From Candidatus Hermodarchaeum yapensis (GTDB lineage: Archaea; Asgardarchaeota; Hermodarchaeia; Hermodarchaeales; Hermodarchaeaceae): 64,000 nt of DNA. Shown here piece by piece: positions 1-64,000 of the stretch (the first letter of the stretch is position 1; every line of letters starts with the position of its first letter). The stretch covers positions 31,256 through 95,255 of the forward strand of contig JAEOSK010000007.1 in assembly GCA_016840405.1 (NCBI GenBank), given 5' to 3'. The notes below the pieces were generated by a model. The model saw only the letters and a list, made by a program, of their open reading frames with translations, had not been told where the DNA came from and made no database searches. A program made the position numbers and the translations under genes.

Positions 1-150
1 ACCTCAAATGCCATTGAGCTTTGTCGCTGGGGGCTTTAAGTTGTTTTCTGTATCACAGTTCCTGTAAGTCTCCATGATATAGTGACACAAAATATCTGCT
101 TTTATGATAGTTTCGATTTATGATATCAATGTAGGGAGGCCATAATTCTC

Positions 151-804
151 ATGATTGAAGAGCTCCTCTTTCGATACGGATTGCTCTTACTTTTCATTTT
201 ATTCATGGGAATTCGAGGCTATTATGGTCGGAAAGCCCAACCACCCGGTCAGAAGCGGACACGTCAGGAACGATGGGCTGACCAGGTCAAATACGAAAGC
301 AAAGTCCTGGTAATCCTTCGAATTGTCATTGTCTACGCTATGATAATGTTCATCCTGATTTGGAGCCTCGTACCTTTCATAATGCCTCCTTTGGCTCAAC
401 TCATCTTTCCTGTTTGGGTACGATGGTTGGGTGTCATAATTTGTTTACTCATGATTCTAGCGATTACGTGGGTAGGGATTCATCTTGGTCGACAAGTCTC
501 AGGGTCTTTAGAGATCAAAACGGGTCATACTCTCGTGACAAGTGGTCCTTACAAGTATATCCGGCATCCCATGTACTTGGTGTATTTTATTTTCAATCTT
601 GGCTTGTTTTTGATTTGTGCAAATCTTATCCTGTTAGTCATCGTTCTGCTTGGATTGATTGTAGTGGCTTCAAGAATGCGAGTAGAAGAGCAGATGATGC
701 TTGAGCAATTCGGTGACGAATATCAGGAATACTTAGAACGCACTGGACGCTTTTTTCCACCTATTCGTAGAAAAACGAAAGAGGATAGCACAAACTCAAG
801 ATAA
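151..804 (+). CDS. Isoprenylcysteine carboxyl methyltransferase (ICMT/PEMT)-family membrane protein
   Basis: Hydrophobic helices; GPYKYIRHPMY and EEQMM..FGDEY..Y...T.RFFP motifs. Confidence 0.85.
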   Translation: MIEELLFRYGLLLLFILFMGIRGYYGRKAQPPGQKRTRQERWADQVKYESKVLVILRIVIVYAMIMFILIWSLVPFIMPPLAQLIFPVWVRWLGVIICLLMILAITWVGIHLGRQVSGSLEIKTGHTLVTSGPYKYIRHPMYLVYFIFNLGLFLICANLILLVIVLLGLIVVASRMRVEEQMMLEQFGDEYQEYLERTGRFFPPIRRKTKEDSTNSR

Positions 805-821
805 AGTGAAATTTGAACAGA

Positions 822-2105
822 TTAAAGCGCCAGATAATGGACAAGTTGTTTAGTCATATTGATTAGTGAACTGATTGAGACACTTTCATCAGCACCATGG
901 GCTTGCATATTATCAAGGGTGGGCGCACCGATGCCAATTATGTCAATGGAATCAATTACTTCGTATACATAACCCATATCCGTGGAACCTGACATTCCAG
1001 CATATATGATATCGGAATCCTGGAAGCCATGGACCGCTTTGAGTGACTCTGCGATTTTTCTAAGATACGGGCTTTCGAGATTCGTTTTAAAAGGTGGGTA
1101 ATCGTGGTCGGTTTTGATTTCGACGCTAAGTGCTTTGCTTTTTTCCTGTCCTCTTTTGACTGCTTCTTCAATTTCTTTAAGGGCTTCTTCAAAGGTTTCT
1201 TCAGGAATGTACCGCCGATTAATGACCACCTCACATTCAGACGGAACGATATTGACTTTGGTTCCTCCTCGAATGATATCAAGGTTAAACATCGGGGTCA
1301 TTTGATCTGAAGGTCCCCCAAGCGATTTGAAAACTGGAACTGTTGAGATTTCAGATTCACGGACTTCCACTTCTGCTTTGAGCTTGAGGAGTTCATTCAT
1401 GATGGGAATCATTTCTTCGATGGCGTTGACGCCCAAGAAGTTCATTCCTGAATGCGCGCTTCGACCCTTGGTTCGAACTGAGACATTAAACACGCCTGCT
1501 GCTGCTGCAATGATAAGAGGGAGCTGAGCACCAAGTTCAGTATTGATTAGATGACCTTTGATATATCCTTTTTTCGCGAGGTGATAGATGCCTGGATACA
1601 CACCAAGTTCTTCATCGGTGCAGAGGCTACAGATGATGTTGAAGTTGGGGGTGAGTTTGAGCTCGTTGAGGACTTCGATAGCCACAATCATACTTGCTAT
1701 GCCCGATTTCATGTCAAGGGCGCCACGACCGAAGACTTTGCCTTCTTTGATGATTCCTGCAAAGGGATCCATGGTCCAGGGCTCATCAATCGGAACAACA
1801 TCCATGTGGGCGTAAATGGTGACGTCTTCCTTTTGATTATAATCTCGAGAGGCAACTAGATTCACGCGTGGGCCTTCAATTGGGTAGGGAATAGTTTTGG
1901 TAAGTTCTTCGGGAATAAGAACACGTTCAGTCTTGAAACCTAATTCTTTGAAGATAGGCTCTACCAAATCAACGAATTCCTCGTAGTTGTTTCCTGGTGG
2001 AACCACTGTGGGGACTTGGATTAATTCACTAAGTAACTTCGCGATTCGTTCCTGCTTCTTTTCGACAGCTTCGAAAACTTGGTCAACTGAGAATTGATTT
2101 GACAT
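822..2105 (-). CDS. M20 family metallopeptidase (ArgE/DapE-like)
   Basis: AHMDVVP, GRGALDMKSG, DEE, GRSAHSG, AHGADE motifs. Confidence 0.9.
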   Translation of the reverse strand: MSNQFSVDQVFEAVEKKQERIAKLLSELIQVPTVVPPGNNYEEFVDLVEPIFKELGFKTERVLIPEELTKTIPYPIEGPRVNLVASRDYNQKEDVTIYAHMDVVPIDEPWTMDPFAGIIKEGKVFGRGALDMKSGIASMIVAIEVLNELKLTPNFNIICSLCTDEELGVYPGIYHLAKKGYIKGHLINTELGAQLPLIIAAAAGVFNVSVRTKGRSAHSGMNFLGVNAIEEMIPIMNELLKLKAEVEVRESEISTVPVFKSLGGPSDQMTPMFNLDIIRGGTKVNIVPSECEVVINRRYIPEETFEEALKEIEEAVKRGQEKSKALSVEIKTDHDYPPFKTNLESPYLRKIAESLKAVHGFQDSDIIYAGMSGSTDMGYVYEVIDSIDIIGIGAPTLDNMQAHGADESVSISSLINMTKQLVHYLAL

Positions 2106-2133
2106 TTTCTCTCACATTTCCTTCCCTCATTCG

Positions 2134-2865
2134 CTATTTTACTGCATCGAGTTGCCGTTGAAAACTGACATTGATGGCTTTGATGTAGTCAGCGCGGGGC
2201 ACGATTTCTCGACTAATAGTGTTTAACGTGGCTGGTCTAATGGTACCTGATTGAACGAGTTCTCTTCCGGCTTGTTTGATAGCCTTGAAGATGTCGTCAA
2301 CTTTGATTCCCATTTGTTTGAACACTTGGAGTTGGGCACCCATGGGACGAAGAATTGCGCCAACGAATTCACAATTTAAATTCTTACAGTACGCGTTGAC
2401 ATGGGCAATCAGTGGATCAAAATTATCCAATTCTGTAAAACCCGAAACCGAAACAAGGACGACCTTGTTCTGTTTACGATCACCTAAAGGTGGATGACGG
2501 CAATGATCATCACGAACCTCAAAGAAAGGTTGTACTAACGGAATCGACCGATCCAGTACCGCCTTTAGCGTGCTTGTCATCCCGTCAACGAAAACTGGTG
2601 TGGCTAGGATTAACACATCTGCGGTTTGGTGTTTCGTTAAGAGTTCTGCCATGTCATCATTGTGAACGCATTTTCCAGGAGTTTTTACCCAGCAGGTGAA
2701 ACAACCAAGACAGGAATTCACTTTCAAGTCATCGACATATATTAGATCAATTTCTGCTCCTGCTTCCTTTGCACCTTCCAGGAAGGTATTGAGAAGTAGG
2801 GCAGTTCCACCACGGTCTTTTCGTGGACTACTGTTGAGAGCTAAAATCTTCAACGCTTCTTGCAC
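2134..2865 (-). CDS. Flavodoxin-fold iron-sulfur flavoprotein / NADPH-dependent FMN reductase family
   Basis: NSSPRK, CLGCFTCW..TPGKC..DDM, LATPVF motifs. Confidence 0.85.
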   Translation of the reverse strand: MQEALKILALNSSPRKDRGGTALLLNTFLEGAKEAGAEIDLIYVDDLKVNSCLGCFTCWVKTPGKCVHNDDMAELLTKHQTADVLILATPVFVDGMTSTLKAVLDRSIPLVQPFFEVRDDHCRHPPLGDRKQNKVVLVSVSGFTELDNFDPLIAHVNAYCKNLNCEFVGAILRPMGAQLQVFKQMGIKVDDIFKAIKQAGRELVQSGTIRPATLNTISREIVPRADYIKAINVSFQRQLDAVK

Positions 2866-2907
2866 CTTTACGTGTACTCTGATGAATTCAAGTTTATCAT
2901 ATGCTTC

Positions 2908-3118
2908 GAGAAAACCCTGTCCTGTCAGGGCGGGGGTGAATCGTGAAGTTTAAATAGGTTTCTAGAATTCCCTAGTCGAGGTCCCGGTCAGCGGTCCGAG
3001 AACCAAGGCACCATGACCGGGCAACATCGCCGGAACGGCGAGTAGAGCCTGTGGACCAGTCGACACTGGTCGATGGAATGAAACAGGAAGCTTCGTCCCT
3101 CAGGGCGGGGTAGTTCAC
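2908..3118 (+). mobile_element. Non-autonomous IS200/IS605-family mini-element carrying a TnpB omegaRNA(reRNA)-like scaffold, copy 1
   Basis: Left hairpin ccctgtcctgtcagggcgggg and right hairpin cttcgtccctcagggcgggg followed by tagTTCAC; internal gagcctgtgga...gaaacaggaagc; no ORF; homologous to 27534-27734. Confidence 0.75.
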
Positions 3119-3144
3119 AACCCCAAACACCGGATAAGGAACAA

Positions 3145-3591
3145 ATGAGGTTTTGCCTTATGTCATATTTCCGAATCTGGCGCTATTGGCTCTTGGGCGT
3201 GAGTGTTTTCATTACTGCCTTTGGTTTGTTTATGGCGCTTCTTAATCACACGATTTTGTTTTCATTCTTCAATACTCAAATTAATCCCGCGTTTTGGGGT
3301 TCCACACCTGTTCCGGCACCTGCCCAAGCGTTCCAAGGTTGGATTTATGGGGCTTGGGGCGCCACGGTGATGGGGTGGGGGGTTACAATGATTTTCATTG
3401 CCTACTATCCTTTTGGTCAACAGGAACGATGGGCATGGAAAGCTGTCCTCGTCAGCGTCTTATCATGGTACATTATTGATACCACGATCTCCTGGCTGTT
3501 TGCTGTCATCATCAATGTAATTTTTAATACAACTATTCTGATACTGGTGATCATTCCCTTACTCTTTACCTGGCAAGAGATGTCAAATTGA
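3145..3591 (+). CDS. Four-TM membrane protein of unknown function
   Basis: 148 aa hydrophobic ORF, G..GAT.MGWG and W.IIDT..S motifs. Confidence 0.7.
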   Translation: MRFCLMSYFRIWRYWLLGVSVFITAFGLFMALLNHTILFSFFNTQINPAFWGSTPVPAPAQAFQGWIYGAWGATVMGWGVTMIFIAYYPFGQQERWAWKAVLVSVLSWYIIDTTISWLFAVIINVIFNTTILILVIIPLLFTWQEMSN

Positions 3592-3650
3592 ACTTGAATC
3601 CTTTTCCGACAAGGTAAAAAAGCGGTGAACGTCCTTACATCGACGTTCAA

Positions 3651-4478
3651 GTGGAGATGACACTGTTGAAATCTACTCGTTCAATTTCAATTCTGAAGTG
3701 TATGGAAACCCATTGTGAAGAAATTGAAGATGTGGTCGCTCATGAGTTAGGATTGAGAATTCTTCTCACGGATTCGATGGGTGAAGAAAGTTTTGCTCTG
3801 GTTCATACGTTGCCAACAGAATTTGACTCACTCATCATTGGGTTACTGTTTACTTCGCGTTTGATTTCTTCTCCTGGGGATGTTGTTCAAATCCGCACCC
3901 GAAGCCAACTTGCTAAAGTACGTCTATCAGATGAAAGTGCATTCCGGGACAAACTCAATTCAATCCGGGCAACTGCACGGATTGTTATGGGCATTTGTGG
4001 ACCTGAAGAAGGGGCCTTAGGTACGTGGCGTGCTTGTGATGTTCCTGCAATTGAAACATCAATGAAAATATCACCTTCGATTATCCGGCAAGCAATTCAA
4101 AATCTGAATAACGAAATGGTGTTGTATCGACAGACAGGAGGTACACATGGCGCCGCATTGGTTGACACTGAAGGTAATGTTATTAAGCTCGCTGAAGATG
4201 TGGGTCGCCATAGTGCGATTGATCGCGTCATCGGGAAAGCGTTATTGGATAATATGAATTTGTCAAATCTGATTTTGGTATGTTCCGGGAGACTGACGGG
4301 TGACCTAGTTTTGAAAGCTGCAGTTGCGAGAATTCCTCTAATCGCTTCAATCAGTGCAGGTGTATTCTCAGGCATTGAGCTCGCTGATGCTGCAGGCGTT
4401 ACGCTTATTGGGTTTGTTCGGGGTGCACGTATGAATGTCTACACGCACCCTAGTCGGTTGGTGTTTTCGTCAGTCTAG
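3651..4478 (+). CDS. fdhD: Formate dehydrogenase accessory sulfurtransferase FdhD
   Basis: TGGTHGAA, EDVGRHSAIDRVIG, SGRL, LIGFVRG..MNVYTHP motifs. Confidence 0.9.
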   Translation: MEMTLLKSTRSISILKCMETHCEEIEDVVAHELGLRILLTDSMGEESFALVHTLPTEFDSLIIGLLFTSRLISSPGDVVQIRTRSQLAKVRLSDESAFRDKLNSIRATARIVMGICGPEEGALGTWRACDVPAIETSMKISPSIIRQAIQNLNNEMVLYRQTGGTHGAALVDTEGNVIKLAEDVGRHSAIDRVIGKALLDNMNLSNLILVCSGRLTGDLVLKAAVARIPLIASISAGVFSGIELADAAGVTLIGFVRGARMNVYTHPSRLVFSSV

Positions 4479-5290
4479 CGAACAAAGGTTTTCTTGTCAA
4501 GACGGTCATTGAAACTGATTTGTTCCATGCATTCATCACAAAGGGCTTGGGCTTCTGCGGGGATACCATATTTCTCGAAGAACTTGACAATGTTTGTGAT
4601 ATCTCGGAGAAGGATAGGACGGCCCTTCTTTAGAGCTCTGTGACGGTTGGGTCGTGATGCAAAATCGATTGCTTGTGGAAAATCGATGATCCATGGTTCA
4701 TTTTGGAAGTACAATATGTTGAAGGCGGACAGGTCTCCGTGAATGATGAATACTCGGTAGATGGCAAAGATTTGGTCGATGATTGAGTTGAAGATTCGTT
4801 TGGGGTGCTCAATCTGGACGTCTTTGAGCAGTGGTGCGGGTGTTCCATTTTCACCAAGAAATCGGGCGGTAAACATGTTATCGATATGACGGGCAGGAGT
4901 GGGAACCTTTACACCGGCACGAAAGACGCGATCTAAGATCCAGAATTCACGAGATGCCCAATAACTCATGATATCCTTGGAATAGCCGACTTTCCCACCA
5001 CCCATTTTCTTACGTTTCCCTCCCTTTGCGTGCGGTGTGGCATAGAGGCGATAGACTTTCAGGGCGAGAGGGAAATCATACCATAGTGCATGGAAGACGG
5101 TAGCTTCTTTTCCTGCACTAATAGTTCCTTTAACGTCCGTCGCGAGTTGTGTGGCTAGTGCTTCCACTCGAACGGACGTCAGAGTGATTTCAGGCAGATC
5201 TTCAAGGCGTCCTCGTTGCCCCTCGATTTTGCTGGTCTGACGTTGCGCTAGACTGCGCTTACTGATGTATGGGCTTGGTTGATTTGGCAC
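4475..5290 (-). CDS. RIO1-like atypical Ser/Thr kinase/ATPase
   Basis: ISAGKEA P-loop, ALKVYR, IIHGDLSAFNIL, IIDFPQA. Confidence 0.9.
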   Translation of the reverse strand: MPNQPSPYISKRSLAQRQTSKIEGQRGRLEDLPEITLTSVRVEALATQLATDVKGTISAGKEATVFHALWYDFPLALKVYRLYATPHAKGGKRKKMGGGKVGYSKDIMSYWASREFWILDRVFRAGVKVPTPARHIDNMFTARFLGENGTPAPLLKDVQIEHPKRIFNSIIDQIFAIYRVFIIHGDLSAFNILYFQNEPWIIDFPQAIDFASRPNRHRALKKGRPILLRDITNIVKFFEKYGIPAEAQALCDECMEQISFNDRLDKKTFVR

Positions 5291-5425
5291 TTTTTTCTAA
5301 CCTTTCTTATGGTGAGTTTCGCCTCTCCACCAATTTCCAAGAGCTAGTAGGGTCAGATATCTTAACTACTCTGTGCTCTGGAGCTGCGGATTGGCAACTG
5401 ATGTCCCTTTAAAAAATGGGTTCAA

Positions 5426-5509
5426 CTAGTGCCTGTCTCGGGAGGCAGCGATTACACCATCTCCATCGACAGAGCAGGTCCTTTGAATTGAAAATTCTAT
5501 TACCGGCAT
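5426..5509 (-). CDS. Putative 27-aa leader peptide (MPVIEFSIQRTCSVDGDGVIAASRDRH) upstream of the RIO kinase; 38 aa if started at 5542
   Basis: GGAGGTG 10 nt before the ATG; TTTATAT box at 5566-5572 (minus strand); hairpin and U6 tract around the stop. Confidence 0.4.
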   Translation of the reverse strand: MPVIEFSIQRTCSVDGDGVIAASRDRH

Positions 5510-5638
5510 AAACGCAATACACCTCCATGAAAACAAAATCATGTACACGGGAATTACCCATTGCGATATAAATGAATTACGGTATGTTTTGGACCCATCG
5601 CCCAAGCACTTTTTAACTGACTAAACGAATTCAAAATA

Positions 5639-6496
5639 TTGGTGCTTCCAATGGGTCGTAGCGCTTTCGCTGTTCTTATTGGGATTATTTTTACTTTTGG
5701 TTTAACTCTTCTTGCGGGACTCGTTTATTTCCCTTTGAATATTGCCATGTGGCTTCCCTTTGTGGGATTTATACTAGGATGTCTAGTCATCGGTGTGGTC
5801 GGGCGGTTCCGTATATTACATTTACTTCTCCTTTCTTTCGTCATTTACTTAGGGCTCATGGTGTTTCTTGCAGCCAACGTCTCACTGTGGACGGGTTTAG
5901 ATTTTGGACTCTATTCGTTTGGTCGAATTGAACAAGCTTGGTCACTCTTTATGGTATTCTTAGGTTCCATTCCCTTTATGGAGCTCCTTACTCAACAGGC
6001 CGCTTCTCTACGACTTATGTTCAGCGATTCCATTCTAGCAGTTTTTCTTGAATTCGCCGTTGCATCAATGCTCGTCCTTATCGTAGGGCTCATTATTACA
6101 ATGATCGGCGGGTATTTCACTCGCTCATCGACACTCCATGTGGTGAGTGCTCCCGAACCTCCAGCAGAGGTTCCCGGGCCTGCGGTGCCGGCAACCGCAC
6201 CACCAATGCAAGAACCCGCTCCTACCTTACCAGCTACAGTGCCTCCGGCTGAATATACTGCCATGGAAGCACCACCACCTACCTTGCCCGAACCTCAACC
6301 AGTCGAGGATGCACCGCCACTACCGTCAGATGCAAACCCTGCTGCTGCAGCAATTGCAGGGCTAAAAGGAAAGGCGACTAAGCACCTCAAAGGTACAGGT
6401 CAGAAGGCACCTGCTGGTCAATCTCGCTGTCCCCATTGTAACGCCACTGTAATTCGTGGTTCTCGTTTCTGTAATGCTTGTGAGCGAGAAATTTAG
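5639..6496 (+). CDS. Membrane protein with Pro-rich linker and C-terminal zinc ribbon
   Basis: N-terminal TM helices, PEP/PAP-rich segment, CPHC...FCNAC. Confidence 0.8.
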   Translation: MVLPMGRSAFAVLIGIIFTFGLTLLAGLVYFPLNIAMWLPFVGFILGCLVIGVVGRFRILHLLLLSFVIYLGLMVFLAANVSLWTGLDFGLYSFGRIEQAWSLFMVFLGSIPFMELLTQQAASLRLMFSDSILAVFLEFAVASMLVLIVGLIITMIGGYFTRSSTLHVVSAPEPPAEVPGPAVPATAPPMQEPAPTLPATVPPAEYTAMEAPPPTLPEPQPVEDAPPLPSDANPAAAAIAGLKGKATKHLKGTGQKAPAGQSRCPHCNATVIRGSRFCNACEREI

Positions 6497-6577
6497 TGGA
6501 GCAGTCAAACTCGGCGGATTTTTGCCTGTGAGACGTGTGTATGGCTTCCGTCGCAGAATATGTAATTATAGATAACA

Positions 6578-6821
6578 TTTATATAGAAGGAAGAGCTGTT
6601 CGGGGCTACTCGAAACCTTAAAAAAGTTTCGTCATGCTGCGCGGGGTTACTCCCTGATATAACATGCTGTCTCTCTCTCCGTAGGTATCTTGTCATGAGG
6701 TAGGAGAGGTTCTAACCAAATTACAGTTCCCTGCCCAAAATCCTCTTTGAGGATGTGCATCAGTCTAATCGGAGATTAGATTCGCCACCGCGCACTCATC
6801 AGAATCATTGGTAGATTACAA
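6578..6821 (+). promoter_or_regulatory. TATA box and long hairpin-rich 5' leader of tfb1
   Basis: TTTATATA at 6578-6585; stem-loops at 6611-6631, 6642-6655, 6675-6708, 6740-6754 and 6764-6780. Confidence 0.4.
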
Positions 6822-7790
6822 ATGGCAAATCCTGCTCAAACTTCAACCCAATCTCGGTCCCAACGATTCCGGGACGCTACCGAGGCGGTAGTAGGGTGCT
6901 CGGACTGCGGTACAGCACAGGTGATTCGTGATCCTGTTCGAGGTGAGGTAATTTGCACCAATTGTGGACTTGTGCTTGATTCACACATGGTTGACCATGG
7001 ACCAGAATGGCGAGCTTTCACCAGTGAAGAGCGTGACCGTCGTGCACGCACAGGTGGGCCGATTGATTTCACTCGTCATGATAAGGGTCTTAGCACTACC
7101 ATCGATTGGCGTGACCGTGATGCCAGTGGGCGAAAACTTGCTCCTGGATTACGGGCGCAAATTTATCGACTTCGAAAATGGCAAATCCGGACACGGGTAC
7201 ATTCCAGTATTGACCGGAATCTAGCCCGTGCTATGAGTGAACTTGATCGAATCACGAGTCAACTCAGCGTTCCTCGTCCTGTTAAAGAAGCTTCGGCGAT
7301 TCTTTATCGTCGGACCGTTGAACGGCACTTAATTCGTGGTCGCAGCATTGAGGCTATGATTGCAGCCTGTGTATATGCTGGTTGCCGTTTACGACAAGTC
7401 CCCCGGACCCTTGATGAAATTGCCCATCACAGTCGTATCAATCGGAAGGAGCTTGGACGGTGTTACCGTCTTCTTCTTCGAAAGCTTGATATGCGAGTGC
7501 CCATCGCACAACCCGCGGATTTTGTACCTCGGTTTGCACAAGCGTTAGAGCTCAGTAGCCGGTCACAGCGGCGTGCGATTGACATTCTCGACAAGGCAAA
7601 GGCCAAGGGGATTACTGCGGGTAAAGATCCCACGGGGTTGGCTGCAGCGACTCTATATATCGCTTCGATTCAAGAGGGTGAACGTCGGACCCAACGTGAA
7701 ATTGCAAATATTGCTCGTGTCACGGAAGTGACGGTACGCAATCGGTACAAAGAAATGGTTCGGGTTCTGAATCTTCAAGTTGAGATCTAA
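6822..7790 (+). CDS. tfb: Transcription initiation factor IIB (TFB), paralog 1
   Basis: Zn ribbon CSDC...CTNCG, GPEWRAF B-reader, two cyclin repeats, VTEVTVRNRYKE. Confidence 0.97.
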   Translation: MANPAQTSTQSRSQRFRDATEAVVGCSDCGTAQVIRDPVRGEVICTNCGLVLDSHMVDHGPEWRAFTSEERDRRARTGGPIDFTRHDKGLSTTIDWRDRDASGRKLAPGLRAQIYRLRKWQIRTRVHSSIDRNLARAMSELDRITSQLSVPRPVKEASAILYRRTVERHLIRGRSIEAMIAACVYAGCRLRQVPRTLDEIAHHSRINRKELGRCYRLLLRKLDMRVPIAQPADFVPRFAQALELSSRSQRRAIDILDKAKAKGITAGKDPTGLAAATLYIASIQEGERRTQREIANIARVTEVTVRNRYKEMVRVLNLQVEI

Positions 7791-8067
7791 AGCCTGACGG
7801 GTCTCAACCCTTTCCCTTCTTTTAATATCTCTCTAGGATAGTGAGGGAAAAAAGAAAACATTTAAATATTTGTTTTACTAATAATTTAATGGGAAAGTTT
7901 ATAAGGTTATCGAAGAGGAACGCGGTGCAACTTGCAATAACCCGCTAGATATCCTGCCACGTCAGGTCTCTTTAAAGACCTCTACGCACTATTTCCGCCC
8001 ACATAATGCTTAGACACAATATACTGTGTATCTTAACCTTCCCTCTCCATCACTAGTAGGAGGAAGT

Positions 8068-9036
8068 ATGTATATGGCAAAACATTCATCCGTTCATGAC
8101 AATAATCGGCTCACCTTCGAGGAAAAAGACGAGCATCCCCGGTGTACAGATTGTGGGAGCTCTGAAGTAGTTCGAGATGGGAGCCGAGGGGAAGTCGCAT
8201 GCGCGAACTGTGGGTTAGTCCTAGCTTCTAATGCTATTGATTCAGGACCCGAATGGCGAGCATTCACTAGCGAGGAAAGGGATAAACGCGCACGTACAGG
8301 AAGCCCCATTAATTATGCTCTTCAAGATCACGATTTAAGCACCACGATTGACTGGCGGAACCGGGATGCAGCTGGTCGTCAGATTTCTACCAGTCGGCGA
8401 GCTGAAATTTACCGGCTTCGCAAATGGCAACGGCGTTCACGTGTTCATTCCAGCATTGAGCGGAATTTGGCTAGTGCCATGAGTGAATTGGATCGGCTGA
8501 GTAGCCAGCTGGGTGTTTCGCGAACCGTCAAGGATACAGCGGCTGTTATGTATCGGCGTGCTTTGGAACGGCGACTCATTCGTGGTCGTAGCATTGATGC
8601 AATGATTGCTGCAGCGATGTATGCAGCTTGTCGTCTCCGAGAAGCTCCATGTACTCTTGATGAAATTGCCTATCACAGTCGCATTAATCGGAAGGAACTC
8701 GGTCGATGCTATCGGCTCCTACTCCGACGATTAGATGTTCGTATGCCCGTCTCGCAACCCACTAACTTCATCCCACGATTCGCGAACAGTCTGGGACTCA
8801 GTAGTCGAGTACAACGTCGAGCTATCCAGATTCTCGATGACGCCAAAGCTAAAGGTATAACCGCTGGTAAAGATCCCACCGGCCTGGCGGCGTCAGCTCT
8901 CTATATTTCAGCAATAATGGAGGGCGAACGACGCACGCAACGCGAAATCGCTGAAATAGCCCATGTCACTGAAGTCACAGTCCGAAACCGCTACAAAGAA
9001 CTTGTCCGCGAACTCCAGCTTGCTGTCGAATTCTAG
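8068..9036 (+). CDS. tfb: Transcription initiation factor IIB (TFB), paralog 2
   Basis: Same motifs (CTDC...CANCG, GPEWRAF, VTEVTVRNRYKE); start placed at the ATG after GGAGG (ORF open from 8026). Confidence 0.97.
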   Translation: MYMAKHSSVHDNNRLTFEEKDEHPRCTDCGSSEVVRDGSRGEVACANCGLVLASNAIDSGPEWRAFTSEERDKRARTGSPINYALQDHDLSTTIDWRNRDAAGRQISTSRRAEIYRLRKWQRRSRVHSSIERNLASAMSELDRLSSQLGVSRTVKDTAAVMYRRALERRLIRGRSIDAMIAAAMYAACRLREAPCTLDEIAYHSRINRKELGRCYRLLLRRLDVRMPVSQPTNFIPRFANSLGLSSRVQRRAIQILDDAKAKGITAGKDPTGLAASALYISAIMEGERRTQREIAEIAHVTEVTVRNRYKELVRELQLAVEF

Positions 9037-9102
9037 TCAAAGTTGTGACCAGCTAGACTTAAAAAAGCAGTAGAGCATTGGGAGTCGCGGAGGCTCTCTT
9101 TT

Positions 9103-9639
9103 TTGGTTGAACAGATTGTTTTTGAAAAACTCTCCCGCGAAGAACTACTCAAAATCATCGACATGTATGCCAAGAACTGGCTAGCAATTGATGGCACCTG
9201 GTTTCTTGCGGCAGAACAAAAATTTGATCTAGACACAGCTCTCGAGTTAGACACGGAATCATGGCGTCGGTTTTCTCCGGTCGAAGCGCAACGCATCATG
9301 AAGGAAATCGGTATACCTCCTAACTCCGGTTTAGAGGGGTTGAAAAAAGCTCTTCAGTATCGCGTCTATGCCCGATTGAACAAACAGTCTATCGAGGAAG
9401 TTGATGCAACACGATTCATTTATCGGATGGAAAAATGTCGGGTTCAAGAAGCACGGAAACGAAAAGGGCTCCCAGATTTTCCCTGCAAATCAGTAGGTTT
9501 AGTTGAATACACAGAATTTGCTAAAACCATCGATCCACGAATAACGACTCGGTGTCTAGGTTGTCCACCAGATCCACATCCTGATGAGTGGTGGTGTGCA
9601 TGGGAATTTACACTTCATGATCATAATATAACGACCTAA
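9103..9639 (+). CDS. DUF6125-like protein (V4R/ATC-hydrolase-like fold with Cys)
   Basis: WLAIDGTWF, CRVQEARKRKGL..FPC, CLGCPPD.HP..WWCAWEF. Confidence 0.75.
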   Translation: MVEQIVFEKLSREELLKIIDMYAKNWLAIDGTWFLAAEQKFDLDTALELDTESWRRFSPVEAQRIMKEIGIPPNSGLEGLKKALQYRVYARLNKQSIEEVDATRFIYRMEKCRVQEARKRKGLPDFPCKSVGLVEYTEFAKTIDPRITTRCLGCPPDPHPDEWWCAWEFTLHDHNITT

Positions 9640-9861
9640 AATACAAATGAGCTGCTCTTCTAAAGCATCCAGGAAAGTGATCTCATAAGTTCTATTGCTT
9701 TGATTTTCTTTTTAATTTCTTGAACAGCAAGTCGAGTATCCAGAAATTAATTGTTCTTTTTTTCAGGCATTTTTTTCAAAGGAAATATTTAATATCAATC
9801 ATTTCCAGCAATACATTTTATTGAAGAATTCATCTATTTTAATATCGAGAGTGAGGATTCA

Positions 9862-10401
9862 ATGAATGAAGTTAGACCTAAACTTTGGTTAAGAGTAACG
9901 GAAATAATTCTAGGGCTTCTAGCATTAATTGCTAGCTTTTTCATCATGGTGTTTCCCGTTTTCAGTTTGGACCTCTTTATCCTCCTAATTGCTCTTGGTC
10001 TTGTAGGGTTAGGGCTAGCCCGGATCCTAAGGGGACTCTTTTCAAAAGTTCTATCGAGAATTAAACGCGAGTTTAGTATTGTTGTTGGTTTCATTTTACT
10101 CGTTGGCTCTCTGTTTATATTTCTCAATCCCTCTATCGCCACATTTCTCTCTTTCTGGATACTTGCAGCTATCTTGAGTGCCCTTGGACTAGTTCGAATA
10201 TTTATCGGAGCACTAACCAAAAACTATCCCCAAAAACTCAAATACACACTTGTAATTCTGGGGACCATAACACTACTCTTAGCTTTGATGGCTTTTGTTC
10301 TTCCCCTCACAATCGGTTACTTGGTAATCTATCTTCTTGCAATCGGATTACTAACAGCGGGAATCGGAAGAATAACTCTTGGACTCTTCGGGTTCAAATA
10401 G
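9862..10401 (+). CDS. HdeD/DUF308-like membrane protein
   Basis: Three repeated hydrophobic hairpins with G..RI..G motifs. Confidence 0.65.
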   Translation: MNEVRPKLWLRVTEIILGLLALIASFFIMVFPVFSLDLFILLIALGLVGLGLARILRGLFSKVLSRIKREFSIVVGFILLVGSLFIFLNPSIATFLSFWILAAILSALGLVRIFIGALTKNYPQKLKYTLVILGTITLLLALMAFVLPLTIGYLVIYLLAIGLLTAGIGRITLGLFGFK

Positions 10402-10512
10402 AATAATGAACTAAAATCCACAATTAGTACAGCACAAACTGCAAATAAATAACATTATTTAGGCTACTCGTTGAATTGCCTTCACTGATTTCGAACACCA
10501 GTCATTTCCATT

Positions 10513-11427
10513 ATGGTGAATGAGATGCAACCAACTGATCCATTTACAGCATTCCTTGAAGCCCTGATATTCTGGTGGCAGCTATGGGGTTGGCGGGTCA
10601 TTCCAATAATTGGGGTAATCCTTGTATGGATAATATTGATTATTACCTATGGTATACTACGACGGGTTCTGAAGAATCGGGCTAGAATTGCAGGTGTGCC
10701 TCCTGATGCCATTAATGGACTGATTTTAGCTATCGGATTTGGTCTCATTTATGTTGGTGTCATAGCTTTCATGGTTGGCTTTCCAGACATCTTTTCATAT
10801 TTCGTAGTAATATTGGGAACTAGTTCTCTCATCATTGGCGCTGCAATTGGTATTGCTGTTGGACAAGCCGTGCGGAATTTTGTTTCAGGTCTTTATGTTA
10901 TTTTTTCGAGACCTTTTCATGTCGAAGACTACGTTAAGATTGGTGATAAAGAAGGAATCGTTAAGGAAATCAGTATGAATTATACAAAACTGTTACAACC
11001 AGATGGATCCGATATTCTAGTACCGAATAGCAAGGTTCTCGATTCGGAAATTACAAATTTTATGTTTGAAAAACAAAAGCTCGCAGGCTTATTAGAAAAT
11101 ATCGAGGAAGTGGACAGAAAACAACGAAGCGTACTTCGCCAAGTGAGTAAAGTCATCGAAGTTGAGAAAATCGTACGATATGTGTTCCCAATGGCGTTTC
11201 ATACAAGTCAGGATCTACGAAAACTACGTGACGCCTTAGACCAAGTTTGCAAAAAATGGGGAACCAAATTCGGCTTCCGACCCGTTTATGAAATCACTGA
11301 AGTTGAACAATTCGCCTTTAAATACAATTTTGTCCTTTTTTCAGACAATGCAAGAAAAATACTTGAATTCAAACCTGCATTTATGGATGAAATTCTTAAT
11401 GCAATATTCATTTCTAAAAACACCTGA
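10513..11427 (+). CDS. mscS: Small-conductance mechanosensitive channel MscS family
   Basis: AIGIAVGQAVRNFVSG...RPFHVEDYVKIG..EGIV.EI...YT....DG..I.VPNS. Confidence 0.85.
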   Translation: MVNEMQPTDPFTAFLEALIFWWQLWGWRVIPIIGVILVWIILIITYGILRRVLKNRARIAGVPPDAINGLILAIGFGLIYVGVIAFMVGFPDIFSYFVVILGTSSLIIGAAIGIAVGQAVRNFVSGLYVIFSRPFHVEDYVKIGDKEGIVKEISMNYTKLLQPDGSDILVPNSKVLDSEITNFMFEKQKLAGLLENIEEVDRKQRSVLRQVSKVIEVEKIVRYVFPMAFHTSQDLRKLRDALDQVCKKWGTKFGFRPVYEITEVEQFAFKYNFVLFSDNARKILEFKPAFMDEILNAIFISKNT

Positions 11428-11509
11428 ATGCAATTTTTCAAGTAACGAAAATAAAGAACCTAAACCATAATCTGTACACAAACTAAATCACCTAATGATG
11501 GTGGATTAG

Positions 11510-12568
11510 ATGTCAAGGTTATTCCAAAAAAAATCTAAAAAATCCGGTCTTCCTCCAGGAACTCCTGCATACGTTGGTGAAAAGAAGCCTACGGAGACGC
11601 GAATCACGATCATTGAGTATGACAAAGAAAACCTCCATGAAAAAGAAGTCAAAACAATTGAGGAATGTCTTGAGGCTAAAGAGAGTTCGTTGGTAACATG
11701 GATAAGAATTACCGGTCTAAAGCAAATACCGCTTTTAGAGCATTTAGGAAAAGAATTCAAAATTCATCCTCTAGTGATTGAAGATATACTGAACACAACT
11801 CAACGACCAAAAATTGAAGATTATAAAGCTTATCTCTTCATAGTCGTAAAAAACGTTGATTTCACTTCAAAAGAGATTGAATCGAATCAAGTAAGCATCA
11901 TTTTAGGACCAAATTTTGTTATTTCAATTCAAGAGAATCAAGAAACAATTCTCCAACCTATCATAGATAGAATTCGGAATAATCGGGGAATCATTCGACA
12001 AATGAAAAACGACTTTTTAGCTTATGCAATATTAGACGCTGTTTTAGATAACTACTTTACTGCAATCGAAAAATTAAGTGATAAAATTGAGGTAGTAGAA
12101 GACGAATTAATCAGTAATCCCGTACAAGATACTCTACACGAAATTTATCATTTAAAACAAAACCTAATTGTTCTTCGCAAATCAATTTGGCCTTTTAGAG
12201 AAGTCGTCAGTCGGATGGAACGAGGTCGCTACACCTTGATTGATGAGAAACTCCTCATCTACATTCGCGACATCTACGATCATTCTATTCAAGTAATGGA
12301 AACCGTAGAAACCTATCGTGATATGCTATCCGGTATGCTTGATATCTATCTATCTAGTGTCAGTAATCGAATGAACGAGGTCATGAAGGTTCTCACAATC
12401 ATTGCCACTATCTTCATTCCACTGACCTTGATTGTAGGAATATATGGAATGAATTTTAGATTTATGCCCGAACTTGAAATACCCATTGCCTACCCTCTTG
12501 TCTGGCTATCTATGATAATTGTAGGATCAGTTTTAGTTGTGTTTTTCAAACGAAAGAGATGGATCTGA
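11510..12568 (+). CDS. corA: Magnesium/cobalt transporter CorA
   Basis: GLPPGT, HPLVIEDI....QRPKIE, PLTLIVGIYGMNF..MPEL signature. Confidence 0.97.
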   Translation: MSRLFQKKSKKSGLPPGTPAYVGEKKPTETRITIIEYDKENLHEKEVKTIEECLEAKESSLVTWIRITGLKQIPLLEHLGKEFKIHPLVIEDILNTTQRPKIEDYKAYLFIVVKNVDFTSKEIESNQVSIILGPNFVISIQENQETILQPIIDRIRNNRGIIRQMKNDFLAYAILDAVLDNYFTAIEKLSDKIEVVEDELISNPVQDTLHEIYHLKQNLIVLRKSIWPFREVVSRMERGRYTLIDEKLLIYIRDIYDHSIQVMETVETYRDMLSGMLDIYLSSVSNRMNEVMKVLTIIATIFIPLTLIVGIYGMNFRFMPELEIPIAYPLVWLSMIIVGSVLVVFFKRKRWI

Positions 12569-12730
12569 AGTTTTTAATTTCAAATAATTGAACTCGTCAG
12601 TACTTCGGAGATCTTCTAAATTTCAAAGAAGATTATCACAACATATTCAATACAATATAGAAAACATAATCAAATTTTGTTCATGCAGAATCGACTAATT
12701 GTTGACATAATTATATGACTTCATACGATT

Positions 12731-13006
12731 TCAAGTTACGACTCGTTGCTCGGCTAATTCTTTTAATCGCACTAGCCCCAAATTGATCTTGTCTTTCAAT
12801 TCTGCGACATCCTTTTCTTCAGCTTCTTTTTTATCAAAGAGCACTACTACTGAAAGCTGAAGCTTTCTTAACGAAAGAAATATCTGATAACTCATTTGAT
12901 GTTGTTCAGGGATGTCAATCGAATAAGTTACCGGCCAATCCCATTCTTTTGTAGTTTGCTTAATGAATTGCTTAATCCAAAAGGAAAGTTCATTTTCTAA
13001 TGTCAT
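12731..13006 (-). CDS. Hypothetical protein
   Basis: 91-aa ATG ORF filling an intergenic gap, protein-like composition. Confidence 0.55.
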   Translation of the reverse strand: MTLENELSFWIKQFIKQTTKEWDWPVTYSIDIPEQHQMSYQIFLSLRKLQLSVVVLFDKKEAEEKDVAELKDKINLGLVRLKELAEQRVVT

Positions 13007-13331
13007 TTTGCTTCCTTAAATTTTTTTTTCGAGGAAATAAAAATACTATGGAACTCTTTTATTGACTCCACCTTTTATATTCTGTTCCATATATTTCTGT
13101 TTAGTTCGTTGGTTTGGAGACGCGTATAGAATTTGTCTAAGTGGCCATAGTCGATTTTTGGATTAGCTGTTCTTTGTTTGTCTTAGATCTGCGTCATGAA
13201 GAATGGTAACACACCCAGGGATTTGAGTTCGGTTAAAGTCGGAATGAAGGTTTATGGTGTCCTCTACTTTTGGTGCTACATTCCTTTGAATGAATGCTCT
13301 CAAGATGCAATTCTAATATTCATCTATTGAT

Positions 13332-13712
13332 TTATTCAATACCTAATCGGGATGTTATTTTGACTAAGATGAAGATGACAAACGCCACTACGAGAAATGT
13401 GATTAGCTCTTGGATGAATAGAGTTGGAGTGAAGGTTGCAATTGGAGGCGCTTCCCATCCAATTGAAACGAATAGCACTGATAGAATCGGTGTTATGAAA
13501 CTGGCAACTAACTGGGATACAAGTCGTCCAAGGTAAAGAGCCATAATAAACGCAACAGCGAGACCCATTACCTTGTATTCTTTGAGAAAGTCTTTGAACT
13601 CTTGCCACAAACCTCTCTTTTCGGGTGGTGGTGGAGGCGGAGCTGGTTCAATGGCTTCTCTAATTCGCTTTAATTCTTCTAACATTTGATCTTCTTTTGA
13701 CATTTCCATCAA
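13332..13712 (-). CDS. mscL: Large-conductance mechanosensitive channel MscL family (permuted)
   Basis: EFKDFL..YKVMGLAVAFIM (S1/TM1), FI..LITFLVVAFVIFILVK (TM2). Confidence 0.85.
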   Translation of the reverse strand: MMEMSKEDQMLEELKRIREAIEPAPPPPPPEKRGLWQEFKDFLKEYKVMGLAVAFIMALYLGRLVSQLVASFITPILSVLFVSIGWEAPPIATFTPTLFIQELITFLVVAFVIFILVKITSRLGIE

Positions 13713-13861
13713 TTCCTAGCGAATTTGAATACTCTTGTTCTCCGTATTTATAATGTTAAATAAGTTCAATCAAACCGTTGAATGTGGGCTTAACCTTGAA
13801 GGGGGGAAAAGGATTTTACACTTCTATTACTTACTACTGACGCGTTACTCTTATTTGGTGA

Positions 13862-14545
<684 letters not shown>

Positions 14546-14563
14546 ATGAAAAATCTGAACGAT

Positions 14564-14845
14564 TCATTTGGATTTGCGTTGTCGCTCATCAATTTCTTTG
14601 TAGAGTTTTAATTTCGTCTCGCGGTGGTGTTTGACAGCCAGTGTGAGATCTTGGATGAGGTTGGTCATTTCCGTGTCACTTAATTTGATGGTTTGAGCGT
14701 TTCCTTCACCGTCTGCGACGCGCACAAAGAATCCACCTTCTTTTATGTAGCGATCTTTTTTTGTTTCGGGTGGAAAACCATCAACAGTAAGAACTGATGA
14801 AATCTTTTGCTCGAAGAAATGAACTATCTCTGCTACTTTAGTCAA
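14564..14845 (-). CDS. Hypothetical protein
   Basis: 93-aa ORF between tpiA and the DUF47 gene. Confidence 0.6.
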   Translation of the reverse strand: MTKVAEIVHFFEQKISSVLTVDGFPPETKKDRYIKEGGFFVRVADGEGNAQTIKLSDTEMTNLIQDLTLAVKHHRETKLKLYKEIDERQRKSK

Positions 14846-15054
14846 GATTTAGTCACCGATGGCTTATCTACTAAGACCCCCTATAAAGCACTCTCTTTAA
14901 CGTGAATACTGTATTTTTACTCTCATCTATTCACTTAGTTTTTTGCTTCGACATGCTTTTATGGATGTCAATATCTTCTCCCTAAGCAAACACGTGTTCT
15001 CTTGTGGGAGAACCGTTCAAGTATCGAAAAACAACATGTCTTATCGAGGAATGA

Positions 15055-15732
15055 TTGATGCCTAGAAATCCAAAGCCAGACATATTCCTTGGCTTTCGTG
15101 CGGAAGAAAAAGTCATGGAATTAGGTCAAAAACATGCTGCGAATGTCTCTTTAATCTTAAGCAAACTCCAACAGGCCATAGCCTTCAAATTAAATGGAAA
15201 TACCAAGAGCTGTAAAAAAAATGTCCAAGAAATTTCTCAGCTAGAAAATGACGCTGATCAACTACGTCGTACAATGTTACGCGATTTAACAACAAGTGCT
15301 CTTGAAGCTGCTGATAGGGAGAGCCTGGTTCGGTTTGCCAAAGCCTTAGATAGGGTAGCTGACTGGGCTAATGACGCCGCAAGAATCTTAGCACTTGTTC
15401 CACTAGCGGACATCAGCCAGGAGTTCAAATCCCTTTTTACGGAAATCACCCAATTACTTGTGAATATGGGTAATTACCTACAAGAAGCAACTAACGCGAT
15501 TGTTGATGACTTGGATAAAGCAAAGATGTTAGGGGACAAAATTGAAGCCGCTGAAAAGGTAATCGACGAAGTCTATACCAAAGGTTTGGGCTTCCTACTC
15601 GAACTGGGTTCGACCCACTCCGCAGCTGTGGTAGTGCTAGTGCGGGACTTATTACACAACCTTGAGAATACAGCTGATACGGCTGAAGATGCCGTGGATC
15701 AACTTCGCATTATAATACTACGTCATTCCTAA
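15055..15732 (+). CDS. DUF47 / PhoU-like phosphate transport regulator
   Basis: Duplicated helical bundle: LENDAD..RR, DRVAD, E...D, LENTAD.AEDA.D. Confidence 0.85.
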   Translation: MMPRNPKPDIFLGFRAEEKVMELGQKHAANVSLILSKLQQAIAFKLNGNTKSCKKNVQEISQLENDADQLRRTMLRDLTTSALEAADRESLVRFAKALDRVADWANDAARILALVPLADISQEFKSLFTEITQLLVNMGNYLQEATNAIVDDLDKAKMLGDKIEAAEKVIDEVYTKGLGFLLELGSTHSAAVVVLVRDLLHNLENTADTAEDAVDQLRIIILRHS

Positions 15733-15903
15733 TTCCAATGCGTTTGAATGGACTATGATAGAAGATTTACTCCGGAAATGCTACTTCTTTGGGCATTGAA
15801 TTTTCCGCTCTTATGTACCACCTAGGCTTTATACTTCGACAATCTTTTATGGGCTCCCTCGTCTTCAGGTAACGAAACTTCGCGTTGTGATCTTGGTCGA
15901 TGT

Positions 15904-16452
15904 GTGACTCTGAGGGGTAATGAACAAGACCGCGAAGAAGTCGTGGCTACGGAGATAATTAAATTGCGATGGTTTAGACGAAAAAGTAAGGACGAGGCCG
16001 AAACTACAGTAGAAAAATCCACTAGCAGAGTGGAATTACCTGAAAGCTCTCTGGAATCGATAATTAATCCTTTACATTCCTTTGAAAAACGATTGGATGA
16101 GATGTTTGAAGATCCAGCTGTCGTAGCGAAAACAAAAGCCTTGCAGGATACTCGAATCCAACTAATTGTGGGTGGAGAAGCGCTTCTCCTCAGTAAGACT
16201 GGCGTAAAACCCCTAACACTTTCTATTGAACGCAGTACTCAAGTTGATGTATTCATTCGTATCTCAGAAGAAGCAGCAGGGGAACTGGCTACCACCACAA
16301 CACTTCCTGAATTCAAACAATTGTACAAACAACTGGTTAGTGCCAAGGGAGCTGCTTCCTACATCTCCATTAAACTGCACACACCTTTAGATGAACTTCG
16401 TCGGAAGGGTTACTTCACTATAGAACTGCTTCGAATCCTAATCGATGCCTAA
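15904..16452 (+). CDS. Hypothetical protein (possibly SCP2-like fold)
   Basis: 182-aa ORF; start uncertain. Confidence 0.6.
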   Translation: MTLRGNEQDREEVVATEIIKLRWFRRKSKDEAETTVEKSTSRVELPESSLESIINPLHSFEKRLDEMFEDPAVVAKTKALQDTRIQLIVGGEALLLSKTGVKPLTLSIERSTQVDVFIRISEEAAGELATTTTLPEFKQLYKQLVSAKGAASYISIKLHTPLDELRRKGYFTIELLRILIDA

Positions 16453-16460
16453 GCATCTAT

Positions 16461-16850
16461 TTACAGAATCAACCATTGGGCAACGGCTCTTGTCAAGACA
16501 GTTGCTTGATCATCACATTCAATTTTTGATAGTGGCATATACAACGCCTTAGGAAAATCAAGGCTCAGTGTGTTGTTGACAGGAACTACTCTGATAATTG
16601 CCGGAATCTTTTTTGAGTGTGAACCAGAGATCGGCATGTTTGTCAGGTATAGCGTTTGTAGAGGAAACTCGCTGAGACCCATCTTCTCAATGAGGTCCTG
16701 AATACTTTGAACTGCTTTTTCTTCTGGGGCAATCACAAGACCAGGAAGTTCCAGCTCTCCATCCTCATTTTCTCTAACAAGCATCTTCTTATTTCTAACG
16801 ACAATTGTCATAGCCGTTGCAAGGAGAGGAGTAGCAGGCATATTCCACAC
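16461..16850 (-). CDS. Degenerate Nudix-fold protein
   Basis: IVVRNKKMLV...LELPG.VI.PEE resembles the Nudix N-terminal half; REUXEE box not conserved. Confidence 0.5.
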   Translation of the reverse strand: MWNMPATPLLATAMTIVVRNKKMLVRENEDGELELPGLVIAPEEKAVQSIQDLIEKMGLSEFPLQTLYLTNMPISGSHSKKIPAIIRVVPVNNTLSLDFPKALYMPLSKIECDDQATVLTRAVAQWLIL

Positions 16851-16953
16851 TTTCTGAATCTGTATAAGGTTGGTATCAGTTAACTAGGAGAAGTAATGAG
16901 TTTTTAATACTCCTCTTAGAATCAGGGTATTTGATTGATTTGTTGGTGTTCAT

Positions 16954-17505
16954 GTGACTGAGCCATCCTCCCCTTCACGTAGAAAACGGTTAGTTCATAC
17001 TCTTCATCTGCTCATTAGTCACCACGAACCACCATATATGAATCGAACTTGGAGTATCTCTTTTCGAGGTCGCACCCTTCATATTTGTACTAGGTGTTCA
17101 GCGCTTTTGGTGGGTATCGTAGCTGGACTTTTCATCCATCTGTATATTTTCCTAATTCCCATGAATCCCCTCACTTTCTTTGGTGCGTTTCTTCTCAGTA
17201 TTCCCGCCGTCATAGACTGGTCGACCCAAACACTCGAACTGCGAGAAAGCCGCAATTTCATCCGCGCCATCTCTGGTTTCCTATTGGGATATGCGGTGGG
17301 CTTGGTTCTCGCTTCTAACGATGTCATTTACTGGATTCTCGTCGCTGTGCTGTACAGTGGGTATACAATCATTTTTGGCACCCTTGCCCCCCGAATCATC
17401 CAAAGACGCGAAAAACGTGAATCACCCCAACAAGACATTCCACCTCTACTTCCGCCAGCTTCATCCACTCGTAGAACTACTCATGCTGGGCGTGACGAAG
17501 AGTAG
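16954..17505 (+). CDS. DUF2085-family membrane protein
   Basis: SHH...R, ICTRC, P..IDW.TQ....RES.N..R.ISG. Confidence 0.8.
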   Translation: MTEPSSPSRRKRLVHTLHLLISHHEPPYMNRTWSISFRGRTLHICTRCSALLVGIVAGLFIHLYIFLIPMNPLTFFGAFLLSIPAVIDWSTQTLELRESRNFIRAISGFLLGYAVGLVLASNDVIYWILVAVLYSGYTIIFGTLAPRIIQRREKRESPQQDIPPLLPPASSTRRTTHAGRDEE

Positions 17506-17568
17506 GTTTTATAAGGCGCATTCTAGTGTTAAGGGCATCACTCTCCTGGTTGGAGGGACCTAGATACA

Positions 17569-17898
17569 ATGTCTGAAGCAAAGCCTGAAACCACGGATGA
17601 AAAAACGTTCATCACTATTGATGCGATAGATCTAGTTAAACACGGGTCTGAACTTGGAGCTGCGCTCGCTAACTTTCTCGGAGAAAAACTCGACAAGGAT
17701 ATTCAGGTTTCTTTGGCTGAAAATGAAGTATACGTTCGTAGTGACAAACCAGCTCATCCTTCAAAGACTCAACTTCGCGTTTACTTGAAGCGATTCCTCC
17801 ACCTGAACGCGTTACGAGAGGATCTAAAACTCATTTCTCCTGGCAAAGACAAATTTGCAATCATCGAGTACGTCACAGTTGTATATGTGGAAGAATAG
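17569..17898 (+). CDS. rpl22e: Ribosomal protein eL22 (L22e)-like
   Basis: SK.QLRVYLKRFLH...LREDLKLIS..K..F.I resembles eL22 C-terminal SKRYLKYLTKKYLK..LRDWLRVV; NFL.EKL; acidic tail. Confidence 0.75.
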   Translation: MSEAKPETTDEKTFITIDAIDLVKHGSELGAALANFLGEKLDKDIQVSLAENEVYVRSDKPAHPSKTQLRVYLKRFLHLNALREDLKLISPGKDKFAIIEYVTVVYVEE

Positions 17899-18273
17899 AA
17901 CCTTCTTGGCAACTATTTTCGACATCTACGTGATTTTTTCCCGAAATTTTCTGAGTCGCTACTCTCTTTTGCCACAAGGTTTAAGAATACAAAGCCGACT
18001 AAAACCTCGTATAACCGAATTGGCGGAGATAGGACACTGGGGCACACGGAACTCCCTCCTTTCCCAATATTTCCATCTCCCCTCCTCCTCGCAAAAATTA
18101 AGCTTTTCCAAACCCCAGGTCCCTCCATCGCCTTCGCAAAACATGCTCATCGCGCGGATATCCCTCTCTTGCTATGATGTGTCATTGTTTTGTAGACGGG
18201 GCTAAGGGCTAAATAACTTAAACCTTAAGGCTTAAGACTCCTCATTCAAGCGTTTAACTAGCGGGGTCACATA

Positions 18274-18792
18274 ATGCGGCATCTAAAGATCTTAGTAATT
18301 GGTCATCAAGGCGTTGGAAAAACGACCCTCATAAAGAGTGTTACAAAGAACACTATTTCCACTGATGTTAACGGTCGCACGGTTTGCCTTGATTTTGGTA
18401 CCCTTGAATATCGTGACCTCAAAGCCCATCTTTTTGGGAGTCCCGGTATGCGGCAGTTCAATCTGGTCAGAAAGGCTTTGTCTTCAGGTTCTGATGGAGT
18501 CATTTTGGTTGTTGATAGCACTGACCCTGGATCCATTCGCGAGGGTGAAAGGTACCTGCGCGAGCTCTTTGGCGTTGATCCTCCTCCCTTAGTGGTTGCC
18601 GCTAATAAGCAAGATTTACCTGGGGCGATTCATCCGAAAAAAATCGAAAATATCCTCAATGTTCCTGCTCCCGTATTTCCCACACAGGCTCATCGTGGTA
18701 TTGGACTTGACCCTCTTATCATCAATTTCATTCGATACCTCGGTGAGATTGGCAAGGGCTTGAATCTCCCTACTCTTATTGAAAAAGCATAA
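18274..18792 (+). CDS. Small GTPase (MglA/Arf/Ras-like)
   Basis: G1 GHQGVGKTT, G2 TVCLDFG, G3 variant FGSPG, G4 NKQD. Confidence 0.9.
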   Translation: MRHLKILVIGHQGVGKTTLIKSVTKNTISTDVNGRTVCLDFGTLEYRDLKAHLFGSPGMRQFNLVRKALSSGSDGVILVVDSTDPGSIREGERYLRELFGVDPPPLVVAANKQDLPGAIHPKKIENILNVPAPVFPTQAHRGIGLDPLIINFIRYLGEIGKGLNLPTLIEKA

Positions 18793-18900
18793 TCCAACGG
18801 TAAACTTAGGATACAACAAGGTTCATTTCCTTTCTTGCGGAATTTGCACAATGCTTTTTAACGAGAGATTATCTGTTGCTTCAATCCGGAGGATAGTCCA

Positions 18901-19218
18901 ATGGTCGAAGAGTTAACTGATGACACGATTGAAGATTTTATCAAAGAACACGAGGTTGTCATCCTCGACATCTACACCGTTTGGTGTGGACCCTGTAAGA
19001 TGCAGGCAGCGATTCTTGCTGATTTAGGGAAAGGGTTGGATGCAAAGCGTGTTGTAATCGCCAAGCTTGATGCAGATCAAGCTCCTATAACTTCACAAAA
19101 ATATCAGATTCGTGCCATACCAACCCTAATTCTGTTCAAGGATGGAAATCCAGTCAAAACACATGTTGGTGTCTGGCCACGGGAAGAAATCGAAAACGAA
19201 CTCGCTGCAATACTTTAG
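18901..19218 (+). CDS. trxA: Thioredoxin
   Basis: WCGPC active site, IPTLILFKDG. Confidence 0.95.
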   Translation: MVEELTDDTIEDFIKEHEVVILDIYTVWCGPCKMQAAILADLGKGLDAKRVVIAKLDADQAPITSQKYQIRAIPTLILFKDGNPVKTHVGVWPREEIENELAAIL

Positions 19219-19362
19219 GTTCCTGAATTCTAAACGGTTCAATCCAATCCAGTCCAGCTTGATTATATTCATCAGGCAGACAGCAAAACAGCTAGTCACT
19301 CTATTCCAATCTACCTGACATCACAATTCCTTTTTGTGACGTATGGAAAGAAGAGCTAACCT

Positions 19363-20160
19363 CTAGAAGAAGAACGTCCGCCTTTTCGGCTTATCCTCAT
19401 CATCTTCAGTTGCTTCAGGCTCTGCTGGAGTCGTTGCCACTGGGGTTGGTTCAGGTACAGCGGCTGGTTCCGGAGGAGGTACTGGATCAGGAGCTGGCTC
19501 AGGTGTTGGTTCGAAAGTAGGTGCTGGTTCAGCTGGAACTTCAAATTCGGGAGCTGGTTCGAAGCTAGGCGCTGGTTCTGGTTCAATTTCAAGTGGAAGT
19601 TCAGGTTCAAGTGTTGGTTCTAGTTCCGGAGTTACTGGCTCTTCAGGTGCAAGAAACACATCGGGGGCAGGTGGGGCTTCGATGGGTTCAGGTTCCGGAA
19701 TAGGTTCAGGTTCAGGGATGGGTTCAGGTACTGGCTCTGGAACTTCCGCAGGTTCGGGAACCGGAGGAACAGGCGGAGGTGTAGCTTCTGGTTCAGGCTC
19801 AGGAATAGGTTCTGGCTCGGGTTCAGGTTCAAGGGTGGGTTCGAACTCAGGGAGAGGCTCGGGTTCAGGTTCGGCTTCAGGCTGAGATTCGATTTCTTGG
19901 AGACCTGGAAGGATATCTTCAACAGCAGCTTCATCTTCGCCGAAGGTTACACCAAGAATTTCCTTAAGGCACGGTGCACATTTCTGACGCACGGCTTCAA
20001 GGGCTTCAGTAACGAAAGTTTCGATTGTGCGATCCTCGCTAGGATTCTTTTCTTTCCAGAATAGGAACGTTTGTGTCATACGTAGAGCATCACGTACGCC
20101 GTTCCAATACATTTGTCCAAATTCTTCCTGTGACATTTCGTAGTTACACCTTTCCCACAA
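19363..20160 (-). CDS. Protein with small N-terminal CxxC domain and long Pro-Glu repeat tail
   Basis: Globular ~70 aa ([11 protein letters not shown]...CAPC), then (PE)n/PEPIPE repeats; likely start MSQEEF. Confidence 0.8.
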
Positions 20161-20342
20161 ATATGGAAGCGTAATAACTTCTCTGCACTTTTGTGCGGTA
20201 TTTAACCACTCGCACGTATTGCTTAAAATGTTTCGTCACCCTAGCACCCCTAGTATGCCCTTTTTGAGAAAGGCATAAAGCAGGAAATGGCTCCAACAGC
20301 CTATGGTTAGGTGTTCAATTTCGTCATTGGTGTTGGTCCTAA

Positions 20343-21833
20343 ATGGTAAAATCGCTGCTCGATGAAGTCATGACGGTGTCCCTCCGGCGAGGAATACTCT
20401 ACCCTAGTGCAGAAATTTACGGGGGGCTTGCTGGCTTTTATGATTTCGGTCCAATAGGAGCGCGAATTCGAAACAATCTCATTGCTCTTTGGAGGAATCG
20501 TTTCATTGAGCGCAGAGACATCGTTTATGAGATAAGTGGAAATACGATTCTACCTAGCCCCGTTTTCAAAGCTTCGGGTCATCTTGACCATTTCACCGAT
20601 CCCTCAGCTGAATGTCAAAAGGGTCACGTTAGTCGCATTGATCAGTTAATTGAGGAAAAATTGCAAATTCACGCCGAAGGGAAATCCAATAAGGAATTGG
20701 CAGAAATCATTGCTCAAAATAAGATACGCTGTCCTGTGTGTGGCGACCCTCTCGGTGAGGTAAAGAGTTTTGGACTGATGTTTGGGACCAACGTGGGTGG
20801 CGAACGGCGACAAGCTTTTCTTCGACCGGAAACAGCTCAAAATATCTTTCTCGGGTTTAAACGTGTTCAAACTGCAACTCGGGCGAAATTACCATTTGGT
20901 GTTGCTCAAATTGGGCGGTCTTATCGTAATGAAATTTCTCCGCGCCAAAGTATCGTTCGTGTCCGTGAATTTAGCCAAATGGAAATTGAATACTTCATTG
21001 ATCCTAACCAAATGAATGAATGTCCCTTTTTTGAAGAACTATCAGGAATCAAATTGAATCTGGTTACTCAGGAAGAGCAAGAAAAAGCAGCCAAGAAAAA
21101 GAGTACAGATTATTCTTCAATCCAAGTTACCGTCAAAGACGCGTATGAGAAAAAGTATGTCCCCAATCAATGGATGGCCTGTACTCTTGGAGACGAAGTT
21201 GTTTTCTTCCAAGAACTGGGCATTCCTGAGAACGCTGTCCGGTTCCGGCATATGCGACCAGAAGAAACACCTCATTATAGTGGTGGCAACTTCGATTTAG
21301 AAATTCTATTCAGCTTTGGATGGAAAGAAGTCATCGGTAACGCCTATCGGCAAGACCATGATCTCCGGTCCCACATGAATGGCAGTAAAAAAGACCTCAG
21401 CCTGGAACTAGAGGGTAAAAAGATAATTCCTCATGTCATCGAACCCTCATTTGGCATTGACCGAATGATCTACGCGATTTTAGAACACACTTATCGTCCA
21501 AAGAACAAAAGTCGGGGATGGTCCTGGTTCCAATTCCCTGTTAACCTCGCACCGTATCATGCTGTAATCCTACCATTACTGAATCGCCCAGAACTCGAGG
21601 AAGCAGCAAGGCGTTTATACCAACAATGTAAACTACAAGGCCATTCCATCCTCTATGATGACCGTGGACGGATTGGACGACGCTATGCCCGGGCGGATGA
21701 AATAGGAATCCCCAAAGCGGTCACCATTGATCCACAGACTTTAGATGACCAAACAGCTACTATCCGTGACCGAGATACGGCCCAACAGACTCGCCATCTT
21801 CTCAGTGAGATATCCATCTTACTTAAACCATGA
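20343..21833 (+). CDS. glyS: Glycine--tRNA ligase (archaeal/eukaryal type)
   Basis: EIYGG.AGFYDFGP.G, LRPETAQ, RNEISPR, REFSQMEIE, IEPSFGIDR, IGRRYARADEIG. Confidence 0.97.
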   Translation: MVKSLLDEVMTVSLRRGILYPSAEIYGGLAGFYDFGPIGARIRNNLIALWRNRFIERRDIVYEISGNTILPSPVFKASGHLDHFTDPSAECQKGHVSRIDQLIEEKLQIHAEGKSNKELAEIIAQNKIRCPVCGDPLGEVKSFGLMFGTNVGGERRQAFLRPETAQNIFLGFKRVQTATRAKLPFGVAQIGRSYRNEISPRQSIVRVREFSQMEIEYFIDPNQMNECPFFEELSGIKLNLVTQEEQEKAAKKKSTDYSSIQVTVKDAYEKKYVPNQWMACTLGDEVVFFQELGIPENAVRFRHMRPEETPHYSGGNFDLEILFSFGWKEVIGNAYRQDHDLRSHMNGSKKDLSLELEGKKIIPHVIEPSFGIDRMIYAILEHTYRPKNKSRGWSWFQFPVNLAPYHAVILPLLNRPELEEAARRLYQQCKLQGHSILYDDRGRIGRRYARADEIGIPKAVTIDPQTLDDQTATIRDRDTAQQTRHLLSEISILLKP

Positions 21834-21958
21834 GTGAAAAAATCATGGTTTCATCTCACATCACTTCATAACGTATCCTTTTATTTCGTTTTCAACACCT
21901 CAGTAAATCATTTGACTTTCTCCTATGGTTCAATGAAGCTTAGGTTAGGTTGGATGTA

Positions 21959-22570
21959 ATGGCAAACCAACTTTCTTTACAGGAACGATTGAAAATTTAC
22001 TGACGAATAACAGAACTCGGATCCCTTACCCGGCGTTATATAGTGATTCGGGCCTTCGATGGTGCCCTCACCATTGTTGCCATTGTACTGGCCGCCCTCG
22101 CTGCAGCAGTCCTATTAGGTGCGGTGATGACACTTGATCAAGTGATTCTTTTAGTTCGAGCTAGTTTAAGTGCTGGAATGGGTCTTGCAATTTCTAGTGG
22201 CTGGGGTGCCTATGAAGCGGAACGCGTTGAACAGAAAAAAGAGATCCAGCACCTAGAACAACATATGCAACGACCCATGGATGGGTGTATGGTAGAATCC
22301 GCCCTAAAATTTGCTACAGGGTGGGCTTCCTTTATTCACGGTATTTCTCCTCTTCCTGCCGCAATTCTTCCACTAATTCCCCTGGTTTTATTCCCCGCAG
22401 ATTTTATCATGGCGGCAGCAATTTCGGTCATCATCGCAATGATTTTCCTCTTTATTTTGGGCGTGTGGATGGGACGAATTTCTAAAACCAATATGCTATT
22501 TGGAGGTCTTCGAATGGTGATAATTGGACTTATCACCGCTCTCATTTGTGTGCTCATTGGTGCCCATTGA
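21959..22570 (+). CDS. VIT1/CCC1-family (TIGR00267-like) membrane transporter; in-frame TGA at codon 15 (22001-22003); ORF track starts at 22043
   Basis: RRYIVIRAFDGALT, SSGWGAYEAE..E, LFILG..MGRIS; upstream ATG 21959 in frame. Confidence 0.75.
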
Positions 22571-22586
22571 TTGTGAACCCGAAATT

Positions 22587-24497
22587 TCACTTGGAATCCA
22601 ATTGAACTTTGATAGCTGAGCGAAGAAGCTCATTCACAAGTTTTCCATCGGCTCGACCGCGAACTTCCTTCATGACCATTCCCATCAGGGGTCCCATCGC
22701 CCGGTCTCCTCGCTCTGAAATCATCTTACTATTTTCTTTCACGATTGTATCAACAATCGCCTTGAGTTCCCCCTTTGAAATAGCACCCAATCCTAGGTTT
22801 TGAACGGCTTCTTCAACCGCAGCCTGTGGATTCTTTGCTAGCCATGTGAAAAGGTCAGGAATGGCTTCTTTTGCAAACAGGTTTTCTGCCAGGTGGTCAA
22901 ATATGAGAATAATCTGATCTTCAGGAATATCGTCGACAGCAACTCCTTCTCGTTCCAGATTTCGCCAAGTTGTTTCAAGGGACGCTGCAACCGTGACAGC
23001 TAGCTGGGGATGACTTTTCGTAATTTGCTCAAATAGGTCAATCCGAAGCGAACGTATCATAATTTGAGCGAGTTCGTCACTCAGGTGAAACTCTTTCTTA
23101 AATTTCTGTAACTTTTCTTCAGGTAACTCAGGTAATGCTTGTCGTATTCGGTCCAGGCGCTGCTGTGTTACGGTAACTGGAGCCACATCGGTTTCTGGGT
23201 ACATACGGGCGGCACCAGGACGTGGACGTGAATAACGGGTTGTTCCATCACCCAGAGGACCTCGAGTCTCTGCAGGTACTCTCTTCAAAGCTTCTCGTGT
23301 ACGATCTGCAACAGCATTCAACGCATCTCTGGCTTCTTGTTTGGGTGCAGCTACGATGATTATGGCATCAGACTGAGTAGTCTTAAGGTGTTTATGGAGC
23401 CGTTTTATCTCTTCAGCAGTTATTCCATAATTTGGTAATTCATCGGTATGAAACAGCCCTTTCACTCCTCCCCAAAATTGAGCATAATCGGCCAACTCGC
23501 TTCCAAAGCGTCGACCTGGCTGTAGTTCCCAGCCAACAAGTCCTGCGAATCCTGGGAGAATGAGAGCGAAAACACCCTCCTTATGCTTCAAAGCTCCTTT
23601 GATAACTTTACTTGTACTGGTCTTGAATAGCGGAGTTACATCATGAATTTCGTTATTAATTTGTCCTGCCCGCACTCCGCGGTTCTTCAATTCTTCACGG
23701 AGTTTGAGGAGCTCAACTTGTCGTTGGACCTCATATTGGACTACTTGTCCAATGAGATTGAGTTTCTGAACTCCCTTGATTTCAATAATCGCTCCGCCTT
23801 TAATCGACACATTAATGTCTTGACGGATAGTTCCTAGACCCCGTTTCACCTTGCCCGTGACACGGAAAATCTGACCAATTCGTAGGGCAGTAGCTTGTAC
23901 TTGTTCAGGTGTCTTCATAGCTGGGGCTGTGGCAACTTCAATAAGGGGTATTCCCAACCGATCCAATCGCCAATAGGTATTGGTGCCGTCTTCTCGAATT
24001 TTTCGGGCTGCATCTTCTTCAACCCCGATTGTTTGAATAGGAACAGTGAATCCATTCACGTTTATGGCTCCGCCAAATGCCACTACAACACTTCGCTGGA
24101 ATCCCGTGGTGTTACTACCGTCGATAACCAATTTTCGCATTACTTGAATTTCATCAACTGGTTGTGAATCCATGAGTAAGGAGATTTCGAGGGCAAAATC
24201 CACAGCTTCCTTGTCTAGTAGGTGGGGTGGTTCTTCATCCTGTTCAACAAGGCAGATGCTGTCATCATAGTTCTCATATACATGAACACGACCTTTGTGA
24301 AATTCAAACAGTGCCGCTGGGTCAATTTCACCTAATTCACTTTGAGTAGGTCGTAAACGGCGGAGAAAGGTGAAATGTGGCTCATCTTCGCGAATCTGAG
24401 TGGGACAATTGCAAAACAGTTTAGTTTTGGTGTCAAGCTGCTGGTGGACTTCAATTCCAATTAGAGCGCCGACCTTTTCATAATCAACTTTGGTCAT
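22587..24497 (-). CDS. gatE: Glu-tRNA(Gln) amidotransferase subunit E
   Basis: GIEVHQQL.T.TKLFC, MRKLVIDGSNTTGFQR, LDRLGIPLIE, RPRPGAARMYPETD. Confidence 0.98.
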   Translation of the reverse strand: MTKVDYEKVGALIGIEVHQQLDTKTKLFCNCPTQIREDEPHFTFLRRLRPTQSELGEIDPAALFEFHKGRVHVYENYDDSICLVEQDEEPPHLLDKEAVDFALEISLLMDSQPVDEIQVMRKLVIDGSNTTGFQRSVVVAFGGAINVNGFTVPIQTIGVEEDAARKIREDGTNTYWRLDRLGIPLIEVATAPAMKTPEQVQATALRIGQIFRVTGKVKRGLGTIRQDINVSIKGGAIIEIKGVQKLNLIGQVVQYEVQRQVELLKLREELKNRGVRAGQINNEIHDVTPLFKTSTSKVIKGALKHKEGVFALILPGFAGLVGWELQPGRRFGSELADYAQFWGGVKGLFHTDELPNYGITAEEIKRLHKHLKTTQSDAIIIVAAPKQEARDALNAVADRTREALKRVPAETRGPLGDGTTRYSRPRPGAARMYPETDVAPVTVTQQRLDRIRQALPELPEEKLQKFKKEFHLSDELAQIMIRSLRIDLFEQITKSHPQLAVTVAASLETTWRNLEREGVAVDDIPEDQIILIFDHLAENLFAKEAIPDLFTWLAKNPQAAVEEAVQNLGLGAISKGELKAIVDTIVKENSKMISERGDRAMGPLMGMVMKEVRGRADGKLVNELLRSAIKVQLDSK

Positions 24498-25849
24498 TGG
24501 TCCCTCATCTCTTCATACTGACTCCGCTTGCTACACTCAGTTATTTCTCCGGCGATGTTGTGAAGCATTTGTTTTTGGACTTCTTTCAAATCTCGAGTCT
24601 GAGCCAGTACCCACATGAGTTTGACATAAGCGGTTTCTGCTATCATGTCCTCGGCAGGAATTACACCTCGTTGGACCAGTTCAACTCCTGTTCGGTAGAC
24701 ACGCATTTGGACTCGACCCCATATACATTGAGATGTCATAACCACCGGGATGGTTTCTGAAGTTGCCCGTTCTATTGCCTTTAGCAAGGCTTTAGGCGCG
24801 TGTCCTAACCCGGTTCCTTCAACAACAATTCCATGGTAACCCCGGTCGATGAGAGAATCAATCCGGTCTCCTGTCATTCCTGGTGTGGTTTTTACCAAGG
24901 CCACCTTTGGATCAAATTTCGGTAGTAGCTGTAATTTCCGTTTAGGATTGCGATGATGGTACGTAGAATCTTCTGCCAGTATCTGAACCTGTCCGTTCTT
25001 AACTTCACCAAACAAATCGGTGTTAATTGTAAGGAATGCATCTCGACGGCTTGTATGGCACTTTCGAACCTGTGTTCCTCGATGTAGGGCAATGCTGGTA
25101 TCGTCAGGGCTACGATGCATAGCAATTACTACTTCAGCAAAGGGACCCTGGGAAGCAGCAATGGCAGCACCAGTTAGATTCAACGCAGCATCTGAGGATG
25201 GCCGATCAGACGAGCGTTGTGAGCCAGTTAAGATTACTGGGCCAGGTAGGTTTTGAAGCGCAAAGCTGAGTGCTGCTGCGGTATACCCCATGGTGTCAGT
25301 GCCATGCGCAATTATTACTCCAGCTGATTCTTCCAAGTGTTTCGCCGTTTGTTTTGCAATTGTGGTCCAATGACTTGGAAGTAAATCTTCACTAAAGACA
25401 CTGAACAGCACCTCTGCCTGGATATTCGCCAATTCACCGAGTTCTGGTACAACCGTATACAAATCATCAGCCGTTAACGCTGGATTCACGGCGCCAGTGT
25501 GATAATCGACGCGACTAGCAATCGTTCCGCCAGTACTAAGAATGCTAATCAAAGGTAATCCTTTCTTCGTTTTGCGGGTTACGGATGGAAGATCGGGTTT
25601 TACCTTTCTCCCCTTTTTTAATCGAGTGAGTTGTTGGATATTATCAATATGAATTCCAATATTGTACCCGGTATCAAGTTTGATGATGATATGTTTGTCA
25701 TCAGCACCGATTTCTGCTCGGGGGATTACAATGCCCTCAAAGGTGTTCTGGGCTGTTTGAATTTGAATTCGGTCCCCGATTTTGATCTTTGCCTTTTGGA
25801 GTGTTTGTTCTGCTTCACCTAAATACCCTGCAGGTTCTTCAGATGTCAT
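24494..25849 (-). CDS. gatD: Glu-tRNA(Gln) amidotransferase subunit D
   Basis: IKLDTGYNIG, STGGTIASRVDY.TG, HGTDTM, GSQRSSDRPSSD; overlaps gatE. Confidence 0.98.
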   Translation of the reverse strand: MTSEEPAGYLGEAEQTLQKAKIKIGDRIQIQTAQNTFEGIVIPRAEIGADDKHIIIKLDTGYNIGIHIDNIQQLTRLKKGRKVKPDLPSVTRKTKKGLPLISILSTGGTIASRVDYHTGAVNPALTADDLYTVVPELGELANIQAEVLFSVFSEDLLPSHWTTIAKQTAKHLEESAGVIIAHGTDTMGYTAAALSFALQNLPGPVILTGSQRSSDRPSSDAALNLTGAAIAASQGPFAEVVIAMHRSPDDTSIALHRGTQVRKCHTSRRDAFLTINTDLFGEVKNGQVQILAEDSTYHHRNPKRKLQLLPKFDPKVALVKTTPGMTGDRIDSLIDRGYHGIVVEGTGLGHAPKALLKAIERATSETIPVVMTSQCIWGRVQMRVYRTGVELVQRGVIPAEDMIAETAYVKLMWVLAQTRDLKEVQKQMLHNIAGEITECSKRSQYEEMRDQ

Positions 25850-25974
25850 ATTGATAAACCGCCTGTAGGATGTTGTGATTCTTTGCTTTTAGGACTTTGC
25901 CCAAGCCGATTTCGAGTTTCTTCACTCAGCTATGCGAAAGAAAAATCGACATTCTGAATTTGGGGTTCGAATTG

Positions 25975-27345
25975 CTAGAAGATTCGTCGACGGAAACGAT
26001 AGAGAACAAGGCCAATAATCGCAATGATAATGATGATCACACCGATTTGGATGAGGAGGGTTTCACTGGCGAGGAGTCCACTAGTGATAGTGAGATTTTC
26101 TGTTGTTGAGGTGAAAGTGTACTGGTCTGAGAAGTAATCGACACCAATCACTCTTACCGCAGGGTATTCGTAACTTCCTTCTACTATTGCCATGACGGTG
26201 TATTCCAGTGTTACATTTTCCCCAGCTGGCAAATCAAATACTGTAGCTGAGGCAGCTCCTCCTGCTAGCTGGACTATTCCATCTTCAATTGCTTGGAGAT
26301 CATTGATAATGACCTGAGAGAACGGCACATCACCAGTGTTAATGACGGTGATTTCTACGGTAAGTGTATCACCACGACGAAGGAGATTGGTATTCATTTC
26401 CCGCGACACTAAGAGCGCTGATGTAGGTACTTGGAACCAGACGGTGTAATCAAAATCTTGTGGACTAAGATTGAAATCATATTCTTCAATTCCGATTGGG
26501 AAATAGGGAAAGATTGCGTTCTCGAAGGTTTCAACAGGAAGCCCGTCAGTGATCATACGGTAAGAAGGACCATCGACAGTAAAGGTTCCAGATCCGTTGA
26601 GGATTAGGGGATTTGTGCGACCCATTGCCCTACCAAGACTGAAAATGTAGGTATTACCATCAAGTTCTGTCGCACCAGGAATCCTATATGTAAAAGTGAC
26701 ACGAGCATCTTGATCAGACCATTCAAAGTAGATGCGATATTGTGATAATACCGCAGCAATCCCGGTTGCATTGAATCCATTGATCAGGTACCCAGTTGCG
26801 TTATCCACTTGATAGAAAGTGAGATTAAGAAACATCTCATGGGATGCAATTGCGTCATTAAACGTCCACAGAGTTTGGTTCTCATATTCGGTAAAGTTGA
26901 AGCTACTAAATGAGGGCCAGTCGTCCAAAGGAACATAGTTTGTAGCAGTATAATTTAGGAAGTCTGTTGCTTCTTCAGCCGTTGTTTCATTGTCTAGTGG
27001 AAATGCCGTGATAGTAACATTTCCAGGATTTCCATCCCAAATTCCACCTTCAATAAAACCAGATTGTGTCCAATTAAGTAGCGGATTGAAGGGAGATTGA
27101 TCCATGGTCCGTGGTTCACCTGACCATGAAATCACAGCAGTGTCATTATAGAAATACTTTGACTCCAATGATACACTAACCCAGTCAGCAAGGCCATTTG
27201 GGATTATTGGAGTTTTCGAGCTTGCTTCAAGAGTTGGTGGAGAACCAACTCCCCCGTTTATCATTATAAAGGCTGGTGCTATGGGGCTGATGAAGAGAAC
27301 ACCAAACAGGAACACCATTGAAATCATAGATAACTTACTAGTCAC
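25975..27345 (-). CDS. Signal-peptide-bearing, C-terminally anchored surface glycoprotein with TRAP-beta/DUF11-like Ig domain
   Basis: N-terminal hydrophobic signal, many N-x-S/T sequons, GDTLTVEITVINTG...D...LPAGENVTLEY...G.YEYP, TM plus RFRRR tail. Confidence 0.75.
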   Translation of the reverse strand: MTSKLSMISMVFLFGVLFISPIAPAFIMINGGVGSPPTLEASSKTPIIPNGLADWVSVSLESKYFYNDTAVISWSGEPRTMDQSPFNPLLNWTQSGFIEGGIWDGNPGNVTITAFPLDNETTAEEATDFLNYTATNYVPLDDWPSFSSFNFTEYENQTLWTFNDAIASHEMFLNLTFYQVDNATGYLINGFNATGIAAVLSQYRIYFEWSDQDARVTFTYRIPGATELDGNTYIFSLGRAMGRTNPLILNGSGTFTVDGPSYRMITDGLPVETFENAIFPYFPIGIEEYDFNLSPQDFDYTVWFQVPTSALLVSREMNTNLLRRGDTLTVEITVINTGDVPFSQVIINDLQAIEDGIVQLAGGAASATVFDLPAGENVTLEYTVMAIVEGSYEYPAVRVIGVDYFSDQYTFTSTTENLTITSGLLASETLLIQIGVIIIIIAIIGLVLYRFRRRIF

Positions 27346-27533
27346 AATTGCACACCAACATGCGGCTGAAACCGCGTATCAGGTTGAACCCGAATGCTCG
27401 AAGGTTTTTAAAAGATTTTCTGGTAGGAGCATTTCTTAAAAAATAACTTGATAATTACTCTCCTGTCATCGTGAATTGAAAGAGGAAAAGAAAATTTGTC
27501 AAAACTAACATGGGATTTTATCTATTTTCACTA

Positions 27534-27734
27534 GAGAAAATCAAACCATTCAATGTTGGGAGGAATCACGGGGTTTAAATCATCCTTTATCAAACCACTG
27601 TTGAGGTCCTGATGGGTGTCTTAGAATCACGGCACCATAAAACTGAGCAACATCGCAAGAACTGCAAGTAGAGCCTGTGGAGCTGTCTCACCAGGGAAGC
27701 AGGAAGCCCACTCCATGAGGTGTGGGCAGTTCAC
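27534..27734 (+). mobile_element. Non-autonomous IS200/IS605-family mini-element / omegaRNA-like locus, copy 2 (left end decayed)
   Basis: Shares gagaaaa, tttaaat, gaggtcc, ggcaccat, gcaacatcgc, agtagagcctgtgga, caggaagc and a hairpin plus agTTCAC with 2908-3118. Confidence 0.7.
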
Positions 27735-27946
27735 CCACCGGCAATAATTGGTAACACAATAACTCGTTGTCCTTCTTCGATGGCATCTTCGAGTGATACT
27801 CGTTTGCCATCGACAAGGACAACAAAGTGTCTGTGAAGCAAACCCAATTCCTTTAAAAGCTCGCGAACCGTTTTGGACTTTGTCAGTCGGATCTCAGAAA
27901 AACCATTGCTCAATGCCATGTCGGTGTAATCAATTTCGGATTCCAT
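27731..27946 (-). CDS. Ubiquitin-like MoaD/ThiS/SAMP family protein
   Basis: TVRELLKELG, VLVDG, VIVLPIIAGG C-terminal diglycine. Confidence 0.9.
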   Translation of the reverse strand: MESEIDYTDMALSNGFSEIRLTKSKTVRELLKELGLLHRHFVVLVDGKRVSLEDAIEEGQRVIVLPIIAGG

Positions 27947-28054
27947 CGATGTTCACCCGCAACGCTAACCTCCCATCCCTTCCTACAGATAAAAATATAT
28001 CCGGCTCGAACTGCTAACAGGTCAGGTGTACCGAATTCCTTATTCACGCCCAAT

Positions 28055-28131
28055 GGGCCCGTGGCCAAGCTGGATAAGGCACCGGCCCTCTAAGCCGGTA
28101 ATCGAGGGTTCAAATCCCTCCGGGCCCGCCA
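28055..28131 (+). tRNA. tRNA-Arg(UCU), CCA encoded, intron-less, C at position 33
   Basis: GGGCCCG/CGGGCCC acceptor stem, CCGGC-CCTCTAA-GCCGG anticodon arm, GAGGG-TTCAAAT-CCCTC T arm, GCCA end. Confidence 0.92.
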
Positions 28132-28204
28132 CTTCACCTTATTCACTCTTGCCATAATTTTTTCTTATGATAAGAGAATAGGGCTGACAAATAACGGTGG
28201 AACT

Positions 28205-28804
28205 ATGACTGCTAATCAATCCAATGGTCGTCCTGTGATGCGACTCCGATACTTGGTCCCCTATAGTCTGATTTTCTTTTTTGTTCCCATTCTAACTTTT
28301 ATTATCGGTCGTTGGGTTGACCAATTATTTCAACTCCCTTCTTTCCCACCGTTTCCTTTCAACGTCTTCTTCGGAGTGGGAATAATGCTAATTGGGGCTG
28401 CAATTGGAATTAAAGCCACACGACAATTACGCTATACTGGAAAGGGGTTACCGTGGGGCGCATTGGATGAAGAAGCCAAAACGAAATTCTTGGTAACTAA
28501 AGGGATTTACTCTCACACTCGAAATCCCGTCGTGTTAGGCTACATGTTATTGCCACTCGGGATGGGTTTCCTTTTTCATTCATTGGGGATGGCAATACTA
28601 TTTCCTGCAGTAATTTTACTTATCATGATAATCCGAATCAAAAAATGGGAAGAACCTGATTTGGAGAAACGCTTTGGTGAAAAATACCTTGAGTATAAAC
28701 ACAAGACACCCTTTCTTTTACCTCGAATACGACCAGTGCTTATTGGCTTCTTTACACGAAGGCGAACCAAGCCAGAGTCTAAAGATTCATCTACTCCTTC
28801 TTGA
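28205..28804 (+). CDS. ICMT/PEMT-family methyltransferase membrane protein
   Basis: G.GLPW, LVTKGIYSHTRNP, EEPDLEKRFG..Y..Y...TP.LLP. Confidence 0.85.
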   Translation: MTANQSNGRPVMRLRYLVPYSLIFFFVPILTFIIGRWVDQLFQLPSFPPFPFNVFFGVGIMLIGAAIGIKATRQLRYTGKGLPWGALDEEAKTKFLVTKGIYSHTRNPVVLGYMLLPLGMGFLFHSLGMAILFPAVILLIMIIRIKKWEEPDLEKRFGEKYLEYKHKTPFLLPRIRPVLIGFFTRRRTKPESKDSSTPS

Positions 28805-29360
28805 ATCGTTCCTGAAACATTTTAACTGCGGTGAGAATGATTTGTTCAGCTGCAGATGAATCCTTCCATTCTTTCACTTTCACCCACTTATGTGGCTCGA
28901 GTTTCTTATAACTAACAAAAAAGTCAGCTATTTCGGCACGGAGATGGTGTGCCATCGTCGAACAATCCAAGACTTCATCGAACCGAGGATCGTTAACGGG
29001 TACTGCGATGACTTTATCATCTTCACCCTTCTCGTCTTCCATGGTCAAGATGCCGATTGGTCGCGCTTCCATAATACAGCCTGTGAAAGTAGGTTTTGTA
29101 GTCAATACAAGGATATCAAGTGGATCGTCATCTTCATACCAAGTTTGTGGAATAATCCCATAATCACCAGGAAAATACAACGCAGAATAGAGTACACGGT
29201 CTAACCGAAAAATACCCAGTTTAATATCGTATTCATATTTATTACTGACACCATTAGGCACTTCCACAATGGAATAGATGCGTTTAGGAGGATCTGGACC
29301 TGGAGGCAGATCCCACCAAAGATTTGTCAATCCATTACGCTCCGTAACAAGAATATACAA
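28791..29360 (-). CDS. ppa: Inorganic pyrophosphatase (family I)
   Basis: NKYEYD, LDRVL, DDDPLDILV, DEKGEDDKV. Confidence 0.97.
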   Translation of the reverse strand: MYILVTERNGLTNLWWDLPPGPDPPKRIYSIVEVPNGVSNKYEYDIKLGIFRLDRVLYSALYFPGDYGIIPQTWYEDDDPLDILVLTTKPTFTGCIMEARPIGILTMEDEKGEDDKVIAVPVNDPRFDEVLDCSTMAHHLRAEIADFFVSYKKLEPHKWVKVKEWKDSSAAEQIILTAVKMFQERFKKE

Positions 29361-29371
29361 TCATTAGGGAA

Positions 29372-32185
29372 TTAGGGCTTCTTTGCTGTTTTCTTTGGCT
29401 TTTCTTTTTCCTTTCGGTCTGAAGTTTTAGCAGACTTTGAAGGTTTATCTTTTAAGAGCAGGTTAAATTCTCGGGGTTTTCTCCATTGTCGTTCGGAATG
29501 TAAATCAAGTGTAGCTGCTACAAGGTTGTCCTTAGTGCGTTTCAAAGTGAATCCCATTTTTTTCATCAGCTCTTGAGCTCGAAAGTTATCAGGTAACATA
29601 ATCCCATAGATTTCATCTAATCCTCGTTCAATGCAAATTTCAATCATATAATCAAGCATCTTCGAACCGAGTCCTAGTCGCTGCCATGGATCAGCAACAA
29701 TGAACGCGATTTCTCCTCGTTTTCCGTCTGGTTCTTCAATCAGTCGAACAACACCCAAAATTTTCTCTTTCCCTTTCTCTTGGAGAACTGGAACAATACC
29801 GAGTTCTCGATCATAGTCAATGTTTGTGTATCGAATTCGAACTTCATGGGGCGTATCTTTTATAATTTCAAAGAATCGGTAACGAATTGATTCCTCGCTA
29901 AAATTCTGGAACATTTCTAACCAGAGTAGCTCGTCTTCGGGTTTGATTGGTCGAAATAACACATTTCGTCCATCACGCATACGCCATATCAATTCGTATT
30001 TCTTCGGATAGGGACTAATTACTAGTTCAGATGCTGGGTCGATTCTTTTGTCTATTCGTTCAATATCAATGGCGATTCTTGCATCCAATGCGATAGCCTG
30101 TTTATCGTCAATAAGCATGGGATTAATATCAATCTCAACGATTTCAGGGAAATCTACCATCATCTGAGAAAATTGAACAATGAGTTCTTCGAGGAGTTTG
30201 AGATTTGCAGGCTGTGTTCTTCGGTGTCCTTTTTTCAATATCTGATAAACCCGAGTTTCTTCCATAATTCGTCGTGCCAGAGTCTGGTTTAATGGTGGAA
30301 AACCAATGGCCACATCTTTGAAGAATTCAACACCTACTCCTCCCATACCAAAGAGAACAATCGGACCAAAGAGAGGATCTCTTTTTGCACCTAAAATCAC
30401 TTCTACGCCATCAGATGAGATCATAGGTTGAACGGTTACGCCTTCTATTGTTGCATCAGGATTGTAATTTTTCGCGGATTCAATAATTTGATCAAATGCG
30501 TTTCGTACCTCCAAATCAGAGTTTAGATTTAAAATTACACCTCCAACATCTGATTTATGGCTAATTTCAGGTGAGAGAATCTTTAGTACAACAGGGTAAC
30601 CGATAGTTATCGCTGCCGCAGCTGCTTCGTCGACTGTTGATGCGACCTTTGTTTTCACGACAGGGATGTTGTAATATTCAAGGATTTGTTTTGCTTCAAC
30701 TTCAGTGAGAATAAACCGATTCTGTCGAGCTGCATTTCGAATGATTACTCTTACAGGGCGTTTTGGGGGGCTGCTCTCTGTTGGGAGTTCCTCTGGTGTT
30801 TGATATAACAAATCAAGATTCTGTTTGTATTGATACATATACATATATGCGGCTATAGCTTGTTCGGGTGTCCAATAAGTTGGGAAGCTGTTTTCCACAA
30901 AAATTCGGTTCGCTTCATCAACTTTCTCTGCACCCATGAATGATGTCAGAATTGTCTTATTACATCCCCCTCTTGCATCACACATTCCCACAACAGCTGA
31001 AGCAATATCTGACGCAGCCGTAATTGCCTGAGGTGTGTAGATAATTAGAATTCCATCCACATTAGGATCTTTTAGACAAAGGTCCATAACCGTACGATAG
31101 CGTTCAGCGTCAGCGTCTCCTAGCACATCTATTGGGTTACCATGGCTCCAATAGGACGGGAGGAACTTATCAAGCCTTTTAATTGTTGTTTCATCAAGTT
31201 GTGCAAGCTTTCCACCACGAACGATTAAAGCATCTGCGGCCATCACACCTGGACCTCCAGCATTAGTAATTATTGCTAATCGCGGTCCCTGAGGAAGTGG
31301 CTGCATTCCTAATACTTCAGCAGCATTGAAAAGATCAGTAATTTCCTCAACACGTACAATCCCTGCGCGTTTAAAGGCGGCATCATAGACCATGTCAGAA
31401 CCGGTCAATGATCCCGTGTGTGACGCAGCAGCTTTGGCAGTCTCACTGAATTTTCCGGCTTTAACGACAATCATGGGTTTTATTTTAGCAAAGTGGCGAG
31501 CAGCGCTCATGAACTTTCTGGCTTCTGAAATACCCTCAATGTACATGAGAATACTTCGTGTTTGCGGATCGGTCCCGAAATAATCTATCAAATCACCAAA
31601 GTCGACATCTAGCATCGATCCAACTGACACAAAATGGCTAAATCCGATGTTTTGTACATTTGCCCAATCCAAAATAGCTGAACCCAACGCCCCGCTCTGT
31701 GAAATAAAGGCAATATTACCTGCTTTCGGCATGCTCTCAGCAAAAGTTCCATTTAATTTGATGGTTGGACGAATTACCCCGAAACAATTGGGACCGATGA
31801 TACGCAAATTATACTGATTCTTCAATTCGGTTAGCTGTTTCTCTAAAGCCCGTCCTTCCTCACCGATCTCCCTAAACCCTGCAGAGATAATAATGATTCC
31901 AATTATCCCAGCTTTTCCACATTCTTCGACAATACTTGGAACCGTCTTTGCTGGAGTGGCAATTATCGCCAAATCAATAGAATCTGGAATCTCACCTACT
32001 CTCGGATAGGCTTTTTGACCCATAATTTCCTTTCGCCGAATATTAACTGGGTAAACTTTACCCTCAAAGCCACTTTGTGTAAGATTAGTCATCAGTATCT
32101 GTCCAACCGTTCCCTCTTCTTCACTTGCACCGACGATAGCCACACTTCGCGGGTTGAATATTTTATCTAAGTTCACAGTTACCAT
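29372..32185 (-). CDS. Acetate-CoA ligase (ADP-forming)-family protein fused to GNAT acetyltransferase (Pat/Pka-like)
   Basis: CoA-binding domain, GPNC.G, SQSGA, SHTGS, ATP-grasp HKSDVGGV, C-terminal GNAT V.D.WQRLGLG. Confidence 0.93.
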   Translation of the reverse strand: MVTVNLDKIFNPRSVAIVGASEEEGTVGQILMTNLTQSGFEGKVYPVNIRRKEIMGQKAYPRVGEIPDSIDLAIIATPAKTVPSIVEECGKAGIIGIIIISAGFREIGEEGRALEKQLTELKNQYNLRIIGPNCFGVIRPTIKLNGTFAESMPKAGNIAFISQSGALGSAILDWANVQNIGFSHFVSVGSMLDVDFGDLIDYFGTDPQTRSILMYIEGISEARKFMSAARHFAKIKPMIVVKAGKFSETAKAAASHTGSLTGSDMVYDAAFKRAGIVRVEEITDLFNAAEVLGMQPLPQGPRLAIITNAGGPGVMAADALIVRGGKLAQLDETTIKRLDKFLPSYWSHGNPIDVLGDADAERYRTVMDLCLKDPNVDGILIIYTPQAITAASDIASAVVGMCDARGGCNKTILTSFMGAEKVDEANRIFVENSFPTYWTPEQAIAAYMYMYQYKQNLDLLYQTPEELPTESSPPKRPVRVIIRNAARQNRFILTEVEAKQILEYYNIPVVKTKVASTVDEAAAAAITIGYPVVLKILSPEISHKSDVGGVILNLNSDLEVRNAFDQIIESAKNYNPDATIEGVTVQPMISSDGVEVILGAKRDPLFGPIVLFGMGGVGVEFFKDVAIGFPPLNQTLARRIMEETRVYQILKKGHRRTQPANLKLLEELIVQFSQMMVDFPEIVEIDINPMLIDDKQAIALDARIAIDIERIDKRIDPASELVISPYPKKYELIWRMRDGRNVLFRPIKPEDELLWLEMFQNFSEESIRYRFFEIIKDTPHEVRIRYTNIDYDRELGIVPVLQEKGKEKILGVVRLIEEPDGKRGEIAFIVADPWQRLGLGSKMLDYMIEICIERGLDEIYGIMLPDNFRAQELMKKMGFTLKRTKDNLVAATLDLHSERQWRKPREFNLLLKDKPSKSAKTSDRKEKEKPKKTAKKP

Positions 32186-32306
32186 TGGACGTACCTCCTT
32201 TGTTCTGAATGATTATAATTCGAGGTTCAAACAACTAATTGTGTTGCTTTTGCCTGTACTTCATGGGACATACCGCTTGAATCTGCCCATTTTTTTACTT
32301 GATTCA

Positions 32307-34247
32307 TTATGAAGCCTTCGCTAAAAAGTCCTCTAGAAATATTGCGTATTCACAAGGATGTGTCCCATTCTGAATGAGGGACTTAATGATCCTAATGCGA
32401 CCTTTTCCGGTCTTTGTAACACGAGATAGGATATATTCAATAGCTTTTTTGCGAAATGAACATAACCAGGTTTTTTGTTCATTTTTCACTAGTTTATAGT
32501 AAGGGCAAGTGCGGTATTTGAGGGTAAAGCCTCCTTCAAAATATTCAATTTCCACTTGGATACCAAGCTCTCGGTACATTTCGAGTAGACGATTACCAAC
32601 CTCGTTCAGTGACCATGGATAATCGCGCGGGAAGAGCTCGTCTAATGTTGGTTTTACTTGTGCAAGTGCATCTTTAGCAGAATCTGCAGCGATAGCATCA
32701 CTAACCATTTGTACCACCTCGCTGCGGTGAAGGGGACTAAGACTTGGTTTTCCAACCATTTTTAGTTTAATGTTCAATAGATTTTGAAATGTAGTAATAG
32801 AGACTTCATAACCTAACGCTTCATACATTGCCTGTATCAAAATTCTTTGACTAGCCAAAGTCAGCGGCTCTAACTGGTTGAAGACTAAAGAAAAATTCGC
32901 TTCATCAATAAACCGAAGTTCGGCATTAGGCTGGGCTTGATGCAAATTCCTTTCTATGAATCTTCTAGCTAATCTTCGGATTTTTCCTTCATCTGTTTTT
33001 GCTAACATTTGAATTGCATTGGCAACCCGAAAACCAATATTTCGATATACTTCCTCAAATCGTCGATTATCACTATCATAAACTTTGATGGCGAAAGAAT
33101 CGAATAGCTCTCGAGGAATAGGAATTGAATCCAGAAATTGTTCATTAAGGACACGAAATAGATTCATTTCAACAAGTTGGTCTAATACATCTTGGCTGCC
33201 TTCACCAACAAATTCAATCGTGAAACGCCCTTGGTCATATTCGGTGGCGTATTTGATGAGCTTCCATCCTCGAGTAGCAAGAATCAACGCAAAGCTAACC
33301 ATTGCTATGTTGGCCATTGAAGGTGATGTTGCTTGAAATGCAATATGATATCGATTTTCAGATTCGTGATTTATGCTTAACTGGGTGATCCAATTCATAT
33401 TCTGTCCTGCACGTAAAAGTCCCTCTAGAAATTCTTGAGGCTCTTCGGATAGTTCAGCTGGTTTTAGGAATAATCTTATGTCCTCAATTACTGTTCCCAA
33501 GTCTGCAATTGAACCCTCAAGACTCTTTGCGGCCCAACTCAAAAATGCAGGCCCAACTAATGCTAATTGTTCCTTGAATAACTGTGGTTTGAGTTTTCCT
33601 ATTCTTTCTTCCATTCGTTTAATAACTTCTTGAACTGGGTCACTTCTTCGAACGGCTGCTAAGTCTTTCCGAAGCATCTTCAAAATAATCTCTTTTCGCA
33701 TAATGCGGAGATCAAAATTAATGCCAATTCCTTCCAAGATCAAAGCTTGTTGAAATGCAACCAATTCTGGCATTCGTAAAAACACATTAGGGCGAAGAAT
33801 AATTGTGTTATCCGTTTCACGGTAGGAGGCAATATCAAAGAGTCGTGTAATCTCACCAATTTGTTCAGTGACTGAAAGAAACTCCTTAAAATTAGTAGGA
33901 ACTTTCCAATTGATGGAGCTCCTAATGAGTTCAGTTGTATTCTGTGCCTCGTTTCGTTGCCATTGAATAAACTCGTCTAGGGTCTGATCTGAAAGTGCAA
34001 CCCTTAGAAGTTCATCAAGTAAGTCCTTACGAACTGAAGCTAACTCTATGGCCTCTCGTAGTTTAGTTTGCTCCTCCATTTGTGCCTTTAACGCACAGTC
34101 ATCACAAGAGCCAACCTTATCAACCCGTAGCAAAGTTTCTAATGCTTTCTCAAGCACACGGCTCTTGGTTCCATAAGTACCCGCAAGTTTTGTAAGAATT
34201 TCTCCTGATTTTTTTGGGATTGTGGTATGTATGTGTACCGACAACAT
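32307..34247 (-). CDS. Putative multidomain transcription regulator: N-terminal ribbon-helix-helix, CxxC, repeated V4R-like domains
   Basis: VHIHTTIP...L..LA..YGTKS.VLEKAL (RHH pattern); CDDC; C-terminal CPYY...WLC...CEY. Confidence 0.6.
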   Translation of the reverse strand: MLSVHIHTTIPKKSGEILTKLAGTYGTKSRVLEKALETLLRVDKVGSCDDCALKAQMEEQTKLREAIELASVRKDLLDELLRVALSDQTLDEFIQWQRNEAQNTTELIRSSINWKVPTNFKEFLSVTEQIGEITRLFDIASYRETDNTIILRPNVFLRMPELVAFQQALILEGIGINFDLRIMRKEIILKMLRKDLAAVRRSDPVQEVIKRMEERIGKLKPQLFKEQLALVGPAFLSWAAKSLEGSIADLGTVIEDIRLFLKPAELSEEPQEFLEGLLRAGQNMNWITQLSINHESENRYHIAFQATSPSMANIAMVSFALILATRGWKLIKYATEYDQGRFTIEFVGEGSQDVLDQLVEMNLFRVLNEQFLDSIPIPRELFDSFAIKVYDSDNRRFEEVYRNIGFRVANAIQMLAKTDEGKIRRLARRFIERNLHQAQPNAELRFIDEANFSLVFNQLEPLTLASQRILIQAMYEALGYEVSITTFQNLLNIKLKMVGKPSLSPLHRSEVVQMVSDAIAADSAKDALAQVKPTLDELFPRDYPWSLNEVGNRLLEMYRELGIQVEIEYFEGGFTLKYRTCPYYKLVKNEQKTWLCSFRKKAIEYILSRVTKTGKGRIRIIKSLIQNGTHPCEYAIFLEDFLAKAS

Positions 34248-34268
34248 GAATCCCTCATTTCACAGCGA

Positions 34269-34316
34269 TGTACACTTCTTTATTAATCTTGTACATATTT
34301 TATACTCGAATGTACA
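34269..34316. promoter_or_regulatory. Three TGTACA palindromes at exact 21-bp spacing upstream of the RHH regulator
   Basis: TGTACA at 34269, 34290 and 34311. Confidence 0.6.
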
Positions 34317-34331
34317 TTCAAAGGAGTAAGG

Positions 34332-34352
34332 CAGGCAGCGTTATGCTGCCTG
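34332..34352 (-). terminator. Stem-loop downstream of gdhA
   Basis: caggcagc-gttat-gctgcctg perfect 8-bp stem 20 nt past the stop. Confidence 0.45.
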
Positions 34353-34371
34353 GAAATAGAGTTAGTACCAA

Positions 34372-36132
34372 TTAGATCGGAATACTGAGATGTCTTTTGG
34401 TCGTTAAGCTTTTTCGAGTGCGCATCACGTACCCAATTCGGCTTATTGCTAGCATGTAAGCTGCAATCCGCATTGGAACATCATGCTCTTTGGAGATTGC
34501 AAGAACCTCATGAAACGCTGTGTTCATGATTTTTTGTAACTTCTCTCTTACTTCTTCAACTGTCCAGAAGTAGTTCATTTGATTTTGAACCATTTCGAAA
34601 TAACTTACTGTGACTCCACCTGCATTTGCTAGGATGTCAGGAATCAGGAAGATGTTTTGTTGATGGAGAATTTCATCAGCTTCAGGAGTTGTGGGTCCAT
34701 TTGCGCCTTCAGCGATAACTTTTGCCTTAATCCGTGGGGCATTTTCAGCAGTAATAACGTTCTCAAGAGCTGCAGGAATTAATATCTCACAATCAAGCTC
34801 CAAAAGATCCTGATTACTAATCGGAACAGATTCTGGAAAGTCAACCACCGAACCGGTTTCTTTTTTGTGCTCTCCTACTTTCATGGGATCTAAACCTTCA
34901 GGGCTAAAGCAACCACCTCTCGAATCAGATACACCAATGATTTTACACCCCACTTCACTTAGAATTCGGGCAGCATGAGATCCAACGTTTCCGAAACCTT
35001 GGACAACCACGCGTGCATCCTTTAGCGGAATACCGAGATGCTCAGCGGCGTCAATTACGGTATAAACCAGACCGCGTGAAGTTGCATCGTCACGACCTCT
35101 GGAGCCACCAATTCCCACTGGTTTACCAGTGACGACACCAGGACAATATGTCCCCGTGCATTCTGCATATTCATCCATGATCCAGGTCATCGTTTGTGAG
35201 TTGGTATAGACATCTGGCGCTGGAACATCAATTTGGGGTCCAATGAATCGTACCAGTTCTCGTGTGTAACCTCGTGTTAAGCGTTCTAGTTCGTTGATGG
35301 ACATTTCTTTGGGATTACACCGTATCCCGCCTTTACCGCCACCCAAAGGAAGACCCACGACAGCAGTCTTAAACGTCATCCAAGCTGATAATGCAATAAC
35401 TTCATCTAAGGTCACTTCGGGATGATAACGAATACCCCCTTTAGTAGGACCTAATGCATCATTGTATTGTGATCGGTATCCAGTGAACACCCGAATACCA
35501 CCATCATCCATATGGACGGGGATGTTGACGATGAGAATACGTTGTGGATGACGAAGAACTTCATGAGTGGCTGAGTCTAACCCCAATTTTTCGGCGGCGA
35601 GATCCAGCTGATGAAGGGCTGCTTCATAAGGATTAGGTGTTGGTGTGACTTCTTGAAGTGTTTGAATCTCTATAGCAGTGGCCGTTTCAATTTTATCAAT
35701 TAAATTGTGGCAACAACTATGTGCTTCTTCAAGATCACCGCCATGAATCCATTTGTAATAATCAACTAAAGCCTCACGTCGATTAGCAAGAAGACTTGCC
35801 TCTGCGAAGGACGATTCTTCTGAAAAGTATTCGAACATAGTCGCTAGCATTTCGATTTCTTTTTTAGATAAGCACCCATTCCCTGGTATTTCACCAGGGC
35901 ATTCAACTTTCACATATTCAGCGTTGCGGATTTTTGAAGATAACATGTCAAACATTTTTGAAGTATCTTCTAAGGCAATCTTGTAGTTTTGTGAAAAAAC
36001 CGTCATCAGTGCGTAATGAGCTGATGAGAAGTGTTCCAAACCCGCAGTATCTTTGGGCGAATCAGCAAAGAAGTCAACCATCAACTTCTTTAAGCCTAAT
36101 TCTTTCGGAGTAAGTTCAACCAGGTGGAGCAT
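34372..36132 (-). CDS. gdhA: Glu/Leu/Phe/Val (glutamate) dehydrogenase with ~165-aa N-terminal extension
   Basis: KGGIRYHP, LPLGGGKGG, DVPAPDV, VTGKP, QGFGNVG, EGANGP, NAGGVTVSYFE. Confidence 0.92.
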   Translation of the reverse strand: MLHLVELTPKELGLKKLMVDFFADSPKDTAGLEHFSSAHYALMTVFSQNYKIALEDTSKMFDMLSSKIRNAEYVKVECPGEIPGNGCLSKKEIEMLATMFEYFSEESSFAEASLLANRREALVDYYKWIHGGDLEEAHSCCHNLIDKIETATAIEIQTLQEVTPTPNPYEAALHQLDLAAEKLGLDSATHEVLRHPQRILIVNIPVHMDDGGIRVFTGYRSQYNDALGPTKGGIRYHPEVTLDEVIALSAWMTFKTAVVGLPLGGGKGGIRCNPKEMSINELERLTRGYTRELVRFIGPQIDVPAPDVYTNSQTMTWIMDEYAECTGTYCPGVVTGKPVGIGGSRGRDDATSRGLVYTVIDAAEHLGIPLKDARVVVQGFGNVGSHAARILSEVGCKIIGVSDSRGGCFSPEGLDPMKVGEHKKETGSVVDFPESVPISNQDLLELDCEILIPAALENVITAENAPRIKAKVIAEGANGPTTPEADEILHQQNIFLIPDILANAGGVTVSYFEMVQNQMNYFWTVEEVREKLQKIMNTAFHEVLAISKEHDVPMRIAAYMLAISRIGYVMRTRKSLTTKRHLSIPI

Positions 36133-36162
36133 TTCTTTTCACCTGGTTAAGTTAGAATATAG

Positions 36163-36208
36163 TGTTCAACTATTCAAAGCTTATGTTCATTTTGTTCAAT
36201 AATGTACA
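36163..36208. promoter_or_regulatory. TGTWCA box cluster in the divergent gdhA/KaiC-like promoter
   Basis: TGTTCA at 36163, 36184 and 36193; TGTACA at 36203. Confidence 0.5.
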
Positions 36209-36235
36209 TCAAACAACAACTAGATATATAATGCG

Positions 36236-36997
36236 GTGTTGCTTGTCCATTTTGGGAGTTTAATTTCAATGCGCTGCTCAACAGGGATACCCACGTTGGA
36301 TGAGATATTAGGAAAAGGTTTGATTTTAGGCGAAAATGTAGTTTGGGAATATGAGACCGGAACCTTCATTCATGAGTTCCTTCAAAACTTCATGCGCCAA
36401 GGTATTGTAAAAAAGAATCAAGTCATTTATTTGGATTTCATTTACCCACCACAAGCATTACTATTATTTCTTGAACCGCTAATCAAGTCATTACCAAAAG
36501 GCTGGGAAGAGCATTTACTAGTACTTGATTGCTTTTCAGAATCAGGGGGACGTGGTGAATTAATCTTCACGGATTTCTATGACAAAGCCCCTTCATGGAT
36601 TCGAAAGGTTCCAATGTCTAGAGATGTTGAAAGGTTTCATCATTTCTTCGGTAGAATTGAACGGGAGTTCGTTGGTGATGGAACACGACTTGTAATTAAT
36701 AGCCTTACAGCAATGGAAATCATTTGGGGACAAGATGGTGCCCGATCCTTTTTTGGACATATTTGCCCTGCTTTGTATGCCTATAAAACACTTGCCTATT
36801 GGACAATTAACCGTAAAGCACACAGTCAGGAGTTTCTCGCGGCTATCGAGCATACAACCCAAGTCGTTATTGAACTAGACAAACTTGATAATCAAAGATC
36901 GCTCTGTGTTAAGAAGGCTGGAGGGCGATATGACTCTGAAACTTACAAGCCTCATAATTATACAGTTGATGGGCTTGACATCAAAATAGAAAAATAA
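36236..36997 (+). CDS. KaiC/RAD55-like RecA-fold protein lacking an intact Walker A
   Basis: STGIPTLDEILG.GL..GENVVW, LLVLDCF, LVINSL, QVVIEL..L.V.KA; no GKT/S. Confidence 0.75.
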   Translation: MLLVHFGSLISMRCSTGIPTLDEILGKGLILGENVVWEYETGTFIHEFLQNFMRQGIVKKNQVIYLDFIYPPQALLLFLEPLIKSLPKGWEEHLLVLDCFSESGGRGELIFTDFYDKAPSWIRKVPMSRDVERFHHFFGRIEREFVGDGTRLVINSLTAMEIIWGQDGARSFFGHICPALYAYKTLAYWTINRKAHSQEFLAAIEHTTQVVIELDKLDNQRSLCVKKAGGRYDSETYKPHNYTVDGLDIKIEK

Positions 36998-37040
36998 TTA
37001 CTTCTCTTACGAACAATCCTTGATTCATTGTTATTCTATC

Positions 37041-38891
37041 TCAGGTTAGAGAAAGTTCACCTATGAAACTCAGATCAGTTAGATTATGAAACGTGATTTT
37101 CGAATTTGAAATTGCATAGAACATCGATTCGATGTATCCAGTTCTGCGAATGAACTGATCTCGAAAAGCCCACCAGTCCAATCGGAATGCATCAAGATCT
37201 TCGATATGAGTAATGCGACCCTGAATCGTCAAGGAGGCATTGGCAGGATTCACTGAGAAAACATAAGCACCCTGCCACGATATTGTTCCATGTTCCCGTG
37301 GATCTATGTCGGTGTTATTTGTTAAATATTCGCAAAGTCGGATGGGCATAGAAAGAAGGCCTTTTTCAGGATCAATGAGAATTGCTTTATGGTCTTCAAG
37401 TGCTTCTGAATCAGTTCCTCGTACTCCAAGGATAAGATTCGTGGTTTCCTGTGGGTCAAAGGGATTTGTCGTGTTGAAAAGGCTGATTTTCATACCTTGG
37501 TACCACCAATTGTCACCTTGAATTTCTACATCCTTACCGATTCCGAGTAAATGGTTGCTATCGAGTGGATGTAAGTAATTTGAGAACCCAGGAATCTTTA
37601 GTTCACCAAGAAGTTGCGGATTAGTGGGCTCTGTCAAATTGAAGACAAACAAAGGATCAACCTTATAGAATGTGACCAAAAATCCCATCTTGCCAAGGAA
37701 TCGTGCTGAGTAAATCTGCTCGTTTGGTGCTAACCCTTCGATTGATCCTACTAACTCAAGTTGCATGTTCAAAATACTGAGTCCACTAACTTGTCTTGAG
37801 TTCACATCGTAATACGTGGTAAATACTCGAAGATGCTCTTCATATTCGTCCAAGGAAAATTGGTTAAGAAGATATCCTGCTACAGTTCCGGACGCGGCAT
37901 AAGCTACGGTGTCTTCCATGATTTGTAATCGATGAATTGTTGTAACTGATCCAGCGAACCACTGGTGGGTGGCCAAATACAAGTTATTTTCTGAAACATA
38001 AACGGTGGCACCACTAGTTCCTATCAGAAAGCATTTGACATCTGGAAGGGCTGCAGGTGCTGAAATATCTAGGGTTAGAATTGAAGTATAATGGAAGAAG
38101 GTATCAATCGTTTTTGGGTCATAGAAAATTTGGGATGCTGGAACACGCATATTGATGATGGTTCCCCAAGTACCAGTGATTCCAACCTCTGGAATCAGTG
38201 TATTACCAAACGTATCTTCAGTGGGCATCCCTGCAATTAGATAGATTTTATTTTGAATTAATCGGACTCCAATGAAGTATCCTTCAAAAGTCACCCAGTT
38301 TATCCTTTGAGGATTAGAGGGGTAGGTAACATCGAAGACCTCGATTGATATCCCTTGACTGATCACAACTAGTCTATTTGAGTCATAAAGGAATAGACCC
38401 AGTGGAGAATCCATTGGAGTGATTCTGCCTGCAATTTCGGCCAGCTCTGGGGGATAAGCCCGAATAATGATGACCTCATCATCAACAACTGTATAGATGA
38501 AAGTACCATTGGTCTTGACGATATCTAACTCATCCACACCAGCTACTTGGATATTCGTGGTTGAGTAGGCACCTACAGTTCTTCCTAACCCTGAATCTGA
38601 AAAGGTCCACAACTCAGGCCTGACGCCATACATGCCCTCTCCGAAGATCCCGCGTGGTTGATGTGTTCGAAGATAAAAAACCACTTCCCCATGACTTCCA
38701 AAATTCTGTAACCCCTCCGCTGAAAAATATCTATGCTCTACATACAAAGTCGTAAATACTGATGTCGACAAAATAATCGCTACGAGCGCAAGAATCCGAA
38801 GGGATGGCAATCCCCGTCGGGTCAAAGAAGTATAAACACGGGTTGATCGGAACCTTCGTGAGACTGTCATGTGCAATACTGAGTAATGCAA
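37041..38891 (-). CDS. Membrane-anchored secreted beta-propeller domain protein
   Basis: YSTTNIQVAGVDELDIVKTNG, LLNQFSLDE, IYSARF.G, VTF..VDPLFV, GELKIPGFS.YLHP. Confidence 0.88.
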   Translation of the reverse strand: MHYSVLHMTVSRRFRSTRVYTSLTRRGLPSLRILALVAIILSTSVFTTLYVEHRYFSAEGLQNFGSHGEVVFYLRTHQPRGIFGEGMYGVRPELWTFSDSGLGRTVGAYSTTNIQVAGVDELDIVKTNGTFIYTVVDDEVIIIRAYPPELAEIAGRITPMDSPLGLFLYDSNRLVVISQGISIEVFDVTYPSNPQRINWVTFEGYFIGVRLIQNKIYLIAGMPTEDTFGNTLIPEVGITGTWGTIINMRVPASQIFYDPKTIDTFFHYTSILTLDISAPAALPDVKCFLIGTSGATVYVSENNLYLATHQWFAGSVTTIHRLQIMEDTVAYAASGTVAGYLLNQFSLDEYEEHLRVFTTYYDVNSRQVSGLSILNMQLELVGSIEGLAPNEQIYSARFLGKMGFLVTFYKVDPLFVFNLTEPTNPQLLGELKIPGFSNYLHPLDSNHLLGIGKDVEIQGDNWWYQGMKISLFNTTNPFDPQETTNLILGVRGTDSEALEDHKAILIDPEKGLLSMPIRLCEYLTNNTDIDPREHGTISWQGAYVFSVNPANASLTIQGRITHIEDLDAFRLDWWAFRDQFIRRTGYIESMFYAISNSKITFHNLTDLSFIGELSLT

Positions 38892-39044
38892 AGACCTTTA
38901 ATCTAAAGATTAGAACGCATCAAATGAAGGTGTTCAACGATTTAGAACGGCTCTATCACCTCAAACATTGATAACGTTTATACACCACTCACCTTCTCGT
39001 GCCTATAGGTCACAATTCAACCATTATTACATGAGGGTTCAAGC

Positions 39045-39887
39045 GTGTTTGAGATATTGTCCACAAAAACCATCGCTCCCGACATCTTCGAATTCGAGGT
39101 CAAAGCACCCGAAATTGCTGCTAAAGCTTGTCCAGGTCAATTTCTCATCTATCGTCTGCATGATCGAGGCGAACGCATCCCACTCACTCTAAAAGATTGG
39201 GACGTTGACAAGAGCTCTGTCACTATTGTATTCCAAGTGTTGGGAAAATCGACACTAGAACTTTCCAAACTCCAACCCGGCGATGAAATTAAGGATATCC
39301 TTGGTCCCCTGGGTACAGCTCCCTCTGTAAAAAAGTACGGCACTGTGATTGTAGTTGCAGGAGGATGCGGTGCTGCCCCCTCGCTGCCCCGTGCCCGTCA
39401 ATTAAAAGAAGCGGGGAATTATCTCATCACAATCTTAGGTGCTCGACAAGAAGAGTTGTTGGTATGTGAACTCGAACTCAGTCAAGTGAGTGATGAAATC
39501 TACATCACCACTAATGACGGATCTAAGGGCACACAAGGCTTCGTTACCACTAAACTAAAAGAACTTCTCGAATCAGATCGCCCAATTGATTATGTCTATA
39601 CTGTCGGTCCTCCTATAATGATGAAAAATGTCGCTGCCACAACCAAACCGTTTGGTGTGAAAACTGAATGCAGTCTAAATCCAATTATGGTTGATGGCAC
39701 AGGCATGTGTGGAGCTTGTCGGGTCGAGATTGGTGGGCAAACAAAATTTGCCTGTGTCGACGGCCCAGAATTCGATGCGCACGAAGTGGACTTTAACCTT
39801 CTTATTAAACGCCTTGACACCTATAAAAGCCAAGAGGAACATGCTTCTGAGCATTATAAGCAAATGTGCGCTCACAGCAAATCATAA
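39045..39887 (+). CDS. sudB: NfnA/SudB-type FAD/[2Fe-2S] electron transfer subunit
   Basis: PGQF, GERIPLT, GPLG, GPPIMMK, MVDGTGMCGACRV, CVDGPEFD. Confidence 0.93.
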   Translation: MFEILSTKTIAPDIFEFEVKAPEIAAKACPGQFLIYRLHDRGERIPLTLKDWDVDKSSVTIVFQVLGKSTLELSKLQPGDEIKDILGPLGTAPSVKKYGTVIVVAGGCGAAPSLPRARQLKEAGNYLITILGARQEELLVCELELSQVSDEIYITTNDGSKGTQGFVTTKLKELLESDRPIDYVYTVGPPIMMKNVAATTKPFGVKTECSLNPIMVDGTGMCGACRVEIGGQTKFACVDGPEFDAHEVDFNLLIKRLDTYKSQEEHASEHYKQMCAHSKS

Positions 39888-39974
39888 TTCATTATCCAAC
39901 CCTATCCACTATCCATCAAAATAATTCCATAACTTTTTTCAGCTGTTCTTCTTAGAATCTGACGAGGGTAATTA

Positions 39975-40334
39975 ATGAATTGGGCTTCCTTTGGCAAACG
40001 GCTAGCCATAACTTTGGTAATTTGTCTCATAATTGCCTCTGTTGCCACGTTTCTCGTCTTTCACATCTTGACGCTCTATTCATTTGGGTTTACCCTGCTT
40101 TTCATGAGTGTTATTCTAATCATCTTCGGAATTTGTTTACTTACTCCCTTTGTTGAAGCCACAGCAGCATATCGGTATGCTGTCAATCCACCCCATACTC
40201 GACATACAATGCGTCGCTTTGAAACTCACCGTCAAGAACAAGCTAAAAGTGGTATCGTGATCCTTGCCGCAGGCGGAATCCTTCTTGGCATATCTCTAGT
40301 ATGTTTAGCTCTAATGATTCTCTTGCCAGTATAG
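39975..40334 (+). CDS. Small three-TM membrane protein
   Basis: 119-aa hydrophobic ORF. Confidence 0.65.
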   Translation: MNWASFGKRLAITLVICLIIASVATFLVFHILTLYSFGFTLLFMSVILIIFGICLLTPFVEATAAYRYAVNPPHTRHTMRRFETHRQEQAKSGIVILAAGGILLGISLVCLALMILLPV

Positions 40335-40441
40335 ATTTGGCTCGGTGCGGTTAATTGGATTCTATCGGCTTAAAAACTGCAAGGGGAATGTGTTTTTAAC
40401 CTAAAACCTTTCATGGATATCCTATCGGGTGACGCCCACAA

Positions 40442-40777
40442 ATGGTAACGAAAGACAAAATCCTTGAGGTTCTAGAAGGCGTTCGAGGGCAATTCGAGGA
40501 CCCCGCTACTAAATCCAAATTCAAAGGGTTTGATCGAACACTTCAGTTCCTATTCACCGATCTTAAAACAAGCTTCTATACACGGATTCATGATGAAACT
40601 ATGGATCCCTTTACAGAGGGTGAGTTGGAAAAACCGAATCTTTTAGTCACAACAGATAGTGAAACTCTAGTTGGAATCATGGAGGGGGGGCTCAGTCCAC
40701 TTGATGCTTATTCTGTTGGAAAACTAAAAGCAAAAGGCAGCATGTCGGATCTCATGAAACTCCAAATCTTGATGTAA
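40442..40777 (+). CDS. SCP2 sterol-carrier/lipid-binding domain protein
   Basis: P.L.VTTDSET...I..G.LSP..AY..GKLK.KGS..DLMKL. Confidence 0.85.
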   Translation: MVTKDKILEVLEGVRGQFEDPATKSKFKGFDRTLQFLFTDLKTSFYTRIHDETMDPFTEGELEKPNLLVTTDSETLVGIMEGGLSPLDAYSVGKLKAKGSMSDLMKLQILM

Positions 40778-40804
40778 AACGAATAACATAAAGGATGAAG
40801 GGGA

Positions 40805-41812
40805 ATGCGAGTTCTTATCACAGCATCCTTTCACGAAGAAGGGCTGAAGCTTCTTCGCCAACACGCGACTGTCATACATGAAGATTGGCGAAATACAGGA
40901 CGCGTATTATGGGGTGAAGAGCTTCTTGAAAAGCTGAAAGAAGATGAAGCTGATGCCGCCATTATTGAAGCTGATGCCGCCACCGAGGAAGTCTTTGAAG
41001 GCACCACATTGAAATTCATTGGTTGTGCTCGTGATAGTCCGAAAGAAATCGATGTTGACGCTGCAACTGCTAAGGGCGTTCCTGTCTTCTATGCTCCTGG
41101 TCGAAATGCTGATTCTGTGGCTGATCTTACAATCCTCCTGATGTTAGCTCAAGCACGAAAGCTCATCCAGACGGATCGTCTGCTTAAATCCGGCATAATC
41201 CAAATCGATGATGCAGGAGAGTTTGCCAAACTCCACGAATCGCTAAAAGGAAACGAATTAGGTCGAAGCACTGTTGGAATCATTGGATTAGGGCAAATTG
41301 GCGTTCGTGTGGCAAAAAGACTCCAGGGCTTTGAAACGCGTGTACTCTTCTTTGACCCAAATGTAAGTGCTGTGAAAGGAAAGGAAGTTGGTGCCGAAAA
41401 AGTTGAACTCGAACCGCTAATGCGCCAAGCGGATTTTGTGACACTACACACTCGTGCCACTCCTGAAACCTTTCGTATGATTGGGCAAGAACAACTCTCT
41501 TGGATGAAGCCCACAGCACACCTGATTAACACCGCTCGATCTGCCATTATCGACGAAGATGCCCTCTTCGAAGCACTCCAAGAAGGAAGACTTGCCGGAG
41601 CAGGATTAGACGTGTTCTCACGGGAACCTGTTGACTCAAATAACCGATTCTTGGCATTGGATAATGTAACCGTCACCCCTCATATAGGTGGCAATACAAG
41701 TGATGTAGTTTATCGGCAATCGATGATTTTAGCCGCCGATATTGACCGGTTCTTAAAAGGCGAAATCCCCAAATATCTGGCAAACCCAGAAGTTCTTAAA
41801 TCCTTAAAATGA
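40805..41812 (+). CDS. D-isomer-specific 2-hydroxyacid dehydrogenase (SerA-like)
   Basis: APGRNA.SVA, GIIGLGQIG, LINTAR, GLDVF..EP, TPHIGG. Confidence 0.92.
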   Translation: MRVLITASFHEEGLKLLRQHATVIHEDWRNTGRVLWGEELLEKLKEDEADAAIIEADAATEEVFEGTTLKFIGCARDSPKEIDVDAATAKGVPVFYAPGRNADSVADLTILLMLAQARKLIQTDRLLKSGIIQIDDAGEFAKLHESLKGNELGRSTVGIIGLGQIGVRVAKRLQGFETRVLFFDPNVSAVKGKEVGAEKVELEPLMRQADFVTLHTRATPETFRMIGQEQLSWMKPTAHLINTARSAIIDEDALFEALQEGRLAGAGLDVFSREPVDSNNRFLALDNVTVTPHIGGNTSDVVYRQSMILAADIDRFLKGEIPKYLANPEVLKSLK

Positions 41813-41821
41813 GGGCCCAAA

Positions 41822-43348
41822 ATGCCCAAACGACAACTGCTAACCATCGATTTTGGCACATCTGGGATTAAGTGCATGATGTTTACTCCACAGGGTACGT
41901 CAATCGCAAAACGATTCGTACCAATACAATACGCTGATTCTGAGGGTCTAATGGGCATAGGCAAGGAGTTCGACGCCATAGCTGCATGGAACACAATCAC
42001 AAGACTGATTCGAGAATGCATCAAGGATGCCAAAATTTCACCAAAGGATGTTGTAGCCGTTTCCGCCACTAGTCAACGTCACGGTGCAGTATTTCTCGAC
42101 AAGAAAGGAACGGCCATTTATTCAGGTCCCAACTTGGATGCACGTGGTGTCTTTGTTCAGGATTTTGTAGCGAAAGGACTAGAAGACTCGTGTCCTCCCA
42201 CTGGCTGCTGGCCACCTCTTCTCTATGCTTTGTCTCGTCTTGTTTGGTATAAACAGAATAAACCGGACCTCTATGCGCAAATTCACCACGTACTTTCAAT
42301 CAGTGACTGGATACTCTATCAATTAACTGGGGAAGCTATCACTGACCCCTCACAAGCTTCGAATACTCAATTAATGGATATCATCAAATCACAGTGGTCC
42401 CCAGAAATCCTCGAGATGGCAGAAGTTACAGACGCAATTCTACCTCCAATTCTTGAGCCAGGAAGTTTGGTTGGTAATATCACGTCACAGGCAAGCAAGA
42501 TAACAGGATTGTCAACGAAAACAGTAGTGGGCATTGGTGGTGCAGATACACAATGTGCCATGCTAGGTACCTTAACGACCCAACCTGGCGAAGTCTGCGT
42601 TGTTGGAGGTAACACAGCTCCAATCCAACTTATTTCTGAATCTCCCATCATTGATGAAAGTGGCAAGCTGTGGACCGGACGATATCTGCTTCCTCAACGT
42701 TGGGTGCTTGAAGCAAATACGGGAAAAGCAGGAGCTGTTCTAGCTTGGTTTGTCCAAGATATCGTTCAACCGATTTCTGAAGACTTCAAGGATCCTCAGA
42801 AGGCTTACACGAAAGTTGAGCAACTAGCTGAAAAAGCTGATATCGGCTCCTTAGATACTATCGCTCAACTTGGACCCCAAATCATGGATGCTTCTGATAT
42901 GGCGACTGTGCGTCCAGCATTATTTTTCTTTCCACAACCAGCAAATCCCATTGTCACTCCAATAACCATGAATGAGCTCGCCCGATCACTCTTTGAGAAT
43001 ATCTGCTTTGCGATGCGTGTCAACCTTGAACTTCTTCAAGAGGTTGCTGAGAAAACCTTTGAGTGTTGTACGGTTGCGGGAGGATTGACTCGGAGCCAGT
43101 TATGGCAACAGATGCTTGCTAATGTTACTGGATTAGAAATTCATCGTGGAAGTGAAGTGGAAGCTTCAAGTCTTGGCGCGGCAATATGTGCGGCTACAGC
43201 TGCTGAATTGAACGATTCCCTCTTGGCCTCCGCGGAGAAAATGGTGTCAAAGCAGCCATCACTGAAACCACAAGAAGATAGACAAAAGAGATACGAAACC
43301 TATTTCTCTCGGTGGCAAACGTTGTACAAACAATCCGCTAAGCTATAA
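41822..43348 (+). CDS. FGGY-family carbohydrate kinase
   Basis: IDFGTSGIK, TSQRHG, GGADTQC, AGGLTRS.LWQQMLANV, EASSLGAA. Confidence 0.92.
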   Translation: MPKRQLLTIDFGTSGIKCMMFTPQGTSIAKRFVPIQYADSEGLMGIGKEFDAIAAWNTITRLIRECIKDAKISPKDVVAVSATSQRHGAVFLDKKGTAIYSGPNLDARGVFVQDFVAKGLEDSCPPTGCWPPLLYALSRLVWYKQNKPDLYAQIHHVLSISDWILYQLTGEAITDPSQASNTQLMDIIKSQWSPEILEMAEVTDAILPPILEPGSLVGNITSQASKITGLSTKTVVGIGGADTQCAMLGTLTTQPGEVCVVGGNTAPIQLISESPIIDESGKLWTGRYLLPQRWVLEANTGKAGAVLAWFVQDIVQPISEDFKDPQKAYTKVEQLAEKADIGSLDTIAQLGPQIMDASDMATVRPALFFFPQPANPIVTPITMNELARSLFENICFAMRVNLELLQEVAEKTFECCTVAGGLTRSQLWQQMLANVTGLEIHRGSEVEASSLGAAICAATAAELNDSLLASAEKMVSKQPSLKPQEDRQKRYETYFSRWQTLYKQSAKL

Positions 43349-43379
43349 AGGTAAGATAACTAATGGAGGGCGGATTGAA

Positions 43380-44048
43380 ATGACACCCAAAGCCAATCAA
43401 GAAGCAAAACGTGAAGTGCTAGACGTTTGCCAGGAAATGCAAAGAGTTGCCCTTGTAATAGGCAGTTCAGGGAATGCCAGCTTTCGAATCCCTGATACTG
43501 ATACAATCGCGATAACACCAAGCAGTGTTGACTACGCCTGTATGGATACTAACGATGTGATGATTATCAATCTTGAAGGTGACATTATTGACGGTGACCG
43601 AAATCCATCCACTGAACATCCGCTCCATACAGCCATCTACAAAGCTAGACCCGATGTGAATGCTATCGTGCATACTCATGGTATTTATGCCTCGGCTCTT
43701 GCTGTACTTCAAGAGCCCCTTCCTCCAATTATTGACGAATTTGTCATTAAACTAGGCGGACAGATTGAAGTCGCCAAGTATGGATTACCGGGTAGTGAAG
43801 AACTAGCCACAAATGTTGTCGAAGCTTTGGGACCCCGTAATGGTGTACTTTTGGCAAATCATGGTGGAGTCTGTGTCGGACCATCTATGGATGTAGCGTT
43901 ACATAATGCCCTCCTGCTTGAGCGCGTTGCCCAAATATACCTGCTAGCCTCCGCTGTGGATAAAAAGAAGATCAACCTGCTTCCTGCTGAATCCATTGAA
44001 ATGCAGCACCAGATGTTTGAGATGATGAAACGCGTCAAAAAACGGTGA
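43380..44048 (+). CDS. Class II aldolase/adducin family (FucA-like)
   Basis: GNAS.R, ITPS, PSTE..LH, VHTH, LLANHG. Confidence 0.92.
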   Translation: MTPKANQEAKREVLDVCQEMQRVALVIGSSGNASFRIPDTDTIAITPSSVDYACMDTNDVMIINLEGDIIDGDRNPSTEHPLHTAIYKARPDVNAIVHTHGIYASALAVLQEPLPPIIDEFVIKLGGQIEVAKYGLPGSEELATNVVEALGPRNGVLLANHGGVCVGPSMDVALHNALLLERVAQIYLLASAVDKKKINLLPAESIEMQHQMFEMMKRVKKR

Positions 44049-45895
44049 TCATCATGCCCAATCCCAAGGGGTATATGGGTGAATTCCTTTTTGCTAACCT
44101 GACCAAGGGGACTGCAGAACGGAAACCATTAAACTGGGATTATGCTCGCGATTTCATTGGAGGAGCAGGTTATGCAGCACGACTTCTATACACTCGACTG
44201 ACTGTGGAAACCCTCGATCCATTTCATCCAGACAACGAAGTTGCCATTTTCACAGGACCCCTCACAGCCACAGGTGCTCCATGTACGGGACGTCATGCCA
44301 TTTGCACAAAATCTGCCCTCACCGGTATATGGGGTGAATCCACTGGTGGTGGCTATTTCGGAGCCGAATTACGTCATACGGGATTGGATGGCATTCTCAT
44401 TACTGGGGCTGCCAAAACGCCTGTGCTATTAAACATTGGGGACGACAAAGCAGAGATTGAATCGGCTGATCACCTTTGGGGAATGGATACTTTCGCAACC
44501 GAAGAATACATCAAGAAGGAAACCAACGATTCGAAGGTTCGTATTCTCTCCATCGGACCCGCAGGGGAAAAACTGGTTCGATTTGCAGCCATCATGAATG
44601 ATAAAGGGCGAGCGAGTGCCCGCGCTGGAGCTGGCGCAGTTTTTGGTGCCAAGAAATTAAAGGCAATTACTGTTCGAGGTTCACAGAAATCTGAATTAGC
44701 AGATCCTGAAGCTTTTCGAGAACATGTGAAAATAGCGTTCCAGCTACTAGAGAATTTAGCTCCAATCCTGGGAGCAAAAGGCACCCTCTACGGTGCTGAC
44801 ATGTTGATGAATCTCTTCAATGATATGCCAGTCCGGTACTTCACTAAACCCTCCATGGATATCTCAACAATAAACGCGAATGCTTTAGATGAATATCGAT
44901 CAGGGCAATTCCGCTGTCATTTATGTCCCATAGGTTGTGGTCCAGTGGTCACCATTAGTACAGATGATTTCTCGTTAAATGATGTCGCTGGTCCCGAATA
45001 CGAAACAATTGGCGCCATGGGCACACTTTGTGAAGTAGACAACTTAGCCTTGTTGTGCCAAGCCAACCATCTTTGTAATCTTTTCGGGTTAGACACGATT
45101 TCTTGCGGGAGCGTTATAGCCCTTAGCTTTGCCGCAAATGAACACGGAAAGCTCCCGCAGAATCTCATCGGGTCTTTGAAACTAGATTTCGGTGAGGGGC
45201 GAACACTTCTGCAACTCATCGAAATGATTGCTCATCGTGAAGGGCTTGGTGATATCCTCGCTGAGGGAGTAAAACTCGCTGGAGAAAAATTAGGTATTCC
45301 TGAGCTGGCTATCCACGTGAAAGGGCTAGAGGTTCCCATGCACGATCCACGAGCCTTCTTTGGACTAGCGACTTCTTATGCGGTTTCTCCAATTGGAGCC
45401 CATCACATGCAAGGAGATATCCATACTGTCGATATGGGTGTAGCCATTCCTGACTATGACATCGAACCTGGGGATCGCCATGCCGATGAAGGGCGCGGAA
45501 TTGTCACCGCCAAATTGAGAAACTGGCGAACCATTTTCAATTCGTTAACTCTCTGTCAATTAGCCCTACTCGAACCTTCACTCGTGACTGAATTGTATAA
45601 TACAGCAACTGGATTTACCATCACACCCGATCAACTAATTGAAATCGGTGAACGTACAATGAATCTGAAACGTGCGTTTAATATCCGATGCGGGATAACC
45701 GCCAAGGACGACACAATGCCTCTCGCACTGCTCCAACCGTTTACTAGTGGACCGAATGAAGGAAAAACTCCAAATCTTCAAATGCAATTAAAGGAGTTTT
45801 ATGAATTTAGTCAATGGGATCCCAAGACTGGGAAGCCAACTCGTGAAGTGTTAATCAGGCTTGGATTAGAGGATGTCGCCAAGGATCTCTGGTGA
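44045..45895 (+). CDS. aor: Tungsten-dependent aldehyde:ferredoxin oxidoreductase family
   Basis: IGG.G, ESTGGG.FG.EL, SIGPAGE, C..CPIGC, GPEYET, GLDTIS.G, VKGLE.PMHDPR. Confidence 0.93.
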   Translation: MIIMPNPKGYMGEFLFANLTKGTAERKPLNWDYARDFIGGAGYAARLLYTRLTVETLDPFHPDNEVAIFTGPLTATGAPCTGRHAICTKSALTGIWGESTGGGYFGAELRHTGLDGILITGAAKTPVLLNIGDDKAEIESADHLWGMDTFATEEYIKKETNDSKVRILSIGPAGEKLVRFAAIMNDKGRASARAGAGAVFGAKKLKAITVRGSQKSELADPEAFREHVKIAFQLLENLAPILGAKGTLYGADMLMNLFNDMPVRYFTKPSMDISTINANALDEYRSGQFRCHLCPIGCGPVVTISTDDFSLNDVAGPEYETIGAMGTLCEVDNLALLCQANHLCNLFGLDTISCGSVIALSFAANEHGKLPQNLIGSLKLDFGEGRTLLQLIEMIAHREGLGDILAEGVKLAGEKLGIPELAIHVKGLEVPMHDPRAFFGLATSYAVSPIGAHHMQGDIHTVDMGVAIPDYDIEPGDRHADEGRGIVTAKLRNWRTIFNSLTLCQLALLEPSLVTELYNTATGFTITPDQLIEIGERTMNLKRAFNIRCGITAKDDTMPLALLQPFTSGPNEGKTPNLQMQLKEFYEFSQWDPKTGKPTREVLIRLGLEDVAKDLW

Positions 45896-45943
45896 ACACT
45901 TTTTCACCCAGAATTTGTTCTGAATTAGCGGAACTCTTTAATT

Positions 45944-47428
45944 ATGGTACTTATGCTCCCACGATGTCTGTGTTATTTTCACGAAGGGTTTGACATGGGA
46001 CCAAAACAAGAAAAAGAATCACAGAAGAAAGGCAAACCCCAGCCTTGGTCAATCCAACCACCCAAAATGCCTGAACAAAAACCAAAAACCCGGATTAAGA
46101 ATTTTGATGAAGTAAATTTAGGATATAATGAAGCGCAAATCCTTCAAGAAGCCAACCGTTGTATGGCCTGCAAGAATCCCAAGTGTGTAGCAGGTTGTCC
46201 CGTTGAAATTGATATCAATCGATTCTTAGACGCTGTTCGCAATCAGGATTACCGCACAGCCATTCGGATTATCAAAGAGAAGAATAGTCTACCAGCAATT
46301 TGTGGTCGAGTGTGTCCGCAAGAAGTGCAATGTCAACAAGGATGTATCCTAAGTAAGAAAGGGTATCCTATTGAAATTGGGCGGATTGAACGATTCTTAG
46401 CTGACTGGGAACGCGAACATGGTGTTGAAGTACCCAAACTTCCCAAATCCACAGGTCGTCGAGTTGCCATCGTCGGAAGCGGACCTGCTGGTCTTACTGC
46501 AGCTGGTGATTTGGCATTACTTGGTCATCAGGTTACCGTCTTTGAAAGTCTACACGAACCGGGCGGCGTGTTGATCTACGGGATTCCTGAGTTTCGTCTG
46601 CCCAAGGCTGTTGTCAAAGCTGAAGTTGACTATCTCAAACAACTTGGTGTTGAATTTCAACTCAATGCATTCATCGGACAGTTATACTCACTCGAAGACC
46701 TCTTTACTCAAGGCTTTAATGCCATTCTGCTCGCCTCCGGTGCAGGCCTTCCCCGCTTTCTCAACATTCCCGGAGTCAACCTTGTCGGCACCTACAGTAG
46801 TAACGAGTTCCTCACAAGAGTAAACCTCATGTGTGCCTACCAATTCCCCGATTATGATACACCAATTATCCACGGAAAAACCGTGGCTGTTATAGGAGGC
46901 GGCAACGCCGCCATGGACAGTGCCCGAACCGCGTTACGGCTCGGAGCCAAGAAGGTCTATATCGTTTATCGGCGATCAGAAAATGAGATGCCGGTGCGAC
47001 GTGAAGAATACCACCACGCCAAAGAGGAAGGGGTCACCTTTCAATTTCTTACCCAACCAATCGGAATCCTTGGCGACGATCAAGATCGTGTTAAGACCAT
47101 GCAATGCATTCGCAATTGCCTGGGAGAACCCGATGAAAGTGGTCGCTGCCGACCTGAAGCAATCGAGGGATCTGAATTCGAATTCCCCGTTGACACCGTC
47201 ATTTTTGCCATCGGGGCCTCAGCGAACCCCTCAGTTCCACGTTGCACACCAGAGCTTGAATGCGATAAATGGGGTGATGTTGTCGTCGACCCAGAAAAAC
47301 TTGAAACCTCCATACCGCATGTCTGGGCCGCTGGTGATCTCACTGGAGGCGAAGGCACAGTAATCGCCGCTGCAGGTGAAGGCAAACGTGCTGCACGCAA
47401 CATCCACGATTATCTCATGAAACTCTAG
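45944..47428 (+). CDS. sudA: NfnB/SudA (GltD-like) NADPH-dependent oxidoreductase large subunit
   Basis: RCMAC..P.C..GCP, CGRVCPQE.QC, GSGPAG, YGIPEFRLP, GGGNAAMD; likely start 45995. Confidence 0.93.
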   Translation: MVLMLPRCLCYFHEGFDMGPKQEKESQKKGKPQPWSIQPPKMPEQKPKTRIKNFDEVNLGYNEAQILQEANRCMACKNPKCVAGCPVEIDINRFLDAVRNQDYRTAIRIIKEKNSLPAICGRVCPQEVQCQQGCILSKKGYPIEIGRIERFLADWEREHGVEVPKLPKSTGRRVAIVGSGPAGLTAAGDLALLGHQVTVFESLHEPGGVLIYGIPEFRLPKAVVKAEVDYLKQLGVEFQLNAFIGQLYSLEDLFTQGFNAILLASGAGLPRFLNIPGVNLVGTYSSNEFLTRVNLMCAYQFPDYDTPIIHGKTVAVIGGGNAAMDSARTALRLGAKKVYIVYRRSENEMPVRREEYHHAKEEGVTFQFLTQPIGILGDDQDRVKTMQCIRNCLGEPDESGRCRPEAIEGSEFEFPVDTVIFAIGASANPSVPRCTPELECDKWGDVVVDPEKLETSIPHVWAAGDLTGGEGTVIAAAGEGKRAARNIHDYLMKL

Positions 47429-47471
47429 CTCACCTAGGACTTGCAAATGAGTGATTGAGGTGGCAACCTCT

Positions 47472-49166
47472 TTATTGTGCCGCCACTACGATTTTTAGTC
47501 TGGGTCTACTGGCTGATTCAAGTTGTTCTTCAAGAATCTCTCGCGCAATGTCTAAGGCCACTCTATCATCAAATATTCCTTGACCCTTTTTTCGCGCTAC
47601 TTGGAGGATCTGACGTTGCACCTTGAGTTTCAGGTCGCCAATGGCTAGCGCTCCAATCCCAAAAGTATCCGGAATTAACTCACGAAGATCGTCCATTGGA
47701 TTGAGTGACTCAACTCCACTTGGAGGCACAGCGTTTACATCCACTAGTATTTTGGGTCCTAAAACCGCTTGAAGTTGTGCCAGTGATACTAATTGAACGC
47801 CAGGAGCACCCACTGTAAAAATCAAGGTCACGTCTTCTAAAAGCTCCTGAATATCATCTGGTGTGATTGCTTGAACACCTTCTATTGTATTCTCCTTGGT
47901 TGAAGCTCGATGAGCAACAGCTTTTGCCCGTTCAATTTTACGTGATGTTAGTAGTGTGATAGCTCCACATTTGGAAAGTAGGTGAGCCACACTTTCACCA
48001 ACTGGTCCCGTTCCAGCAAGAACTAAAGCGATTTTTCCTTTGAGCGAACCCAAATCAAGTTGATGTAACGCAGCTTCAGCTTTGGCGACCATTGCTGCAG
48101 AAGTGGAAAAAGCACCATGAGGGTCAACAACTATTGAAGTTTCGAATGGTTTCACCATTGCTTTCTGAATCGTTTCCGCCATCTGACGGGCGATAGGAAC
48201 TTGGCGTCCACCAACGAAGAAACAGGTGTGTTTTACTCCTTTGGTTCCTCGTGAAAAGATAGCATCTTGGACTAAGTCATGAATACGATCGATTGCAACC
48301 CCCACATAGGGAACTACAACATTAAATCCTGCGTCGTACGCTACACAGATGTCAAAAGGGCTAGCGTGGTCATCCGCTTCTAAGAAAAAAAGGATATCAC
48401 TTAATTTCGCTTTTGGGCGCTTAATCACCGGCACAACAGAAATGGAAGATACTCCTGTGAGTTCAGTCATACCTTTGATTTCTTCCCTAGGTGTTTCTGA
48501 GAGAATTTGCTTAAAAGATATGGGTGTCACTTCCACATCTAGGGATTGCAAAAGGTCCATTAAACCTTGGAAATGTCGCGGACTGCTTAGATGTATAGCC
48601 GTGATTCGTTTCTTTTTGAAGCGATCCGCCTGTTTTAGAATTCCCATAGCCATCCAGCTTTCACGAATCCCAAATTGTACTTGTCTAATCTCTTCTTCAA
48701 GTTCGTCATGTAAATACTGTCCATAGGCAACTAGTCGATCAATATTTTCCTGCACATCTGGGGTAATTTTTTCATCCGACAAGACCCTTAGGCCCTCTAA
48801 AACTTCATTACGTCTTTCCAGTTTCAGTTTGATACCCCGAGAGAGATAACTTTGAGCAAAATCATCCATATCAACAGCGTAATAGGGAATCTTTAGTTTC
48901 GCTAAGACATCCGCTATTGGGTTGTCTTCATGAAACTCCTTCATATTCCGCATACCTAATTCATCGGTGGCAAAATCTGGCTGTTCTGATTCGACCACCT
49001 GTTTTATCATGTCACAATAGGCCATTGACGGTCGTTTAATCATAGACATCTTCGAGTCAGACGCTGAAGAGGTGGGAGTGATTTGCCAAGGTTCATCGTA
49101 AGCTTTTCTAATCAAGAAGACCCGCAATTTTTTTTCTTTTAAGGGAGCAAGCTCTAATGTTTTCAT
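47472..49166 (-). CDS. NAD(P)-dependent methylene-H4MPT dehydrogenase (MtdA/B-like) with ~250-aa N-terminal TraB-like domain
   Basis: SPFDICVAYDAG, VQDAIFSRG..G, DPHGAFSTSAAMV, GTGPVG, DVNAVPPSG, GALAIGDLK. Confidence 0.85.
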   Translation of the reverse strand: MKTLELAPLKEKKLRVFLIRKAYDEPWQITPTSSASDSKMSMIKRPSMAYCDMIKQVVESEQPDFATDELGMRNMKEFHEDNPIADVLAKLKIPYYAVDMDDFAQSYLSRGIKLKLERRNEVLEGLRVLSDEKITPDVQENIDRLVAYGQYLHDELEEEIRQVQFGIRESWMAMGILKQADRFKKKRITAIHLSSPRHFQGLMDLLQSLDVEVTPISFKQILSETPREEIKGMTELTGVSSISVVPVIKRPKAKLSDILFFLEADDHASPFDICVAYDAGFNVVVPYVGVAIDRIHDLVQDAIFSRGTKGVKHTCFFVGGRQVPIARQMAETIQKAMVKPFETSIVVDPHGAFSTSAAMVAKAEAALHQLDLGSLKGKIALVLAGTGPVGESVAHLLSKCGAITLLTSRKIERAKAVAHRASTKENTIEGVQAITPDDIQELLEDVTLIFTVGAPGVQLVSLAQLQAVLGPKILVDVNAVPPSGVESLNPMDDLRELIPDTFGIGALAIGDLKLKVQRQILQVARKKGQGIFDDRVALDIAREILEEQLESASRPRLKIVVAAQ

Positions 49167-49245
49167 ATAATCACTTTGCCCTAAAGGGCAATAATAACTT
49201 CTTCACATCAAAGATAAAGACGATGAAAATTAATTTGTAAGGGAA

Positions 49246-49320
49246 TCATGACAACTTTTGTCGTCAATCCTAATACTAATTCTCTGATGGTTAGAGCATG
49301 GATAATTTTTGTTGTCATGA
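49246..49320. promoter_or_regulatory. 10-bp inverted repeat TCATGACAAC...GTTGTCATGA upstream of the mtd fusion
   Basis: Arms at 49246-49255 and 49311-49320; related TTGTC-N9-GACAA at 53999-54017. Confidence 0.5.
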
Positions 49321-49357
49321 ATCGCAAATTAGGCTGAAAGGCTCCATTCTAGCTTTT

Positions 49358-50683
49358 CTAATCACGGAATCTGATATCTGTATGAGTAGCACAAGAAACA
49401 CATGGATCAAAACATCGGACCGCCATCTTTGCTCGTTCGAGGATTTGATCATTTGACCAACCAAGATCTAGACAGGCTGTCATGACTTTTTTGACAATTA
49501 GAGTTATTGCACTGGCATTAAGTTCTGTGGGTACTCGAATATCGATATCCTCGATTCTTCCAACGTCGTTTATGTTTATCCGATAGAGAAGAGTTCCTCG
49601 TGGTGCTTCCACAGCACTGGCTCCGATGCTGATTTGTGGTTCCAATGCGACTGAGACATCTTCACCCGTTTGCCATTCAGTTTCTAACAGTTTGATTGCG
49701 TTAGTTATAGCAAATTCGATTTCATCAATTCGGAGAAGCCCTGAATAAAAAAGGTTGGGTATATTGCGGAGGGATTCTTTACTCTTTGTGGATTTGGTTT
49801 GGAGTGCTGCTAGTCGGGCGTGAGGTCCTGCTAGTAGATTATTGAGCCTTTTGTTTGATTCTGCGTAAATGATTTTAGTCGGTGCTTCAGGCAAGTCCTG
49901 TTCAACTAGGAATTCAGAGAATTCAGCACAGGAAAATTTACTTTGGGATCCATCTTCAGAGATGAATTCGATTTGGTCAGTACCATAGAATCGGTTTTTA
50001 TGTGTGTCAAAGCAGCTAATGTAGCGGGGTTGGGGGAGAGTATATTTTTGGATTTCACCTTCGATTTCATTTAGTAACCAACCGTAGTATTCCTTGGTCC
50101 ATTTAATACCTGAGAGTGTTGCGTGGAGTTGTTGGATAAGTTCTTGCTGTTGAGTGATGGTGATGTTTTGCATGAGTCCACCAGGAATTAGGTTAAAAGC
50201 CATGTTTGTATTACCTGCGGTGGCTGTGATTAGTGTCTCCGCGCAATTGTATAATTTTATGGCGATGGGTAAGAGGCGTGGTTGTGTTCGATCTATGCCA
50301 AGAATGTCTTGGCGAGAGATTTGGTCAGTCAGATACATTATGTCGGGTAAGGTTGAGAAGAAAACACTGTAAGTATGTGATCGGATTATTTCTCCTAAAA
50401 GCGCCAGTTCGCGGAGTAATTCTGCTACTGGAGGAATCGATACTTCAGATGCGGACTCGATTGCTTTGACTGCCCCGATTCTATGGGCTACAGGGCAAAT
50501 TCCACAGATTCGAGGTACAATTTTAGGTAAGTCTTTAACTTGTTGACCAATTATGACGCCCTTGAAGTCTCGTGCAGTAGGCATGTTATAAATTACATTG
50601 GTAATGCGGTCTTTCTCTCGTGTGACAATAAGTGCGCTATCACCTTCAATACGGGTCATGGTCAAGGATATCCGAATTTTCAA
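49358..50683 (-). CDS. mvhA: Group 3 [NiFe]-hydrogenase large subunit (MvhA-like, divergent)
   Basis: TRIEG, RICGICPVAH (L1), EAPRG, RCFDPCVSCATH (L2). Confidence 0.85.
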   Translation of the reverse strand: MKIRISLTMTRIEGDSALIVTREKDRITNVIYNMPTARDFKGVIIGQQVKDLPKIVPRICGICPVAHRIGAVKAIESASEVSIPPVAELLRELALLGEIIRSHTYSVFFSTLPDIMYLTDQISRQDILGIDRTQPRLLPIAIKLYNCAETLITATAGNTNMAFNLIPGGLMQNITITQQQELIQQLHATLSGIKWTKEYYGWLLNEIEGEIQKYTLPQPRYISCFDTHKNRFYGTDQIEFISEDGSQSKFSCAEFSEFLVEQDLPEAPTKIIYAESNKRLNNLLAGPHARLAALQTKSTKSKESLRNIPNLFYSGLLRIDEIEFAITNAIKLLETEWQTGEDVSVALEPQISIGASAVEAPRGTLLYRININDVGRIEDIDIRVPTELNASAITLIVKKVMTACLDLGWSNDQILERAKMAVRCFDPCVSCATHTDIRFRD

Positions 50684-51414
50684 TGTTTTAATTTCAGCTC
50701 CGGTTTTTGGTATCTAAAGGCAAGTTCAGCGTATTCCCGAATCGTTTCGCTGACTTTTAGTACGGAGAAGAGATTGGCAATGGCTGCGGGTAAATTCCCG
50801 TTTAGTACACCCATACAGCCATCACAGGGAGTGGATCCCTTGATACAATGTGCTTCACATCCAGCACGGGTTATAGGACCCAAGCAGAGAATACCTTCGC
50901 GCAAAAAACAGCTTTTTGGAGAATGCGTGGAATGTAATGATGTAATCTCAATCTCATATGTTTGATCTTGTGCAAATGGGCATTCCCAACACACGTTTTT
51001 CTCAGGTAGTTCGAATTCAGAACCATCGATTGCACTCAATAGGAGATTTCCAAGAAGCCTTCGTGGTGGTGGGCAGCCAGGTAATGACGAATGTGGATCA
51101 ACGAATTTATTAACAGGGTCAATATGCATGTTTGGAGATTGACTCATAATTCCGCCGAGAACCGCACAACTCCCAAGCGCAATAATCTTGGTTCCTTCTG
51201 TCCATAGTCTGCGAAGAAGTTCAGCGTCTTCATTACATGTGACTCCACCTTCAACAAATACTACGTCAAGATGATCTTCACTTTGGATATCTGATATTAA
51301 TCGAAAGACTTGAATATCTGCTGATTTGAGGAGTTCTGGGAATATGGCACTACCAAGTACTGCAAACATACAGCCACTACATGAGTTTAGCTGAAGGAAA
51401 CCAATCTTGGTCAT
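50680..51414 (-). CDS. mvhG: [NiFe]-hydrogenase small subunit (MvhG-like)
   Basis: CSGC, VEGG, GSCA..GG, PGCPP, VC.EC, CLGP.TRAGC.A.C....PC.GC.G. Confidence 0.88.
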   Translation of the reverse strand: MTKIGFLQLNSCSGCMFAVLGSAIFPELLKSADIQVFRLISDIQSEDHLDVVFVEGGVTCNEDAELLRRLWTEGTKIIALGSCAVLGGIMSQSPNMHIDPVNKFVDPHSSLPGCPPPRRLLGNLLLSAIDGSEFELPEKNVCWECPFAQDQTYEIEITSLHSTHSPKSCFLREGILCLGPITRAGCEAHCIKGSTPCDGCMGVLNGNLPAAIANLFSVLKVSETIREYAELAFRYQKPELKLKH

Positions 51415-53957
51415 GAACTTAGCAGCTCCTTTAATTCAGTAGCAAATTGGTTAATCTCTGTCGCAAAAACATGACCCTCTACTGCTGACACATTGAGAAT
51501 ACGAACACGATTCTGTAATTCGTTTCCATAGAAGTTTGAGAGAACGCCAATTCGTGCCTTTGCCTTCTTGATACCATCGAAGTACCGGCATGCTGAGTCA
51601 TGACACCCAATAACCATAACTCCATCAAACCCATAATTTAGGGCGGTTATTACAATATTTGCATCAACACAACCAGTGCACGGCAGTCGAACTACCATTG
51701 CGCTAGCGTCGTATTCCAATCGGCGGATGCCAGCATTATCTGCTGCGGAGTATCCGCATGAATCACAACAAAATACTAGAATTCGCGGTGAGGTGATGCC
51801 TTTAGACAGTGCATTTACTGCCGCTAGGACCTCTTCCTGAATTGGAGGTGAAGACAGGGCTCCTGTGGGGCATATTGCGATACAGGCTCCACAACCTTCA
51901 CATTTTAGAGTATCAATACGGACGGTATCAGCTGTGATGGAGATAGCATTGAAGGGACATGACTCTAAACAAAGGTTACAAAGACCACATTTTTCCTGAA
52001 TGATTTGAATGGGTATATCTCCTGCAGGGAGACTATCCTTTCCTAATAATAGTAGCACTTCTAGAGCAGTTCTTTGGGCGTCTATTACTAGTTCGGAATA
52101 CGATTTGGGACCGGTCACAGAACCGCAGGCCCATATGCCTGAGGATAAGCTCTTCGGGTCGAGAAAGCCACGTTTATCTAGGGAAAAATTCGTCAGGGTT
52201 CGAAGGGCTAACTGCTGGTCTCCAGGAATCATACCCATATTGAGAACAATAAAATCGGCTGGAAAGCAACCCAAATCGGTTTCGATAAACCGTTTCCGAC
52301 CTCGATGGATGAGTTTTATACTTTCACAAAAGTGAATACGGGAATCTTCAGGGATGAAGGTGGTTCGATCAGGTGGAATTCGAGAATTGTCATAGACAAC
52401 ATGGATGGTGACATCCGGCGTGTTGTGTTCAACAACATCCAAGTATTTCTGAGCAACATTACAGCAGTACTCTGAACAAGAATTGATTGAATTCAGACAT
52501 TGAAGAACGACTATGGATCGAGCAGGCTTGCCAGTTTTTTGCCGAATTACTTGACCTCCTGTTGGTCCATCTGGGGCAAGCATTCGTTCAAATTCATAAG
52601 AGGTGATAATATCTTTTGATGGATTGTATTCAATTGAATCTAGGCGTGGTTTGGTTCGAGGATCACAAACTTCTGCCCCTGTTGCTAGGATTAAGGCTCC
52701 GACAGAAAACTTCTTGGTTTCAGGTTGCTGATCTAAGTTAATGGCGTGGGATGGACAAATTTTTTCACATTTTTGGCAAGTTCGACAAAAATCAATATCC
52801 GCATTGTCAATAACGGGCTTATTAGGATAGGCGGCAGGACATGGTAGATGGATAAGTTTACGTTGTGTGAGGTTAAATTCAAATTCATTTGGTCGGGACT
52901 CAGGACAGATATCTGCACACGATCCACACATAATGCACCTAGTTAACTCGACATAACGAGGGTGTTGTGTGCCGATGATTTCATAATTTCCAATTGTACC
53001 TGAGATATCTGTGGGTTCAATGTTAGTAAGTATTCGAGTTTTGCCGGAAAGGATAATCGATGATACGTCCTCAGCTATCATACATGGACCACAATCTATA
53101 GCTCCATGGATTCTTTCCCATCGGCGAGCGATGCCCCCCAGACAAGGTTGTTTTTCTAGGAGGATAACAGAATAGTCAGACTTTGCTAAAACCTTTGCAG
53201 CTTCTAATCCTGCTAGTCCACCACCTATGATAGCTACACTTTTCCGAATTGGTACGGTTCGTGTTGGAATTGGCACGCGTTGCCGGAGCATAGCCACGCT
53301 AGCTCGGATTAGGAGCAACGCCTTTTCTGTAGCTTGTTCGGGCATATTTCTATGTACCCAGGCACACTGTTCACGAATATTTGTAAATTCTACAGGTACA
53401 TCTAATTGCACTCGAATAGTAGCAAACATTTCGCTATGTAAACGAGGGGAACAGGCCGCGATGACAAGATTATTCAAAAAGTGGCGTGCACACCATTCCT
53501 TTAGTTGTTCAACATTTTCTAGTAAGCAAAGATGTTGAAAAACCCTTGTGCGTTCCACAAAAGGGAGGGCATTCACTTTCTCTACAAGTTCACCCACATT
53601 AATGGCTTGGCGGATTTCCTCTCCACAAGTACAAATGATTACCCCAATACGGAAGATTGCTCCTCGAGAATCAGCTTCGCGTAAATCGATTGACTCTCCG
53701 GCCATCAACTGTTCCTTTGCGATCATCAAGCGGATTGTATTTTTTCCCGCGGCTGTAAGCTGATATAAGCCATTCCGTTTCTCAATAAATCCTTCAAGTT
53801 TTTTCAGATGATAGTTAAATAGACCAGTTTTTTTGACCCCTACTTTTTCCATCAAATCCTTGTAGCTTAAAAGACGCTCAGTATCTAGAATTCGAAGAAT
53901 ATGTTCGCGGAGTGGATGAGCCAATGCCGCATATACGTTCATTACATGCCCCTTCAC
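51411..53957 (-). CDS. hdrA: Winged-HTH (ArsR-like) - HdrA - MvhD fusion protein
   Basis: ALAHPLRE.IL..L...L..K.G.FNYHLKKL...Y.LT..G; C.CG, AACSP, NIREQCAWVH, IIGGGLAG, four ferredoxin motifs, CCDSC...LPCTG...GCH...C.Y. Confidence 0.88.
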   Translation of the reverse strand: MKGHVMNVYAALAHPLREHILRILDTERLLSYKDLMEKVGVKKTGLFNYHLKKLEGFIEKRNGLYQLTAAGKNTIRLMIAKEQLMAGESIDLREADSRGAIFRIGVIICTCGEEIRQAINVGELVEKVNALPFVERTRVFQHLCLLENVEQLKEWCARHFLNNLVIAACSPRLHSEMFATIRVQLDVPVEFTNIREQCAWVHRNMPEQATEKALLLIRASVAMLRQRVPIPTRTVPIRKSVAIIGGGLAGLEAAKVLAKSDYSVILLEKQPCLGGIARRWERIHGAIDCGPCMIAEDVSSIILSGKTRILTNIEPTDISGTIGNYEIIGTQHPRYVELTRCIMCGSCADICPESRPNEFEFNLTQRKLIHLPCPAAYPNKPVIDNADIDFCRTCQKCEKICPSHAINLDQQPETKKFSVGALILATGAEVCDPRTKPRLDSIEYNPSKDIITSYEFERMLAPDGPTGGQVIRQKTGKPARSIVVLQCLNSINSCSEYCCNVAQKYLDVVEHNTPDVTIHVVYDNSRIPPDRTTFIPEDSRIHFCESIKLIHRGRKRFIETDLGCFPADFIVLNMGMIPGDQQLALRTLTNFSLDKRGFLDPKSLSSGIWACGSVTGPKSYSELVIDAQRTALEVLLLLGKDSLPAGDIPIQIIQEKCGLCNLCLESCPFNAISITADTVRIDTLKCEGCGACIAICPTGALSSPPIQEEVLAAVNALSKGITSPRILVFCCDSCGYSAADNAGIRRLEYDASAMVVRLPCTGCVDANIVITALNYGFDGVMVIGCHDSACRYFDGIKKAKARIGVLSNFYGNELQNRVRILNVSAVEGHVFATEINQFATELKELLSS

Positions 53958-54074
53958 ACTTTTTTTTTAAAAAAATAAAATTACTTTGATAAATTCAATT
54001 GTCATACACTAAGACAAAGACAAAAATGCTTGCCCTGTTTCAAAAGTGAAGAGCAAGTGGCTCCAACTATTTTC

Positions 54075-54323
54075 CTATACCTGATGTGGACCCATTTCTT
54101 TCTTTTCTTCTAAAGTTTGTGATTGAGCACGATAACGTGTTTGATAACAACCACGACAAACATAGCGAGTTATGACGTTAAGAACACCGCACCATTCGCA
54201 TTTCCAAAAATTTAAGGTCTTACGGGTAACATCGGTTTGCCGTCGTATGTAGCGGCAATGTTGGCATAGACGTAAATGGATAGGATTAGAAATTCCACAT
54301 TCAGGGCACGTCCAGTATTTCAA
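54075..54323 (-). CDS. Tandem RanBP2/NZF-type zinc finger protein
   Basis: Two exact W-x-C-x2-C-x3-N-x6-C-x2-C motifs. Confidence 0.75.
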   Translation of the reverse strand: MKYWTCPECGISNPIHLRLCQHCRYIRRQTDVTRKTLNFWKCEWCGVLNVITRYVCRGCYQTRYRAQSQTLEEKKEMGPHQV

Positions 54324-54549
54324 GCTATATCACCCCACATTAATGTGTTTTCGTATGTATTGAAAGTGAATTATAAAACAAAAAGACTCTGAAGAAATTA
54401 TTTCTCAATATTTGACAAACTAAGTTATCCATGAATTTGAAATACTTTTAACTAATCGCGTATGTAGCTACGTCATTTCAGGTTTTTTTATTGATGAGAT
54501 AAATTACTAATGTAGATAATTTTCTCTTCTAACTCCTTTCAAAATTTAT

Positions 54550-54762
54550 GCATCAGCCAACCCTTCTATCCCCCGTTGGACACCAGAACTTGAATATGAC
54601 AAATGGGGCGGTGTGGTGGTTGACTCTGAAAGTCTTGAAACCTCCTTCCCTCATATTTGGGCTGCTAAAGATCTCACTGGAGGCAAAGGTACATTAATTG
54701 CTGCGGCTGGCTAAGGGAAACGAGATGCCCGTAATATGCACGAATACCTTCGGACTCTTTAA
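54550..54762 (+). pseudogene. Stranded 3' end of a sudA/nfnB homolog with internal TAA
   Basis: ASANPSIPRWTPELEYDKWG...IAAAG*GKRDARNMHEYL aligns without gaps to the last 70 aa of 45944-47428. Confidence 0.88.
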
Positions 54763-54950
54763 CGGTCGTGCTAATGTTCCTTCAAGCTTCTCTCATCGTT
54801 GTTGTTTGAACCGCGGAAAACACTTATCAGGATACATTAACGACCACGTAACTCTGTCAAAAAATAGTCACAATGAGCACTTTTTTGTCACATTAAGCCT
54901 ATTCATTCCTATTGCTGGATTTTAATATCTGATGGTCTGTAAATAGAGCT

Positions 54951-55775
54951 ATGTCATTGGTAGCTGTTGTTAAGGGAGAACGTGGTATTGAACCAGTATT
55001 TAGGGCAATGGATTTAATCCCGTTTAAGGAAGCTCTTGAATCCTATGACACTGTCTTAGTGAAACCAAATCTTATCACAAGCCACAATTTCGAGACGGGA
55101 ATAACAACTGATCCCATAGTGGTGGAAGCAGTGATCATGAAGATTCAGGAGCTTGGTAAGAAAGCTATAGTGGTTGAGACAGAGGGCGGAACAACGTCAC
55201 CTGACGAAGCGATCATTGAGACAGGTATGATGACAGTAATTGAACGGTTGGGTTCTGAATACATCAACATGGGGACGCTTGACGATAAAGTAGAACTAGA
55301 GGTAGAAAACTTTCGGGGGATAAAGACGTTTAAGGTAGCTCGGATCGCCGTTGAGTCCGCGATCATCTCGGTGCCATCAATGAAGACGCTGCATCATACG
55401 ACAATCACGATGGGGTTGAAGAACATGTTCGGTATGCTCACTACCCGGAACAAATATGGTCTTCACCAACACGGTACAAATAACTTCATCTACGATATTT
55501 GCAGGACCCTACCACCCACACTCACTATTATCGATGGCTTCTACGGCAAGTCTGGTCCTGGTCCTTGGAGTGGTACACCCGTGAAGATGGACACCATCAT
55601 CGCTAGTGTTGACCCAGTCGCGGCAGACGCCACAGCCGCCAGATGTATTGGTATCGATCCTTATACTATCGATCACGTTCGATGGCTCCATGAGGTTGGT
55701 ATGGGCGAGATTTCTGACATCAAAGTCGTCGGTGATGGCATCGATGCGGTCTACCAGAAATGGGAACAAAAATAG
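54951..55775 (+). CDS. DUF362-family protein
   Basis: VLVKPNL, TTDP.VV, SVP.MKT.H.T.IT.GLKNMFG, IIDG, DPVAADA. Confidence 0.88.
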   Translation: MSLVAVVKGERGIEPVFRAMDLIPFKEALESYDTVLVKPNLITSHNFETGITTDPIVVEAVIMKIQELGKKAIVVETEGGTTSPDEAIIETGMMTVIERLGSEYINMGTLDDKVELEVENFRGIKTFKVARIAVESAIISVPSMKTLHHTTITMGLKNMFGMLTTRNKYGLHQHGTNNFIYDICRTLPPTLTIIDGFYGKSGPGPWSGTPVKMDTIIASVDPVAADATAARCIGIDPYTIDHVRWLHEVGMGEISDIKVVGDGIDAVYQKWEQK

Positions 55776-55792
55776 GAGAAAGGGTGTACGCA

Positions 55793-56410
55793 ATGGAGCC
55801 AATTATCTTACCTGAACCTGTAAGAAAAGGTGGTAAAACGGTACTAGAAGCCTTGCAACTCAGGCATACGAATCGCAATATTGGTTCAAGAGCGCTCCCA
55901 CTGCAGGTGCTCTCGAATCTCCTCTGGGCTGCTTTTGGCGTAAACCGTGAAAAGGCTGCCTTTAACAAACCAGGACGGACTGCGCCTTCGGCAAGTAATT
56001 CCCAAGAAATTGATCTTTATGTGGCATTGAAGGGGGGCCTCTATTTGTATGAAGCAATTCCTCATCAACTGACTCCTATCTCCACAGGGGACTTTCGCAT
56101 GCTCTCCTGCAGCCGTAGGGCAGCGAACCTCACGAGCAACACGCCAGTAAACATTTTCTATGTTGCAGATCTTTCGCGTTACGATCTTGGACCTAACCAA
56201 CCTGACAGAAGAATTGGAGAACCTGAAGTTCAAAAATCGTACTATTACACCGATACAGGATTCATTGCCCAAAACATCAATCTCTTTGCTGCGTCAGAGG
56301 GACTAGCCACATGGTTTCACAATTGTGACAAGGTTCGTGTCAACGCGGAATTCAATCTGCGTCCTACTCAGCGGATACTGTTCGCACAGACGGTAGGATA
56401 CCCAAAGTAA
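55793..56410 (+). CDS. Nitroreductase / SagB-type oxidoreductase family
   Basis: AL..R.T.R, LS.LLWAAFG, RTAPSA.N, DTGFIAQN..L.A.SEGL, QTVGYP; ORF open from 55760. Confidence 0.88.
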   Translation: MEPIILPEPVRKGGKTVLEALQLRHTNRNIGSRALPLQVLSNLLWAAFGVNREKAAFNKPGRTAPSASNSQEIDLYVALKGGLYLYEAIPHQLTPISTGDFRMLSCSRRAANLTSNTPVNIFYVADLSRYDLGPNQPDRRIGEPEVQKSYYYTDTGFIAQNINLFAASEGLATWFHNCDKVRVNAEFNLRPTQRILFAQTVGYPK

Positions 56411-56697
56411 AAAATATCAAGCACACTTGCAAGCTTGCCTTCAATTAAAAAGAAAATAGAGTCCCAAAATTACTGTACATATCTAAATCCTGTACAAACT
56501 CTAATTCCCACAATAGAGGTTTCGGGAATTCAGTTCGAACCAAAAGAAACATATTTATTGAGTTGTTTGGGCTAAGGCGTTAATCGCGCCTAAATTTTTA
56601 GACGCTAGTACAAAGCTCCAAAAAGGGTGACACACTATGACTACCTACAACCAATCTAGTCGACGGATAACAACTCTGACTTCCACCGAACAGCAGG

Positions 56698-57330
56698 GTG
56701 ATGACGATGGTGATGGCCAACGGCGGCTCTCGCGAACGCAGATTGATCTGGCGGGTGTACCGGGAAGCGATGCCCGTCCTTCTCTTCACCGTCTTAGCAG
56801 AGCTTTTCGCCGGAGCCATGCTACTTGCCCTTGACGTTCATTTTGCTTCTATGCTTGGTTTGTTCGTATTGATTCCTGGTCTAATGCAGTTACGTGGTAA
56901 TATTTCAACAAGTCTCGCCCAACGTCTTGGATCAGGAACCCATCTAGGAACAATTTCTTGGAAACAAGGTCTTAACGAACCTCTCCGTGCAAACATCAAA
57001 GTCGCATTCTACCTCGTCATTATCATGTCCTTCTTACTAGCAATTGGTGCTTTTGCTGTATCCATGATTACACAATCCCTAGTTCCACGAAGTGGATTGT
57101 TGTTGGATTTGCGACATTTTCTCATCATTGCCATGGGGACAGCACTGCTTGCCAGTGCCTTTCAAGTGACCATTACTGTCACAGTAGCATTACTCGCTCA
57201 TGCCCGAGGTCTCGACCCGGACAACATTACCATTCCCATCGTGGCTGCAATCGGTGACATCATCACCATCGGCTGCTTGCTGATCTCCATCACGTTTGCC
57301 GTCACCCTCCTCCATCCATACCTAGTATAG
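56698..57330 (+). CDS. mgtE: MgtE/SLC41-type divalent cation transporter membrane domain, half 1
   Basis: P-x6-GN (PGLMQLRGN) and DPD-x4-P-x6-D motifs. Confidence 0.85.
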   Translation: MMTMVMANGGSRERRLIWRVYREAMPVLLFTVLAELFAGAMLLALDVHFASMLGLFVLIPGLMQLRGNISTSLAQRLGSGTHLGTISWKQGLNEPLRANIKVAFYLVIIMSFLLAIGAFAVSMITQSLVPRSGLLLDLRHFLIIAMGTALLASAFQVTITVTVALLAHARGLDPDNITIPIVAAIGDIITIGCLLISITFAVTLLHPYLV

Positions 57331-57339
57331 TGTGAAAAG

Positions 57340-57945
57340 GTGAAACTTATGACCGTACATACAGTCCGGAAAATCCTCATCGAGAGCCTCCCCGTCCTCG
57401 GCATCGTCCTAGTCTTCGCCCTAATTGCTGGACAATTTCTCGATTACACCCTTGAGGGTCTCAGAATTATTTTCCCCTTAATTCTACTCATGGTCCCTGC
57501 ATTCATCGATATCACCGGTGACCTTGCTGGTGTAGTCGGTGCCCGAGTAACGAGTCACTTGTATACTGGTGAACTTGACGCAAGTTTTCGACCCTATCGC
57601 TTACTCTTTGCTAATCTTTTCGCAATCATCTTGGTTTCTGCCACAGCCTATGCTTTCTTGGGTATCTGTGTCATCGGCATCACTCTGTGGCTTTCACCCA
57701 TAATAGGACCAATATTTCCTGCGTGGGGTTTTCTTTGGTTATTTCTTGCCATCATTGGAGCTGGAGTGCTTGCTACAGCCTGTACCAGTATGATTGGACT
57801 CTTCTCAGCTCGACTTGTCTACCGGTTTGGTCGAGATCCAGATAGTGTTATTCCTCCGTTGACAACAACCGTTGGCGATCTCCTGGGAATCGTATTCATT
57901 GCTTTAGCTATCATCAGTATTGGAAATATTCTAGGTCTCATTTAG
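57340..57945 (+). CDS. mgtE: MgtE/SLC41-type divalent cation transporter membrane domain, half 2
   Basis: PAFIDITGD, GRDPDSVIPPLTTTVGD. Confidence 0.85.
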   Translation: MKLMTVHTVRKILIESLPVLGIVLVFALIAGQFLDYTLEGLRIIFPLILLMVPAFIDITGDLAGVVGARVTSHLYTGELDASFRPYRLLFANLFAIILVSATAYAFLGICVIGITLWLSPIIGPIFPAWGFLWLFLAIIGAGVLATACTSMIGLFSARLVYRFGRDPDSVIPPLTTTVGDLLGIVFIALAIISIGNILGLI

Positions 57946-58017
57946 ACTCATGTTCTGAAAAAAAGGAGAAGAGGAAGAACGTTTGACAGTTCTTTGTAGT
58001 TCTATCTATTTGGTTTG

Positions 58018-59256
58018 CTAAACGCTCTTCCAGCCTGGTGCGCGTTTCCAGATGTAAACGTGAATCAGCATTGCCCAGAGTAGCCAAAGTACCCAGTTGA
58101 CTGGATTATAGACTCCAGTTAGGAGGAAATCCCCTAACAGCATAGGTGAGATGAAGAAGTAAATGTAGAGGCTGATTATTCCGAGTACGACAACGATGAT
58201 TGTTCGGATTAGAATGTTCACTATAGTATTGAATTGAGTTGGCCAGTTACCGAAGTATTGAGTCCAGATGAATATGAGAAGTATAATGAACACTGCAATC
58301 CAAGCGGAATACCCGTGCATCGCGGCAAAGCCCATTGTCAACATTATTCCGGAGAGTAGAGTTGGCATAATGATAAACGCAAAGAGACCACCAAGGAGAG
58401 TGCAACCAATTAACGCAGCTACACCAATCCAAGGTTGTTTCTTCAGGGCTTTCCATGGCTGATAATCCCAGGTCATAAGGGTCATTAATCCAAACACGAT
58501 AATCCACTGTGTAAACGCTAGCGATAAGTAAGCACCACCATTGTTGACTTCACCCGCAATGGGGTCGTATGCCCAGAAGGGCCAAGCAGTCCAAATGGTC
58601 CAATCTACAGTCGTTGTAACTGGTGGGAGCGCAGTTGCGATTTGAAAGGGCCAGTAGATGATTAGCCATGTAAAGGTGGTGATGACGGCTCCTAGAAGCA
58701 TGACAGTGAAGCCACGCTTGGGCTGTTCTAATTCTGTAAATGGCCAATAGATGCTTCCAGCTGCCCAAATGGATGCAAAACTGAAACCACAGGAGAGTAT
58801 TGTACCAATTGCTGCAGATGAAAGGAAGAGTGCCAACCACCAGTTTCCTCCGATTGAAGTGACATTCATTAGAGCAAAGGGGCTGAACATTGGAATCATG
58901 TACGGACCGATGATGAACCAGAAAACAGCGATAACAACTGCGATGCCAACAATATTGAGTATTGTTCCCACTATTCCTTGTGTAACTAGGCTTTTCATCT
59001 TGGACGATAGATGATGGTCAAACCAGATTTGAAATACCACAATAAGGATTCCCCATCCTGCAATTGCAGATCCAAGGAATAACCACCCAGACCAGTAAAA
59101 GAGGGAGAATCGCCAGTCCATAAAGATATACCAGAACACTAGTGCAACGATGAATACGATGATGAAATTAACCAAACCTGAAACGATCCAATTCCAACGT
59201 CGCTCTGTAATCACTGGACGCCACATCTGATTTTCTAAAGGTTTTTCTTTTGTCAT
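58018..59256 (-). CDS. Trp-rich polytopic membrane protein, probable transporter
   Basis: About 11-12 TM helices, repeated WPF/QP..G motifs. Confidence 0.7.
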   Translation of the reverse strand: MTKEKPLENQMWRPVITERRWNWIVSGLVNFIIVFIVALVFWYIFMDWRFSLFYWSGWLFLGSAIAGWGILIVVFQIWFDHHLSSKMKSLVTQGIVGTILNIVGIAVVIAVFWFIIGPYMIPMFSPFALMNVTSIGGNWWLALFLSSAAIGTILSCGFSFASIWAAGSIYWPFTELEQPKRGFTVMLLGAVITTFTWLIIYWPFQIATALPPVTTTVDWTIWTAWPFWAYDPIAGEVNNGGAYLSLAFTQWIIVFGLMTLMTWDYQPWKALKKQPWIGVAALIGCTLLGGLFAFIIMPTLLSGIMLTMGFAAMHGYSAWIAVFIILLIFIWTQYFGNWPTQFNTIVNILIRTIIVVVLGIISLYIYFFISPMLLGDFLLTGVYNPVNWVLWLLWAMLIHVYIWKRAPGWKSV

Positions 59257-59324
59257 TTTATCAACACCCGTTGATTTTTTGACGCGCCTTATATCATGCA
59301 GTCAAGATATTTAAGCCTGAATGG

Positions 59325-60140
59325 GTGACCCTTCTAATGCCATTTACGCGAGGGTCTAGCATGCCAGAAATCCAAGTAAGCGATGATGTAACACTCAACT
59401 ACGAAGAAAAAGGTGAAGGTTATCCATTACTCCTCATTCATGGATTGTTAAGTGACTTAACCAGCTGGCGATACCAGGTTGACGCATTTGCCAGACATTA
59501 TCGGACCATCATGGTCGACTTGAAAGGCTTTGGCAAATCCACTAAGCCTCATAAAGAATATCGAGTTCACTCACATGCCGATGACCTCTTCACACTTCTG
59601 CAACATCTGAAAATCACTCAAACCCATGTTTGCGGTCTCTCAATGGGTGGTATGGTCGCTGAAGTGCTTGTCATAAAATACCCTCAACTGGTGAGGGGTC
59701 TAATTCTTGCGGATTCAGCTGCCATGATTGCTAACTATGCAGTTAGTGACCGACTAACACTAATCAGTGAACATGACATGAACTGGTTTGCAGACTGGGG
59801 AACAAAGAAAATTTTGCGATTAGCTTCCGATGAAGCCCAAAACCATGTTCGAGAAATGATTCGACGTGTGGATCGCAATGATTATCGGCTAGCGATTATT
59901 TCGACTGCTGGCTTTAATATAGCAAATGAGTTGAAGAAAATCCAAAATCCGGTGCTTATTATTCAAGGAGAAAAGGATGAAACGGTCCCCATGTGGCATG
60001 CCGAACAGCTGAAAAGCTGGATTCCCGAAGCAAAATTTGTCATCATGAAAGGCGCCTCCCATATGACACCCGTCGATAATCCCGCAGAATTTAACATGCT
60101 GGTCCTCGATTTCCTCAAAGAAGTCGACACCGCTACCTAA
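59325..60140 (+). CDS. Alpha/beta hydrolase
   Basis: LIHG, DLKGFGKS, GLSMGG nucleophile elbow, GEKDETVP, GASH; likely start 59361. Confidence 0.92.
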   Translation: MTLLMPFTRGSSMPEIQVSDDVTLNYEEKGEGYPLLLIHGLLSDLTSWRYQVDAFARHYRTIMVDLKGFGKSTKPHKEYRVHSHADDLFTLLQHLKITQTHVCGLSMGGMVAEVLVIKYPQLVRGLILADSAAMIANYAVSDRLTLISEHDMNWFADWGTKKILRLASDEAQNHVREMIRRVDRNDYRLAIISTAGFNIANELKKIQNPVLIIQGEKDETVPMWHAEQLKSWIPEAKFVIMKGASHMTPVDNPAEFNMLVLDFLKEVDTAT

Positions 60141-60175
60141 TCCCGACAGGACACAAATCCTTTGGTGCGAACACA

Positions 60176-61750
60176 ATGATGAACATCAATCCCCCCGAGG
60201 ACTGGCGATGGATTGGTGACTGGCTTGGACGCCGCGCCGCACTAACACCTAACCATGAAGCCCTTCTCGACCCTTCCAGTGAAAGGCGTTATTCCTATGC
60301 CAAACTCAATGACCGAGGCAATCAGCTTGCCCATCTCCTCTCCAATGAATATAATATCAAGAAAGGCGACCGTGTAGCTTTCCTTCTCCACAACCGTATC
60401 GAGTGTATTGATGCTTTCTCGGCATGTGGAAAACTTGGAGCCATTCTTGTTCCACTCAATGTCCGACTGGCTCCGGTGGAACACCAAGAATACCTATCGA
60501 ACATCAATCCCACTGTACTCATCTATGAAGATGCCTTCGATAAGACGGTCAACGAATTCCGTCACAATGTACCGAGTCTCAAACACTTCCTGGCGGTGGA
60601 CAAGACATCTCTCAAAAATATCCAATCTTACGGACCACTGCTTAACAAACAGCCCACCACATCCCCACTTCGTCCTTCTCTCGGCTTTGAAGACCCTTTT
60701 TTCATTCTTCCCACGGGGGGAACCACTGGTTTACCGAAAGGGGCGGTCCTCTCTCATCGACATATATTCTGGAATTCAGTCAATACTATAGTCTGTTGGG
60801 GGCTTAGTCCAACTGATGTTTGTCCGATTATTTTCCCACTTTATCACACAGGGGGTTGGAATGTGCTCCTTATTCCCCTGTTCCATGTTGGGGCTCGAGT
60901 AATTCTTTGGAGGCATTTTGATGCGGTTGATACGCTTCGACGTATCGAGGAAGAACGGTGCACCATTATCATCGGCGTCCCTACAATGTACCACATGATG
61001 ATTGATGCACCAGAATTCACCAAGACCGATTTCAGTTCAGTTCGGTTCTGGCTGAGCGGTGGAGCACCTTGTCCGGTTTCAATTATGGAATCCTTTTGGA
61101 ACCGTAATCAGGAATTCGCCATGGGCTACGGACTAACAGAAGTCGGTCCTAACAATTTCTATATGCCTCTTGGTGCATCGAAAACGAAACCAACTGCTGT
61201 TGGTCTCCCTTTTTTCCACAACGGTGTCCGATTAGTCAATGAAGAACTTGAAGACGTGCCACCAGGTGAAGTGGGCGAACTTCTTCTTCGCGGTCCCCAT
61301 GCCTTCAGCGGATACTGGAATAACCCCCAAGCCACCCAAGACGTATTCGAACTAGATGGCTGGATCCACACTGGTGATCTAGCTCGCCAAGATTCAGATG
61401 GATTCTACTATATTGCAGGGCGGAAGAAAGAATTATTCATCTCAGGTGGAGAAAACGTCTTTCCCATCGAAATTGAACGCGTGCTAGATGAACACCCCGC
61501 TGTTGATCAGGCTTCTGTAGTGGGAATGCCAGATGAGAAATGGGGTGAAGTTGGATGTGCCTTTATCGTCGTAAAAAAGGATAAACAAGTGTCAGAAACA
61601 GAGCTCATCGAATTTATGCGGTCGAACCTTGCCCGATATAAAGTGCCAAAGCATATTATCTTCGTTGAAGCTCTTCCGGTAACAAGTGCGGGGAAAATTT
61701 CGAAACGTGAACTCGAGAATCAAGCTAGAGCATTAGCTGATAAATCCTAA
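60176..61750 (+). CDS. Acyl-CoA synthetase (FadD/MenE-like AMP-binding enzyme)
   Basis: TGGTTGLPKG, GYGLTE, HTGDL, GRKKELFISGGENV, YKVPK, GKI. Confidence 0.95.
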   Translation: MMNINPPEDWRWIGDWLGRRAALTPNHEALLDPSSERRYSYAKLNDRGNQLAHLLSNEYNIKKGDRVAFLLHNRIECIDAFSACGKLGAILVPLNVRLAPVEHQEYLSNINPTVLIYEDAFDKTVNEFRHNVPSLKHFLAVDKTSLKNIQSYGPLLNKQPTTSPLRPSLGFEDPFFILPTGGTTGLPKGAVLSHRHIFWNSVNTIVCWGLSPTDVCPIIFPLYHTGGWNVLLIPLFHVGARVILWRHFDAVDTLRRIEEERCTIIIGVPTMYHMMIDAPEFTKTDFSSVRFWLSGGAPCPVSIMESFWNRNQEFAMGYGLTEVGPNNFYMPLGASKTKPTAVGLPFFHNGVRLVNEELEDVPPGEVGELLLRGPHAFSGYWNNPQATQDVFELDGWIHTGDLARQDSDGFYYIAGRKKELFISGGENVFPIEIERVLDEHPAVDQASVVGMPDEKWGEVGCAFIVVKKDKQVSETELIEFMRSNLARYKVPKHIIFVEALPVTSAGKISKRELENQARALADKS

Positions 61751-61843
61751 TCCAGTTTCAATCACATATACAATGAACAACGCATTGCATCATTTACCGC
61801 AAAATAAAGACATAAATCGCCTGCCTTTAACAAGAGTAGATGA

Positions 61844-63820
61844 GTGAATGGTGGGTGCATGAATCGGCAAAAACGAAATCTTGCATCGGTCCTCCTAGGA
61901 TTAATCCTATTGGTTACCTTTACAGGAGGCTTATCCTCTTCCAATGATGGGCCTCCCACATTATTTACAGTATACATTGGTTATTCCTGGTCAAGTCCTG
62001 CTCGGACCGTTATTGCAACAACTATTAGGGATTCGTTCTGTGGAATGCACATTGATGCCCAAATAGTGGGTGGAACTGCTGGTGGGTGGTTAGACCGCAT
62101 TCTGTTTCCTGATGCTTCTCAGCTAGGCGCAACCTATGAAGAAGGTGGTTGGGATGTATACCAAATTTCATGGAATTTTGGTGAATATGTGATAGATCCA
62201 TCCACACTTTATGATTCCAGTGCGATTCCACTTTATAATTTCATTCTTCTAAACGATTCTGTGAATGATGCTATGCTCGCTGAAATCCGAGTCACCTATA
62301 ACGATACTCGCCGTTTTGAATTGCTGAAGGAATGGCAAGCATATATCCATGACTTATCTCCTTCAGCGATTCTGTGTTATGAAAACAGACCCTTTGCCAT
62401 TGACCCCAACTGGACGGGGTTTGAGAATATCTCTTATATTTTCCCAGAGTACGGTGACCCAATGGTCCGGCATCCCTTAGCAACCAAATGGGTTATTGGA
62501 ACTACCGGGGACCCCCAACGCTTTGCACCCCTATTTCCATGTAGCGGAAATTACGAGAAATTAGCCTTCGCGGGGGTATATGAGTCACTTTTCAGATATC
62601 AGACCAATGAAGATCTGTTTAGTTGTACTCACACACCAGCTCTTGCAGCGGCAGATTGGGTCATTAGCGATGATGGTTTAAATTGGACACTGGACCTCCG
62701 GGAAGATATGTTTTGGCCCACGGGTCACCAATTCAATGCCACTGATGTTATCATAACTTGGAAAGCTATAGTGACACCAGCAGTGACCTCATATCTATAC
62801 AGTGATTATGTTACTGTTGGCTTGAATAATGCGAGCTTTGATGCTCTGGGTAGCCATCGCGTTCGGGTACGGTTCAACGAAACTTTGGGTCCATATGCGT
62901 TGGCAAGGTATCTGTTGAATATCCCACCTCTACCCTCCTTTGCCCTGCATTCTGTACCATATGCGGAGTGGCCAACTCACCCAATTAACAATGGTTCAAT
63001 GTGGACGGTTAACGACACAAACGGCGATCCCTACACCTGTTATGGTCCCATGGGACTTGGTCCATATGTGTGTAACACACCAACTTCAGGTTGGGACGAG
63101 GGAAGCAGATCCTTTGTGGCCTATCTTCGGGGTTCTACTAATGATGCTGGATTGGCAAATGGCACCAAGATTCCCTATTTTTTGGGTGACAATGGGTATG
63201 GTCAATCACCCATGCCCTCAACTTATATGACGAAAACCATTGAAGGTGGGACTACTCCAGCTATTAGTGCCTTAAAACTAGATAGAATTGACCTAATTGA
63301 CAATGACTTCGCCATAATGTATGAGATTGACAAACTCAAGCCTGATTGGAGCAGGGAGATTAGTTACATTGAGCCTAGAATCCATATCTTGGGTTTTAAT
63401 TTACATCATCCGGTCTTTGGTACGGGAGTTGCCACACCCTATGGGGTGTCTGATCCCGACAATGCGTCTCTCTATGCGAAGTATGTACGTCAAGCCTTGA
63501 ACTACCTCGTTCCACGACAAGAAATAATTGACCAAATCTGGAAGGGATATGCTGTACTCGGTGTTGAGGCTCTCCCCCCTATCACCGATGCTTTCAATTC
63601 CGAATTAATTGGGTACACATACCAACCACAAATGGCGAGGCTTCTGTTACAAATGGCGGGTTATGTAATTCCTGTTGAACCTATTGTGCTTCCCATCGAG
63701 GTCTTTCTCGTTTTGGGAGTCATCGTAATCGTTGTGGAGGTAATCTTTGTAGCGTTCCTTCTTTACCAACGACGCGCACGACAGGCTGCGTTATCAAAAT
63801 CCAGCATTTCTTCTAATTGA
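61844..63820 (+). CDS. ABC transporter substrate-binding protein, family 5 (DppA/OppA-like), C-terminally anchored
   Basis: Signal peptide, VYESL, PALA..W..S.DGL.WT..LRE...W..G..FNA.DV, G.GPY, VRQALNY, TM plus basic tail. Confidence 0.85.
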   Translation: MNGGCMNRQKRNLASVLLGLILLVTFTGGLSSSNDGPPTLFTVYIGYSWSSPARTVIATTIRDSFCGMHIDAQIVGGTAGGWLDRILFPDASQLGATYEEGGWDVYQISWNFGEYVIDPSTLYDSSAIPLYNFILLNDSVNDAMLAEIRVTYNDTRRFELLKEWQAYIHDLSPSAILCYENRPFAIDPNWTGFENISYIFPEYGDPMVRHPLATKWVIGTTGDPQRFAPLFPCSGNYEKLAFAGVYESLFRYQTNEDLFSCTHTPALAAADWVISDDGLNWTLDLREDMFWPTGHQFNATDVIITWKAIVTPAVTSYLYSDYVTVGLNNASFDALGSHRVRVRFNETLGPYALARYLLNIPPLPSFALHSVPYAEWPTHPINNGSMWTVNDTNGDPYTCYGPMGLGPYVCNTPTSGWDEGSRSFVAYLRGSTNDAGLANGTKIPYFLGDNGYGQSPMPSTYMTKTIEGGTTPAISALKLDRIDLIDNDFAIMYEIDKLKPDWSREISYIEPRIHILGFNLHHPVFGTGVATPYGVSDPDNASLYAKYVRQALNYLVPRQEIIDQIWKGYAVLGVEALPPITDAFNSELIGYTYQPQMARLLLQMAGYVIPVEPIVLPIEVFLVLGVIVIVVEVIFVAFLLYQRRARQAALSKSSISSN

Positions 63821-64000
63821 AGCAACGAAATTTCATGCATTGAACCTGGGTGCCAAATCATTGGTTTTAATTTACACCATCCGGTTTTTGGAACAAGAGA
63901 GGCTACACCCAACGGCCAGAGGTATCCCACCAAGGCGTGGCTTTATGCGAAATTTGTCCGACAAGCCCTCAACTATCTTATTCCTCGACAAGCAATGATT
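63821..64000 (+). pseudogene. Start-less paralogous fragment of the SBP C-terminal region (runs off the window)
   Basis: SNEISCIEPGCQIIGFNLHHPVFGT...LYAKFVRQALNYLIPRQ aligns without gaps to 63350-63529. Confidence 0.8.

Follow-up and report, generated by a model that had tools for sequence, protein, structure and literature searches.

Current models of Asgard syntrophy and eukaryote origins give a central place to the balance of hydrogen and ferredoxin, and we know of no established route by which Asgard archaea sense H2 or redox state. In the known bacterial route, an H2 sensor signals through a kinase to a response regulator. The window analysed here, a 64,000-nt stretch of DNA from Candidatus Hermodarchaeum yapensis, holds a three-gene cluster in which a winged helix-turn-helix (wHTH) domain is fused to an HdrA-type flavoprotein and encoded together with two [NiFe]-hydrogenase subunits. 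Is the product an enzyme, a regulator or both? A preliminary description suggested that it may be an electron wire repurposed as a one-component H2/redox-sensing transcription factor. We find that the three-protein complex very probably has both roles, and that it is best explained, with somewhat better than even probability, as a hydrogenase-flavoprotein complex lacking HdrBC that also regulates its own cluster, much as PutA does.

Architecture and conservation of the cluster

The three minus-strand ORFs (Table 1) encode, in order, a wHTH(DUF7347)-HdrA-MvhD fusion, a small and a large hydrogenase subunit; consecutive pairs share 4 nt, in agreement with the preliminary description. The fusion gene could start at GTG 53957 or ATG 53942, and since homologues open with MNVY or MDIY, the likely true start is the ATG, giving 843 aa. 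The wHTH, HdrA and MvhD parts originally read in the 848-aa ORF are all recovered: Pfam detects DUF7347 at the N-terminus, FAD Rossmann and ferredoxin motifs, and a FlpD/MvhD domain (residues 726-845, E 4.6e-31), while the body aligns with solved HdrA (5odc_A) over residues 103-703 (E 3e-91). The MvhD domain matches PDB MvhD chains at E about 1e-18, and its cysteines C726, C729, C755, C780 and C785 are conserved among family members. The best NCBIfam model is HdrA2 (NF040770), which scores 529 bits where 1100 are required; two further HdrA models also stay below theirs (372/1300 and 310/1400). Public records name the gene "hydrogenase iron-sulfur subunit" or "HdrA".

Table 1. Features of the cluster and its surroundings (positions in the window)
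Feature	Position	Strand	Remarks
Operator O3 (predicted)	54413..54430	.	about 90 nt upstream of Zn-finger ORF; matrix 17.5 bits
Small double Zn-finger ORF, 82 aa	54075..54323	-	upstream, co-directional; operator O3 upstream
Operator O1 (predicted)	53987..54004	.	TGACAATTGAATTTATCA; 45-62 nt upstream of fusion ATG
Fusion ORF	51411..53957	-	wHTH(DUF7347)-HdrA-MvhD
wHTH DNA-binding domain	53703..53942	-	aa 1-80 of 843-aa protein; DUF7347/ArsR-like; putative recognition helix aa 39-48, wing 53-62, long helix 64-80
Flexible linker, wHTH to HdrA N-terminal domain	53649..53702	-	aa 81-98
HdrA-like body	51798..53648	-	alignment to 5odc_A and 8rvu_a over 103-703; N-terminal cluster domain; FAD/TrxR-like domain with DCxxC; inserted and C-terminal 2x[4Fe-4S] ferredoxin domains; HA4-type Cys motif
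MvhD-type [2Fe-2S] domain	51414..51791	-	C-terminal, HdrA2-like fusion; Pfam FlpD
MvhG-like small subunit, 244 aa	50680..51414	-	Pfam Oxidored_q6, E 4e-16; 4-nt overlap with fusion gene
MvhA-like [NiFe] large subunit, 441 aa, divergent	49358..50683	-	Pfam NiFeSe_Hases
Operator O2a (predicted)	49300..49317	.	TGACAACAAAAATTATCC; between mvhA-like stop and mtd-like start
Operator O2b (predicted)	49249..49266	.	TGACGACAAAAGTTGTCA; 83-100 nt upstream of mtd-like ATG (49166); matrix 17.5 bits
MtdA/B-type methylene-H4MPT dehydrogenase-like protein	47472..49166	-	Mpt_N + Rossmann; Mpt_N E 1e-29 (Pfam)

That such a fusion arose from an assembly chimera or a mis-called start is next to inconceivable. 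The choice between GTG 53957 and ATG 53942 is the sole uncertainty and nothing else speaks for an artefact, whereas the uninterrupted fusion recurs in at least 194 protein clusters from the genomes of many studies, and a fusion-type match occurs in about 118 of the 400 Asgard genomes sampled; this conservation refutes a chimera. The fusion is full length in all 80 of the best loci, from at least 80 species-level Asgard genomes, with a patchy distribution (6 of 15 genomes in its own genus). The order fusion, small subunit, large subunit is kept everywhere, and an mtd-like gene adjoins the cluster in about 52 of the 80 loci, so that both the fusion and its synteny with mvhG/mvhA and mtd, which the preliminary description proposed to trace in other genomes, prove to be conserved.

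The remaining surroundings vary. The mtd-like protein bears an N-terminal extension of ~260 aa; the Zn-finger ORF heads the gene block and is restricted to the four closest loci, and in other clades an FrhB-like flavoprotein is a variable neighbour. The window was described as having no hdrB or hdrC, and indeed no CCG/HdrB-type gene was found on the whole 95-kb contig. An HdrB-type match is likewise absent from all 80 loci, a different CCG protein lying 0.6 kb downstream in six of them. Canonical Mvh/Hdr sets, lacking a wHTH, are encoded elsewhere in the genome. No histidine kinase or receiver gene was found among the neighbour genes scanned.

Conserved redox centres and the probable loss of the HdrBC route in most of the family

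The redox centres are all conserved, from the Ni-Fe site through FAD to the ferredoxin domains. The large subunit carries RICGIC and DPCVSCATH; among 42 orthologues its C60, C63, C428 and C431 show 98-100% conservation, and R362 and H434 are conserved as well; the four Ni-Fe cysteines and the variants RIEGD, ARDFKG and EAPRGTLLY are all present as first described. Its best solved relative is MvhA (5odc_F, E 1.6e-42), at only 136 bits against the VhuA cut-off of 800 in NCBIfam, and its matches run from MvhA/VhuA to group 3d and 3b enzymes, a ranking that places it nearest group 3c, not group 2b. In the small subunit (115 bits against the VhuG cut-off of 450), twelve cysteines are conserved in 46 orthologues, sufficient for three clusters.

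The HdrA core had been called eroded, which does not hold in the window: all four cysteines of the QC...C..CC motif are in place, only its loop being 6 residues shorter, and no cofactor cysteine is missing, including those of the FAD-to-HdrBC cluster. We take this motif to be the HA4 site of Wagner et al. 2017. HA4-type cysteines are kept in 9 of 46 family members, the window's clade among them, and are missing from about 80%, the loss being confined to other clades. As HA4 lies on the route to HdrBC (PMC13580544), that route would be lost there. The 46 members show 100% conservation of the ferredoxin-type exit domains.

These observations bear on the proposal that the complex is purely a one-component H2/redox sensor, a hydrogenase and HdrA wire without metabolic throughput, in which H2 oxidation would only set the redox state of the flavoprotein and, through DNA binding, the expression of the mtd-like and partner genes. 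The route to HdrBC is missing from most members, and most also have a large subunit that ends exactly at the His of DPCxxCxxH, without a cleavable tail. Sensor hydrogenases of group 2b lack this tail too. The large subunit is the fastest-evolving part of the complex (between clades it is 22-29% identical, the fusion 37-40%), which, with the missing tail, fits a low-turnover sensor, and the canonical Mvh/Hdr sets would be available for metabolism. All the wHTH and operator evidence below applies to such a sensor as well. However, the window's own clade retains both the HA4 cysteines and a C-terminal tail (seven residues, TDIRFRD, after DPCVSCATH); a sensor would have no need of the fully conserved exit domains; group 3c, rather than 2b, is the nearest in sequence, and a kinase is absent; and a costly apparatus would serve a small output, the predicted regulon extending little beyond the cluster and redox partner genes. 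We consider a pure sensor unlikely. An autoregulating enzyme fits the conserved redox centres and this regulon at least as well, so that from the preliminary description DNA binding and local control stand, as well-supported predictions, and repurposing of the electron wire into a sensor is a conjecture.

The wHTH domain

The N-terminal domain, suggested earlier to be a wHTH, scores 57.6 bits (E 1.6e-15; cut-off 27.6) with DUF7347 (PF24038, ArsR-like wHTH) over residues 7-76, and 62.1 bits in the genome-wide search, and has an ArsR-type fold in the AF2 model (pLDDT about 95 over aa 10-80). Its best Foldseek matches are ArsR/SmtB, CadC, BigR, YodB and MarR repressors, with probability 1.0 and TM 0.5-0.63 at weak E-values (3.8e-3 or more). 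Across 46 diverse members, R12, T39, G40, N43, H45, K55, Y60 and G66 are invariant, and mean column identity is 73% for the wHTH against 68% for the body; judged by these alignments, the domain is conserved no less than the rest of the fusion, with invariant residues in its putative recognition helix. In the full-length model pLDDT falls below 50 over aa 85-94, and the linker is of low confidence in the domain model too, so that the wHTH is modelled as hanging from a tether instead of packing against the body.

A wHTH may also serve as a docking or structural module of an ordinary metabolic Mvh/HdrA-type complex, with a separately encoded factor at the promoters. In BamF, the MvhD-like adaptor of class II benzoyl-CoA reductase, the wHTH contacts BamI, not DNA (bioRxiv 10.64898/2026.04.10.717634); Hdr operons are regulated by a separate wHTH protein, HdrR (PMC11218639); and the three-gene cluster is presented, where Seitz et al. 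2019 figure it, as a possible energy-transferring complex (PMC6478937). The modelled tether argues against docking on the body, and the other DUF7347 copies in the genome occur in ordinary one-component regulator contexts, e.g. with a GyrI-like effector domain. Moreover, no other DNA-binding gene was found to be conserved over the cluster variants, the wHTH alone occurring in every version. With the near-uniqueness of the operator described next, these points make a docking module improbable.

A putative palindromic operator at the cluster promoters

The palindrome TGAYAA-N6-TTRTCA marks the promoters of the cluster regardless of gene order, the sites moving with the promoters when the order changes between loci. 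To our knowledge it is a new element. In an unbiased 6-mer enrichment, TGACAA occurred 55 times where 19 were expected. The two halves keep an exact distance: 593 kb contain 75 sites with N6, compared with 4-7 for N4, N5, N7 and N8, and 67 of those 75 lie between genes. No site with the pattern used was found in 7 of 47 non-redundant loci.

When an operator matrix trained only on other genomes was run on the 2.7-Mb genome, four of the seven best matches lay upstream of the Zn-finger, fusion and mtd-like genes, and none of the seven lay at the five other HdrA loci of this genome. O1 is the top match of the genome (23.2 bits), a site conserved in loci L022-L024, and an extra TTGTC-N15-GACAA arrangement there extends to about 54025. 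O2a is second (20.0 bits); its position (+4625) is also occupied in loci L023 and L026-L031. O3 is also among the genome's 21 loose N6 sites. In two complete relatives, the strict sites at the operon or its mtd-like partner number two of three (G401) and three of four (G400) genome-wide; in G400 the mtd-like gene lies 10 kb from the cluster, yet has its own operator.

The predicted regulon is thus essentially the cluster plus redox partner genes (mtd-like, FrhB-like). An operator nearly unique to the cluster in three genomes is expected of a locally encoded regulator, and its near confinement to the cluster's own promoters indicates that the enzyme probably controls its own genes. Taken together, the wHTH fold, the conservation of the fusion, the synteny and the palindrome make DNA binding by the wHTH, and local gene control, well-supported predictions. 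For sequence-specific binding as a dimer, the conserved palindrome is indirect evidence.

A model for enzyme and regulator in one complex

In the model that we favour, an autoregulating enzyme composed of the MvhA-like subunit, the MvhG-like subunit and the wHTH-HdrA-MvhD fusion, the enzyme role follows from the conserved ligands and the regulator role from domain, fold and comparative genomics. Electrons would travel between H2 at the Ni-Fe site and FAD by way of the three small-subunit clusters, the MvhD [2Fe-2S] and the HdrA clusters, and leave by the ferredoxin domains, in the window's clade possibly also by the retained HA4-type cluster. The candidate redox partner is here the Mtd-like dehydrogenase of NAD(P) type, and in other clades the FrhB-like flavoprotein. 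The ArsR-type wHTH, tethered by a flexible linker of ~20 residues to the HdrA N-terminal domain, would bind the palindrome at three promoters, that of its own operon and those of the Zn-finger and mtd-like genes. In solved Mvh-Hdr complexes the HdrA N-terminal domain belongs to a mobile arm.

The right half of O1, TTTATCA, resembles a TATA box and has roughly the position expected of one, suggesting that repression at this site works by occlusion. By analogy with PutA, the signal would most likely be the state of the flavoprotein, either its redox state or its assembly. One difficulty lies in geometry: the two mobile arms stand at opposite ends of the solved (MvhAGD-HdrABC)2 (PDB 5ODC), so that it is hard to see how the two wHTH domains of one HdrA dimer would reach an 18-bp palindrome. 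Another factor could bind the palindrome.

A tentative further proposal, which we hold possible but doubtful, is a direct DNA-binding sensor of H2 or the ferredoxin pool: once the attached hydrogenase reduces the flavin and clusters of HdrA, the mobile arm bearing the wHTH would move, operator occupancy would change, and with it the expression level of the complex's redox partners and the C1 (methylene-H4MPT) branch. If so, a hydrogenase would act as a one-component transcription factor in Asgard archaea, with no intervening kinase. More generally, if the complex has a transcription-factor domain and a near-private operator of its own, redox chemistry would signal straight to the promoter. This hypothesis can be tested, with a wHTH that can be expressed by itself, a small regulon and an operator known to the base. 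A widely annotated gene would also need re-reading; because most members lack HdrBC and the cluster leading to it, metabolic reconstructions that count the gene as MvhADG-HdrABC may be wrong.

Relation to known systems

The closest functional analogue appears to be PutA of E. coli and Salmonella, a trigger enzyme in which the flavin redox state chooses between the repressor and the enzyme role. Both are flavoenzymes whose polypeptide opens with a DNA-binding domain and whose own promoter has an operator; here an intact enzyme body and a DNA-binding domain share one chain, with predicted operator O1 on its own promoter, as in a trigger enzyme. PutA differs in being bacterial, in its ribbon-helix-helix and in its unrelated chemistry, and in the present complex the redox switch is a prediction. 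The regulatory [NiFe] hydrogenases HoxBC/HupUV (group 2b), which act with HoxJ/HupT-HoxA/HupR, likewise tie a hydrogenase to gene control and, like most members of the family, lack the large-subunit C-terminal extension. In contrast, the present complex is nearest group 3c, has no kinase or response regulator, carries the DNA-binding domain inside the complex and, in the window, has a large subunit with a short tail.

By its parts the complex resembles MvhAGD-HdrABC, the H2:heterodisulfide/ferredoxin bifurcating complex of methanogens (group 3c; PDB 5ODC, 8RVU, 9SW2), which provides the best solved relatives for all of them: the same MvhA, MvhG, MvhD and HdrA, with Ni-Fe ligands, three small-subunit clusters, [2Fe-2S], FAD, DCxxC and ferredoxin domains conserved. 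Here, however, MvhD is fused to HdrA, a wHTH and a dedicated operator are added, HdrB and HdrC are absent from cluster and contig, most family members have lost the HA4-type cluster, and all subunits score far below the curated NCBIfam cut-offs. HdrA2 of Methanosarcina acetivorans (NF040770) shares the HdrA body with a C-terminal MvhD domain, but has no wHTH, and the fusion falls well short of its cut-off. In the 2017 work of Yan, Wang and Ferry, HdrA2 is said to partner HdrB2C2, with no hydrogenase involved.

The preliminary description knew of no account of this architecture. The three-gene cluster itself had been figured in Helarchaeota (Seitz et al. 2019, PMC6478937, Fig. 5) as a possible energy-transferring, possibly membrane-associated redox complex; contig NODE_147_length_7209 of that study is our locus L055, and the gene family is identical. 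In the passages of that paper found by keyword, neither the DNA-binding domain nor the operator is mentioned, and we found no paper describing the wiring of the enzyme to its own operator. The ArsR/SmtB repressors (CadC 1U2W, SmtB, BigR, NolR) share the fold, the helix-turn-helix-wing order and a palindromic operator with the wHTH, whereas the sensing part here would be a 760-aa flavo-iron-sulfur protein.

A winged-helix domain fused to an HdrA–MvhD body

The preliminary description had placed a wHTH–HdrA–MvhD fusion in a coupled array with MvhG- and MvhA-like genes, and this observation is confirmed: three minus-strand ORFs bearing the corresponding Pfam domains are joined by 4-nt overlaps, and the quoted motifs are present in the sequence. 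The N-terminus of the fusion matches DUF7347, an ArsR-like wHTH (E 1.6e-15; 57.6 bits against a Pfam cut-off of 27.6), and Pfam further identifies an FAD Rossmann motif, four ferredoxin-type motifs and a C-terminal FlpD/MvhD domain (E 4.6e-31). The body from residue 103 aligns with the solved HdrA 5odc_A (E 3e-91), the C-terminal part with solved MvhD chains, and among solved structures MvhA (5odc_F, E 1.6e-42) comes nearest to the large subunit. Scores of the cluster proteins all lie far under the curated NCBIfam cut-offs; the best model for the fusion, HdrA2, yields 529 bits against 1100. Because the homologues all begin with MNVY or MDIY, ATG 53942, which is preceded by GAAGGGG, is most likely the true fusion start (843 aa).

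Coordinates of the cluster genes, the predicted operator sites and a CCG-domain gene of related loci (window positions unless a sampled locus, L, is named; C41 is a contig of the source genome)
Feature	Position	Strand	Remarks
Fusion gene	51411-53957	-	4-nt overlap with small-subunit gene
Small-subunit gene	50680-51414	-	Oxidored_q6; 4-nt overlap with large-subunit gene
Large-subunit gene	49358-50683	-	NiFeSe_Hases
O1	53987-54004		matrix match, top score in genome
O2a	49300-49317		matrix match >=17 bits
O2b	49249-49266		matrix match >=17 bits
O3	54413-54430		matrix match >=17 bits
CCG-domain protein, 406-409 aa	L036:11189-12409; also L041, L042, L043, L049, L099		similar to 424-aa protein on C41

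The assignment of the N-terminus as a wHTH holds in structure prediction as well. Modelled alone from an alignment of 46 sequences, residues 1-80 (pLDDT about 95) run in the order of three helices, putative recognition helix (39-48), β-hairpin wing (53-62) and long helix (64-80), ending in a low-confidence linker; in the full-length model the wHTH hangs apart from the body on a tether whose pLDDT falls below 50 at residues 85-94. Foldseek places only dimeric repressors at the top of its list for the domain (ArsR family, CadC, BigR, SmtB, NolR-DNA, YodB and MarR; prob 1.0, TM 0.5-0.63, best E 3.8e-3), such weak E-values being usual for very short domains. A complex prediction for two copies of aa 1-104 scored 0.20 and 0.18, where the mark is 0.42, and carries no weight for or against self-association. 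Mean column identity is 73% in the wHTH versus 68% in the enzyme body, and R12, T39, G40, N43, H45, K55, Y60 and G66 are invariant. The DUF7347 domains found elsewhere in the genome sit in ordinary regulator settings, such as beside a GyrI-like effector-binding domain in one protein, and none of the five other HdrA paralogues carries a wHTH. A purely structural wHTH, for which BamF provides a precedent, would have to be set beside these regulator-like features and a cluster-specific operator, and we consider it improbable.

Distribution and earlier descriptions

The fusion is neither unique to this assembly nor chimeric. It is full length, wHTH included, in 80 of the 80 best loci from one-genome-per-species contigs, whose labels cover Promethearchaeota/Loki, Thor, Hel, Hod, Hermod, Jord, Sif and Sigyn, and fusion-type matches (query residues 1 to about 220, E below 1e-40) occur in about 118 of 400 Asgard genomes. 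One search returned about 38 protein clusters of this full-length form, with identity down to 38%, and a second at least 194. The distribution is patchy, with the fusion in 6 of 15 genomes of its own genus, and among the 120 matches listed none bears the name of Prometheoarchaeum syntrophicum MK-D1, whose single hydrogenase was sought. The anticipated synteny with mvhGA and mtd was borne out: the order fusion, small subunit, large subunit is kept in every locus with enough DNA, and a gene for an MtdA/B-type, methylene-H4MPT dehydrogenase-like protein with a ~260-aa N-terminal extension (the mtd-like gene) adjoins the cluster in about 52 of the 80, lying downstream and co-directional in the window's clade and divergently upstream in many other loci. 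Two labels stand apart: the homologue cluster P0029 is labelled Thermoproteota, and L067 (DATKTW010000111.1), labelled 'Candidatus Nanopelagicaceae bacterium', has the complete Asgard-type gene set, its mtd-like gene being divergent, and is probably a mis-binned contig.

Public records name the fusion 'hydrogenase iron-sulfur subunit', 'FAD-dependent oxidoreductase' or HdrA, and Asgard papers have generally counted such genes as MvhADG-HdrABC. In the keyword-matched passages of Seitz et al. 2019 (PMC6478937), the three-gene cluster is figured from the contig sampled here as L055 and read as a possible energy-transferring complex 'distantly related to mvh-hdr', with no mention there of a DNA-binding domain. 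Full-text literature searches turned up no paper on either the fusion or its operator; the earlier claim of novelty stands for the wHTH-bearing fusion, but not for the three-gene cluster. In Methanosarcina, Hdr operons are controlled by HdrR, a separate wHTH protein (PMC11218639). The cluster would combine known kinds, namely an Mvh/HdrA-type complex, a trigger enzyme and a one-component regulator.

A palindrome at the cluster promoters

Across 47 non-redundant loci, the 250-nt stretch preceding the fusion gene is most enriched, relative to other intergenic DNA of the same loci, in the 6-mer TGACAA and its overlaps (55 observed versus 19 expected; 34 of 47 loci). The inverted repeat GA[CT]AA-N6-TT[GA]TC, with the consensus TTGACAA-N6-TTGTCAA, has 75 copies in 593 kb, compared with 4-7 for N4, N5, N7 or N8 spacers, and 67 of the 75 are intergenic, though intergenic DNA makes up only 13%. 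The sites track the cluster promoters when gene order differs: they lie before the fusion gene, as pairs in the divergent intergenic region and ahead of an FrhB-like gene where that gene heads the operon, and between the large-subunit and mtd-like genes in the window's clade.

On the complete chromosomes of two relatives, the strict 18-mer has 3 (G401) and 4 (G400) copies, two of which stand at the operon promoter in each; the third G400 site precedes, by 163 nt, a detached '209-aa + Mtd-like' operon found 10 kb from the cluster, and the remaining ones are inside ORFs. A matrix trained solely on other genomes gave seven matches of at least 17 bits in the 2.7-Mb source genome, four of them in the cluster (O1, O2a, O2b and O3) and none at its other HdrA loci. 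Judged by this sequence distribution, the palindrome is close to private to the cluster. A global-regulator motif was rejected, given no genome-wide N6 excess of the strict form in the source genome and the 3-4 copies in the two complete relatives. A sigma-70-type promoter scan, which tells little in an archaeon, gave 13 matches against 13.1 expected. The match at C39:52713 was rejected as an extra regulon member; its mismatch and its place upstream of a BNR-repeat protein make it probably a chance site. Two adjacent 444-aa ORFs (C39:49761-52655; L105) precede this operator-like site, which has one mismatch, and the ORF at 51321-52655 encodes a RuBisCO large-subunit-like protein.

Since the target set is so local, local encoding of the regulator is the simplest arrangement. 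Of the DNA-binding domains found, the wHTH alone recurs in all versions of the cluster, and we infer that it binds the palindrome. The ~205-aa divergent gene was rejected as the regulator: it bears no signature of DNA binding, its sequence is paralogous to the N-terminal extension of Mtd, and it does not occur beside the window's cluster. O1 stops just before an AT-rich tract, and its right half (TTTATCA) is near the position expected of a TATA box if the leader is short and carries the GAAGGGG ribosome site. Such a placement hints at repression, in which a wHTH at O1 would act through the overlap of the right half with the TATA-like position. With the operator so precisely defined, the DNA-binding hypothesis is testable.

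Redox centres and the proposed mode of action

Across 46 diverse members, the cysteines of the N-terminal-domain cluster, the DCxxC pair beside the FAD, both 2x[4Fe-4S] ferredoxin domains and the MvhD [2Fe-2S] centre of the fusion are 96-100% conserved. Among 42-46 orthologues, the four Ni-Fe cysteines and active-site Arg of the large subunit are conserved, as are twelve cysteines, equal to three clusters, in the small subunit. The one variable redox centre of the fusion is the 'QC...C..CC' motif, which we take to be cluster HA4 of Wagner et al. 2017. All four of its cysteines are present in the window and its eight nearest relatives, with a loop 6 residues shorter, and are lost in the other 37 of 46 members; the HdrA core, earlier called eroded, is therefore not so in the window but is in most relatives. 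HA4 hands the high-potential electron from FAD to HdrB (PMC13580544). The reported absence of hdrB/hdrC from the window extends to any HdrB-type gene on the whole 95-kb contig and in the 80 loci. Most large subunits end exactly at DPCxxCxxH, and those of the window's clade have a 7-12-aa tail. In L027-L031, a Thor-labelled clade, the N-terminal RxEGH motif of the large subunit reads RVGGP or RGGGP, without the Glu and with the Ni-Fe cysteines kept, which may affect proton transfer.

We think it probable that the complex is a working, HdrBC-less hydrogenase-flavoprotein that also regulates its own expression, after the pattern of PutA, an enzyme that also regulates its own genes. An enzyme accounts better than a dedicated sensor for the conservation of the ferredoxin-type exit domains, the changing set of redox partner genes and the very small regulon. 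A pure sensor, in which hydrogenase and HdrA have no enzyme role, would be favoured by large subunits that lack a tail and evolve fast, and by HA4 having been lost in most clades, but seems unlikely to us beside intact redox centres. The earlier interpretation is partly supported, by the wHTH domain, the conserved fusion and the cluster-specific operator, but autoregulation by an enzyme fits better. The wHTH is joined to the HdrA N-terminal domain, which in solved Mvh-Hdr complexes is part of a mobile arm that shifts during turnover (PMC13580544). This attachment could provide a plausible route from redox state to DNA binding: redox state would set the position of the mobile arm, which would alter DNA binding by the tethered wHTH.

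Partner genes and other hydrogenases

The operon of one Loki-type clade begins with an FrhB/FdhB-like gene placed directly before the fusion gene (L036:4742-5896, L079:4773-5891 and six similar loci); its product has PF04432/PF04422 flavoprotein domains and an N-terminal 2x[4Fe-4S]. The two operator sites upstream of this gene suggest an F420- or flavin-linked partner module. A CCG-domain gene of another kind than HdrB lies 0.6 kb downstream of the large-subunit gene in 6 of 80 loci, and its product could be a disulfide-reductase-type partner in a clade without the HA4 cysteines.

The ~260-aa extension of the window's Mtd-like protein (47472-49166) has a free-standing ~205-215-aa paralogue (L102:3470-4099; L039:5015-5659), encoded just upstream of the mtd-like gene in many genomes. 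The window's protein and its L102 counterpart share 33% identity, and the free-standing copies of L102 and L039 share 25%. The 209-aa protein and its L035 counterpart have no Pfam match; the former and the neighbouring Mtd-like protein both start with MEVLELK. Past the mtd-like gene, on the opposite strand (window 43380-47428), are a class II aldolase, an aldehyde:ferredoxin oxidoreductase and a GltD/SudA-like NAD(P)H flavoprotein, and no operator site was found there.

Elsewhere the genome encodes five more HdrA paralogues with MvhD, canonical Mvh G/A sets and several HdrB genes. Contig C57 was rejected as a canonical Mvh-Hdr locus, being a group 3b plus group 4 hydrogenase locus: at 22000-40000 (L021) a four-subunit group 3b-type hydrogenase adjoins a group 4 set (Complex1_49kDa/30kDa, NuoH/L-like), within which lies an HdrB-like CCG protein. 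Contig C77 (1-3000) carries HdrB, HdrA, MvhD and the start of MvhG, running off the contig end, and C25 (1-2200) opens with the remainder of that gene and continues into MvhA. A single canonical Hdr-Mvh operon is probably split between these two contigs.
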